The position numbers and the translations under genes were made by a program. A DNA stretch of 62,706 nt, filler included, from Basidiobolus ranarum (taxonomy: Eukaryota): NCBI GenBank assembly GCA_040143965.1. It is 12 parts of 12 records of this genome, joined end to end, with 100 filler letters (N's around TTAATTAATTAA, not from the genome) between each part and the next. Parts side by side here need not be neighbours in the genome. Positions count along the whole stretch, not along the records: positions 5,247 to 10,391 come from JASJQH010001697.1; 11 more parts are not named here. One strand, given 5' to 3'. Shown here one piece after another: positions 1-62,706 of the stretch (its first letter is position 1; each line of letters begins with the position of its first letter). A model generated the notes under the pieces. That model was not told where the DNA came from. It saw only the letters and a program-made list of their open reading frames with translations, and did not search any database.

Positions 1-1
1 A

Positions 2-88
2 CTTCAAGTACAGCACTTCAAGCGTGCTGATGTCGAGTATGGACGTCGCATTGAAGCTGGTCTTAAGGCTGCCGCTTCCAAGGCTTAA
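2..88 (+). CDS. Catalase, C-terminal end (5' truncated by contig edge)
   Basis: Frame from nt 2 reads LQVQHFKRADVEYGRRIEAGLKAAASKA*. This matches the small-subunit heme catalase C-terminal motif (Q..HF.KAD.EYG.R.A.GL). Confidence 0.75.
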   Translation, partial: LQVQHFKRADVEYGRRIEAGLKAAASKA

Positions 89-2051
89 ATTTCGTTGTTT
101 AAATTCTTGATTAATCAGCGTATCAAGCCTACTTAACACTGTTAAATCCCACCTCTCATGCATATATTTTTCCCCAGCATACTGTAACAAGTTACGTCGG
201 AAATCGTGACATCACTCATAATATAACAATAATTTCATCTGAAATATCGGTTTTATTTTACAACAATTTTCGGAATATGCATTCCATTAGTTAATGAACT
301 TGATTGTACTACCTACTACCTACCATCCATGGAAGAAAATGGATCCATTCGATATGGTTTACGTAATTTTTATTAGCGTTGCATAGTATCGGGGGCAGTA
401 GTCATATGCAAGTAAGTCATTCTTCCAGAAGAATGTTTGTATCATTTGTCCTACATATTTGGCAGGCGTGATGGATGAGAGTGCGAATAATCAAGATCAT
501 GATTTATTGTGACAAATACTTGAGCTTCACTCATTGGTCGATTCTCTTGGAAGAATGAATTCAGAAAGAGAAAGATGCTAGAAGTTGCTGTATCAACACC
601 ATCTTTTGTCATATTTATGCTCATAGCTAGGCACTTCCTTCTCGCTTATGTAGTGTTCCCTAATCAGTTCAAAGTATTCATTTGTTAGAATATTCATGAC
701 TTTTCCATTTCTTGATATTTATTCAATGAAGAGAGTAAGATATTTATTTAATTCACCCAAGTAGTCTGAATTTCTTTATGAATGCCCCACTTCAGGGTCA
801 AATCTCAATTCCCTTAATTATAGCATCTTTTGAAAGGCTTTGGAGGTGATGAATAGTAATGATTGTAAAATACAATCCAAGGTCCACTGTAGGGTAGCAA
901 CCGCAACAGCCTATTGTTCCTTACTATACATGTAATTAGAGCATTATTAGGATATTTTTGGGAGAACATATATTGATGCGATACTCTAACTTTTAATATA
1001 GTTGGATTGAGCAAATGATTGGAAAAATACTCTCAAGCTGGCATCACTGTTCTATATGAGATTGCTACAGTAATTTGTCAATCTCACTGCCTCATAGGAA
1101 ATACTCCTAATGCATTCACTTTAAGATAATACTGAACATACTCAGCATACTGATTTATATAAGCTAAGTTTTGGTTAAATTTGCCACTTTTTTAGACGAC
1201 AAGTCATGGACACCTCTCCATTAGGACAGACATACACTAGGTTCTGTCTTCAAGAGAAGACACACCCTAAATCACTTGACATTTCATGTGCGAGTATATT
1301 CAAATATTTGAGCGAAATCAATCTGTTTACAATAGAAGATCGAATGACCATGAAAGAGATAAATTATTTTTGGATTTCACAAGATATTATGGCATCACTT
1401 CACACATCCAATCGATGTCCAATATGTCCATCTTAAGATTAATTAAATAAGAATGGGGGAGGGGGAAAATCACCCCTCACCTACCCCGAGTGATACTAAA
1501 GGGGATCTATGAAGAGTCACGGAGTACTGTATGACATGAACGAGGTTGAGTGGTGATAAACTTTGAAAATCATTACTCTGCTTGCTTCTGATCAAACTTT
1601 AGATGAGACTATGAATGGTGATCAGGAACATGGTGTAACACTCACGCTATTTGTTTGCCACATGTATGCATGATCAGGAAGGAGTGTTGGTGACACTCAA
1701 CACCGCATGACCATTGTATCTTCCAAGTGCTCCATTCAATTATCCACCCCTGGACTGTCCTCCGAAATCCCTCACTCAGTAGTGTGTTTCGCCGTGGGCG
1801 GGGGATTCGGTCCAAATGTTAACCTCGAATCAACTAACAGTAGCATACTATTGTGAGGTCTTTCTAACCAAGAGTAATCGTAGGAAATGTTTCATTTATT
1901 CTATACAAGGGAATGCGATTAGGGTGAAATGTAGAACAAAAATCACCTGAAATGAATCAAGAAAGAAGAATTGGAAAATCAGTTTACAACGAAGGAAGGG
2001 GTATTCTATCCAAAAATGGTTGGCGTAAATGTCTGACATGATGGGATTTCG

Positions 2052-3876
2052 CTATTTCGTTGGAATCGATCCCCTCCATTGTTCCCCTCTGCGTAGAACA
2101 AGTATCGGTAATATGACGCTGACTGCGGTGATAATTCCCCAGATGGTCATCATCCACCCATCTCCTAGACTGGCTCTCATCGTAGTGGCAAATAGAGGGG
2201 TGATGGTAGCCAGTAGACTACGCACAAAGTTCGCGCAGCTCGTGATCGACGCCGAATACTCTGAGAATGCATCCACCAAATAGGTATTACTGGTAGCAAT
2301 GATGATGTTCATCCCAAAACCAACTAAAATTCCAGAAGAAAGTCAGATTTAGATCAGTTAAGAGTTGAATCGCTGCTTTAAAATCAACTTACAGAGAAAA
2401 TGGCCAATAAGTGGCAGTATGTAATGGGTTTCAAAATGAAGCAACCATCCATAGACAAGACATCCCACTGGAACTAGAAACGAACCGATCCAGAGCGAGT
2501 GCAGCCTCATCTCTGGCTTGTGAAAACCACCGTTGGCCTTCATCTGCTTACGTAGGGTGTAATCTGTATACACTCCGCCGAATACCGTGCCTAGGATACT
2601 GCCCGCACCCTCGGCGCCATAACAGAAGCCTATTTGGGATGAAGTGAGACTGTATCTCTCAGCATAGGTTTCCGACAGTAAGGTTAGCAATAAAAACAGC
2701 ACTCCAAATATGATTCCAGGATATACGGTGATAAGGAGGACTGCCGGGTAGCGCAAGAAATACAAAGGCTTGAATGGGTTTGGGAAGCTCTGCTTGGGGT
2801 TCTTGACCGGGATATTGTTCAGTTTGGGTGGATATGTCTCCGGTAAGAGAAAGAAACTCACAATGAGAATCAGTCCACTGAGGATACTCAGAAACCAGAA
2901 TATCCATTTCCAACCCAAATACTGGTTAATCGCACCTCCTATCATGGAACCAGTGATTGGCCCAACCAAGGGACCAATGTAGAAAAGACCTGAATAGCAA
3001 AGCATGAATATTCTCTGGCGCACCTTTGATAGCTATGTAAAAGTTCCTTACCCATGGCTGTGCCTCGCTCTTGTATGTCAAATAAATCCGAGATGGAACC
3101 AGCGCCGACTGCCATGGCTGCAGAACTGCCAGAACTCTGAAGGATTCGCATCACGATGAACATGGCGATGTTGCTGGAAAGGGCGCAAAGTATGGATGCG
3201 ATGAGAAAAAGAACTGTGGATAGTATGTACACAATTCGGCGACCGTGACGCTCTGAAATGGGAGCCCAAAACAATGGCTAATGGCAATATGTTAGTTACC
3301 GCTATCTAATGCTATCAAACATAGTGTGCAGGTCAATCATTACCCCAAGTCCACTGAAAAGAACGTAGCAAGCGACGGTGGCGTTGATGGCATTGGCATC
3401 AGTGTCTAGTGCTGTACGCACATCCATCAATGCTGGCAACTACAGATCAACAGAGTTGTTCAGATTAATTCACTCTGGCATCGGGAAATTCTTACCACAT
3501 ACATACATATATTGAACTCGCCAATGGGCCTAGAAATCCAACCAGCGCGATCATAAGTAGAACCGACATTTTTTTGGATCTCTCCCAGGCCTACTTGGAG
3601 GAAAAGAAAGATTTAAAACGGTGTTCTTATAAGCTAGTCGTGTGACAGATCTTGAAGGTGTGGGAGCTTGAAGTACATACCATGGGATCAATATGAGTGG
3701 ATTTTTCGCATTCTGGCACGTTGATGGTAGTCAGGTTGGGATTATCTTTAGCCTACAGGGGAGTAATCCAATGAGTGGCAGGCTTCATGTAGTGGGCGAG
3801 GCAGTCTCTCTGGAAAAAGACTTACTTTATCATCCTCTGGAGAACTCTGGGGGGATACAAACTCCGGAGAGGACAT
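2052..3876 (-). CDS. MFS transporter, DHA1/multidrug type, about 7 exons
   Basis: ATG at 3876 and short GT-AG introns. Spliced peptides include DPMAWERSKK, WAPISERHGRRIVY (motif A), MRILQ..GSSAAMAVGAGSISDLF..QERGTAMG, GPLVGP..GG.I.QYLGWKWIFW, KPEMRL and TYLVDAF. Confidence 0.9.
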
Positions 3877-5146
3877 TTTTAGTGGCAGAAATCAGGAAAC
3901 CTATCGCAATGACTTCAATTTATACCACTTTTCATCAGCTTTCTCTGATCGCAATCAAGTGGCCAAGATCAGTCCAGTCCAGTGATTTCACCAATGCATC
4001 CCTCATTGGCTGACAGGGTTAGACTTTGGTGGTTCAAACCTTGTGGAACATGGTGGAACTAGTACTGCCTTCTGGAATTACCTTGTTTGGAAGCAAGTTG
4101 TTTTAGCTATCCCTTTAAGTAAATTACCAATTTCCTTTCATCCAAATGAAATGTCAAAACTCCCATTCGTCGACTCTAAATTAAGCTTGCTGCATTAATG
4201 GTGGCAATCTTTGGGGAGTCAGGTGGCACGGGCATATGAAAACGACTATGACTACTGGCAGCGTTGATGGATGTTCAGAGCCAAGTTCTCCCACAGATCT
4301 TCAGTACTTGAATATCACCAAGACTAATCGGTGGGCAAAGATCGATCAGACAAATAAGGCGACATTACGCTGGTAGTTTATCTGGGGGAGAGGAGAAGAA
4401 AAGGGTTAGGGTTCTACCGGACTGATTGGATCTAGGCCCAGTTGAGGTTGGGGAAGGATTGCAATAGCTGCTAACAACAGTCAAACCAGTGTTGTACAAC
4501 AGCTTCTGATCATTAGGAAGCTGGCCCTTGAAAGAACTCTGGGCGAGGTCTTTTTGCAGGATGGCGGTACTCTACACAGGTGAAAGTTACTGACTAGCGA
4601 TGGATCCGATATAGCTGCTAGGATCTCATCTCCTTACAATCCTGCGCTTCCATTAGTAACGACTCTTCAGTGTCTCATTCGCATTAAGGGTTGTGAGTGA
4701 CTGCATTGACAGAATAGAGATCTACATGGCTGAAGTGATGGGATAAATTAATTTTCTATTGCGCTACGAGACAGTTTCATATGAATTGGTTGTGTCTGTA
4801 TTTCGATCCCCATCGTGATTCCTACAATCTCAAGAATCGCAATGCTAGCACCAGTCTCGATTCAATAGCTTGCAGTGAGAGTGCATGGCTTTCCTTTACG
4901 TAGCTCCTTCGCTGTATCTCCACTTATATCAAGCAGTTCAGCTGCACTCCCCTGGATTCTGGTTCTTCAACCTGCTCAATGGATATTGCACTAAGCAATT
5001 GTTGCTGATTTGAGATTCCTGCCTTATCCAATACCTACGCATCTTACGGCTACACCTATACTCCGGGGGGGGGGGGTTGTGGTTTTTTGATATTGGGCTG
5101 GGGGGGGCGGCCCCGGGGCGGAATGTGGGAAGTTAATATATATGGG

Positions 5147-5246
5147 NNNNNNNNNNNNNNNNNNNNNNNNNNNNNNNNNNNNNNNNNNNNTTAATTAATT
5201 AANNNNNNNNNNNNNNNNNNNNNNNNNNNNNNNNNNNNNNNNNNNN
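5147..5246. other. Artificial contig linker N44-TTAATTAATTAA-N44 (stops in all six frames); identical linkers at 10392-10491, 15635-15734, 20876-20975, 26115-26214, 31351-31450, 36586-36685, 41820-41919, 47046-47145, 52269-52368, 57489-57588
   Basis: The same 100-bp unit recurs 11 times, and the intervening segment lengths decrease monotonically. Confidence 0.98.
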
Positions 5247-6200
5247 TGGGTGCTTGCTTGGGTCCATGTTGCAATATTTGCAGTTTACAAACAATATTGA
5301 GGGGTTTTGGGTCAACAAATTCATCTGGTTGCTGCATATGGATTTCTTCTTCTAGAATTTCATTCCAAAAGACTGTTTTTACATCCATTTAATGTAAATC
5401 AAGGTTATGGATGGCTGCAAAAAAATTACAGATAGCTTCATAAGCACAAACATCATCATTGAAAGTGTTCCACCAATTGCCTGGCTTATTCCTCCTACTG
5501 GATGATCCTGTAGGTCCTGAAGCATCCTCTGATGTATCTGAGGCTGGAAGTTTGGTTGAATTGAGCTCAGATATAGCCGGAATCTTGTCACACATCCTGA
5601 ATAGTGCTGATTGTATTTTCTGGATCAATAACTATGATTTGAGGTGAAAGATATGCTTTTTCATCCAAAATCACATCTGTGCCCTTAATTAACTTGCAAT
5701 TTTTGGTATCAAACAGTCTGTAGGCCTAAGATCTATCATAGTTACCAACAAATAGACATGTTATGCTTTTGGGTTCCAATTTAGAGCATTTTTGCACTTG
5801 AATTAGGCAATATACTGTGCAACCAGAGATCCTTAAATAATCCACACTTGGTTTCAAACCATATAGAGCTTTAAATGGAGTACAAACTTGTAGCTAAATT
5901 GTTTGGCATCTACTTCTAAATAGACAGCAGTGTAGACAGATTCAGCCCAATATTAGTAATCCAACATTTGATAATGTAACATTGCTCTTGCCATCTCCAC
6001 TTTGGTCCTATTATGATGTTATGCTACTCCCTTTCAATGTGGAGTAAAAAGTAGAATAGTTTATTGCCGAATTCCATGTTTAGAACAAAAACTAACAAAG
6101 TCTTTAGAGCTGTATCTCCATCCGTATCACTTCTTATTACACTAGTTCTTGTGCTGATTCTTTCTCTACCATGGCTTTGTATTGCTTGAACATAGCAGTA
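5247..6200 (-). mobile_element. Degenerate Ty1/copia fragment (integrase C-terminus to RT start), family B
   Basis: MDVKTVFWNEILEEEIHMQQPDEFVDP...HGPKQAP (RT), FKQYKAMVEKES and VEMARAMLH (integrase). Homologous to 43650-44830, with stops and deletions. Confidence 0.9.
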
Positions 6201-6204
6201 CCTG

Positions 6205-6565
6205 AACAAACAAGGTCAACATATGGTAGCATGTTCTCAAAGTTGTCTGTGCTTACTGGTTCAACCAAAGCTGCATTTCTATCTATATCATTCTGGTCAT
6301 GTAAATGTGGTAACTCCACAGTATCTTGACTTTTGGAAGTGTTACCAGAACTTTCAGGCAAAGTACACTCAGTGGACTCAGTGGGCAAAACTAAAGTTGA
6401 TTTTGTGCACTTATTACTGTTGATATTCACCAGGCTTTGTGCAGCTGGTGACTTTGTACAGCAACCATGCTTGTGATTATTTTTTCTATGAAGCCTTGGG
6501 CTTTCACAGCACAAAGAATTGTGACAATAATAGAAGTGCTCCTTTAAATGGTTGTGTTGCTGCAT
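6205..6565 (-). mobile_element. N-terminal part of CACTA/CMC transposase gene, cut by the copia fragment
   Basis: Aligns by eye with about 18900-19220, which runs directly into the Transposase_21 core at 17630-18320. Cys/His-rich start (YYCHNSLCC). Confidence 0.7.
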
Positions 6566-6776
6566 GAGAACAATATTGTAGAAAAATAAACATCTCCTAC
6601 ATAAGGGTGGTACTTTAGGTAAAGCCCATCAATATCATCAGCTGATTCTGAGATGGTGTCACTGATGATTCATCAGGGGACTTACAAGATATTTCCGGTA
6701 ATGGAAGGCAATTTTGGTTTTTTATAAGCTGTTTCTAAGCAATTTCATTACACCATGTTTACCATCCAAACTTGCA

Positions 6777-8528
6777 ATGCCATTAAAAAAGCATTCAAAA
6801 TCCAGGTCAAAATTAGCTTCCAAGCCAAAGCCTACTGGCATGAAAGGAAAAACACCAGCAAGAAGAGAGGACTTAATTGAGGAGCAGTCTAGTAATCAAC
6901 TATCCACTTTGGAAGGCATTAACATACCCAAAACTAACTCAAGTAATAATGAAGTATTAATCAATTTACCAGCTGTGTTCCTTTCCAGCAATAGTGCAAG
7001 TGAAGAGATTGTCATCCCTGAATTATGCAGTAAATCAATAGTTGAGCAAAGTTCAACCAAAACACTGTCAAGACCATCAACTTCCAAAATGGCTACTTTG
7101 CCCACTATTGAACAACCCTCTGCAGAAAATTTGGATAGAATTATTACAACAAGGGAAGAGCAGAAAGAACACCATAATGATTTGTATGCAATCATATGCA
7201 AAAGCTACAAAGTTGCTATACAGGCCATGACAACCAATAATGCTGCAATATTGCAATGAATGCAGTGTTTGGAAGCAACTAGTCGGCAGTTAGAGAGTCA
7301 CGCAGCAATGATACAAGATCTTCAGAATGCTGTACTTGAGCTACAGCAACATGCTGCTCCCTCTGTCCATTATTTTATGGGATTTCAATCAATCCTACAC
7401 CATTCATATGAATGTCACTGTGACAATTTAGCAGAGCAGAATATGTGTTGAACCATTAAGCCTACACAACAGCCTGAAATTGCTTGGTCACATAAAAGTC
7501 AAAATCTAATAGGAAAACTGGCAAACCAAAGTACTCTGAATATCAGAGCTGGCATCACTTGCTCTGATGATGAGTGGTTTAACACTTTGGAAACTGTGCA
7601 GAATCTTGCCCAAAATACCTGGATTTGAGCCAATTGTGGAAAAACCAAAACCAGGCATTACTCTGAAGGTTCTTGACTTATTACATGTTGCTTATCCTGG
7701 GTTTTTGCAAGCAAATGGCAATTGGCCTAGTATAGGCCTATTTGTGACACATCTCAAAACTGTACGTGATTATCAACTGCCAAAAGAAAGAAAAGCAGCT
7801 AAAGAAGTACTTAAGGAGCAGGAAGTTAGTAAACCCAAGGGAAAAGCAAAGGAGCCAGTGAGTTTTAGCTCTACTGTCTCAATTACCAAATTCTTCACAC
7901 CATTATAAAGATCTGCATTTCCAGAGTCAGATATACTGGCAGAAAAGCTTAATTTCACTATGATCCAGGTAAACCAGTTGGAAGAGTGCTAAATATGGAA
8001 GTTTATCCAATACCTGGCATCTCACAACAAGCCAAAGCACCAGCAAATAAAACTCATGGCTCTCAAACCTCAACTGGTATTTTCCAAAGTGTTGAAATTA
8101 GCCCCAAACTTAAGGGCAAGTAAAAAGCCACACACACTGCAAAGCACCCTCAGTAGTGTTATATTACAAGGACATACAAAAATAGTCAAAGTGCTTGACA
8201 AGTATTTTCAAAGTATGAAGAGAATAATGCTGTGCGAATATGCAGAAATAGGCCTCAGAAGAAGAACATTCAGATTGGCATTCAGTCTGGTGTTGACCAT
8301 GCAGATATCTGGGAAGAACTTAACACAGAGTGGCGCAATATTGCAGGGTATCCGCCAGATTGCTGTAAGAATGCTGATTCACCATTGTTAATAAAGTGGT
8401 GGGCTTTGATGGAGATATTGATACAAACTTGTGTTGGATATGAGCTAAACCTTGGGTATGAAGAACTTGGTAAAAATATTCAAGAGAATATACTAAAGAA
8501 ACTGGGAATTTTGAAGGTGACTAATTAG
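6777..8528 (+). pseudogene. Second ORF of the CMC element (copy 1), interrupted by stops and frameshifts
   Basis: The ORF pieces 6714-7259, 7260-7451, 7567-7908 and 8232-8528 are collinear. Homologous copies lie at 8775-10291 and 19235-20875. Confidence 0.7.
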
Positions 8529-8774
8529 TGTACAAGTGATAAATGTGTAAAATTTGAGTTACATTTTTTGCACATGTGTTGTTCCATAGTTTGCTGAGAT
8601 TGCAACCAATCATGTGCAACCATTTTGCACAATCTTGCAATTTCACTCCTGAAACTGAAAAAATTGATTAAAATCAAATCTAATTTGACAATTTTATGAC
8701 ATTAAGTAAATGGTCAATCCCAAATGGATTAAAATTGTGATGGTTTTCCTTCAATAACAATCCTCAAATTTCTG

Positions 8775-10391
8775 TCAAAGAGTCTAGCAATCCATTATCC
8801 ACTTTGGAAGGCATTAACATGCCGGAAACTAACTCAAGTAATAATGAAGCATTAATCAATTTATCAGCTGTGTTCCTTTCCAGCAATAGTGCAAGTGAAG
8901 AGATTGTAATCCCACCATGAACAGCAACAACACCACACCGTAATGATTTGTATGCAATCATATGCAAAAACTACAAAGTGGCTATACAGGCCATGATAAC
9001 CAATAATGCTGCAATATTGCAATTAATGCAGCATTTGGAAGCAACTACTCAACAGTTAGTGAGTTACTCAACAATGATGCAAGACCTTCAGAATGCTGTA
9101 CTTGAGCTACAACAACATGCTGTTCCCTCTATCCATTGTCATACAGGATTTCAGCCAATCCCACAGCATATACATGAATGTCACCATGACAATATAGCAG
9201 AGAATAATGTGCATTGGACCATGAAGCCTACAAAACAACCCAAAATTGCTTGGGCTAATGAAGGTAAATCTCATAGGAAAACCAGCAGACCAAAAGGCTC
9301 TGAATGTCAGAGCCACCATCACTTGCTCTGATGATGAGTGGTGTAATGTTTTGGAAACTGTGCGGAATCTGGCCCAAAATCACCTAGATTTAAGCCAATT
9401 GAGGAAAACCAAAACCAGGTGTTACTCTGAAGGTTATTGAATTAATGCATGTGGCTTATCCTAGGTTTTTGCAAGCAAATGGCAATTGGGCTACTTTAGG
9501 CCTATTCATGAAACATCTCAAAAATGTACCCAAGTACTGACTTCAAAAAGAAAGAAAAGCAGCAAAGAAGTACTCAGGGAGCAGGAAGGTAGAAAACCCA
9601 AGGGAAACGCAAAGGAGCCAGTAAGTTTAGGCCTTTCTGTCCCACTTACCAAATTATTCACACCATTACAAAGGTCTGCATTTCCAGAGTCAGATAGACT
9701 GGTACAAAAGCTTAATTTAACCATGGAACCAGGTCACCAGTTGGAAGAGTGCTAAATTTGGAAGTTTATCCAACAACTTGCACCTCTCAACAAGCTAAAA
9801 CACCAGCAACAAAAACTCATGGCTCTCCAACCTCATCTGGTACTTCTCAAAGTGTTGAAATTAGCCCCAAACTTAAGGGCAAGCAAAAAGCCACACACAC
9901 TGCAAAGCACCCTCAGTAGTGTTATACTACAAGGACATACAAAAATAGTCAAAGTGCTTGACAAGTATTTTCAAAAGTATGAAGAGAATAATGCAGTGCA
10001 AGTATGCAGAAAGTGGCCTCAGAAGTAGAACATTTGACTTGGCATTCAGTCTGGTGTTGAGCATGCAGATATCTGGGAAGAACTTAACACAGAGTGGCGC
10101 AATATTGCAGGGTTTCCGCCAGATTGCTGTAAGAATGCTGATTCACCATTGTTAATAAAGTGGTGGGCTTTGATGGAGATATTGATACAAACTTGTATTG
10201 GATATGAGCTAAACCTTGGGTATGAAGAACTCTGTAAAAATATTCAAGAGAATATACTAAAGAAACTGGGAATTTTGAAGATGACTAATTAGTGTGCAAG
10301 TGATAAATGTGTAAAATTTGAGTTACATTTTTTGCACATGTGTTGTTCCATAGTTTGCTGAGATTGCAGCCAATCATGTGCAACCATTTTG
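8775..10391 (+). repeat. Tandem second copy of CMC ORF2 region plus downstream flank (internal ~150-bp deletion)
   Basis: Direct repeat of about 6880-8627. The 3' parts are nearly identical and the 5' parts more diverged. Confidence 0.9.
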
Positions 10392-10493
10392 NNNNNNNNN
10401 NNNNNNNNNNNNNNNNNNNNNNNNNNNNNNNNNNNTTAATTAATTAANNNNNNNNNNNNNNNNNNNNNNNNNNNNNNNNNNNNNNNNNNNNCA

Positions 10494-11436
10494 GGAACAA
10501 AGCTCAATATTACAGTGAATCTTAGCAAATACTACGATGAATTGATTGACAAGCAGCTTGCCTTAGGAAGTGATGCTTTAGAGCCAGACATGACGCACTT
10601 ACAAACCGTCCAAAACTTCCCACGTTGGAAATCTGAAGGAGCTTTACTGAAGTAACCTTAATCTTTAAAGAAGTCAGAATGTTGTATCATTAACTAACTG
10701 TTTCCCAATTAGATATAAGCCCGTCGGCTTCAACCATATTTACGGCCCATATAAAGACAGAGAAGGTTACTACTGGACTACCAATATTTACTTCTTCTCG
10801 AATCTAGTTAGTACCACTGTTCCTAAGTCTCAAAGGCCTATTGAAGCAGCGGATTATTTAAGACCTTAGCTAAAGGGTGGTAAAATCATATACACCTACC
10901 CTCATGATGACGACTCAGTCCTCTATCAATTCATGCAACTGATCAAGCAAAACGGCCTGGACTGGTTCAAGGGCTTCCTTGCCCAAAAGCCACTAGCAGT
11001 TCGTGGAACATACACGCCATCCTTCTACATTACTAATGGCACGTCTACAGCAACTTTCAATACTATGGGATCGCTAAATCCACAAGCAGGAGATGTGCTT
11101 GCAACCATTGTGCCTAAGAAAACATTCTTCCAGTCATGGACCCAAATGGGAGCCATTTTCAAGAAGGCCAAGCACCCAGCTGCTGCCAAGTTATATGCCA
11201 GCTGGTTGACATCCTATGATTTTCAAAAGAACTTTATGTCAATGTCATGGTCCCAGAGAACTGACGTGCCTCCCCCCATCGGAATGAAGGCTATTTGGAA
11301 CATCAAAAATACCGATCCTGCTGGTTTCCTCAAGTATATGGAAAATCGCACCAAAGTCGAAGAGGATAAGGCATTTATGGAGAAGTTCATCGGACCAGTG
11401 ATGGGAGCTTCTCCATTGGACTTGGTTTACAGTTAG
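10494..11436 (+). pseudogene. Bacterial-type ABC solute-binding protein (Fe3+/polyamine/thiamine SBP-like) with intron 10652-10712 and in-frame TAG at 10867-10869; 5' truncated
   Basis: Spliced translation: GTKLNITVNLSKYYDELIDKQL...HLQTVQNFPRWKSEGALLK|YKPVGF...KDREGYY...ADYLRP*LKGGKIIYTYPHDDDSVLYQF...AIFKKAKHPAAAKLYASWLTS. The intron has GTAACC, a CTAAC branch point and TAG. Confidence 0.8.
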
Positions 11437-12727
11437 AGTTTAATGCAATAGTTGCGACATTACTGGAGAATAGGTTTAAAAAATATGCATATCAAATGTT
11501 GGCATTTTAACGATAAACAATATTTATTCATCACTGATGATCATTGATAATCAATTATCTGTTGCTAGTGAACACAAGTCACAAAAATTCTTATATGATT
11601 TAGCTATGAATAACATAAGCATAAATTCATTCGTCAGCATATTCATCTCGCAGAGTTGCCCTCAGAGATTGAAAACTAACTCGTATTAAGAATTCAAATA
11701 TGATAGACAAAAGTTTCTCCTAACCATAGTTTGCTTTGACTGTATTCTTTGCATCAAAGCGGAGGATCTAAGTACTTCATTATCAACAAGAACTTTTATG
11801 GTATGAATGCAGCTTGGACAATGTGGGCCAAGTGATTGATTATACCTACTCCGTTTGTTCAGCGTGGGAAGAGAATTTATGGTAATACCTTTGACTTCAG
11901 CTTACAGAGCTGTTCCAAAAAGAATCAGGTGCTGGCCAAACTGTGCTTTAACAATTGTTAGCAAAGATATGCTGCAAAATACAATCGATTTCTACCCTAA
12001 ATCCGAAATTGCTGTGAGGTTTGTATAAACAAAACTCGGAATACTGGTAAACCATTGAATTTCTTGGATTTAGACATTTTGTCATCAATTTTTCGAGGTG
12101 TGAGTGAAAAAAACAAGTGATGGAAATATGGTAGGATAACCAAAGAGTCTCAAAAAAGAACATTCAACATATATCGTCTGATATAGTTGCTCAGAAGAGT
12201 ATTTTATTCCCCTTCAGCAAGCCCATAGCAATCCTACTCTCAGCTTTGATATTTACATACCAATCATTCACTGACTTGATTAGTGCCTTCTGATCACCTA
12301 GTCTATCAGGCTTGGCATATTTATCGATGCATGGGTCGAGTTTTTCAGTAAGTCCTTAATGCTGCCACCATCTGATTTGACATTCTCAGAGCTATAAATA
12401 TATGACCATTGAGCAAATTTGTCTTGGTTGCGTACTTAAATGACCCCAAGATTACTGTCTTCCAGGTTGTCCAGGGCGCAAATATGAGCCAAAATGTCAT
12501 AACTATCCAAGTTATCTGGAAATAGTCCTTTTGGGTTTTGACTGCCATAAATGTATTCTTGCATCCATCCAGATTTCTTTAATATGCCTAGTTATCTAGC
12601 ATTCACAGTTCACCAAACTTAGCGGCCCAGTAAACTCGTGCTTTTCTCAATACTTGTAGTAGCCCAGATCTGTTAGGAGAAACTGACGAGTTTGTGAAGA
12701 TCTCTCGGAAATGAATATAGTGGTATT

Positions 12728-12942
12728 TGTTGAGGTATTTTGAGAGTTTGTTGGAAGTGGTTTGGAGAACAAGAAGAATTAATGATTTTCACTTGATGAT
12801 TTATTGAGTAGAAAGATGACATTTATAGCTTTGTCAAGAGGTAAACAAAAAAATGTGTATAGTATGTTAAGAAAGGTCCCAGGAACATGTGTGCAAAGTT
12901 TGGGATTTCTATGACAGGTTTGAAAATCTATATATCTGAGAA
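12728..12942 (-). mobile_element. Partial copia LTR (family A), inverted relative to the adjacent LTR
   Basis: Its reverse complement resembles 13088-13301 and ends ...CTCAACA. Confidence 0.8.
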
Positions 12943-12954
12943 TAATGTAAATAC

Positions 12955-13301
12955 TGTTGAAATTAGCATTACCTAAACATCTATATAGTCATTTATAGCT
13001 TAGCACTTAGTTATCTTATACTTCACTAAGATATTATTCATTATTCACAATTGAAACTTACTTAGAGTATTTTTAGCAACTCAGAAGTTCTCAGATATAA
13101 AGATTTTTCATACTTATGCTAGAAGCCCCAAAATTTGCACCCTGTTCCTGGGACCTTCCTTAACATACTCTACACATTAGTTTGCTTACATCTTGACAAA
13201 TCTATAGCTGTCAACTTTCTACTTAATAAATCAATAAGTGAAAACTACCAATTTCTCTAATTCTCCAAACCACTTCTAACAGTCTTCTAAATACTTTAGC
13301 A
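12955..13301 (+). mobile_element. 5' LTR of copia family A (347 bp)
   Basis: TGTTGAAATT...TTTAGCA, homologous to 58941-59288, followed by PBS-like GGCTGTGAGCCC. Confidence 0.88.
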
Positions 13302-15634
13302 GGCTGTGAGCCCCAAGCTTGCAATCTCTGCAATGTCTACTTCCCAGATTTATGAAGCTTTTCCCTCTTCTGAAAAATTGGATGGAACAAATCATCAAGT
13401 TTGGAAAATTAAAATGAAAATGTTGCAGCAAGAAAAAGGACTTTGGGACATTGTTGTAGGCAAAGAAAGCAATGCAAAACTCTCTGAAGCCAAAGTTTTG
13501 CTCCAGGTTAAAAAAGAACAAAGTGCCTTTAGCACAATTTGTCTCAATGTTAATGACAAATTGCTAATTTAATGTTCAAGAGCTAGAACCATCAAGAAGA
13601 TATGGAAAGCCTTGGAAGACATCTACCAAATGTGTTTTGCTGCCAACAAGATACTTCTTAGAAGACAATTGTTTAGCTTTCAGATGAAGCCAGGAGAGGA
13701 CATTATATCACTAATCAAAGGAGTCAATACTTTGGTGGATGAAATAGAATGCATTGGGGTACCTACTACTGATCAAGATATCATAGTTACTGTCCTAAAT
13801 AGCCTGCCACACAGGTTTCATAGCCTAGTGATGGCTCTTGAGTTAAGAACTGCAAATTTGAATCAGAATTATGAATTTGGCAGACTTCTGGAAGAAGATT
13901 TATGCAAATTAGGATTCAACCAAAAGAATGAAGAAAATGCTTGAATAGGCTATGGGAAATCTTCCTATAAAGGTCAAAAGCACTTGAAGAACAAAAGTAA
14001 CATATTCTGTGATTTTTGTAAAAGAACTGGCCATTTGAGTAAAGATTGCTTTAAAAGAATTGCAAAACAAGAAAAATACACTGAATCTGGAAATGTAGTT
14101 ACAACAGTGTATCACTTGTTTGCATTGCTCTATCTATGATTTCCAACAAGAATTCTCAGATGTGATCTATAGATTCTGGAACTTCCCAACATCTTACAAA
14201 TGAAAAACATTGGTTTGTGGATTATGAAGAAATCCCAATTAGAAAGGTTTTCAGGGGTGATGACAACACATTTGCTGTTATTGGAATGGGAACAACTCAA
14301 GTCAATTTAACTGGAGCTTCTGAAGAGAAAGCATATACTCTTAAGGATATACTACATGGTCCAGATATTGCTAAGAAAAAACATATTCATGCAAATCCAC
14401 CTCAAAAGGGCTAAAATCAATTTTGATAAGTCAGGATGCACCATCTGTGACAAAATGGGAAATATCTAGCTTTGAGAGAAAGGGATCAGTATATATACAA
14501 GCCTATACATAATCCATGAGGTTTATGTGTAAATATAAATTATTCTAATAAAGAAACTACTCATTTATCATTAGTGATTTGACCTTACTGGATTTGATTA
14601 TTTGGGCAAAATGATCAAAAATTGCCTAACTTCTGGAATTTCAAATTAGCCCCCCCCCACCAAAATGGAAATTTGTCAGGGATGTATATATGGAAAATAA
14701 GCAAGGCAACTGCTCAAGGGCTCTGGTTTAATCAAATATGTCAAAAAATTGGATCTAATTCATTCAGATTTGTGTGGACCAATGCAAAATTTATCTTCAG
14801 GTGGAAAAGATATGTAACCACATTTATTGATGATTATACAAGATACACTTGGGTCTACTTTGTGGAACAAAAAGAAGAAGCTCTCTCTATCTTTAGAGAT
14901 TTTGAAAAACTTGCGGAGACCAAAACTGGTACTAGAGTCAAGAAAAGGAATGTAACCAATGGCAGAGAATATACTTCAACACTACTTAATCATTTTAGCA
15001 GAGTTCATGTAATTAAGTCAGAAGCTACTGTGCCCTATTCACCCCAACAGAATGGAGTTGCTAAAGGAACTAACAGGAATATTATAGGAATGGCAAGATC
15101 TATGATAAATGCACAAAATATATCTCATAACATTTGTTCAGAATCAGTTGCTATAGCTACATTTCTGAAGAATAGGAATTTTACTAAACATTTGTCTAAC
15201 TCTACACCATATCAAGCTTGGTTTGGAGTTCAACCTGATGTGAAACATTTGAGGATCTTTGGATGCATTGCTTATGTCAAAATTATGACCCAAAATCAGT
15301 CTAAATTTGATCCAAAAAGTAAGAAATGCATATTTCTGGGTGATTGTACTCAAACTAAGGTCTACAGACTCTATGACACCAAAATATTCAAGTTAATTAA
15401 GTCCAGGGATGTTTTGTTTAATGAAAATGAAAAATTTTCACCCAAAATGACCTCAGATGATGACAAAAATCAAAATTCTCCTGATCCAATCATTCAAATT
15501 GATTCAAACCAAAACAATGAATGAAATAGCATTCCTGTGGACCCTTCAACCAAAATTTTGCCTACTGAAGTGCCCAATACAATGCCAGAAGTTGTAGTAC
15601 CTTTATCCCAAACCAGGAGATCAAATCAGATCAG
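13302..15634 (+). mobile_element. Degenerate copia family A internal region: PBS, gag, zinc knuckle, protease, integrase
   Basis: LDGTNHQVWKIKM..LQQEKGLWDIV (gag N-terminus), CDFCKRTGHLSKDC, IDSGTSQH, FIDDYTRYTWVYF, PYSPQQNG, KHLRIFGCIAY. Confidence 0.92.
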
Positions 15635-15769
15635 NNNNNNNNNNNNNNNNNNNNNNNNNNNNNNNNNNNNNNNNNNNNTTAATTAATTAANNNNNNNNNN
15701 NNNNNNNNNNNNNNNNNNNNNNNNNNNNNNNNNNCGGCCAAAGTATCCGTGGACCTTTGCAACCTAGGC

Positions 15770-16880
15770 GTTTCAGGACGCATTACTCAGTGCCCAGCTT
15801 AGACCCATCATGTTATACACAAAGTAGGAATTTACTGCTTTGGGTCCTAATTTGGAGCTTTTGTGAGGTGCAACTAGGTAATACACAATGCAACCATAGA
15901 TCCTGAGATGATGCACACTTGGTTTTGATTCATTCAGGGATTCCATTGGAGTAAACTTTTCAAGCAATCATCTTTAGCATATGTTTTTGATATAGACAGC
16001 AGTAGAGACAGATTTAGTCCAATATTGGTAATCTAACAATTGAGCATGTAACATCAATCTTGCCATCAGCACTATGGTCCTATCAGCATGTTTGGCAACT
16101 CTATTTTTCTGTTGAATTTAGCATACCATCGATTGGTATTTAATTTGAAATATAGAACAGAGACTATGAAAGTCTTCAGAGCTGTATTCAACACCATTGT
16201 CCCTCCTAAGTATCTGTATTTTTTGTGCTGATTTTGTCTCTACCACTGCTTTGTAGCACTTGAACATAGTAAGGCTCCAGGTTTTGATTGGAGAAGGAAT
16301 ACCCAGGTATATCTTGTTTTGTCATCAACAAAGGTCATGAAGTACCATTTACCACCTGGATTGACATCTTGCATGTGCCCACATAGGTCAGAATAAATCA
16401 GGGCAAAATTCTAAGTGGATTTGATCTCCCTAGAGCTTGAAAAAGGCTTGCCTAATATCAATGTGTTTTGCTCTAACATATAATGTAGTGCTTTTAGTTA
16501 ATGAAATATGACTTTGAATTTCTTCAAATATAAGAATAGGACATTTTTGCATATATCCTAAGCCTGTAAATAACTTCCTTCACCACATGGCTTCTTCTGT
16601 GGGCAGCCATATATTCTGCTTGTGTAGTAGAAAGTGCTATGATTTGTTGCTTATTAGTATTCCAAGTTATGGGATCATGACCAGAGTGAAAAGTGTGTCC
16701 AGTATTTAATTTTCTACCATCTTGTTTTCTTCCCCATTCTGCATCACTGTAGTCCTAAAAATGTAATCCATCTGGAGTGCCAGAGTATTCCAGAACTATG
16801 TTCACAGTGCCTCTCAAATACCTTAATATTTGTTTTATTGCAGCTTTTGGCTCAGATTTTAGATTTTTGGGATGTTGGCT
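15770..16880 (-). mobile_element. Degenerate copia fragments (integrase 15770-16450; RNase H 16450-16880)
   Basis: KPSVHHLRIYGCIVY and ITWNTNKQQIIALSTTQAEYMAA-like translations with stops. Confidence 0.85.
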
Positions 16881-16899
16881 GAGAGCACCCACTTACTCA

Positions 16900-17630
16900 A
16901 AATTCAGTAGTACATTGGCACTCATTTCTGCCATGCAAAAACATGTGTTTATTGCCCTACTTGTTAGAAATATCTGTCAAATCACTTTTAACAATTGTCA
17001 CTTTTTTTTTCAAAACTTCTGCAAATCATCTCAAATCTTCACCCATGCATTACAAGCATGTTGATTTTGGTCTAAGCATGTCCACTAGTCCTATTTCATA
17101 GTCAGCTCTAAATACAGTATATTCAATTCAATAAAACTCAAGTGTCAAACTTACAAATCTAAGTCTAGTTGAAAACACTTCCAAATCCTGTATAGATATT
17201 TATCAGGTTGCAAGCCCCAAGCTAGCTGTCAAAAGATTGTCTACCAGTACTATTACCAAAATTTTTGTATTCACTGAGAGGTTTGATGATGAAGACTCCA
17301 CCATTGAAGGTTCAAGATGTAAATGGTACTAGAAGACAAGGACCTCTAGGGTTTGTTGCAAGAAAAGAAATAGAGCTAAAGGGACAACCAGAAGCTATCT
17401 TTGCCTTTTTCAAGAAGCAGAGGCATGCAGCCTCTACAATTTGTCTTCTTCTTAGAAACCCTCAATTGAGGCCTATGCATTTGGACAAAATTGTCTAAAC
17501 TGCTTGGAAAACACTTGAAGGACTATGTGAGACTAAAGGTTTTGCTAAATGGATATATCTTACATGAAATTTGTGCTTTATTTAATCAAATTCTTATAAA
17601 TCCATGGCTATTCATATTAATAGGGTAAAA
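16900..17630 (+). mobile_element. Copia family B 5' LTR remnant (ends TTTATCA at 17205), degenerate PBS GGTTGCAAGCCC, decayed gag
   Basis: Similar to the LTR at 58085-58436. Downstream sequence resembles gag at 42340-42490. Confidence 0.75.
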
Positions 17631-17631
17631 A

Positions 17632-19225
17632 CTATGGCTGAGTAAGTAGTACTGGAATATTGTTTAATAGTAAGCGCATAGTGACTGATGGGAAGCTATG
17701 GCTCCAGCTGATGCCCCTCAGCAATATGAACTTGGGCCCATAGTTAATCTCAAGTTTAATGTTAGACTGACTATTTGGTGAATTGATATCAGCAAGCATG
17801 TTGAGACCTGAGCAAGCTCTAAATTGTATAATCATTGAGGTTAGTTTTGGATTTGGATAGTAGTAAAACATATGCCTGGTAGAGCAAACTTCATTGATCT
17901 GACAAAATCTACATTAACATAATGCATGATGCTCAACAAAATCTCCATATATACTGAAGGCAGGAGTTTCACCTATGCATACAATAATGTTAGCTTTGAC
18001 AAAGTATTCACAAATCTGAGCTCCATTAGATAGCCATTTAAAATCCACACTCAGACTTTCAAAGAAGCTATATATCAGAGCTAGTAATTTAGGTCCAAAA
18101 TGATCAATAGCACATATATATTTTAACTCTTACTTCATTCCAAAGGAGTAAAGTTTAGTTGATTTAAATCATTAGCCAGTAAGCCTTTCCAAAGATTATG
18201 ACTCTTATACCAGTCAGAAGGAGGAAGATTTAAGTTAATTAAAATTATTGGCCAGTCGGCCTTTCCAATGGTATATTTGTTTAGTGAGAAACCATCCAGT
18301 GCCAATGCAAATACATCCTCATTATTATGCTCATAGAAACTTGACTTTTCAGATTCAGGTAGTGTTAACTATGTAGTATAATTGTAATCCCAACAGCTTT
18401 ACAGTATTCATATCAGTGCCAGATCAATGATTTATACTTGGGTGATTTCATTGAAGGTTTCAGATGAGAAATCAATGGTATGTACACTGAACAAGACTGA
18501 CATTTATCTGATGAGTATTTGCCAATTGTGTGCAAATAGTTCTTGACTTCAGGTATACAGACCATTGGTAAAAGCTAAACAATAAGTTCAACATGCAAAT
18601 TGTTTAAATACTGAAGGATTATAAGGCATACAACTTACCAGTGCTTTCCACTTGTACCAGGTCTGTGCCAAGCAACAGTTATTTGTCAACCATGGTAAAA
18701 ATGTTAAAAAACCAGTATACATATAGTTTCTAAGATTGCATTGAACTTTGCACTCCTTGATATCAATGCTGTTTTCTTTACTATAAGTAGCTTGAGTGAA
18801 CCAATGCTTGTCAATAACAAAGAGTTGGTAGCAAAACTATTGTCTTCCACTTGATCTTGTCCTGATATTTTGCCATTAGTACTGGATTATTTGAAGTCAG
18901 CATCTAGAAGCCAATTCTCAATGTTTTTTAGTCTCACTGGTTCAATCAAACTTACACTTTTACCTATATCATTCTGTACATAAAGCTGTGGTAGCTCCAC
19001 AGTATCTAGACTTTCAGAAGTGTTACCAAACTGTGAGGTAAAGCATTACTTATGAACTCGGTGAGTTCAACTAAAGTTGCTGCATGCACTGATTACTGCT
19101 GATCCTCACCAGGCTTTGTGCAGCTGGTGGCTGTGTACAGTGAAAGTGCTTGTGCCTATTTCTACCATGAAACCTTTGGCTTTTGTAGCTAAAGAGTGTG
19201 TGACAACAATAACAGATGACTCAAT
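17632..19225 (-). mobile_element. Degenerate CACTA/CMC (Transposase_21/Tnp2-like) transposase
   Basis: FALALDGF..NKYTIGKADWPIILINLNLPPSD, IGETPA, YYYPNP and TMRLLLNNIP. Homologous to 40281-41355. Confidence 0.85.
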
Positions 19226-19234
19226 TGATGAGCA

Positions 19235-20875
19235 GTAAAGTGATCCTCTATCTGCTTTGGAAGGCATGCACATGCTGGAGAACTACTCAGATAGTGATGA
19301 AGCAGTAATCAATTTATCAGATGTGCTCCTTTCTAGCAGTAGTGTAATTGAAGATACTACAATCTCCAACTTACATAGCAGATTGATAGTCAAGCAAGGT
19401 TCAATAGAAAAACCATTAAGGCCATCCACTTGCATCATGGCCACTTAGCCAACTTTCAAACACCCCTCCATAGACAATTTGGATAGAATCACTTCAACAA
19501 GGGAATCTCAGGCAGGATACCATAATGATATGTTTGCATTTATAATTGAAAGCTTCAAAGTTGCTACACAGGCTATAAAAGGCATCAATGAAGCATGTTT
19601 AAGCAAATTGTCATCAGTTAGAGGGTCAATCAACATCAATGCAAGACCTTCAGAATGCTGTATTTGGGCAAAAGCAACATGCTGCTCCCTCTGTCCATTC
19701 TCATATGCAATTTCAATCATTTCTGTGACATATATACAAATGTCAATATGTCATTCTGGCACAGCAGAATGTGAATTGGCCCATCAAGTCTACACAATGA
19801 TGCAAAATTGCTTGGGCACATAAAAGTAGAAATCTCATAGGAAAACCAGCAATCCAAAAGGCTCTGAATGTCAGAGCTGCCATCACTTGCTTCAATGGTG
19901 AGTGGTTGAGTATTTTGGAAACTGTGTGGATCTTGGCCAAAATCACCTCAATTTGATAAATTGTGGCAAAACCAAAAACCAGGTGTTACCCTGAGGGCTC
20001 TAGACTTATATCATCTGGCTTATCCTGGGCTTTGGAAAGCAAATAGCAGTTGTGTTTGTATGGGCCTTTTGTGAAATATCTCAAAAGAGCTACCATCATA
20101 TGCTCTGCAGATGAATTGTTAAACATTTTGGAAATGGTGTAGAATCTTGCTCAGAATCATCTGGATATGAGCCGATTGTGCAAACACCAATGTCCAGGTA
20201 TTACTTTGAAGGTTCATGACTTATTTCATGTGACATATCCTGGGTTTTTGCAAGCAAGAGGCATTTGGGCTAGTATAGGACTATTCATAAAACATCTCAA
20301 AATGTATGCAATTATTGACTTGGAAAAGAAAAAAAAGCAGCTCAAGATATACTCCAGGAGTAGTGAATTAGTAAGCCAATGAAATGTAAAGAGCTAGGAA
20401 CATCAGGCACTTTTATCTCACATATGATATACCTCAAACCATTATGAAGATCTGCATTAAGGGAGTGAACTATATTGGCAAAAGGCTTGATTTTCACCTC
20501 TCAACAAGCTAAAACACCAGCAAATAAAATTCACAGCTCTCCAACCTCAGTGGTACTTTTCAAAGTGTAGAAACTAGGCCCAAGCTTGAAGGCAAGCAAA
20601 AAGCTGCACAAATGCTGCAATACACCCTTAGTAGTGTCACATTGGAAGGTGGTATAAGCAAAACCACTACAGCATCACTGAGTAGCCTGAGTGGTTTTAA
20701 ACTATAAGGATAAAAAAAATAGTGACGGTGCTTGAAGAGTATGTTTGGAGGTACGAAGGGAAAATATTGTGCAAGTATGCAGAATGTGGCTTAAGGCAAG
20801 GAACTCTCAACTTGACATTCAAGCAGGCTTTGACTGTGCAGATATCTCGGATGAACTTTATAGAGAGGGGTAAAG
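19235..20875 (+). pseudogene. CMC ORF2, copy 3, divergent from the transposase; contains a 213-bp internal tandem duplication
   Basis: Collinear similarity to about 6880-8330. Repeated units start at 19873 and 20086. Confidence 0.75.
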
Positions 20876-20980
20876 NNNNNNNNNNNNNNNNNNNNNNNNN
20901 NNNNNNNNNNNNNNNNNNNTTAATTAATTAANNNNNNNNNNNNNNNNNNNNNNNNNNNNNNNNNNNNNNNNNNNNTATAG

Positions 20981-22136
20981 ACAACAAAGAACTACTACCC
21001 CAAGACCTGATCTTGCTGGATCACACACAGTCACTCTTGGGAAGATTTGTCAACCATACAAACGTGGAGATTCGAAGCATAGCGAACAATTTAAAGTTAG
21101 TCATTGCCACTCGTACAGCTTTCAACCTGAATCAAGAATCTACCGGTGAAGATAAACTTGCTGCTTCTCGAAAACGGTATCAGCAGGCAATGGAGGCACT
21201 TCAGGACCCAATTCTACCAGTGAAAGCATATGGAATCGGTATTTTGAAAGATATGGTTTTAAAGAAAGACCCACTTATAGTCGGCCCCGAACTGGATAGA
21301 GTACTAGATATATTTGTTTCGATGGTCCAAAATGAAGACAGGTTCGTAATCAGAGAATCCATTGAACAAGTTGGTTTGAATGACGTAACTAAAGCCGCAA
21401 ACATTTAGTTTTATCTACCTCAACGCAATCAAAGGTCTGTCAGCAATGACAGATATCCATGGTAAGAAAATCTTGATGAAATTATTGGCTATATATGAAG
21501 ATAGTGTAAATCAACCGATGGATAATCGCTTGCGTGGGGGTGAGGCGCTACTTCAAACGGTTGAAAGGGCAGGGGAGGTACTAGGGAAGTTTGGTAAGCA
21601 TCACATTTGGATACTTCAAAAGATTCGACTGTCTCTTAGTTCATGCTAAATTTATTTGACGGACGTATATAGCTGATCTCCTTATGGGATCTCTGCGTCG
21701 GGTACTTCGCTCACGAGAATCCCCGTACTTACAAAACTCAGCATTGGCCATTATTGGAGTTATGTGTGAAATATGTCCATACGCTTTATTGCCATGGTTC
21801 CGCGAGATTATTGAATGGATGGTGATTCTTCTCAAACTCGAGAAAAGTGTTGAAGTACGACGAGGTAAGGATGTTTAAGCGATGGAGTCACATAGATATA
21901 TTTTATTCACGGAAACAACTTTTGCCTCTCTAGCGGCGGTGGTTTTATTTGTATCGCTATTCCGAGGAATGGGAGCAAATGCAGTATATGACATCCCTAG
22001 TGATTTAGTTAAAGATATGCTTCATACACTGAAATTCATTGAAGCTACAGACCAAGATGAGCTAACTAAATATCATGCTAGAATAGGACTAAGTGATCTA
22101 GATGCCATTATGAAAAATGAGATATTCCGTACATGA
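20981..22136 (+). CDS. RTP1: RNA polymerase II assembly factor Rtp1 / TANGO6, 3' exons
   Basis: AMEALQDPILPVKAYG, VQNEDSFIYLNAIKGLSAM, RLRGGEALLQ and VEVRRAAVVL motifs across three GT-AG introns; TGA at 22136. Confidence 0.82.
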
Positions 22137-22634
22137 TATGAAACAACGAATACTTAGGGTTGACAATAGCAATGTAATAAAAAGTCTAGTAGCAGAGACA
22201 GTGTAAGCTTGGTGATATCACCCCTTTCTCAATTGATATATAGAGGAGGCGGTAAGAAACTTCATGAATTAAGTGTATAGAAATAATAGAGAACTCCAGA
22301 ATGCAAATTTCCTATGTGTTTATTCAGGTTCATTGACCTAATGTTTATTGACAACCGAGAGAATAAGAAACGAAACAAGTTTCTTCAAACTTAGATACAG
22401 CAGATGGTTTCGATTAAGCCTTTTAAAGATGATTTACATGATTTGGAGTATTAGCTTCCTAAGCTATTTCGGTCGCGGACCAAAGCTTTAACTCATGAAG
22501 GAATCCAATAAAATGAAGTAGCGTCTTTCATTCGAGATGTAGAAGTAATATAGGGTCAACTGTCAAAGCTGATATCCGAGGGAATATTGTAGAAACCTGC
22601 TACCTGGCCGGCATAAAGAAGTGAAGAGAGTAAT

Positions 22635-22928
22635 TTACTGTTTCCATGTGGAATCATCCTCGACCATAGCGAGGTAGGCATTGTAATCATTAATATAAAC
22701 GTGGTCATAATCTTCGTCATCCTCAGGGTATATCAAATCCCCATCATATAAAGCGTCATCTTCAGCAAGTTGAAGATCCGACAGTTGTTCAATCTCTTGA
22801 GCAGATTGGAAGAGGGCGCCGGATAAATCTTGAATGATTAGTTGACCCTGGTTCACGGAGCTTCCAATGGGGAGAGCATGAGAAAAGACGAACATTAATG
22901 TGAGGGCGAAGAAAATTAACTTGAGCAT
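22635..22928 (-). CDS. Small acidic secreted protein (97 aa)
   Basis: Signal-peptide-like MLKLIFFALTLMFVFSHA/LP followed by a D/E/Y-rich tail. Confidence 0.65.
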   Translation of the reverse strand: MLKLIFFALTLMFVFSHALPIGSSVNQGQLIIQDLSGALFQSAQEIEQLSDLQLAEDDALYDGDLIYPEDDEDYDHVYINDYNAYLAMVEDDSTWKQ

Positions 22929-24345
22929 ATTCCACGTACGAAAGAAAATAACAAAGAGAAGAGGAATAACCAGATGCGTACAGTTCAAATTCCAGGTTGG
23001 ATGATTAAATACTCGCTGAATAGATGACACTGTCAATCCCAGTGAAAAGTTAAATATACACGATCAATAGAAAACTGATTCTTAACCATATCCATGGAGA
23101 GGCGATGGGTTCATCAAGTTGGTACAACACCCGTATCACCTCCTAAGATTATTCATAAACCAGTCCCACGCGAACAGAGATGATCGAATTCATACACAGT
23201 CAAGCAATATTGCTCTGCCCATACATGGAGTCTGCTAACTTTGTAATAAGGTTGTTGATACGTTCCTTTAGCATTTCGGCTCAAGACAGGCCTTCATTGA
23301 ATTTCCTAGAAAGCCACAATACTCTTTGCATGATTGCATGTGAGTAAATTGAGTAGATCACCAACTCGAATAAGAATTTGTGTAGCAATCAATAATAATA
23401 GTACAACCAAGAAGAAGACTAAATTCTTGATGAGAAGAGTGAAGTCTCCGCTTTGTATCCAATCAGTTAATGGCAAATGATATTCTTAACTCGATTTCAT
23501 TTGATACGTAATCTGGTAAAGGATCCTAGATCATATTCAGCTTGCCAACTAATACAATGAGAACATGTATTTCTCTAGCCATTTTCTCCAACAACCTTCT
23601 ATTCTCAATTCTCCCCAATTAAATCCCAATTGTTGAGTCTGTAAGATGCCGCCAAGTCAAATAGTATCAAATTGCGATCATTTATCGACAAATGTTTGAT
23701 TTGTAGTCAACGTATTCTTCCAATCGGGTTTTTAACACTTGCCATGTCCACGGGCCCTTTCCAGAGGAATCAAGGTATGCTTGTTACAAGGTCCCCTCCA
23801 ATCCCTGGGGCCCTTGGTTGGCAGCGCCTGGAGCTGTTTTTACACTAATGTTTAGGAAATAAATCTGGTGACTCACTAGCTAGTGGAGGTTTTTGTTTGA
23901 GAGATCATCAGTGCTTTTATTTTTCATTGCACATGTTAGATAAATTCTCAAATTTTTGTGATCTACACAATGATCCAGTAGAGAACAAGTCCCCAGGCAC
24001 GATGAGAAAGTACTATCTCACAACTAGCTCGATCACGAGATTTGTCGTTTATTTTGAAAAATATATTATTCATTGGAGATTCGGTAATTGATTAACCTAA
24101 ATAGAAAGCGCCCATCAGATTTCTTCACAACATAGAAAAGTTTTCCAATTACCCTGAATCCACCATCTTGGTCCAATTGGTTGCTAAACCGTTCTTCATA
24201 TTTTATTCGCTTGTATTATTGATGGACCATCCATGTTTCTTACCGCCTTTTCCTTCTTGGGATTCAATCATTTTGTATTTATGTATATTTCTCCAGGAAT
24301 AATGCTCTCTTTTTAACAAGTCTCCCTTCCTCTGGGACTGCGAAG

Positions 24346-25207
24346 ATGGCGACTTTCCGAAGAAGTTTGCGGTGTTCATTGTTGTTAGGATTCACGAGTT
24401 TTATTCTATTTTTTATTACTATAGCATACGTCTCGCATAGAAGTTCACCAACAATATTTGAATATCACCACAACACTACCGGGAGACTTATTTTTATCGG
24501 AGATGTTCACGGACATTTGCATTCTTTCAACAAACTTCTGAAGAAATTGAATCTAGAGCCAGAGGATCAGGTGGTGCTTTTAGGAGATTTGGTATCCAAA
24601 GGGCCGGATTCTGTTGGTACGCTTGCTCGAGCTAAAGAAATTAATGCACTTTGTGTACGTGGAAACCACGATGACCTCGTTATACGTTGGAGACATTATT
24701 ACAGGTTGACACATAGTGATTGGAATATCAACGAGGAGCACCAAAAAATAGCTAGGTATTGCCACTTTCTTTCCTCTCTTTACTCGAGTGATTTTTTAAA
24801 ATTCCTCTCTTGATCATAGCGCTCTACCACGCGAGCTTTACGAATATCTAGATAGCTGCCCGTTAATACTTCACATACCACAATATTCAGTTTATGCGGT
24901 TCACGCTGGCTTGAACCCATATACCTCCGTCAACGAACAGAGTCGATTTCACGTGATGAATATGAGACGTGTTTTGCCCAATTCCCAACCAACTAAAGAG
25001 AAAGATGAGGGGATTCCTTGGTCTACTGTCTGGAATGAAATGCAATCTACCCTAGGCGATCCCAAAACCGTGTTATATGGTCACGAATCCTCTCGTGGTC
25101 TGGTAGTCTTGCCTTATGCGGTCGGTCTGGATACTGGTTGCGGAAAAAAAGAGAGATTGACTGCCATGATCTATCCCCAGCGCACACTGGTCAGTGTTAA
25201 ATGTTGA
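24346..25207 (+). CDS. Membrane-anchored metallophosphoesterase, Ppn2/ApaH-like (intron 24756-24819)
   Basis: N-terminal TM segment; motifs GDVHG, GDLVSKGP, RGNHD, VHAGL, YGH and GLDTGC. Confidence 0.88.
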
Positions 25208-25858
25208 GGGAATATAGAGTTAGTGCGCTGACAAAACGAAGAATATTCTACCCATGGAAAAACGAACGTCTCATCAGTATCATTAGTTCTTTTAGCATGT
25301 CCTTAGCGTATTAGTATATAGACAGTGTATCATATGTGTGCCTATCACCAGCTCCAAACAGTATAGTTAGTATCTCTGATAACTATTAAGCTATAACATA
25401 TGTACAGAAATTCAAGTTATAAAATGTATCGTCGACACTGCAAATTACGCTATGTTCCACTTCGGATTTACTAGACATATAAAGACATGGATTTCTTTAG
25501 AACATATGAGAAGCATGATGGTACTCAACTATGAAAACTAATATTGTGTCCTTACGTATTTACTCATCATTAGTAGCTTGATTAGTATTTTTGCATTCAT
25601 AATCAATATCCGATTACTCGATACTCTCTGCCACTCCTTAACACTGTCGAGTTTGAAGGTATCATTCGTTACTACAGAATCAACCTGGTCCTTTTGATTA
25701 AATGGCTATGCAAGGTGTTTATATCTTACAGGAAAAAGAGGCCTCAAAATAATGACAAAGAAAATCTTCTGTTACAAGTACAATGTAATTTTCTACGGGA
25801 GACGGGGCCAAATCCTCTGTCTTCAAGGATTTGAATGCAATAAGTTCTAAAAAAATTC

Positions 25859-26113
25859 TCAAGTGGCAAACGATAGAAGCTCCGATAGATCGAACAATCT
25901 ACGCTCTAAATACAGAATTGGTACACTAGGGCGATGGCAATATTTCCAACATCGTATCCTAGAGGTAACAAGGCCCGCAGAGCTACTAGCCCGATCCAAT
26001 TGGCGATGAATTGATGACTTCGCATCAACCAGAGCGATCTTTCCCTCCTCGTTTTTAGGCAGGGTATTAATGACCACATTAGTAATTCTCCTAACTTTAT
26101 TACGCCATACATA
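25859..26113 (-). CDS. Possible 3' end of an unidentified gene
   Basis: Open frame of 84 codons from the contig edge (YVWRNKVRRITNVVINTLP...LLSFAT*); CpG content is normal; no recognised motif. Confidence 0.3.
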   Translation of the reverse strand, partial: YVWRNKVRRITNVVINTLPKNEEGKIALVDAKSSIHRQLDRASSSAGLVTSRIRCWKYCHRPSVPILYLERRLFDLSELLSFAT

Positions 26114-27912
26114 GNNNNNNNNNNNNNNNNNNNNNNNNNNNNNNNNNNNNNNNNNNNNTTAATTAATTAANNNNNNNNNNNNNNNNNNNNNNNNNNNNNN
26201 NNNNNNNNNNNNNNGAACTAAGATTTAATGTTCCAGCTATAATTACTATTGGTAATATAATTAATCCAAAGTTTATTTCATATGTAACAAATAACAGGAG
26301 CGTAATACCCTCGAGTGTTTTTGCAAGCGATACCCACTTTCACCTATAATGGTTTGTTGTCTTTTACGCTGCCGTTGCATGTGAAATAGCAAAGTTTGAA
26401 TGCAAACATCCACAATTGTACACTGAATCGATGATTTAAAGCAAATCACTGACCAGTTGCTGTATGTAACTGATGGCGTTCTCTTCACTTCAGCTTATTC
26501 GAATTTTCTAAATTTGATCAGTGCTTGAATTATTCCATGTTTCACAAAGAGCTTATGTGTCTATTCAATTATGAGTGTAATGGAGTTGGAGTTAGATTAC
26601 TTTACTATAAATGAGTGTTTATGCCACAATCATATCTAAGAACAGGTTAATTATCGATTCTATTACTGAGTGTGTCGGCTTTTTCCTGTGTTTACTTTTT
26701 TGTACTATCAAGCATGGGACAATGTACTCAATTGCAAATAGGTATAGGTAAATAGAATGACGGTAATGAATTGTCAAATGCATCAAGTACAAGTGAGACT
26801 TTCATTTTAGAATTCTGATCTCATTCTTAGCTTGAACATCTGTCTGTCAAAGCAGTACGTACCGGTAGTTGTGTGTGTAAATATGTAACAGATTAACGGG
26901 TTCTGATTACTCACAAAATATTGTTCAATAACGTTTTTTTGAAAGCAGAATACTTCATCCTGGCTACTTTATTTCCTGAATTGTTGGCATCCAACTCAAT
27001 TCCTAAAACTGTACACCATTACGTCTGACCCATCTTCAATATAGGCCCTCGCTATCGTCACATTTTGATTCAATACGCACTCTAACATATACCCGACCTA
27101 TTAGTAGATATTTGTTTCTTCTTATGCCTATATATTAGCTGTAAGTATAGCACTTCAGAAGTTTCAAGGTCTGTAATTTTGTAGCTCACCAAAAATACAG
27201 AAATATCCGTTGGGTATGCTGAAACCTCAATAATATGCATCACCTTTTCATGGAGGATTCGGAAAGTGCCCTAGAGTAATGATTTGGTCAACAAATACTT
27301 CATTTCTATGAAATCTTTAGAGCGGAGGCTGCTGTATTGAAGACTTCAATCATTTACGTAGAATTTTCATTTATGTGCCAAAAGCTACTATAAAATATTT
27401 TTATCATTGAAAAAAAGGAAGCGGCGCATAATGCTCAGCTCCCACTAACAAAATTGAACAGTCCAGACACCCCTTGAGGATGTTCAAGTCAAGGACTCCG
27501 AGACATTGTGCAATACTCTTAATTTTGTACATCGAATACTAGATTTCAAAGTATTGAAGTATCCAAATACTTACATGCTAGCGAAGCAATACTGATATTT
27601 CAACTCTACTATAAGCCTTATTAGTACATTACTGTTATAGGAATTTGCATATAACCCTGAATTTGCTTCACTACTATGCATTCCAAAGCAATAACCCAAA
27701 ATACTTAACTTAAAAATGGAATGCCTATATGTGCCTATTCTTACAATAAGAGCATATGTGGAGCTTCCATTATCGTCACCTGCGAATATCCTCAGTTGCA
27801 AGCTAAATATCTTGATATTTTGCAATATTATTGTACTTGTTGATTCTTGACTCATTTCAGTGACGCATATGCCAATCACAAGTGATACAACAGAAATTAT
27901 GCAACTTGGGGA

Positions 27913-28275
27913 ATGTTTTTATTTCGCTCTACATTTTTCCTTCTATTAATTAGTACTGTTTATTCTCATAAGGTATGGACTTGGCTAGAGAAGGACAATA
28001 ATAAAGTTCTTTGGAATAGATACGATTTCGAAAGTGTTGAGAATACATGCTATTATTTTGATAGACCCGTAAATTATGGATCTATGTGTGCTAAAGGTAC
28101 TTGAGGGTGGAGATGTTTTACTATGTTTGAGAATGGAGATTGTACCGGTAAAAGTCATGTCGAACATATTAATTGTTTAGGTGGTAGTTGTTTTGATGAC
28201 TTTGAATAAGGATAAGTTTAATATCAAGTACAAACCGAGTTCTGGGCTCGCTCAGCTAAGACTAATAATTGTTAG
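27913..28275 (+). pseudogene. Small secreted Cys-rich protein ORF with in-frame TGA (28102) and TAA (28207, 28213, 28219)
   Basis: MFLFRSTFFLLLISTVYS/HKVW...NTCYY...SMCAKGT*GWRCFTMFENGDCTGK...NCLGGSCFDDFE*G*V*YQVQTEFWARSAKTNNC*; no frameshift. Confidence 0.65.
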
Positions 28276-31210
28276 TAGTTGAATAGTGTAAAACAATATG
28301 CATAATATACTTTTTATACCAATGATATGGAATGTACAACTGTTGCTTTTCTACCACAGCCATTGAATATTACATGTGTTCAGACTGCTCTTCAGGAGAA
28401 ACTTTTATGTTTCCAAACAAATAATTATTTGTCTTGTTTAAAACATGATATTACTAAATATTTGAGGTTGTTTGTCAATTTTCCTACGTTATTCTACATC
28501 CATCAGTAATAAATGTTCACGCTGATCATAAGCTGCATGACACCATTATTATTCAACCTACTCAAGACTAAATCCAGCTCAACTCAATGACAACCTGGTC
28601 ATGTAGTAACTAAGAGGTACCACAATAATGCGAATCTGTTGAAGTTGGGCATCTCCAACATATACATTTTTTAATTCCAATTGAATAACCGACTTTGCAC
28701 ATCATATTTGTTAAAGTTATCATCACTTAGTCAAATATTACTTGGTTCAAAATTGGAGCAGACACCAGGGATATATGCAAACTCTCCATGAATTGGCATT
28801 GAGCCACTTGAAATACAAATATTTTCATTTTAGTAGTAGTACCTTCAAAATATAGATAATGGATTTCCGGTCAATACTCATGTCTCAAACTTGTACTAGC
28901 AGCAATATAGAGCTCCTTATGAATTCAACAAATTCAACGAAGTACATCTAATGTCAATAAGTGAAAGTACTGAGAATGGAATCCGAGGTAATCAGTCTAC
29001 ATATGGGGATTTTTAGGGTTAGGGTTATTGATTTAGTTTGAAAGAGGATGTAGGTGAGAAATGTGCATGTGAATGAGGGACAGTCTGGAAATTCCCTGCC
29101 CTGAAGTAATTGAGATAGTATAGGACCCAATGTCATATTCAGTGGCTTCTAGACACTCCCATTTTGATCAGTTGAAATTTCAAAATCTATTAGTTCAACT
29201 TCCAATCATCATCTGTGAAAGAGGCATAAGAATTCTCCAATCATGAATACCATATATGGAATCTCGGGTCAAGTTCTACGATCTCCATATCACATTCGAC
29301 TGCTAAGTGAATTTTGCTGACGATATGCTCTCATTAAAAATATAAACTCCGAAGAATTAAGTTTGATCAAGACCTGTCACCAGACAACCTTCACCAGAGA
29401 TACGAAAATCTGAGTTAGGGTGTTGATGCCCTTTGCCATGCCTACACCCAAACGGCCATTCTCGAATTCATGTAGATAGAATTCAAAGCTCATGCCTTTG
29501 AACTCTTGGCCTATAGTAAGCATGTCATACTCACTGTTAATAACGAAGGTCACTTGCTAATACTTGACATGTATAGTATCCAGCCACACGAATATTCTCC
29601 ATTCTTGGGGATTTGCTTGTAGAGCCTAGCCTCAGGTGTTTGTAAGCTTGGTTGAAACGTAGGATGGAAATGCAATTTCTAGTCATGTGCTCCACGGATC
29701 GGAAACCTGATAAAAATATATATGGCTATATTACCACGAGGATCTTCACTGGATATATCGATAGCTTCAGCCACTAGTACAAATAGATCTTCAGTAGCGT
29801 TCGATGATGTCATAGCAATGGAGGATACGGTTAGGGCTATGATTGGGACAAGGCCTTAGAGAGGCGAACTTTGGTCATCAGAGAAGCCACCATATATTTG
29901 ATACCATAACAGACGAAGCAGGGAATTTTATGATTTGGTTGGAGTGCTGCTCTCTTGATTGGCTTGACAATTACTCGAGAAAGTTCTCCCTCTCATACAG
30001 ACGATAGGTGGAACTCCAACCTTGCTAAGCAAAAGTTAAAAAGATTCTTTCTTTGCGTTGGGTTCAACATTTCCCAGTGGCCATCTGGGCACTGGGCATA
30101 GTTATCAATACTGAAAAGAAGAGTGGGATCGCGCCTCTCTTAAATGATGAATGAAGATTGTAGTTACCAACCACTAATATCGACTACACCAATTATTGTA
30201 ATGTACGGAAGTAAGCGATCTATTTACTGATGAGGCTTTTTTCTCCACGTAAACCTGCTCACAGACTTGGGGAGTTAGATAGGCTAAAGCGGATGAGCCC
30301 GACTTTGGCCCAAGCCCTTCCTGATCTTATCAAGATATCACTCAGTTGACGCTGTCTATTTTAGGTTGTGTCATGAAATCATCACTCAACCACTTCCATA
30401 TTTCATGCCACCCAACATCCATGATATCAAGGGTCAGAGTGAGAACCTAAGCCACTGCGATGATTTGTTGAATTGATCAATATCATTTTAGACTGCATAT
30501 ATTGCAGCGTCGTGATTTTATAAGAGTGAGGAATAATCTGAAACAGAGCTACTGATGATGTAGTGGGGGGAGGGAAAAAGCATAATTATGGATAGTGCTA
30601 CCATTAGAGCACCGCACAGAATTTGTCATTCGGAGATGGATTCTCTGTCTTATGATAAAGGTAAGTAGGGCGCCTAAAGGATTCATCCAAAGTCGTTTTG
30701 CCCTGCCATAGTTTCGGGGGTATCCGGAGGACCAGTGGAGTTCTCTGTTGGTGACAAAGTAAATAACCACCACTAATTCCAGTCACGATGAAAGAGAATG
30801 AGAGTCACACACTGGCAAGTGTTTTCATTGGATCATCACCTACCAAGAAAGAACGGACCCTTCCACTTCAATCATATCAAAACCTACTTTATACATACAT
30901 TTCCAAGAATAGATTGTTGACATGTAGATCCATTCATTGAATTCCAACCATCAGTGGCGGTAGTGGACACTGCTAAAGTAGATTAATATAATTGACTACT
31001 TACTAATCAGTAACGTAGAGTCATGTAATCTACCTGGTAGATGAAGAGCGTTGAAATGAAGTTTTCCATATTAGCCAACAGTCAATTTCCCTATCTAAAG
31101 CTTTCAGATTACCTAACTAGGTTATATCTGGGTATAATCATAGTGTATAAAAATACAAAGTCTCCATCAAAGCCTTCACCACCAAGAAAAGCAATTCTAT
31201 CGAATGGTAC

Positions 31211-31350
31211 ATGATGTTTTCCACCTCTTCAGTTAGTATTTTTCTTCAAAACAATACCCTTCATGCTAGTTCCTACAGCAGCGAAGATTCCCCCGAAATG
31301 ACTCTCTACGGAAGCGTTGTGGTGAATACAGCCTCTGCACTGAAGATCAA
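31211..31350 (+). CDS. Probable alpha-arrestin N-terminus (3' truncated)
   Basis: SVSIFLQNNTL...TLYGSVVVNTASALKI fits the first strands of Arrestin_N; a TATA-like TATAAAA lies at about 31146. Confidence 0.5.
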
Positions 31351-31538
31351 NNNNNNNNNNNNNNNNNNNNNNNNNNNNNNNNNNNNNNNNNNNNTTAATT
31401 AATTAANNNNNNNNNNNNNNNNNNNNNNNNNNNNNNNNNNNNNNNNNNNNCTATGTCAGTGAGGCTCAAATGATTGGCCTAAAAACATGTGAATGTCTTG
31501 GTTGTTCATTTGATTGAGTAAGTTACAGTATGAATTAC

Positions 31539-32051
31539 TTATTGTTACCAAGTTCAAATATTCCTCTCGTGATATATATAAGTATGTAAGCCAACACACT
31601 TACTAACAGAAACACCGAGAAGGCTTCATGCAATTTCCCGAAAACTCCTTTGAACAGATCAGTTTCTGTATAGAAGTACGCTAACGGTATGAGTCCAAAA
31701 CAGAGAAATAATGGTCCCAAAGAACGTGTATTTCGCTATGGAAGTGAGTAAACTTGCATCTAGCCAATTGAGATAATAATTTTGGGAGATCAATGGTAGG
31801 ATGTATAGTATAATCACCGTGGCTGGAATGAATAGAAATGCTAAAGTAGCAAAGGTCAACCCACACGAACATAATAGTCTAGGAACTAGGGCCTCACTAC
31901 TTTCCTCGTCGTAGCTATCCTTTTGCTTGGATCGAAACCTCCCGATAAGTCGATACGCAAATACTACAGTACCTAGGAAAAATAGAAACACTAGAATTCC
32001 TTCTCTAACTTGTGCGTAAAATTCCTCTCCATTAATCTTGTAAGGAACCAT
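31539..32051 (-). CDS. LMBR1/LMBR1L-like membrane protein, first exon, with one extra T at 31697-31700
   Basis: FYAQVREGILVFLFF...QNYYLNWLDASL...SLF/GLIPLAYFYTE parallels animal LMBR1 (FHSQVRE...QNYYIQWLNGSL...LFVLMPFAFFFLE). Removing one T joins the two ORFs. Confidence 0.78.
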
Positions 32052-34341
32052 TTTGCTTGAATGGAATAAAGATGAGTTGGAAATATATCTGCAAGAAGAC
32101 GGGCTGGAAGTAGTCTCTTTGAAGTATTAAAGTGAGGAAGTACTCCTTATTGTCTTATGAGTACTTTTTCGCTGAACTTCTTTAACCAAGGGGGATTAAA
32201 GTGAATGTTTTGTGGTTGGAGAATGAGAACAATATATAAGGTTGGTAAGGAGTTCGTTTAATGGTTAGGGCTCGGGTGAGTTGAGTAAGTATATACAAAA
32301 TAGACGCAAAACCTCTTATTCGTTAGAAAGAAGTAGCAGGATGTGAAAAGAAAGATTAATATCCAAGATTATGGAAGAATTAAAAAGTAAGGAGTGCGAT
32401 TGTTCGTTCTTAAATTCTTTCAATTTTAAGTGGACTGAGAAAGATCTCAAGGTTAAAGTGACTTTGTTTAAGAAGAAAAACAAAGACTGAAAGAAATAGC
32501 TCACCAAGTAAATTTGAGATTCCAAGTGTGACTTAAAATAACTATCACCATCCGAAACTGACCAACCAGAGGAAAGCTGAAGCGGAAAGAACAAGGAGTT
32601 AGTTTAATAAGGTTGATGATTCTGTCTTTCGGTAAGTTTATTTTTGACAGTCACATTTCATACATTCCAAATCTGACGCATCTTGCATCAATTTGCCATC
32701 CAAGGAGAAATGCAAGAAGAGATCACATCCAGTGTTACTACTTTACTCGTGTTCCTTCGTTGATAAATGCTAGGATATGGACGAAGCATGTGATGTGATT
32801 CGTAGACCCCCTTCAGGTCTGTCCAATTGCGGACATCTATTGGCTACAGTCCACGTCTAATTCAAACACTGTTTGGTCAACAGGCTAGCTAGATCACTGA
32901 GGTGAGGCAAGGGATCATCTTGGTTCCAGAGACAGGATTCCAGTTGGGTGAGCTCGGGGCTGTGGCTAGATGTGTTTCAGGCTTCAAAACTTAGTGCAAA
33001 TGGGGAATAGCTATGTAGTCAATACGTGAACTCTACCGTATTCAACAAGCATGATCTGACCAGTGTGGAGAGAACCGTACAGTATTCTAACAAACGATTC
33101 CATGTTGATTTATTCGTGATCACCTCTGGTTGCAGAGCCCATTGTTGTTTAACCACAGGTGTTCGGAGGTTTACCGAAAGCGACCACATACTCAGGGATT
33201 CAGTGTCATAATCCTTATCCTTTCTGAGGACCTGGGTACTTTATTGGCTCCATTGGGGATGGACTGACTGGACTGTCCAGAAACACATTCCCATATTTTT
33301 AAACCTGCAAACCAATTCAATTTCGTCCTATATGCAGTGTCAGCTGTTAATTCGATTCTCAGATTGTTTGGCTTGTGCATTCACACGCTTTCTTCCAACA
33401 CTGAACGGAGAATCAATTTCATGAATCAGGGTGAAATCTGTGACCAAGATTAGCTCAATTAATCGTGTAATAATACGTTCTGCCTTTAAGATAATTAAGA
33501 CAGACACATCCTTGCGAATATAGTAGATTCAGAAGGTGTCTTACCCCCTTCACACCACACAAGCTCCATTGCCTCGAGCGGGGCCAATCATTGCCATCTA
33601 CACATCAGGTCAATTCCAGTAATTTCATTAAATTAGGCCAGAGATATTCTAATCGTTGAATTTGTACTAATGTAGTCTGGAATCAGATATGTTGAATATC
33701 AGAGAAAATGCCAGAAGGTTGCGCCTTATCCTGAGAAATTTGATCAAGAGTGGCACTACAATGGACTCTACAAGCCTGGTACACAAGTGGCGTGCAAGAC
33801 CTTACATACTATCCACATGGAGCAACATACAAATGAAGCAAACAACATGGAAGTTATAGTGTGTATACTGAGGTAGGTTAACATGTGGTCTTGGTGCCAA
33901 CGTATTCTCTGCCAAGTATATTGCAATGACAAGTTCAATCTATGAAGATGCATATCCTTAACATCGACATCTGGCTACAGCGTAAATTTCCCAGATAATA
34001 CACATCGGGATCTGCCACTTATAGCATCAAATATTACATCGCTATGGTATACCCCACATCAAGATATGCATTGGTGAATGTACAGGGATACAGCAAGAGT
34101 GGAGCAAGAAATGGGTATGATGTATATTATTATCAGTGAGTATGGTTGATTTGACAATACTGATTAAGGTAAAGATAGACGCATCTCAGAAGTAAATGGA
34201 AATTAAATAGTCTCAACGAGAGCCAAGAAAGCCATAGTAGGTTGATTAAAGAACAAGATGCCAATCGAAGGATTTATGCCAAAACTTGAAGCTGGTTTCT
34301 TACTTTGATGTATAGATATGAATAGAATCTTCGAGAGAAAA

Positions 34342-35437
34342 TTAGAAGAACTTCATGTAAATGATAAAGCATATGATCAATATCAGTACGAGAACAATGG
34401 CTGCACTGATTAGCTTATTGGTCATCATTCTAGTTGGTTTGGTTGTTGATGTAATAAAGTATCAGCTCATGCATTGCTTGATTGAGTACTGGTTGGTTAC
34501 GTACCTTCTAGTCATCGATTTCAATGTTCTTGTAGCACGATCAATTGAGGAATCCGCTTCAAACAGCTAGATTACAGGTTCAAAATATAAGATAACGATT
34601 ACTTAGGAAAGTGCCAACTTTACGTCTTTACCGTATCTCTAGTATGCTGGATTTGCTCTCTTTGGGATCTAAGATCACCCAAAATGCCTACGCCAAGAGA
34701 TTCTGAAAGAGTTTTGTATAGGATCGAGAGGTAAATAATTAACCAGGATGAAATATACTTCAAAAATCATTAGCTACCAGTCTCCAAAGCCAACCGATGT
34801 GAGTCTTGAAGTCTACGTGAAGAGTCTTGTAACCTATCAGTCCCAGCCAAAAGTCGAGAACGTTGATCCATACCAGCAGAGTCTAAATCCAGCACTGTGT
34901 GGTCACCGAGTAACTCGTCACGTTCCCCTGAATTGGAAACTACATTTTTCTAGATACAGAATTATTCAATCTGCTCTCAAATTATGGCTTAACTTCGTAT
35001 TATGCCTCGATTTCTCTTACCAGAGTTTTTTTTAACTGACTCATCTCGGCTTTATACCCACGAAGTTTGCTTTGTAAGCGTGCACGTAAAGCTTGTGGAA
35101 GATTATGAAGCTCTATTTCCATTTGTTCGACCTGGAAGATGACAATGAATACTTGAAAATACAACTAGATTCTTGATTGGATCAAAACTGTCAACACTTA
35201 CGATCTCATCTGCCTCTTCTAGTTCTCTCTCAGCTGCTCTACTTGCGACCTTTTTCTCCTCTGTAACAAGTGGTTTTCACAAGTTAATATTTAAAGGGAA
35301 AGCTAATAGTTGTAAAGAATAGAGAGGTTACCTCCACGAAGAGTAGGAATCTTAGATTCAAGTATTTTTGTGAGACTTTTTCTCAAAACGACATATTCTT
35401 GTTCGTAAGAATTAAAAAGTTCGGAGCCCTCTGACAT
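34342..35437 (-). CDS. VTI1: Qb-SNARE Vti1, 7 exons (absent from ORF track)
   Basis: Hand-spliced: MSEGSELFNSYEQEY...ERELEEADEIVEQMEIE...DQRSRLLAGTDRLQDSSRRLQDSHRLALETESLGVGILGDLRSQREQIQHTRDTLFEADSSIDRATRTLKSMTRRMMTNKLI + TM + TAA. All introns are GT-AG. Confidence 0.95.
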
Positions 35438-35895
35438 ATCTGGATACTGTATTCAAACAAATGCTGAAATGGAGAAAGCCTCTTTTGAATGCTAAAAGAG
35501 AAGGAAAAACCGAGGTAACGAATGATCGAAAATGACTGGTGGGTTTTGTATTATTTTCAACCGGATTCCTTAAAACTCCATCTGTGCACTTTTTAATGGG
35601 AATTATTATTTTTGGTATATCTCGGGATATTAAAATTTTAAACCACTTATTTGTATATTAAGTCAGTTTGTGTTTAAAGGCTATCCAAAATTGGTATAAT
35701 CCAACCTTTTATCTGCATATCTACCTTCAAACCTCTTCTCTATACTACTAGGAAACATGGTTCGATGAGTGATTTGTATTTTATTGATCGAGTAAGGACA
35801 AGCACTAATTTTGTTCAAATAGTGATGAGAAAGAAACATATGTAGGATATTTACTGATCTAAGTATAATGACTGATTGTGTACTTGAGTTATCCA

Positions 35896-36478
35896 TTATT
35901 GGTCGTTTGGAGCGGTACCATTTCTATTGCGAATCTGTGGCTCTTGTGGTCCGTAACTACGTGTAATCTCAGCATAACTAGGCTTAGCATCACCGGCGGC
36001 CATTTTCTCAAATAATGTACCGTCGTACATACTTTCAAGAGTTTCGCGAGTGACAAGGCCATTACGGGAAGCAATCAACCAAAGTAGAGTAAACTTGACC
36101 TTGGCCAAAACCCTAGTAATAAAGTTGATTGAATATCATTACATCAAGTAATAGATAAATCCTAAACTTACCATCCGATGGGATCGAACATACGACGAGA
36201 AGATTCGGTCAATCTATAGAATTGTGTAAATGAAAGTGCACCTTTTTTCTTGGTGTCGAATTTTTGAAACATCTCGTCAAATTTGTTCTTTTGGAAGCGT
36301 CCCTCTTCATCATAGATGCCAGAATCAGAGCCGTATCTTCCGCGACTCATATTCTTCACATAGATATAGAATAATGGGCTAGGTAGCCAGCCATCCTGTG
36401 TAGCCCAGCTAAATATTATATGGAATACGAAGGTGCCTATAACTGTAACAAAAATATTGAAGCCTAAAGATCTGAGAG
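35896..36478 (-). CDS. Caleosin/peroxygenase family protein, 3' exons (intron 36114-36170)
   Basis: LRSLGFN, SWATQDGWLPSPLFYIYVKN, YGSDSGIYDEEGRF, FDPIGW and MYDGTLFE. Confidence 0.88.
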
Positions 36479-37369
36479 CTTAAAGAAAAACTACAGCATT
36501 AGATATACAGAAAAGATAGGTACCTCTAATTCAATATCAGGTATAGAAGGAGGTATTTTCTTAATGTTAGCTCATGGAATAGTATNNNNNNNNNNNNNNN
36601 NNNNNNNNNNNNNNNNNNNNNNNNNNNNNTTAATTAATTAANNNNNNNNNNNNNNNNNNNNNNNNNNNNNNNNNNNNNNNNNNNNTACGCATCCAGAGAT
36701 GGGTCTGGTGGGAACTGCCGACTGAATTTTTAGATAAAGTAGATGACTTTGATGTGGTACTTTATGATCGTCGTAAACGTTTTCTAAAGGTTCTCGGTAC
36801 GGTTAGTGCTGAGCTAGCGATACATGGACTATTTGGTTTAGATATTTACTTTGCTTTGAGATTCCACTTACTACCGCACTTAGGCCGGTATGTAGTAGTG
36901 TATGGTAGATGTGGCACTAATTGCACATATTGTGGATTTCGTAAGATCAAGTTTATCCACATTGAAATAAGGAAGAAGCGGAGCATCCAACATTCCCCCA
37001 TGCGTCCTATGTTCCCTCAGCATCTTGCTTTAACCCCAGGCAATTCACACCTCTAATCATTACCTCGTTGCTACTCCAATACTTTAATATAATAAAACTT
37101 ATCTTAGCACTGATGATGATCTACTCTGCCAGTAACTCCGCTATCAAATCATGCATATTAATAATGTAAATCACTGATGGAGCTGAGCGGGATTACCACT
37201 CAATCTTAGTATACAGGCACATCCTTCTTGAGGAGCTTTAATAATAGTGTGTGATACTATGCAATGGCGGGGTGGGGGATAATTCATGACAAAAGTGATT
37301 TGTTAAGATATGAACAGTAGATGAAGTACATTCACGGTACTCTAGGTCGAACGAAATTCTAGGCGGTAT

Positions 37370-37768
37370 TTATTGCGAGTTACTTCTGCGACGACGACGT
37401 ACCATCGCTTTCGTTTCCAATCCTCTAATGATAGGCTTCTTGAAGCTGGTGTCCTGCACCTTGGGCTCCGAGTAATTCCATAAGTGAGTGGTGTTAGAGA
37501 TCCTCAAGAGACTTTCTATTGCCCCCTTTATCAGTTGGATGGATTGACCTACGACTACAGTCCAACTCATATTCATAGTTAGCAGACCAAATCTTAAAGA
37601 TAATACGACAGCTGCGAAAACCGTAGTCGCCACTGCAAAGGTGATGAAAGTGACAAATAGGAAAGAAATCAACGGGAAGCAAAGCCCTATGAACATATAG
37701 GCAGGGAACCTTGCTGGATGAAGGAGTGTCTGGATTTGAAGTGAATTCGAAGTGTTGTCGAACATCAT
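37370..37768 (-). CDS. Hypothetical small membrane protein with long hydrophobic segment and basic tail
   Basis: 132-aa intronless ORF with a ~50-residue hydrophobic stretch and an RRRRR tail. Confidence 0.55.
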   Translation of the reverse strand: MMFDNTSNSLQIQTLLHPARFPAYMFIGLCFPLISFLFVTFITFAVATTVFAAVVLSLRFGLLTMNMSWTVVVGQSIQLIKGAIESLLRISNTTHLWNYSEPKVQDTSFKKPIIRGLETKAMVRRRRRSNSQ

Positions 37769-38198
37769 TATGTTGGTCTTGATTCAGCCATAGTCGAACG
37801 AGCAGCGATATTTATCAATTTGGTAAACCATCAACTAATGATCACATGCAACTTAGCCACTCCTCTTACTGAAAATATCGGCACAAAAAACTCGGATCAT
37901 GTGAAGGCACTCAATTAGTAGCCTGCACCATAAGTCAGCGAGACATTCAGCAAATAATCCCTTTCAAGGAAGTGCTCTCTTCAGAAGATGGGTAACAATG
38001 TCTCATGAAATCCCTCACTAGAGCGTAAACAGATAGCTATTTGGTAGTGCAATATCTTAGTACGATATCGTGATGTTTCGTGTTCTCATCATGGTGCTTT
38101 TCCTGTATCACCCGAAAGGAATCCATCTGCAAAGTTGAGATTTGTATCCCCCACATGATCCCAGTAGTGTAGATTCGGTGATGATCAAGAGGCTTCAC

Positions 38199-38257
38199 CA
38201 TGAAAGATAGATAGATATACTGGAATTCATCATGAAAGATAGATAGATATACAGGAA
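38199..38257. repeat. 32-bp tandem duplication containing GATA repeats
   Basis: CATGAAAGATAGATAGATATAC(T/A)GGAAT occurs at 38199 and 38231. Confidence 0.85.
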
Positions 38258-39930
38258 TATTGATTGGACAACTCGGATCCATGTATGTCAATACAGCCAC
38301 GTTCCACTCATCATTCAGCAGTGTCTATTGATTTCCCACACCGCGGACTTCACATGTAACAAAACCCTCTCCTGATGGCTACCTCAAGCACTTCCAATCA
38401 GAGCGCGGTGGATGAGATAACATCTAGCAACGCTTGGGTTTTCATCTCTTCGAAGCAGATCTAAACGTTTCCATGGGATCCGATGCTGAGTTACATTATG
38501 ACTACCAATAAGTAAGAATCCGCCCTGAATTGTGGGCCTATTTTGATGTTTAAATAGGAAATGTTTGAGATTTGAGCAACTTTGATATGTAGCTTAACTC
38601 TAATGAATCTGTAGTCACGAGTCACCGCGCAACGTGTGTACGTTAATCATGTAAACCACGGATTCAGCTCAACCAGAATTGTCCATTGATCAAGATTACT
38701 GCTCATAACACTAATAGACTTGTACCATATAAGGCAATTCAGCACCTCCTTTGAGTAAACAAGCAACCTGAGCTCTTCTAGGGGCTCCACTGTATATGCA
38801 AAAATTGCAAGTAGACCGTTTTTTCTCTCAGTGAAGGATGTAGTGAGTACCCTTGTCTAGAAACACTAGTCGAAGCTTGTGGTGCATCCAAATTGGCATA
38901 ACCAACCTGCCACTTTCCATATGTATGTTATCAGTGCCAGCGTGTGCGTCCTCAACAATGACAGGCAATGACGATACTTCTATTCGGAGGATTCGAAGGT
39001 TACTATCCAGGGTGTAGGTTACTCAACACCGATTTCTTTTTCACTCGAGTTGCATGTTGGAGGTGACTATCGAGTTTGAAGTACCTGGCCAAGTAACCAT
39101 GGTCGGTCTCGTGCTTGATTGACATGTCGGATGGTGTGGTGTGTATTCTATTGTACATCTCATGTGGACATGAGTATTATGGTGGTGAGATTCAAATGGT
39201 AAGTATCGAGCCAATAAAGTCCCAACAACATTCTAAATAGAAATCAAACTTATTGGCAATTATTATCCTCCCCACGGTATTGTAGTTCAACCACTCAAGT
39301 ACATATGGCCCACAATCCAACTGCACAGTACTCAATATTGCAGAAAATTAGGATATTTGAGTAGTTCCCAACCCCACTTTTAACTTTTGCTTACTGATAT
39401 TCATAAATGTATTGCCTATTCATTCCTAAAATCTCGCAGTATTTCCTATGTTCAGATTGAAGCATGCATGTGGAATAAATATAGCAAATATTGAGTACTG
39501 ATAAAATCCCCTCACTATTCAAAACATTCCTTTTGCTTCTCTACACTTTGTGAGATATTGTCATTGAATTATCAGTTAATATATCTTTGCTGCAATCAGT
39601 TATCTCCAGTATATAGTAAACATATCAAGCTCTAAAATACTTTTAAATTTATTGAGGCATGTTGTGTCCAAGAGAAAAGTGATAAAAAGTCTTTAACTTT
39701 ACTGAACCAAAGAAACAGTTATGTGCAGAGTCTTACTACTGTTTAAGTAGGAGATATGAGCAGAGTAGGTCTAACTAATATGAGTATTGAGAATACCTGT
39801 GGTCTGCTATGTAATGGTGCAGAGTAGGTTTGCTAGGCTAGAAGGTTTGGGAATGAATATTAGAATGCAAAAATGAAGATATTTGAGATATACTAGGCTT
39901 AAGGTGAGATACTAGTACTCTTTGAGACAT

Positions 39931-40280
39931 ATTTGGAGATATTTAGAAGTTGGTTGGAAGTAGTTTGGAGAACTGAAAAATTAGTGCTTTTAGCTAATCA
40001 ATATATTGAGTAGTAAGAAGCTGTTTATAAATTTATAAAGATATAAACAGGCCAAAACTTAGAATATGTCAAGCAAGGTCTTAAGAGTGTTCATTCAAAG
40101 TTTGGGGCTTCTAGCACAAGCTTGAGAAATTGATGTATTTGAGAACTTCTAAGTTGCTACTAATACACCAAGTCAATTTCATTGGAGATTAGCAAATGGT
40201 ATCCTAGTGAAATACAAAATAACCAAATGCTAAGGTATAAATAACTATGAAGTTGCTTAGACTAGACTTATTTCTAAACA
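39931..40280 (-). mobile_element. Diverged copia family A LTR
   Basis: Reverse complement resembles 12955-13301 (TTCTCCAAACTACTTCCAAC, GCTAGAAGCCCCAAACTTTG, TTAGAAGTTCTCA). Confidence 0.75.
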
Positions 40281-41355
40281 TAAGCTGCTCCTCCACACAA
40301 TATTTGTCTACAATACATAGAAATAGAACATTGATGTTGCAGGGCAAAAAACATGCAATAATAAGTCAGCATCTTCACATGGTTAGCTTCTGTCAAAGAA
40401 GCTGGGGTGAGTGAATTGATTTGCTGATACATGATCAGCTGATTAGTTGATTGCTCCAATGTTCTGCTACAAATAGATGTGTCATTGTTTGAATAGATTA
40501 CCCCATGGCTAAAATGTGATGGTATCTTGATGTTTTGAAGCATTTTCTCAATCAATTCAAACTTTAATCCTATTTTGAATGGCTCATTCATATTGAATTT
40601 GCTACTATATAGCTGAGTAAGTAGTATTGGAATGTTGATGAATAGTAAGTGCATAGTGCCTAATAGGAAGCTCTGGCTCCAGCTGATCCCCTATAGCAAT
40701 ATAATCTTAGGCTTACAGCTAATACCAAGTTTGATGAGAGACTGACTATTTGGTGAACTGATATCAGTGATCATTTGAAATCTGCCTAGGCTCTTGATAG
40801 AAAAATCATGAAGTTTAGCTTTGTATTTGAATAGTAGTAATGCATATGCCTGAAAGTGTAAACTCAATTGATTTGACAAAATATACAGCAAGAACATGCA
40901 TTGTGCCTGCAGAAACCTGCAAGTCTACTGATGGCAGGAGAGTCACCAATCCCTATAATGGTATTAGCTTTAATAAAATATTCACCCATCTGAACCCCAT
41001 TAGATAACCATTCAAATTCCACAATCAAAGGCTCCAAGAAGCTCTCTATAAGCACTGGTGATTTAGGTCCAGATATGATGGATAGTATCAAAATACTGTG
41101 ACTCTTATACTGCTCAGAAGGAGGAAGATTTAAGTTAATTAAAATTGTTGGCCAGTAAGCCATTCCAATGATGTATTTGTTTAGCAAGAAACCATCCAGA
41201 GCCAATGCAAACACATGATCATAGATGTTCTCAAAGAAACCTTGACTTTTGAGATTCTGGTAGTGCTATCCATCAAGTATATTGGTAATAGCATCAGCCT
41301 TATGGTGAGTACTTTAGTATTGGATCAATGATCTATATTTGGGTGATTTCATCAA
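40281..41355 (-). mobile_element. CACTA/CMC transposase core (Transposase_21-like), degenerate
   Basis: FALALDGF...YWPTILINLNLPPSEQYK..ILILSIISGPKSP..IESFLEPLIVEF..L..G...IGDSPAISRLAGFCRHNACSCCIFC...TMHLLFINI. Confidence 0.9.
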
Positions 41356-41919
41356 GACTTTAAGATGCAGTGTAGTTGTTTTAGGGTGTAAGCAGCAACT
41401 ATAACTGCAATATCCTAAGGGTTTTGTGAGGTGGCCAAAGGGTGCAATGATCACAGTTGAATAACTCTGGGATGTACTGTAATATGGGTCTGTCTCTTGC
41501 CTCTTGGGTCTTTGTGAAAGGGAATCAAGGCTCTAGAAATGTCTAAGGACTGATAAACCACAATACAAACTCCAGCTTTCCATTGAATAATATGCTGACG
41601 CCTGACAAAAGAATATACTGGCTTCAGTGTCCTTTGAGAATGATCAGATAAAAAGGGTATATCCAATCAAAAACAACTGTAAACTCAGCCAGCAGGGTCT
41701 TGAATGAGGATGCACTAGTAGTGATTTATCCAAGGATATGAAAAAGTTCCTTGCCTATGCAGACAAAGCTAGGGAAAAAATATAAAGTATCAGAAATATA
41801 ACACCTACCTGTCAGTACTNNNNNNNNNNNNNNNNNNNNNNNNNNNNNNNNNNNNNNNNNNNNTTAATTAATTAANNNNNNNNNNNNNNNNNNNNNNNNN
41901 NNNNNNNNNNNNNNNNNNN

Positions 41920-42032
41920 ATCAATTAGAGCAATAAACACATGTTTTTGAATGACAAAATTGAGTGCTAAATAATCAAAATATGAATAAACTAACTATTA
42001 AGTAATGAGTTGCTATTTACCTAATTTCAACA
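41920..42032 (-). mobile_element. Partial copia family B LTR
   Basis: Reverse complement begins TGTTGAAATTAGGTAAATAGCAACTC, nearly matching the LTR start at 58085. Confidence 0.85.
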
Positions 42033-42329
42033 GCTATACATTCTAGGATCTCCCAATGGAGCACACCTGTTGTGAAATGATGCTCTCTGGGAAATCATCA
42101 GTATTACCTAATGCAAATCTGATTTACAATGTAGCAACAAAATCAGTGCTGGATGCAATACAATAGGTTGGGGGGACTGCAGACTATGTTAAGCTTCCAA
42201 CAAAGGGCACTTTTTAGTGTGCTCATGGGTTTTTGCATTGTTTGAGCTCAATAACAGCATCAAAACCCAATCCATGGATTCACCCCAACAAAATAAAGTC
42301 AATTTGAGCCATATCAGATCTACTCTTCT

Positions 42330-45300
42330 GGATTGCAAAACATCCAAACTGCTTGGGTAACACTTGAGAAACTCTATGAGACTTAAAGTTTGGCTAATAG
42401 GCTATATTTAAGGCAAAAATTATTCTGGATTCAGATGAAATCAGATAATTTTATGCTTAATCAACTAAATTGGACAAAAGCTATGGCATATCAGCACTCA
42501 TCCATTGGAGCACCTCTAAATGAGGATGACTTAGTCATGACACTACTTGGGAGCCTGCTAGATGAGTTTGGGAACCTTATAATTGCCCTAGAATTAAGAT
42601 CAAAGCTATTAGCATTGGAATATGTTGGTGCTGGGCTGTTGAATGAGGAATTCAGGAGATTGAATTCTCAGCAAAATAGTGCAGATCAGGCATTTAGTAG
42701 AGCTGCAAAATGTCCAACAGGCTACAATAATGGTGCCTCTAAAAGGATATCATTTATCTGCAAGTATTGCAAGAGACCAGGTCATTTAATCAAAGATAGC
42801 AGAAAGAGGATTGTTGCTAAAAAGTTAAAATTGGAACAAGCACTTCAAGTAAGCACTGATAGGCATCATCTATTTGTGTTTGCCCTATTGGTACCCACTA
42901 AAGAAGACTCCAAAACATGCTATGTTGATTCAGAAGCCTCCCAGCATATGTCAAACAAGAAAGATTGGTGTTCCAGCCTAAAACCCACCCAAACAATGAA
43001 AGTGTCCATAGGTGATGACTTTGTACTAGATGTAGTTGGTAGGGGCCTTGTAATGTTCAATTTAGACCAAAATTCAGCTACACCATCTGCAAATTTGTAT
43101 TATGTACTCTATGTACCAGATATGGCCAAGAATCTACTCTTAGTCAGTGAAGAAACAACTGAAAGTCTAAATCGTGTGATCAGCAAGGCTGAATGCACTA
43201 TCACTGATTGGAATAGCACCAAATTAGCTACTGGGATCACAACTCAAAAATCATACAAGTTAAAAGTCAACAAATTGCATTCTGAGCAAGTAAACTGGCC
43301 AAAACCAGTGAAAAAAGCTGTGAAACATGGCATTGATAGTTTGGCCATGGTGGGGAACAAAAACTGACCCAAATGGTCCAATATCAGCATGCTCCTGGCT
43401 TAAAAATTAATAATATCACTAAATTGAATCCTTGTGAAGGTGGCATAAATAAAAAGCATCACAGGCAGCTGTTTTCAAGCTCTAGAGATATCAAATCCAC
43501 TCAGGAATTTGCTCTGATTCATTTGGACCTATGTGGCCCATTAAAAATGACTCACTAGGTGGGAAAAGGTACTTTATGAACTTTATTGATGACAAAACAA
43601 AATATACTTGGGTATTCTTTTTGAAATCAAGATCCACAGCCTTAGCTCTGATTAAGCCTTAAAAAGCAATGGTAGAGAAAGAATCAGCTCAAAAAATAAG
43701 GGCACCAGGGCGTGAAAATGGTGAAAAATACTTATCTAAAGGCCTTACTAGTTTTTGTTCTGGTCATGGAATTAAGCAACAAACTACTGTACCTTATACT
43801 CCACAGTAAGATGGAGTTGCAGAATGTGCAAATAGGACCATAGTGGAGATGGCAAGATCAATGTTACATGATCAAAAGTTAGATTACCAATATTTGGCTG
43901 AATGTGTCTACACTGCTGTCTATATCAAAAACAGATGCCCAGCAAAATTGCTACAAAATTCCACCGCATTTGATGCCCTGTATAGATCAAAACCAAGTGT
44001 GGATCATTTCAGGATCTTTGGTTGCACAGCATAATGCCTTATTCTAGCTCAAAACCACTCTGAATTGGAACCCAAAAGTATTAAATGCAAATATCTTGGT
44101 TACTGTGATGGATCTAAGGCCCACAGACTGTTTGATACCAAAAACTAGTTCTTGATCCAGAACACACAAACAGCACTATTCAGGAAGTGTCTGACAAAAT
44201 TGCAGCTGTATCTGAGCCCAATTTGATCAAAATTCCAGCTCCAATTACATCAGAAGATGATTGGTGCCCTGAAAGATCATCTAAAAGGAGAAATAATGCA
44301 GGGAATTGGTGGAATACTTCCAATAATGATGTATATGCATATGCAGCATTCTGTGACAAACCACAAACTCTAGATCAAGCTCAGGGGTGTCCAGATACAA
44401 AATTATGGGAAAAAGCAATGTCTGATGGGTTTTCTTCACTTCAGGACAATAAAACACAGGTTTTAAGTCCTATTCCATCAGGAAGAGAGCAAAAATATTG
44501 TAAATGGGTCTATAGAGTTAAAAGCCAAGCTGGTAGAACCATGGACAGGTACAAAGCAAAATTTGTTGCAAAAGGTTATTCGCAGACTATCCAAGTTGAT
44601 TTTAACAAAATGTTTGCTCCAGTTGCTAAGCTTTGCTGCATTAGATCAATGCTGGCACTCTCAGCCATCCATAGCCTTGATTTACATCAGATGAATGTAA
44701 AAACAGCCTTTCTGAATGGAAATCTAGAAGTGGAGATCTATATGGAGCACCCAGATGGATTTGTTGACCCAAGACACCCCAATATGGTCTGTAAACTGAA
44801 AATATTGCTATAAGGACTAAAGCAAGCACCCAGGGCTTGGTAAAACAATATAGATACCTATTTGCAATCACTAGAATTCCAAAAATGCTCAGCAGATTAC
44901 AGTACTTACATCAAAACAACCAGAAATAGGATCCTTATCACGGCACTATAAGCAGATGACTTAATCATAGCCACAAATGATCTAGAAGCACTTAATTAGA
45001 CAAAAAGTAGCTTATCAAACCAATTTCAGATGACTCATATGGGTGAGTTATGTTATTTTCTTGGAATCCAAATCAAGAGAAATAAGCCCAATCAGAAAAT
45101 CATGCTGAATCAGTCTAGATACATCCTAGAAATCCTCAAATGCTTCAACATGCAGAATAGCAAGCCTGTATAAACTCCAATGAATCCCAATGTGAAATTA
45201 ATTAAAAATTCATCCAATTTTGCCCAAAATGACTCAAATCAAAGCTAGGAGTTCCCTGATCAATCCATGGTTGGTAGTTTAATGTATACAATGGTTGGAA

Positions 45301-45590
45301 GATGTCCAGACATTGCTGTTGCTGTGGGAACTGTTGGCCAATACCTCAAAAATCAAGGATCTGAGCACAAAACTGCAGTAAAACAAATATTCAGGTATTT
45401 GAGGAGAACTGTAGAACTAGTTCTGGAATACTCTGCCACTCCTGATGCACAAAACTTTGAAGGCTACAGTGATGCCAACTGGGGAAGAAACCTTGATGAT
45501 AGAAGAACAACACCTGGATACACTTTTCTCTATGGTAATGGAGCCATAACTTGGAATAGTAAGAAGCAACCAACTATTGCACTTTCTACT
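42330..45590 (+). mobile_element. Near full-length degenerate copia family B gag-pol
   Basis: CKYCKRPGH, YVDSEASQHM, IHLDLCGP, EMARSMLH, CKWVYRVK...YKAKFVAKGYSQ, QMNVKTAFLNG, ADDLII, VGSLMY, GYSDANW and AITWNSKKQ, in the copia order PR-IN-RT-RH. Confidence 0.95.
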
Positions 45591-46030
45591 TGTTGCTAGA
45601 TGTTGATGTTGGTTACTCCAGTACTGATGGTAGAATATCAGAAATTGACAAAGAAGACAACAGTTCTGTTACAGACTCTTTGTTATTAGCAAGCATTACT
45701 CAACTCATGACACTTACAGAAAAGGAGGCAGCTTTGATTATTGAGAAGTGGACAGTTCAAATCAATCTTAGCAATATGGTGTTAATTGGTTTTGTGTCAC
45801 TATTGTCACAGGTGATTGGCAACCATTGCTTTCCATAGACCTGGTACAAGTGGAAAACACTTGTTTATTGTATGTATTATAACCTTTCAGTAATTACACT
45901 ACCTTCATGTCCAAATGGTTCTTTGGCTTGTACTGGTGATCTGAGAAACCTGCAGTCATGTACTGTATGCACTCAACAGAAATCACTGAATCAGTTAAGT
46001 ATTGTTCATATTTGACATATGTACTAGACT
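45591..46030 (+). mobile_element. CMC transposase internal fragment
   Basis: Homologous to the reverse complement of about 18480-18910 (shared AGACCTGGTACAAGTGGAAA). Confidence 0.75.
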
Positions 46031-46068
46031 TGTTCTTTTGGACCAGGTTAGATTGTGCTGCTTGATTC

Positions 46069-46418
46069 TGATAATGGTGTTTAGGGGATTTAGAAGTATT
46101 TTGGACCAGATTTGGATTTGTAAATTAGACACATAGGTTTATTGAAGTGAATATATCTTATTTATAGTTTACTATGAAATAGGACTATTGGATGTACTTA
46201 AATCATAACAACCATGCCTGTTAAGCATGGGTGAAAATAAGAGATGATTTGGAGAAGTTTTGAGAAAATAGTGAAAATTGGTAAGAGTATTCCAATTGAT
46301 ATTTCTAACAACTAGAGCAAATAGACACGTTTTTGAATGGCAGAATTGAGTACTAAATAATTAGAATATGAATAAACTAACTACTAAATAATGGGTTGCC
46401 ATTTACCTAATTTCAACA
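46069..46418 (-). mobile_element. Complete copia family B LTR (350 bp)
   Basis: TGTTGAAATTAGG...TTATCA on the minus strand, homologous to 58085-58436. The right flank resumes RNase H (LSATEAEYITAS). Confidence 0.9.
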
Positions 46419-46850
46419 CTTTCTGCTACAGAAGCAGAGTATATTACTGCCTCCACTGCTACAAAAGAAGCTGTGGTTTAGACTATAAACAGGACATATT
46501 TGATTTGATAAAACCTAAGTGTCTTATTCACAAATCCAATTCTTGTCCTCAACACTTCCAAATCCTGTAAACACTTTTATCAGATATTGATGGAAGTCCA
46601 GATAAAATATGATGGTATCATAATGTTTTCAAGCTTTTGCCCAATTAATTCCAATATCAATTGTATCTCAAATAGCTCATTCTTTTTGAATTTTCTACTA
46701 TATATCTGAGTAAGTAGTATTGGAGTGTTGTGGAATAGTAAGTGCATAGTGCCTAATAGGAATATAATCTCAGGCGCATGGCTAATACTAAGTTTGATCT
46801 TAGACTGACTTTTGAAAAATTGATATTAATAAGCATATTGAAATCTTGTT
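46419..46850. mobile_element. Mosaic: copia RNase H piece, family B LTR 3' part (ends 46582), CMC transposase piece (minus strand)
   Basis: Matches 58330-58436 and 40500-40790 respectively. Confidence 0.7.
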
Positions 46851-48542
46851 GGAGGATCTTGACATTATGGGGGTAAACTTTGGGTACTAGAAGTAACTTA
46901 TGATAGTGTGTTTTAGCTACTTTATTCTTAAGAGTATATGGTGACTTATATAATAGAAAAGTAAATCAATTGTTTGAGATATTCAGGAGTTTGTGTAATA
47001 AGATATAATAGATAAGTGAGGGTAATAAGACATACTTGTTATATANNNNNNNNNNNNNNNNNNNNNNNNNNNNNNNNNNNNNNNNNNNNTTAATTAATTA
47101 ANNNNNNNNNNNNNNNNNNNNNNNNNNNNNNNNNNNNNNNNNNNNGGACGTATTTGTTGCTCCATAGCCATATAGTAGCGATGAATGCACAGAATTGAAA
47201 AACTGCCCCTGAAGTGATTTCAGGCAGTCACCGTCTATCCATGGACCCCCAAACGCATCAAGCAGCATGTATGAATTTCACCACTTCGAGTATATGGAGC
47301 GGACAGTACACAAAGTTAGTCCATCTGTCAATTATGCCTTTACTCAATACTGGATATTTAATATAGAATTGGGTAATCTAAAAGATGTACAACTCAATTT
47401 GGTACCACCCTAGGCCTGATCAATCTCGACTGATGCTAATATTATGGACAATGGCCCGATGGTCTCCGACGCAATGGAACAAGCATGCGGATTAGAGATT
47501 TAGGAACATCAGACAACCAAGAGCCAATGATGCTTGATACCGTCTTCGCATGGAAGGAATAGATTCCAAGATCACTGTCCCTGTAACAAACAATATCAAC
47601 TCAAATGACTCGTATATGAAATATGGCTAGATGCGTGTTTAAGTAATATTGGGATATATTTAGAGGTAAGAGGCTGGACCATTCCACGGCATACTAGCAA
47701 TGTAGCATTTAACCATGTGAGACGACAACTTTGGAACCCAGGCAACATCCCCATTTATCTCTTTGTAGCAATATTGATGACTGAAGTAGTATACCCGACT
47801 GAATCGACTACTTTTCAACCACGTTGGCGGGTAATGGCAGATAGTACAAACAAGGCGCCATCGAATATATACCTTGAGAACTCCAAAGCACTACAGATAC
47901 CGATCTTTTAGCAGTGGAATTCATAAGTATTTAGGCACTCGATACATCTGAGCCTGTAAATTATGCAGTATAGTCTGGTGGAATTTTCTGTGCCAAAGCC
48001 CAAATTGCAGGGTTACAGTTATTCTATATCCAATATGGTAACGGCTCAGCCTCCACTTTCCATGTGGAATATTGGCATCCTAATATGGACCTCCTCTCCA
48101 TGGTAGTGCAGCAGATGAATATTGCACAATGATCGCCGCTGAGATCCATTTATCGCAGCGGTCACAATCGCTGTTGAGTAGAGAAGTATTGTTCTCAAGA
48201 AGCATCCGCTCGGTATAGATCGTAAGGGATATGCTACATATGATACTCAAAAAGCATATATTAGAACATGGATTAGGGTTCAAACTGATTCTGATGACAT
48301 ACAGTCATCTCTCAAATCAGAACTCAACCATCACTCAAATCCCAAACCCGCTCATATTGCATTGCATCATCTGATTCATAACTGACTGTCCAAAACTATG
48401 GGTTCACTCGTCTTAGTGTGTCACCTCTATGAGCATTGAAACATGCGGGTTTGTTATATTCGCACAGTATAATTTCTTATCACACCCATTCGATTTATTT
48501 ATTTGCGGGTCAGGTTTCTGACCCATCAACAGCCAAGTTGTC

Positions 48543-50988
48543 ATGTCTAACAGACCAGATTTCTCCCAAGTAACAAGTGAGGAGGAACAGCAGTCACTTT
48601 TGACTACAAACACCCAAGCCACTATATTTGCAGCTGGGGATGATGCTAATATTTTGGCAAGGCGTGTTCGAAAAACAATCACTTGTCTCTTTTCTCTGAT
48701 TAACTGTATCATTCCCGAACCTGTGGAGTCAGAAGATGTTACTCGCTGCGACTCCCCCATCATTACAAAAGAGGTGGTACATTATGCTTTGGAAGCTGCT
48801 CGTCTTGCTGGAGGTTATGAGGAAGAGAGAATAGAGCCACATCATGTTGTTTATTGTACACTCAGATGCGTAGCTGTCTATAAAAAAGAAGCGGAAAAAG
48901 ATGCCACTTGGACTACACTGATGGATTTAAGGGCTTTAGCCTCTCAAGTACTGGCTAAAAATTTGTTCGTACCATCTCATCAACCTTGCACAGTTGTTGG
49001 AGCCTACTTAATTATAATGCTTTTACTCTACTAGGATTCAAACTTTTCATGACCGACATTCTTTGAATGTTGACGTACTATTATGCAAATATCACTCAGA
49101 GGGTGAGCGAATAGCTAGTGCTACTAATGGTACCTATAGCGAAATCAGTTTTCCTGTAAAGTTGCGTGTCATAATCAAAGTTGGATTTTTCATCAGCCAT
49201 CGAGATAGCTATCGATGTTCATGCCACACTCTTCTTGGCCGATTACGAGGTTCAGAAATGTATTGAGGTATACCTCGTAATTGCTCAATAACCGATGTCT
49301 TGCTAAATAAAACATCTCTATTTTTAAGGCAATTTGGGATGGCACCATCCTACAGAAAGAAGATAATCACGGAAACACGTATTTTGTCAGATATGAAGCA
49401 AATCTCTCGAGTTCGATGCGGCGACATATTCACACTGAACGTCTCAACGTACCTAGGTACTTTTCGCAGAATCTCCAAGATGCTAGTATCTAAGAACTAA
49501 CATCATATCTATTGAGGGTAGATATCAGGATGCAATTCGTATCTTTTCATTTCTGTGTTTCCTGGGGCTTTATACCTGCGTTGTGAATAATCGCACCGAT
49601 GAGCCCGAGTTTCTGGAATGGATAGTTTACGCATATGTATTAGGGTACATCTTCGAAGAATTTCGTTTGGTAACGTATGTTCATTTTTCTAGAAGATACT
49701 GCCCCTTATCACTATCACCACTATGATGAATATACTAATAAGTTCCGCCTGACTAGCTTTACGAGGGTGGAGTGTTCTATTTATCCAACCTGTGGCATTG
49801 GGTTGATATTGTTATGCACTCGTTATTCATCGTTTCCTTCGGCTTTCGCGTTGCTGTGCTCTTGACTCACAATCATGACAAGTTAGCATGGTATGATGAT
49901 ACAGCCTACGACGTGTTATCGATGCTAGCGATTGTGTTATGGGTGAAGGCTGTATCCTTGTTGGATGGCTGGAAATTCTTTGGAAACATGATTATTGTTT
50001 TGCAAGCGATGATTAAGGATAGCTTTATGTTCTTTCTGTTACTTCCATGGATTTTTGTTGGCTTTCTTCAGAGCTTTTATGCACTTGGTGGTGGTGCAGA
50101 TGGAAACGAAGAAAAAGGCATCTTGGTGTCATTTAGTATGTTGAGCAGGGCTTTTTTAGCGTAAGTCGAGTTCTTCATATCATTGTTAGTCAGATTATGG
50201 TTGATAGAGATACCAATAACTGATTATATCTATTATATAGGGATGTGAATTTCGATATGGCTAAAACCTATCATCCTATTTATGGAGAGTTTCTTTTCGG
50301 GGTCTACCTTTTCTTCACTGTAATACTACTTCTCAACATTCTTATCGCTCTTTTCAACTCCTCTTATGTAAGAATCACCAAAGAAGCGGAACGAGAATAC
50401 CTTGCGTTGTTCACTTTTAAAGCATTTTCCTTCTTGAAATCTCCGGATGAATTCCCGTTTCCTGTTCCTTTTAACCTCATTGAGGTGATAATTGTTCTTC
50501 CTACGTCGATTGTGCTTCCACCAAAAGCTTACATTTGGCTCAAGCAAAAGATACTTTCAGGTTTATTGCGGATTCCTTTGGTACTAATCGCGTGGCAAGA
50601 AGTACGACAATTGCGCGCATTAGCCTTCCGAGAACTAGATACTTCCTTGCATGAGCAACTCAAATCTGACGCAACAGAGGCTCAAGCTCAACAAATGACT
50701 CGCGTATTTTTACCCTTAAAAACGATACCTGACCATAACCATACCAAGATTGAGTCTTTCCATCAGTACAAGAAACGAATCGACTATGTCAAAGATAATG
50801 AGTATTATTCACTTAACCAGGAAAGCACTAAAGGAAAAGAAGCCCCGGAAGCTTCTGGCAAAACTTCTCTTGAACAAGAAACGTTACTGAAAGAAGTCTT
50901 GGAAACATTAACCTGTATGGAAAGGAAACAAACAACTTTGGAGAATTCGATGAAAGAGTTACTACAAAGATTAAAGTCAGCAAATTAA
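48543..50988 (+). CDS. TRP-type cation channel, Yvc1/TRPY1-like, multi-exon
   Basis: SPIITKEVV, AIEIAIDVHATLFL...VQKCI, RLNVPRYQ, FYLSNLWHWVD, FFGNMIIVLQAMIKD, ILLLNILIALFNSSY and PFNLIE. Confidence 0.9.
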
Positions 50989-51458
50989 AGAATAGGACTT
51001 GCTTCAATATCAACCGGTTTCCAGCTTAACATTCTGATTTCCTCAATATTCATCCAAAAATCAATAAATTGCTTTTATAGGTTACAAAGTACACACCACT
51101 TACATGAGCATGAAAATTTTAATTATGTAACAAACAATCACGGTAATATGCTATTAATAGAGATCCTTAGAATTCGAACTATTCTCTGGCATGTGTGACG
51201 TTTTTGCTGTGTTTAATATGACCTGAATTAAGTAGTTGAGGTGGAACGAAATTCAAGAGATCCTAGTTCGATCCAATCGATCACGCCACTATCATATGAG
51301 ATTGATTTTAACATAAAAAGAGATCCTCTCAGGGTCAGGTTAGGCGTTTTATTGTTCACTTAACAACCAGAGAAGGTAAAGTGTCCTACACGACTTTAAA
51401 CACTACTTAAAACTCAAAACCACTAGTGCAGTAGTCAACAAAAGCATTCTACTTTACG

Positions 51459-52268
51459 ATGAGCTCGGTTAATACTATTCTACCGACGAGAGTGATTGCG
51501 CTATTCCCATACGAGTCTAACGTAGCTGGGGACTTGACTTTTGAAAAGGAGGAGATTATCGAAGTGGTAGGAAGGGGTAAGTTATGTTTACAGAGGGAGT
51601 TGGGTGAAGTTTCCAAGTGGGTATTTTCCTTTAGTTGATACACTAACAAAAAAACTCACGTAAAGGAACAAACCCGAGGAAACCTTCAAATTTATGTTTC
51701 TTGTTAGGGTATATTTTAACCTTATTTTCATTTTATTAGAGAACGAGAACTGGTGGAAAGGAAGAATCGACCATAGAGTAGGAGTTTTTCCAAAAAATTT
51801 CGTCGAACCTTTGTATGGTTTTTATTTTCCTCAATTATTTCTCTTTCCCTTTTTTCTGAACAAACTTTGGTTTTTTCTTGTAGAGAAGAGGAGTCTTTAC
51901 CCCCACCACCTCCATTGCCACCTCGTAGACCTGAAGAGAACGCATCGGAAAGTAGACCCGGATTAAGGGAGGAACTTTCAAAGCCGGACTTATGGAGGAG
52001 CAATACCCTCAATGTTCAAGCAAGAGGGAGAGATCTCGAGTCAGCTGGAAGGAATTTACTGAGAAGTAACACTGTATCCGCAAACCAATCATCCACTCAA
52101 GGTTTAGAAAAGACGATAAAGCCCAATGAAATAACTGCCAAATATGGTGGTCAAATAATTGGGAAAAGTTTTGAAGGACTATCGAAATCTAACCATGATA
52201 ACATTCGAAGAATTCATGAAGAATCTGGGAATCCACTATTGAAGAAGAATATCACTATAAATGAAAAG
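51459..52268 (+). CDS. N-terminal SH3-domain protein followed by a proline-rich segment (3' truncated)
   Basis: Spliced MSSVNTILPTRVIALFPYESNVAGDLTFEKEEIIEVVGRENENWWKGRIDHRVGVFPKNFVEPLEEESLPPPPPLPPRRP. Confidence 0.88.
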
Positions 52269-52369
52269 NNNNNNNNNNNNNNNNNNNNNNNNNNNNNNNN
52301 NNNNNNNNNNNNTTAATTAATTAANNNNNNNNNNNNNNNNNNNNNNNNNNNNNNNNNNNNNNNNNNNNT

Positions 52370-52537
52370 AACAGCCTAAGTCTTCTTGGAGGTAAGGTTG
52401 ATGCCAGCATATGTCTCAGCAAGAAAAATATAGGCCCCACAGCACCAGTATTGTCAGCTGATACAGGATGTGCAACTCTAATTGCCAATGCCAAACTATT
52501 AGGTATTGCTCATGTCGATGTGTCTCTATGTCATTAA
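52370..52537 (+). CDS. 3' end of a hydrophobic Cys-containing repeat protein
   Basis: NSLSLLGGKVDASICL...CATLIANAKLLGIAHVDVSLCH* contains two LLG..VD.S.C-like units. Confidence 0.45.
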   Translation, partial: NSLSLLGGKVDASICLSKKNIGPTAPVLSADTGCATLIANAKLLGIAHVDVSLCH

Positions 52538-52953
52538 GTAGAAGAAATGGAAGTCGTTTTGCAGGTCAAATGAATCCTGAGTATATCAATATTGAAGGTG
52601 GGATAAACTCCAAGATATTTCAGAGAATAAAATGTAATTGTTCTAACATGACCTGGATACTTTAAAGCGTAGACACTATGGTTAGTAGTTTAGCTTCAAA
52701 CTCATTATAATGTACAAAGGCTAATTGAGAGTAATTTGAAATTCCGTATACATGGAATAATGATTGCATATGGCATTAGTACACTATAATGCTAACAAAG
52801 CCAGAGATACTGCTCTTCAAAAACTATGTATATTTGGTACAATGTGCTAACTTATGCTCAAGCGTGTTAATGACCAGATGTTTCTTCCTTCTATAGTTTT
52901 TATTGATATGGTCTGTATTGTATAGCATCTTGACACATACTATGTAAAATATA

Positions 52954-53026
52954 CAACCCAACCGGGGGTCGAACCCGGGGCCTTCCGCTTAGGAGGCGGA
53001 CGCTCTATCCACTGAGCTACAGGGCC
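52954..53026 (-). tRNA. tRNA-Arg(CCT) with weak acceptor stem
   Basis: 73-nt cloverleaf: D arm GCTC/GAGC, anticodon arm TCCGC-CTCCTAA-GCGGA, T arm CCGGG-TTCGACC-CCCGG; TTTT downstream. Confidence 0.9.
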
Positions 53027-53868
53027 TTTTTGTTATTTGTTACGAAATTGGATTATCAGACAAAAGCGATGGCGATTTTGGAGACAACATAATGTCTCAA
53101 TCAACTCAATATTTCGTACACATATAATGCATAAGCAAACCTTGACCTTCACCCAGTTTCATATCTACACCTTTCCCACACGTCTCGCAATCACCGAAAC
53201 AAGAAAAGAAATGCAAATATCTCCAGAACTACTCGACGAATCATTACTAAGCTTTAAAGAGACAATTCTCTATTATTTTTCTACTATAGGTATAAATTTT
53301 AAAACGAACCAACAGCGGAGACAAAAGTTACAAGATATCGGAAATGGGCCGTTAGTGTTATATACATGTTTCGAAATTAGCACACTCCCAAATCCGGCAG
53401 GAATGCCACTCGATTTTCCCCTGATCAACCCTATAAAAATAGCACAATCGAAATAAAGTTAATCAGTCAATTTATCAGTGAATCAAGTCCCGAAATTGCA
53501 CTCACCTCAGGAACCAGCCTCAATATATTAATACCAATAGAATAAAATGGTAGCCCAGCAGTTTATTAGTAATGATTTTCTGGCTCTCTTCATAAGTGAT
53601 TATGTATGATGTCACGATATGGCTAGACCTATGTTGAAGGGTTGAACTTTGGAGTTGCATACCTATATACCCTGACAGGTCTTCTCATTGCACACAAAGC
53701 TTTTGGAACTTTCTTTCTCATGCCATGAGATTGCTAACAAATAAATCAATCGTCTCAAGCCTCACAAGGAGAGCATCTTGCCTTTCCGATAGGTGTCGAC
53801 GGTAGGTTCAATATATATTTATTCATTTTAATATAAAAATACAAATTCGCAATGGAGACATTGGATAC

Positions 53869-54342
53869 TTAATAACGGTTCCCGATCTTTGAGTGCCATG
53901 TGCGAGCTCTTTCGAAACCATTAATACCCATACGATAATCAATGAATGTGCGCTTTATATCGTCGGCATGATTCATGACAAATGGTCCATGCTGCACTAT
54001 TGGCTCCTTGATGGGCTCACCAGCTACAAGTACAAAATGTACTGCACTGTCCCTGGTCTCAATACTGAGCACGTCCCCCTCTTCGCTAAGTGTCAATGTG
54101 TGATGTGCTTTCCCGAGAGTATCTTGTGAGCCGAAATATCCCTCCCCTTTCAATATATACAGGAACCCTTGGTAACTCTCCGGAATCACCTGTTCAAGTT
54201 TGGAGTTCTTTCCAACCTTAAAGTCTAGGTACATGGTAGGTGTTTTGGTAACTACAGGACTATTCACTCCAAACGAGTTACCAGCAATAACCTTGATCAC
54301 AGCATCTACTCCAGGAGGCGATACTCTTGGAATCTCCTTATC
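53869..54342 (-). pseudogene. Pirin, C-terminal half only
   Basis: DKEIP...IKVIAG..FGVNSPV.TKTPTMYLDF...FVLVAGEPIKEPIVQHGPFVMN...GFERARTWHSKIG. I found no N-terminal HPHRG exon upstream before the SDR gene. Confidence 0.82.
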
Positions 54343-54361
54343 TATCTTATCTTATCTTATC

Positions 54362-54467
54362 CTAATGTTTGTCAATTTCTGGATGGACCTTCTTGGCAAA
54401 CTCATGTATGGTAGTACCTGGATGCACCAACATACAATCTCTGAAAACACCGCCCTGCTTACCTGGC
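54362..54467 (-). pseudogene. Isolated exon of a Ygr210c-like (Obg/YchF-related) GTPase C-terminus
   Basis: After a pyrimidine-rich TAG acceptor: PGKQGGVFRDCMLVHPGTTIHEFAKKVHPEIDKH*. Confidence 0.6.
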
Positions 54468-54609
54468 CTAATAAAGAGAACAAATAGAATTATCTCACTT
54501 GACATCTTCCTTGATTAACTTCAAGCACACTTTATATAAGTGATGCTCAATAAAGTTACTAAAAACCTAACCCTACGCTAATTCCGTCTGCCAGAAATTC
54601 TTAGGTCGA

Positions 54610-54745
54610 GCTTACTAGGAACACTCTACTATTGACTCCATCCACTCTGGAAAATTCTACTCAGGTCCATCCCTTCTGGAATTCTCTACTCTTGGCTCTA
54701 TCCTATCTGGAATACTCTCAAGCCTAGCTCACTAGGAAACTCTTC
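54610..54745. repeat. Imperfect ~30-bp tandem repeats
   Basis: Recurring CCATCC..CTGGAA..TCTACT and CTAGGAA units. Confidence 0.6.
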
Positions 54746-55445
54746 TATGTCAACTTGTTGACTTTATGCTGTGAATTTTATATTTACAATTGGCTTATTT
54801 ACATATATATGTTGTTTAACTTGATAAATAAAGATTACACCTTATGGTGTTTTTCATCCCCCCTGCTAGTATTGCCTACTGAACATTTCGAAGATCGTGC
54901 ACTTGTGCGCTGCTTTTGTTCAGTGTGATTCAAGACATTGAAGGCCCACCAAAGGTTCAGCTTATAAAGGTGTCATAAATGAATCTTCTTGACACGAGCA
55001 ATTTCATCCACATTCTCATCCAGATGAAACTGACCAGGTGAGACTGAACCAGTAGAATAAAGCCGTGAGATTACGGAGTCTTTCCATTCACTTGGTAGTG
55101 TAAAATGGAGCTAAACGAGGTGTAACCACAGGTGTGACTTGAGAGTTATTTTCACTTTACCTTTAACAACTTCAGCCTAACTTCCTATGTACATCACCGA
55201 TTAAGGCTGTTAAAAACAATAAAAAGTACTACATTAGAACACCTCCAAGATCTTGAAGTATTTTGAACGCTTTATTTCTTTTCCTACATACATCCTACCA
55301 TTTTGAGGCAACTACTACTGAGTATAGCACAAATATTTAATGTAAGAATGTCCATAGGAATTGTCAAAATAATAATCAAAGAGGTTATCACTCAGAGATT
55401 ATCAGTGAAAGCATCATGCTGAGAGTACTGAATTTGTAGCAACAC

Positions 55446-56399
55446 CTAACTGTCAAATTTTTGGCCGACCAACTGCTCACTCAGAGACCAGAGTTTGCGT
55501 GCATTGGTCTCATCTAACGCATATTCCTTAACATTTGCGTTGTTGACTCGGTTATCTTCCAAGTATGAACCACTCTGGTCCCGGATGGATGGATCAAAGG
55601 CGGCAACAATATAAGTTGCCGTGCCCTGCGGAATCGTCTTCCACAGGATATTCAGTGGCTTACCCTCAGGGTCAACCATAGTTTTGATCTCAGTTTCGAA
55701 ATCAATATGTTTACTAAGATTAGTTCTAATGGTTCCAGGGTGAACACTAAACGCGTGGACTCCCTTCTCCTTGTATCTTTTGTTGAGCTCAAGTGCAAAT
55801 AATATATTAGCTGTCTTCGATTGGCCGTATGCCTGCCACTTTTCGTAGTCCTTACCTTCATTGAAGCCAACATCATCAAATCGAATGGGACTGAAACGAT
55901 GTCCTCTACTGGAGATATTGACTATGCGTGGATCTGTGGTGTTGGATGCAAGGACGCGGGGCAGTATCAGATTGGTAAATAGAAAAGGACCTAGGTGATT
56001 GGTGCCAAACAGAGCCTCGATTCCATCTGCCGTAGTATAATACCGGGAATCCATAATGGCGGCATTATTGACTAGGACATCTATAGGCTTGGGTAATTGA
56101 TTCACTTCCTCGGCGGCATGACGAATGGATGTGAAAGACGCTAAATCGATAACCAGTGGATATAGGTTAGCTTCAGGTGTTTCCTCCTTTATTTTTTTGA
56201 TGGTATCATCTAGGGATTCTTGTCGTCTACTACCAATAATAATAAGACCAGCACCATACTTGGCTACGACACGGGCAAATTCCGCTCCAAGGCCACCCCA
56301 AGTAGTTCCAGTCACCAACACCGTCTTTCCTTTGATTTCATTAGCAAAATGGGAAGCAACCTCTTCTGCTGTAGCTTCGTTATTGAACTGGGAAGTCAT
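55446..56399 (-). CDS. Short-chain dehydrogenase/reductase (RDH/WWOX-like), intronless, 317 aa
   Basis: TGTTWGGLG, DLAS, LVNNAA, FGTNHLGPF, YGQSK and VHPG. Confidence 0.95.
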   Translation of the reverse strand: MTSQFNNEATAEEVASHFANEIKGKTVLVTGTTWGGLGAEFARVVAKYGAGLIIIGSRRQESLDDTIKKIKEETPEANLYPLVIDLASFTSIRHAAEEVNQLPKPIDVLVNNAAIMDSRYYTTADGIEALFGTNHLGPFLFTNLILPRVLASNTTDPRIVNISSRGHRFSPIRFDDVGFNEGKDYEKWQAYGQSKTANILFALELNKRYKEKGVHAFSVHPGTIRTNLSKHIDFETEIKTMVDPEGKPLNILWKTIPQGTATYIVAAFDPSIRDQSGSYLEDNRVNNANVKEYALDETNARKLWSLSEQLVGQKFDS

Positions 56400-57385
56400 A
56401 GTGATAAAGCTTATATACCCCTCGAGGTAGAGGTTATATATACTTTAGCTCATCGCTTACGAAAACCAGTATTGCGCATGAAGTGTTTGATTCATGGCAA
56501 TGCTGCAGACGATACATAGGGGGTCAAACTGAATCAGTAAGCATAGAAAATGAGACACCAAGTCAGGTATTGAAAAGGGTGAAGACATGTGATGTACTTC
56601 TCATGTCTAGTGAACCAGTATTTTTCTACAGATAATTCAATAGATCCGGTAATGATCAACATGAGGCAGATTATTTTGGAAATTATACAAGATATCCAAG
56701 CGTTTGGTTTCCAGTATTTGGTTTCCAGTATTGATTCTTTCCCATGCAATGAATCCGCAGTGATCATCTGGGGAATTCAGTTTCCGATTATCCTATATCG
56801 TTTACCCACATCGAGGACGTCTTAATTGCGTAAATCCAGAAATTGGCATCGCATCGTCACGCAAATGAAGTGTGACTGGAAATCTAAGTATATGAAGTGG
56901 AGTAGCCAGTACAGTCATCCAAGTAAGCACTGACATGTTCTGGGCATATGCGCACTAATATGGGTTAATGCGCCCATTGCCAACAATGTGATATTTCGGT
57001 TAATAAATCGCGTTACCGTTTTTATTTGAGCTAAATTTAGCAACTAATAAAGATCGTCGGAGATCCCATGGTCTGTGGCGGTTGTGTGAGAGGCTTGGAG
57101 TAAATACTGGTCACTCTCCAACACACAGGAAATACTCCCCACAATTACTAAATATAAAGCAATTATTTCGAATTCGTCAAATTTCACTTGGTTCAAAAGA
57201 AGATTGACTGATATGCGTGTCTTTGGGGCTGATGTCAGCACGGAAATACGGTGGTATTTGCATTTCAACCAAAGAAAATCGTGAGTTTGATGCTTAGGTG
57301 CGATGTTTACCCCATTCTAATTGTGGATTCATCCAGGGCATACGCCAGTAACATGAGTTGCTTCAGCACCAGTAAAAACGGCACA

Positions 57386-57441
57386 GATATACGAGTTACC
57401 ATCAACTAGAGTGGATATACGAGTTACCAACAACTAGAGTG
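57386..57441. repeat. 28-bp tandem duplication
   Basis: GATATACGAGTTACCA(T/A)CAACTAGAGTG occurs twice. Confidence 0.9.
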
Positions 57442-57588
57442 GAAGTTGTCGAGAAGTTCTCTTTATATCATTGGAGAACGAGGTTGGANNNNNNNNNNNN
57501 NNNNNNNNNNNNNNNNNNNNNNNNNNNNNNNNTTAATTAATTAANNNNNNNNNNNNNNNNNNNNNNNNNNNNNNNNNNNNNNNNNNNN

Positions 57589-58436
57589 CCAGGATCTGAG
57601 TACAAAACTGTAGTAAAGCAAATATTCAGGTATTTGAGAGGAACTGTAGATCTAGTTCTGGAATACTCTGCCACTCCTGATGCTCAAAACTTTGAAGGCC
57701 ATGGTGATGCAGATTGAGGAAGAAACCTTGATGATCAACAATCAACAACTGTGTTCACTTTTATCTATGGTATTGTTGCCATATCTTGAAAAGTAAGAAG
57801 CAACCAAACATAGCACTTTCCACTACAGAAGCAGATTATGAAGATAATCAAAGTTGTATTCCATTAGCTAAAAACCCTACATATCATGCCAGAACAATAC
57901 ATATAGATATTAGGCATCTTTTTGTTAGAGAAGCTATGGAGAATGATATAAATGAACTTGTCTATTGCCCCACTGAAGAAATGCTAGCTGATATCTTAAT
58001 CAAACCTTTAGCTAAAGCACTATTTGCATTATTAAGATATAAGTTAGGTTTAAGGGAAATACAAAATAATTAGTTGAGTGAGAATGTTGAAATTAGATAA
58101 ATAGCAACTCATTATTTACTAGTTAGTTTATGCATATTCTAATTATTTAGCACTCAATTCTGTCATTGATAAATGTGTGCTTATTGCTCTAATTGATAGA
58201 TATATCAATTAGAACACTTTTACAAATTTTTGCTATTTTCTCAAAACTTCTCCAAATCACCTCAAATTTTCACCTGTGCTTAACAGGCATGTTTGTTATT
58301 ATCTAAGCACATCTAATAGTCCTATTTAATTGTAAACTATAAATAGGACATATTCAATTCAATAAAACCTAAGTGTCCAATTCATATATCCAAATCTTGT
58401 TCAAAACACTTCCAAATCCCCCAAGCACTTTTATCA
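57589..58436 (+). mobile_element. Copia family B 3' end: RNase H, PPT, 3' LTR (58085-58436)
   Basis: EDNQSCI.LAKNPTYHARTIHIDIRHLFVRE...MLADILIKPL, then purine tract GAGTGAGAA and TGTTGAAA...TTTTATCA. Confidence 0.92.
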
Positions 58437-58940
58437 AAATGACTCAAATCAAATCCAGGAGCTTCCTTCCCAATATGTGGTGGGCAGTTTAATGCATACA
58501 ATGGCTTGAACATGTCCAGACTTTGCCATGGCAGTGGGAACTGTCAGCCAATATCTCAAAAATCCAGGATCTGAGCACTAAACTGCAGTAAAAGGAAAAT
58601 TCATGTATTCTAAAAGAACTGTAGATCTAGTTCTGAAGTACACTGGCATTCTTAATGTACAACATTATGCAGGCTACAGCAATGCTTACCAGGAAAGAAG
58701 CCTTGATGATTAGAGATCAACAACCTAGTACACTTTTCTCTATAATAATGGAGCTATAACTTGGAATAGTAAGAAGCAACCAATTAAGACACTTTTGACA
58801 AAAGAAGCAGTGTTCATAGCTGCCTCTGCTATGGCACAAGAAGCTATGTAGTTGAGCAATCATATCCAATTTTGGGATGCATGCAAAAATGTGCTATCAC
58901 TGTATTTGAAGATAATCAAAGTCTACTTACATTAGCTAAA
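58437..58940 (+). mobile_element. Host copia family B RT/RNase H segment into which both neighbours inserted
   Basis: Homologous to 45227-45590. It ends at ...EDNQS..LAK exactly where the next LTR starts. Confidence 0.85.
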
Positions 58941-61900
58941 TGTTGAAATTAACATTGCCTAAGTACCTATATAGTCACATATAGCTTAGTACTTAGTTAT
59001 CTTCTAATTCACTAAGATATTATCAATTATTGTCAATTGGAATTAACTTATGATATATTGACCAACTTAGAAGTTCTCAGATATATAGATTTGTCAAACT
59101 TGAGCTAGAAGCTCCAAACTTAGCACAAATGTTCCTGAGAACTTTTGTAGCACGTTCTACATGTTTGTTTGTTTACATCTTGACAAAACTATATATGTCA
59201 ACTTTCTACTCAATAAATCAATAAGTGAAAACTACTAATTTCTCTGATTGTCCCAACCACTTCCGACAGGCTCCCAAATATTTTAATAGGTTATGAGCCC
59301 CAAACTTGCACACTCTGTAATGTCCACTTCTATAATTAATGGAAAACTGCTATGAAGGTATGTAAAGCCTTGGAAGACACCTACCCTAGAAGTTCTGCTG
59401 CCAACATGATGTTTCCATGAAGACAATTCTTTAACTTAAAGATAAAGCCATGAGAAGACATTTCATCACTAATGAATAGTCACTATTTGAGTGGATGAAA
59501 TGGTATGCCATGGAGTACCTACTACTGATCAAGTTATCATAGCTACAGTCCTGAATAGCCTGCCTCATGAGTTGCAGAGCCTAGAAATGGCTCTAGAATC
59601 AAGAACTGAAAATTTTACCTTAAATTATGCCATTGGCAGACTTCTAGATGAAAATTTACACAAATTAGGATTTAACCAAAAGAATGAAGAAAATGCTTTC
59701 ATACACTATGTGAAACCTTCCTTTAAAGGTCAAAAGTACTTTAAGAGGAAAAATAACACTTTCTGTGATTACTGTAAAAGAACTGGCCATTTAAGCAAAG
59801 ATTGTTCAAATGAATTGGAAAAGAAGAAACTGTGCTAAATCTGAAAATGTGGTTACAACAGAAGATCACTTGTTCATATCTGCTCTATATATGACTACCA
59901 TCAAGGATTTTCAGATGTAATACATTGATTCTATAGCTTCCCAACATTTCACAAATGAAAAACATTAGTTTGTGCAATACAAAGAAGTCCCAATTAGAAA
60001 GGTTTTCATGGGAGATGACCACATGTTGAATGCTATTGAAGTTGGAACAGTTAAAGTCATTGTCACTGAAGCTTCTGAAGAGAAAGTATATACTCCTAAT
60101 GATGTTCTATAGGTTTCAGATATTTGCCAAGAGTTCAATATCTGTATACAATGCCACCTCAGAAGGGCTAAAATTCAATTTTGATGAGTCAGGATGCATC
60201 ATCAATGATCAAAATGGGAATTATTTAGCTTTGGGAGAGAAGGATCAAAACTTATACAAGCTTAGATGAAATCAAAGAGTTCTATGTGTAAATATAGGTT
60301 TTTTCAATCAAGAAGCTATTCAATCATGGCATAAGAGACTTGGCCATATTGGATTTGATTACTTGAGCAAAGTCATCAAATATTGCCTAATTACTGGAAT
60401 TCAAACTAACCCCCAACCACAATGGAAATTTGTGAGGGTTGTATATATGGAAAACAAGCCAGGCAACTGTTCAAGAGCTCTGGTTTAATCAAATATGTTA
60501 AAAAATTGGATCTAATTCACTCAGATCTGTGTGTACCTATGCAAAATTTGTGTTCAGGTAGAAAAAGATATTTAATCACATTGATAGATGATTACACAAG
60601 ATACACTTGGGTAAACTTTATGGAAAGAAAAGAAGAAGCTCTCTCTTTAATTAGAGATTTTATGGCACCTGTGGAGACTGAAACTGGAGCTAAAATCAAG
60701 AAATATGTACTGATAATGGTGCAGAATATACTTCAACAATATTAAAGTACATTTGCAAAGTTCATGGAATTAAGCAAGAAACTACTGCCCCCTATTTACC
60801 TGAACAAAATGCAGTTGCTCAAAGAGCTAACAGGACTATAGCAGAAATGGCAAGATCTATGATAAATGCACAAGAATTTTTCCCATAACCTTAGGCAAAA
60901 TCTGTAGCTACAGCTGTATATCTGAAGAATAAGAGTTTACTAGAAGTCTGTCTAACTTTACATCATATTAAGCTTGGTTTGGAGTTAAATCTGGTGTATT
61001 ACATTTGAGGATCTTTGGATGCATTGCTCATTTTAAAGTTATGACCAAAAATTGGTCTAAATTTGTACTAAAGAGTAAGAAATATATATTCCCTGGGTTG
61101 TTGTATACAAACTAATGCCTACAGACTTTATGATTCCAGAATTTCCAAGTGAATCAAGTCCAGTGATGTTTTGTTTAGTAAGAATGAAACATTTTCACCC
61201 AAAATGATCTTAGATGATGGCAACAATCAATTTTCTCCAGATCCAATCATTCATATTGATTCAAACTAAACAATGAAGAATATAACATTCCTGTGGACCC
61301 TTCAACTGACATTTTGCCTACTGAAGTGCCTAATACAATGCCAGAAATTGTAGTACCTTTCTCCCAAAACAGGAGATCAAATCAGATCAGAACTTACCCT
61401 GACTACTATATTAATGAGTCCCAAAATTGGGCCTATGTTTTACAACTCAAATACAACAACCCCAGACTGTAAAAGAGGCCCTGAATGGCCCTCACACAAA
61501 ATTTTGGACATCTGCAATGGCTGATAAGTATCAGATTTTTATTGATAATCAAACTTGGAATTTAACCAACTTACCTGATGATAGAAAATCAATTGGCTGC
61601 CAATAGGTGTTTAAATTTAAATACAACTCTGATGGCAATATAGAAAGGTACAAGGCTAGACTAGTAGCTAAAGGCTATTCCCAAACACCAGGAATAGATT
61701 ATATAGAAAATTTTGCTCCTGTAGCAACGTTTAATTCAATTAGAATGATTTTGGCAATTTCTGCTAAATATCAGTTTATTATACACTAGGTGAATATTCA
61801 AACCACCTTTTTGAATGGTGAGCTTGCTGAGGAGATCTATATGGACCAGCTAGATAGATTTGTGGACTTAGGAAGACCTAAAAAAGTGTGCAGAATCCCA

Positions 61901-62706
61901 AAAAAACTCTATGGCTTAAAACAATCTCTAAGAGCATGGAATAGCAAGATAGATGTTTTTTTGGAAACACTCAGATTTCAAACAGTAATGCTGACTGTAG
62001 TACCCATTTCAGGCCAGAAAAGACAAGCATAGTTCTGTTAGCCTTCTACATAGATGACCTTATGACAGCAACTAATGACAAGAAGACTTTGGAGAAAACC
62101 AAATCCAGCTTATCTGCAAAATTCAAAATGACTGATCTTGGTGAACTGATGAACTATCTAGGAATCAAAATTAAGATAGATAGGACTGCCAAAACAATAA
62201 CTATCAACTAGTCTAAGTAATCTAGATATACAAAAGAAGTTTAAAATGGAAGAATATAATCCAGTATCTATCCCAATGGAGGCAAATTTTGACTTGAGCA
62301 AAAATGGCTCAAATCAGACATTCTTAGATTCAAATGAAGCCAGAAATTTCCTTATCAATGTATAGTTGATAGTGTGATGTATATTGTGGTTGGAGCAAGG
62401 TCAGATATTGCACATTCTGTGGGAGTTATATGCCAATATCTTCAAAATTACAAATCTGATCAATTCACAGCAGTTGAGTGGATTTTCAGATATTTGAAAA
62501 GTACTGTGGATCTGGGCTTAAAATACACATATTCCAGATCAAATTTTGATCTGATCATTCAGATGCAACTTGGGGAAGAGATATTGAAGACAGGTGATCT
62601 ACATCCGGATAGTTATTTCTTGGCTATAATGGTGCTATTTCTTGGAATACAAAGAAACAACTTACAGTAGCACTTTCAACAACAGAAGCTGAATTCATGA
62701 CTCCCT
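58941..62706 (+). mobile_element. Copia family A element: 5' LTR 58941-59288, PBS 59289-59300, degenerate gag-pol
   Basis: LTR homologous to 12955-13301; [60 protein letters not shown] and STTEAE. Confidence 0.95.

Follow-up and report, generated by a model that had tools for sequence, protein, structure and literature searches.

In DNA of the fungus Basidiobolus ranarum, the 5' end of a minus-strand transposase gene lies next to a second coding sequence on the plus strand, here called ORF2, which raises the question of whether the two belong to one transposon and what ORF2 would do in it. The stretch of DNA that we analysed (the window; 62,706 nucleotides, filler included) consists of 12 pieces, each of ~5.1 kb, with joints of the form N44-TTAATTAATTAA-N44. 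One locus lies in piece 2 (5247-10391) and one in piece 4 (15735-20875). Since the window is made of separate pieces joined by filler, the two loci are on independent pieces, in agreement with the original prediction of two independent contigs. We consider, with a probability of roughly 60%, that the locus represents a defunct and rearranged remnant of an EnSpm/CACTA-type (Tnp2 DDE, CMC/CMCT clade) transposon family in which ORF2 stands head to head with the transposase and encodes an accessory factor. The features are collected in Table 1.

Table 1. Coordinates of transposase, ORF2 and neighbouring features in the window.
Feature	Position	Strand	Basis or remark
Copia-type retrotransposon fragment	5247..6196	-	blastn to 43645-44832 (piece 9), 78-84% identity
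5' end of Tnp2/EnSpm-type transposase pseudogene, copy 1	6137..6565	-	open frame up to ATG 6565
Segment with both first ATGs and 211-bp spacer	6533..6855	.	323 bp, absent from piece 4 copy
ORF2 pseudogene, copy 1	6777..8530	+	translations; tblastn to P0008, P0009, P0010
3' flank of ORF2 copy 1	8531..8780	.	up to tandem repeat unit; no element terminus recognised
Tandem second ORF2 copy, 1b	8781..10391	+	begins at equivalent of 6886, ~130 bp deletion
Transposase pseudogene, piece 4 copy	17638..19211	-	stops and frameshifts
ORF2 pseudogene, piece 4 copy	19204..20875	+	blastn; tblastn with P0008, P0009, P0010
Third transposase fragment	40496..41364	-	P0003 residues 204-493, Transposase_21 core; tblastn
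Transposase fragment	42035-42277	+	tblastn with P0003
Transposase fragment, piece 9	45590..45976	+	P0003 residues 53-182, tblastn
Transposase fragment	46583-46810	-	tblastn with P0003

As had been proposed, the transposase belongs to the CMC/EnSpm (Tnp2) type. PF02992 matched 40864-41265 (E 6.1e-14, 52.2 bits against a cutoff of 28.6) as well as P0003, a 698-aa Tnp2-family relative (E 1.9e-16), and a weak match was found on 18135-18368. The relatives are named Basidiobolus ranarum, which supports a fungal host. In piece 2, the transposase is reduced to a stump of ~140 codons (or ~60) by the Copia-type fragment, which truncates it near 6196-6215; residues 1-76 of P0003 match 6146-6388 on the minus strand (tblastn E 8e-12), and the stump, which covers only the non-catalytic N-terminal part, contains no Pfam domain. 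The piece 4 copy is longer, with 17638-19030(-) matching P0003 residues 14-454 (tblastn), and is 76-80% identical to the piece 8 fragment (blastn). A C(2)C motif (CRFC) and an H(3)H motif (HSLLH) were read in P0003 by eye, as candidates, and CRFC was read in the same way in 17632-17913; C(2)C and H(3-4)H motifs are listed for transposases of the CMCT clade (Kojima 2025, PMC12730594). The region 18526-18907 was considered as a solo LTR, and this was ruled out by tblastn, which identified it as transposase coding sequence.

The predicted adjacency of the minus-strand transposase 5' end and the plus-strand ORF2 was found in both of the pieces in which it could be checked, in each case as a relic. 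On the ORF2 side of the junction, 6856-7759 corresponds to 19204-20086 with 75.0% identity, and on the transposase side, 6215-6532 corresponds to 18896-19211 with 75.9% identity (blastn). The equal divergence on both sides indicates that the transposase and ORF2 were copied as one unit. These are the only two transposase/ORF2 junctions visible in the window, and both copies are truncated and lie among nested fragments of Copia-type and other origin; the related Copia-type region at 43645-44832 carries RVT_2 (E 9e-28) and a copia-type gag. The other transposase fragments, one in piece 8 and three in piece 9, are cut before they reach the junction: at 40496-41364 the piece ends before any ORF2 could show, and those in piece 9 are all interrupted by Copia-type sequence, as assigned by Pfam on neighbouring ORFs. 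The window contains no complete copy of the element, every one being cut short by another repeat or by the edge of its piece. No element end that could show the proposed CAC..GTG TIRs or a 2-3 bp TSD lies inside the window, and the region downstream of ORF2 falls outside the view in every copy. The pairing of transposase and ORF2 is real, yet ordinary for an EnSpm/CACTA-type element, and ORF2 is likely to be borne by the element as one of the genes of this family.

The original prediction described ORF2 as an open frame of ~580 codons. This does not hold for the locus, where ORF2 copy 1 is a pseudogene: 6777-8530 spans 1754 nt, which is not a multiple of 3, and is interrupted by four or more in-frame stops and by repeated changes of frame. 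Comparison with P0010, an uninterrupted 257-aa ORF2 relative that is 72-85% identical to copy 1, placed two stops in copy 1, at 7449 and at 7906, and two changes of frame, at 7616-7648 and at ~7950. A TGA at 7257 occupies a position where copy 1b and P0009 have Leu, and a further stop at ~8121 and frame changes at ~8135 and ~8210 were deduced from the other copies. The open stretches that remain on the plus strand are of 185, 132, 122, and 109 codons, while the minus strand reaches only 102; the plus-strand open frames exceeded those of all 1000 dinucleotide shuffles (shuffle maximum, 171).

ORF2 nevertheless represents a genuine uncharacterised protein family, as had been suggested. Besides P0010, a 299-aa relative, P0008, shares 45-46% identity with P0010 and has conserved motifs; P0010 itself comes from a short contig labelled Ascosphaera pollenicola, which may reflect contamination or horizontal transfer. 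Nothing significant was found in Pfam, NCBIfam, or PDB sequences with the ORF2 pieces, P0008, P0009, or P0010, and Foldseek against PDB gave no match at E <= 0.001. A HMMER search of 1.84 billion representative proteins with the read-through of 7540-8391 gave five matches (four short fragments and one diverged); the last ~140 residues of this query are in a non-ancestral frame, so that the C-terminal third of ORF2 lies outside the sensitive search. A profile search with the ORF2 alignment returned only P0008 itself and P0009, a word-based search with the 122-aa ORF2 piece among longer proteins gave no match in 586 candidates, and no relative was found when metagenome contigs and prokaryote genome contigs were searched for related loci. 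The ORF2 family is probably lineage-specific, with a full protein of ~540-585 residues.

In the translation of copy 1, a low-complexity N-terminal part is followed by a coiled-coil helix, a conserved helical region (..CSDDEW..YPGF.QANGNW..), a Lys-rich linker, the TKFF motif, a Pro/Ser/Thr-rich part, and the C-terminal WEELNTEW region. The basic N-terminus and the YPGF..NGNW, ITKFF, and WEELNTEW motifs named in the original prediction are all present. The coiled-coil-like stretch is seen as a long helix in the AlphaFold model of P0008 (residues 7-81, pLDDT ~95) and as heptad periodicity: the 3.5-residue hydrophobic periodicity was reached by 0 of 1000 shuffles for P0008, 11 for copy 1, and 37 for copy 1b, although it was not significant in P0009 (326 of 1000). 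This long coiled-coil helix is the only structural feature of ORF2 that is modelled with confidence. The conserved region is probably all-helical according to the P0008 model (helices at 145-232, pLDDT 58-73); predicted alone, it reached pLDDT 46.7, which is too low for a statement on its fold. A wide structure search with VIA-align returned only generic coiled coils (Z <= 6.6, residues 4-83), and in the ESM Atlas the best score of P0008 was 0.87, under the bar of 0.9, and 8202-8528 gave no usable match. At low resolution, ORF2 is seen to comprise four parts: a disordered N-terminal region, a heptad helix of ~70 residues, the conserved region, and Lys-rich linkers.

The reading of ITKFF as a PIP-box-like motif has to be given up. 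The PIP box consensus is Q-x-x-[ILM]-x-x-[FY]-[FY]. Copy 1 reads S-T-V-S-I-T-K-F-F and its relatives STVPLTKFF, with Thr instead of the defining Gln three residues before I/L, and P0008, which is more diverged, lacks the motif altogether.

By analogy with TnpA of maize En/Spm or with the CACTA 'ORF2', the protein is most likely a non-catalytic accessory factor that would self-associate through its coiled coil, bind the element ends and/or the transposase, and help to assemble or regulate the transposition complex. CACTA elements are described as carrying, besides the transposase, an ORF2 whose function is not known but which helps transposition in some of the families (Buchmann 2014, PMC4158355), the second protein being needed for or supporting transposition in the studied families (PMC4158355, PMC1636069), and accessory proteins are not conserved among CACTA lineages (DeMarco 2006, PMC1636069). 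That ORF2 acts specifically as an end-binding, oligomerising factor of the TnpA kind is a tentative extension of this analogy. ORF2 is not a member of PF03004 (Transposase_24, TnpA-like), to which the ORF2 pieces, P0008, P0009, and P0010 gave no match at E up to 1, and it may work in a TnpA-like manner all the same. No DNA-binding or anti-silencing family, fold, or motif was found in ORF2 by Pfam, NCBIfam, and PDB-sequence searches.

Among known systems, maize En/Spm and the plant CACTA elements likewise combine a Tnp2/Transposase_21 DDE transposase with a fast-evolving, non-catalytic second protein. In Spm, however, the proteins come from one transcription unit via alternative splicing (PMC1636069), whereas here two genes diverge from a spacer, and ORF2 has no similarity to the plant TnpA-type families, as the PF03004 result indicates. 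The fungal EnSpm/Plavaka/ESTA elements (CMCT; PMC12730594) have a transposase marked by C(2)C plus H(3-4)H, for which CRFC and HSLLH are the candidates here, and often carry an extra gene; this gene encodes a TET/JBP dioxygenase, unlike ORF2, no sequence of which gave a Pfam match to such a domain. Their hosts in the accessible text of that paper are Dikarya (rusts, mushrooms, and Pezizomycetes), and neither Basidiobolus nor the gene orientation of EnSpm is mentioned there. CNIRT6 of Cryptococcus neoformans (PMC12810828) is also a fungal CACTA-superfamily element with a CMC-group DDE transposase, but it is active, whereas the Basidiobolus copies here are dead, and in the accessible description CNAG_01367 is its one transposase gene, with no mention of a second ORF. 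SmTRC1 of Schistosoma mansoni also belongs to the Transposase_21 elements. For its other proteins, no relatives are detectable in other CACTA elements, and yet its authors propose a TnpA-like DNA-binding role for them, by the same reasoning as is followed here for ORF2; unlike the two-gene fungal element here, it makes its proteins by alternative splicing of one unit and lives in an animal host (PMC1636069). Huge CMC-EnSpm expansions have been reported in Basidiobolus genomes (Muszewska 2017), and the literature on Basidiobolus EnSpm/CACTA elements and on a CACTA ORF2 in opposite orientation, as far as its accessible text goes, contains no description of ORF2 or of this arrangement.

Other explanations of the adjacency have to be weighed against an element-borne ORF2. 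LINE ORF1 proteins have a disordered N-terminus, a coiled coil, and then a globular part, an order that ORF2 loosely resembles. The junction could be a chance join of two repeats, such as a transposase stump and the first ORF of a retroelement, with the composite spread by segmental duplication, and the presence of only two junctions, both truncated amid Copia-type and other fragments, with the sequence beyond the 3' side of ORF2 outside the view in all copies, would agree with it. We regard this as very unlikely, since the junction copies have diverged by ~25% equally on both sides, which fits old dispersed copies of one unit, ORF2 gave no Pfam match to Transposase_22 (LINE ORF1p) or another retroelement family, and the region after the coiled coil in P0008 is modelled, with low confidence (pLDDT 58-73), as helices rather than an RRM-like fold. 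It is also improbable, if less so, that ORF2 is a passenger without a role in transposition, captured once beside the transposase 5' end and derived from either a host gene or part of some other repeat. Capture of unrelated genes, TET/JBP among them, is known from fungal CMCT elements (Kojima 2025, PMC12730594), ORF2 has no detectable kinship to any transposon protein family, the diverged relative P0008 is intact, and the family rearranges readily: one copy is in tandem, another has an internal duplication, and in P0005 the order is shuffled. Against a captured host gene, the relatives among the 1.84 billion representatives are short or partial repeat-like fragments together with P0008 and P0010 rather than an ordinary conserved host family, and the ORF2 copies decay neutrally like the transposase, with the same extreme CpG depletion.

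This depletion bears also on the suggestion, made in the original prediction, that ORF2 may counter silencing. The CpG observed/expected ratio was 0.00-0.08 in the element and the Copia-type repeats and 0.41-0.92 in five host genes; since the repeats are CpG-depleted relative to the host genes, the host very probably methylates its repeats, which would provide the selective setting for a factor that protects the element from a DNA-methylation-based defence. Precedents exist in the TET/JBP genes of other fungal CMCT elements, proposed to counter methylation (Kojima 2025, PMC12730594), and in maize TnpA, which is able to reactivate a methylated Spm promoter (DeMarco 2006, PMC1636069). However, ORF2 carries no signature of a dioxygenase or of any other enzyme, the sequence itself holds nothing that bears on this function, and no protection is visible because the copies of the ORF2 element are as CpG-depleted as the Copia-type elements; such a role for ORF2 is accordingly highly improbable. 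For the preferred reading of ORF2 as an element-borne accessory gene, the interest lies in the fact that CACTA/EnSpm elements have received little study beyond plants, and that hardly anything has been characterised of their second proteins. If a fungal family sets such an orphan gene head to head with the transposase, it would offer a compact two-gene system for the non-catalytic partners of CMC transposases, and also for the regulation of elements in a host that very probably methylates its repeats heavily. The dead locus is valuable as a pointer to the P0010/P0008-like family, which is worth study in intact Basidiobolus copies.

The spacer that separates the two genes may drive both of them. 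The proposed starts, ~210 bp apart, exist in piece 2 as ATGs at 6565(-) and 6777(+), separated by 211 bp, but are absent from piece 4. Both sit in the 323-bp segment missing from the second copy, and the promoter model thus depends on one decayed copy. AGA stands on both sides of this segment, and in piece 4 its two flanks meet at 19204-19211. The idea of a small inserted element was considered for the segment and dropped, as neither a terminal inverted repeat nor LTR-like ends were seen and the window holds no further copy of it; the difference between the pieces may reflect an insertion or a deletion. Database predictions start elsewhere (tblastn places Met1 of P0003 at 6388 and that of P0009 at 6924), and alternative start codons are equally possible; the spacer is ~0.2 kb or longer, depending on which start codons are real. 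PIF/Harbinger elements have oppositely oriented genes for the transposase and a Myb-like protein, and mudrA and mudrB of MuDR are oppositely oriented, convergent rather than divergent. The layout here is also like that of IS3EU, with a transposase and an alpha-kinase in opposite orientation (Kojima 2025, PMC12730594). PIF/Harbinger, MuDR, and IS3EU belong to other superfamilies, and their accessory proteins are unrelated to ORF2. A broader scheme, which we regard as rather unlikely, is that a Zoopagomycota EnSpm lineage replaced the one-transcript TnpA/TnpD layout by two genes off a compact internal bidirectional promoter, with a partner of new fold (coiled coil plus helical W/YPGF/NGNW domain) that would bind the ends or shield the element from CpG methylation in a genome whose repeats are mutated to a CpG o/e of ~0.05.

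The end at 8740 of the range flagged in the original prediction falls in the 3' flank of copy 1, shortly before a tandem second ORF2 copy. Only short, chance-level repeats were found in 8531-8790; 8531-8627 is common to copy 1b as far as the piece end. Differences between the window copies were flat across codon positions, and in the absence of codon periodicity the copies bear no sign of selection on the protein; a flat result is expected for neutrally decaying copies and is thus uninformative. A leftward extension of copy 1b into transposase-like sequence was considered and dropped, the alignment score being at shuffle level. Copy 1b has no transposase in front and runs off the piece end. 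As a local tandem duplicate, this third copy of ORF2 is 89.1% identical to copy 1 over 1462 nt with a repeat spacing of 1764-1895. The piece 4 ORF2 directly abuts the transposase 5' end, contains an internal duplication of ~215 bp, is cut by the piece end, and is more decayed than copy 1.

The window contains a Tnp2-type transposon family with which a divergent second gene, ORF2, is copied along, and ORF2 encodes a coiled-coil-containing, lineage-restricted protein. The window (62.7 kb) consists of 12 pieces of 5118–5146 bp each, ordered from longest to shortest and joined by linkers of the form N44-TTAATTAATTAA-N44 (separators at 5147–5246, 10392–10491 and so on). Adjacent pieces are not genome neighbours, and the window is not a single locus. 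The locus under study lies in piece 2 (the second record, 5247–10391) and its claimed second copy in piece 4 (15735–20875); the window sequence and protein databases form the evidence base for all results.

A Pfam search detected Transposase_21 (Tnp2, PF02992) at 40864–41265 on the minus strand of piece 8 (E = 6.1e-14; 52.2 bits vs a cutoff of 28.6) and gave a second, weak match at 18135–18368 on the minus strand of piece 4. The single longer relative obtained by a word-based search was P0003, a 698-aa transposase from an ENA record, which is 83% identical and contains PF02992 (E = 1.9e-16) and DUF1258. CRFC and HSLLH motifs, read by eye in P0003, are of the kind listed for the CMCT clade in passages of Kojima 2025 (PMC12730594). 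Fragments matching P0003 were found by tblastn in pieces 2, 4 and 8, and three more were all located in piece 9. All transposase copies in the window are truncated, and neither the transposase 3' half nor element ends were found among them. The piece-2 transposase is cut near 6196–6215 by a fragment matching the Copia-type element of piece 9, which was assigned from its RVT_2 and copia gag domains. Piece 9 (41920–47045) is a repeat nest in which different dead copies stand side by side.

Transposase fragments and the piece-9 Copia-type element in the window
Feature	Coordinates	Strand	Piece	Search
P0003 residues 1-76	6388-6146	(-)	2	tblastn
P0003 residues 14-454	19030-17638	(-)	4	tblastn
P0003 residues 204-493	41364-40496	(-)	8	tblastn
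Transposase C-terminal fragment	42035-42277		9	
Copia-type element	about 42343-45599		9	
Transposase fragment, residues 53-182	45590-45976		9	
Inverted transposase fragment	46583-46810		9	

The head-to-head adjacency of the transposase and ORF2 proposed in the original prediction is real and old, as indicated by equal divergence of pieces 2 and 4 on the two sides of the junction (75.9% and 75.0% identity). The starts had been placed at 6565 and 6777; both ATGs are present in piece 2, but both lie within a 323-bp segment (6533–6855) that is absent from piece 4, where its flanks meet at 19204–19211. This segment, which has AGA on either side, also takes in all 211 bp of the spacer as well as the part of ORF2 described as its 'basic N-terminus'. 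Neither inverted ends in the segment nor a further copy of it in the window was found. The data fit a model in which piece 4 would have lost an ancestral segment by deletion. They also fit a model in which the transposase would start at the position corresponding to 6388, where P0003 has its Met, and ORF2 at a Met corresponding to 6924; the 323 bp would then be an indel within the spacer, whose length would be 535 bp in piece 2 as against about 200 bp in piece 4. At the codon equivalent to 6924, copy 1 has ATA, and the tandem second ORF2 copy (copy 1b), the piece-4 copy and the ORF2 relative P0009 have ATG. At 6600–6660 the spacer includes a palindrome of 10 bp, ATCAGCTGAT, whose core is CAGCTG; CATCA/TGATG words are close by. 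The likeness of these words to the PlavakaB termini, 5'-CATCA..TGATG-3' in the part of Kojima 2025 (PMC12730594) describing them, is probably due to chance.

Copy 1 of ORF2 (6777–8530), on the plus strand beside the transposase 5' end, contains stop-free stretches of 185, 132, 122 and 109 codons. In 1000 dinucleotide shuffles, the longest stretch never exceeded 171 codons and the four longest together never exceeded 411 (548 in copy 1); on the minus strand, the longest open stretch was just 102 codons. HMMER against 1.84 billion representative proteins gave five ORF2 matches at E ≤ 0.001. Four were short fragments, those looked up being named 'hypothetical protein, partial [Basidiobolus ranarum]', and the fifth, P0008 (299 aa, ENA record), was 37% identical to the query. 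The sole addition from a profile search was P0009, a B. ranarum partial protein. P0010, a relative of 7308–8075 obtained via cluster look-up, is an uninterrupted 257-aa segment that is 72–85% identical to copy 1 and open across the sites of the copy 1 lesions. P0010 and P0008 are 45–46% identical and have in common the motifs GFQ.xPH, KPxxQPxIAW, LIGKPxNQKTLN, C.D..W and YPGFxQANGNWAxIGLF. The occurrence in AT-rich DNA of two frames this long, both intact and diverged from each other, shows that the ORF2 protein is under selection; ORF2 is a gene in copies elsewhere. No match to ORF2 or any of its relatives was found in Pfam, NCBIfam or PDB sequences. P0010, the best intact relative, is filed in NCBI under the ascomycete Ascosphaera pollenicola (1000-bp contig) and shares a 90% cluster with a B. 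ranarum protein. Contamination of the Ascosphaera pollenicola assembly seems a likelier source than horizontal transfer.

The single long open frame that had been predicted for ORF2 did not hold up: comparison with P0010, the other copies and the relative P0006 revealed that copy 1 is broken by stops and frame changes. Alignment to P0010 places stops at 7449 and 7906, with the reading frame shifting at 7616–7648 and again at about 7950. TGA stands at 7257 where copy 1b and P0009 have Leu, and the other copies and P0006 imply that a further stop lies at about 8121 and that the frame also shifts near 8135 and near 8210. Copy 1b (8781–10391) follows in tandem with 89% identity and a repeat spacing of 1764–1895; the units of this old duplication (6886–8780 and 8781–10391) cover most of ORF2, and the second has a ~130-bp deletion. 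Because several frame changes are common to both units, the duplication is younger than the death of the ORF2 copy. The piece-4 copy (19204–20875), about 75% identical and ended by the piece boundary, has an internal duplication of ~215 bp (19870–20086 and 20086–20300). Differences between copies are spread evenly over the three codon positions (e.g. 30/37/36), which indicates that the window copies decayed neutrally; the piece-2 locus itself is a dead fragment. In P0005, a B. ranarum fragment, the downstream linker stands ahead of the conserved region, and P0009 passes directly from a His-rich linker to the C-terminal region. On the sequences of these two proteins and the piece-4 duplication, the ORF2 family is readily rearranged.

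An AlphaFold model of P0008 from a shallow alignment (mean pLDDT 59.5) showed a single long helix at residues 7–81 (pLDDT about 95), separated by a disordered linker from helices at residues 145–232 (pLDDT 58–73). Hydrophobic 3.5-residue periodicity was reached by 0, 11 and 37 of 1000 shuffles for P0008, copy 1 and copy 1b, respectively, which supports an amphipathic or coiled-coil helix; that of P0009 was unsupported (326/1000). Foldseek found nothing, and a wide structural search returned generic coiled coils alone (Z ≤ 6.6). The conserved region modelled alone was unusable (pLDDT 46.7), and the label of a 'new' fold for it is unwarranted.

According to sections of PMC1636069 and PMC4158355, maize Spm requires both TnpD and TnpA, the latter being an element-binding protein that also interacts with TnpD; 'ORF2' of CACTA elements aids transposition in some families, and such partner proteins are unconserved across lineages. 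By analogy, we infer that ORF2 is probably the accessory factor of this transposon family. It would self-associate via its helix and bind element ends and/or the transposase, and the spacer would drive both genes.

CpG observed/expected was 0.00–0.08 in the repeats (6137–10391, 17632–20875, 40204–41532, 42387–45599 and 13573–15524), with TpG and CpA in excess (1.25–1.55), and 0.41–0.92 in five host genes (55446–56444, 49757–50988, 24223–25207, 2358–3277 and 10870–11436). CpG is thus nearly missing from the repeats, which points to their methylation and is the pattern left by prolonged CpG methylation and deamination directed at transposons. The proposed anti-silencing role of ORF2 is supported only circumstantially, by this sign of repeat methylation, but ORF2-bearing copies were as CpG-depleted as Copia-type ones.

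Huge CMC-EnSpm expansions in Basidiobolus are already reported in a portion of Muszewska 2017. In the parts of the literature covered by our search, no description of ORF2 or of a divergent CACTA layout was found. For two-gene transposons of other kinds, IS3EU among them, opposite gene orientation is already on record, as described in a passage of Kojima 2025 (PMC12730594).
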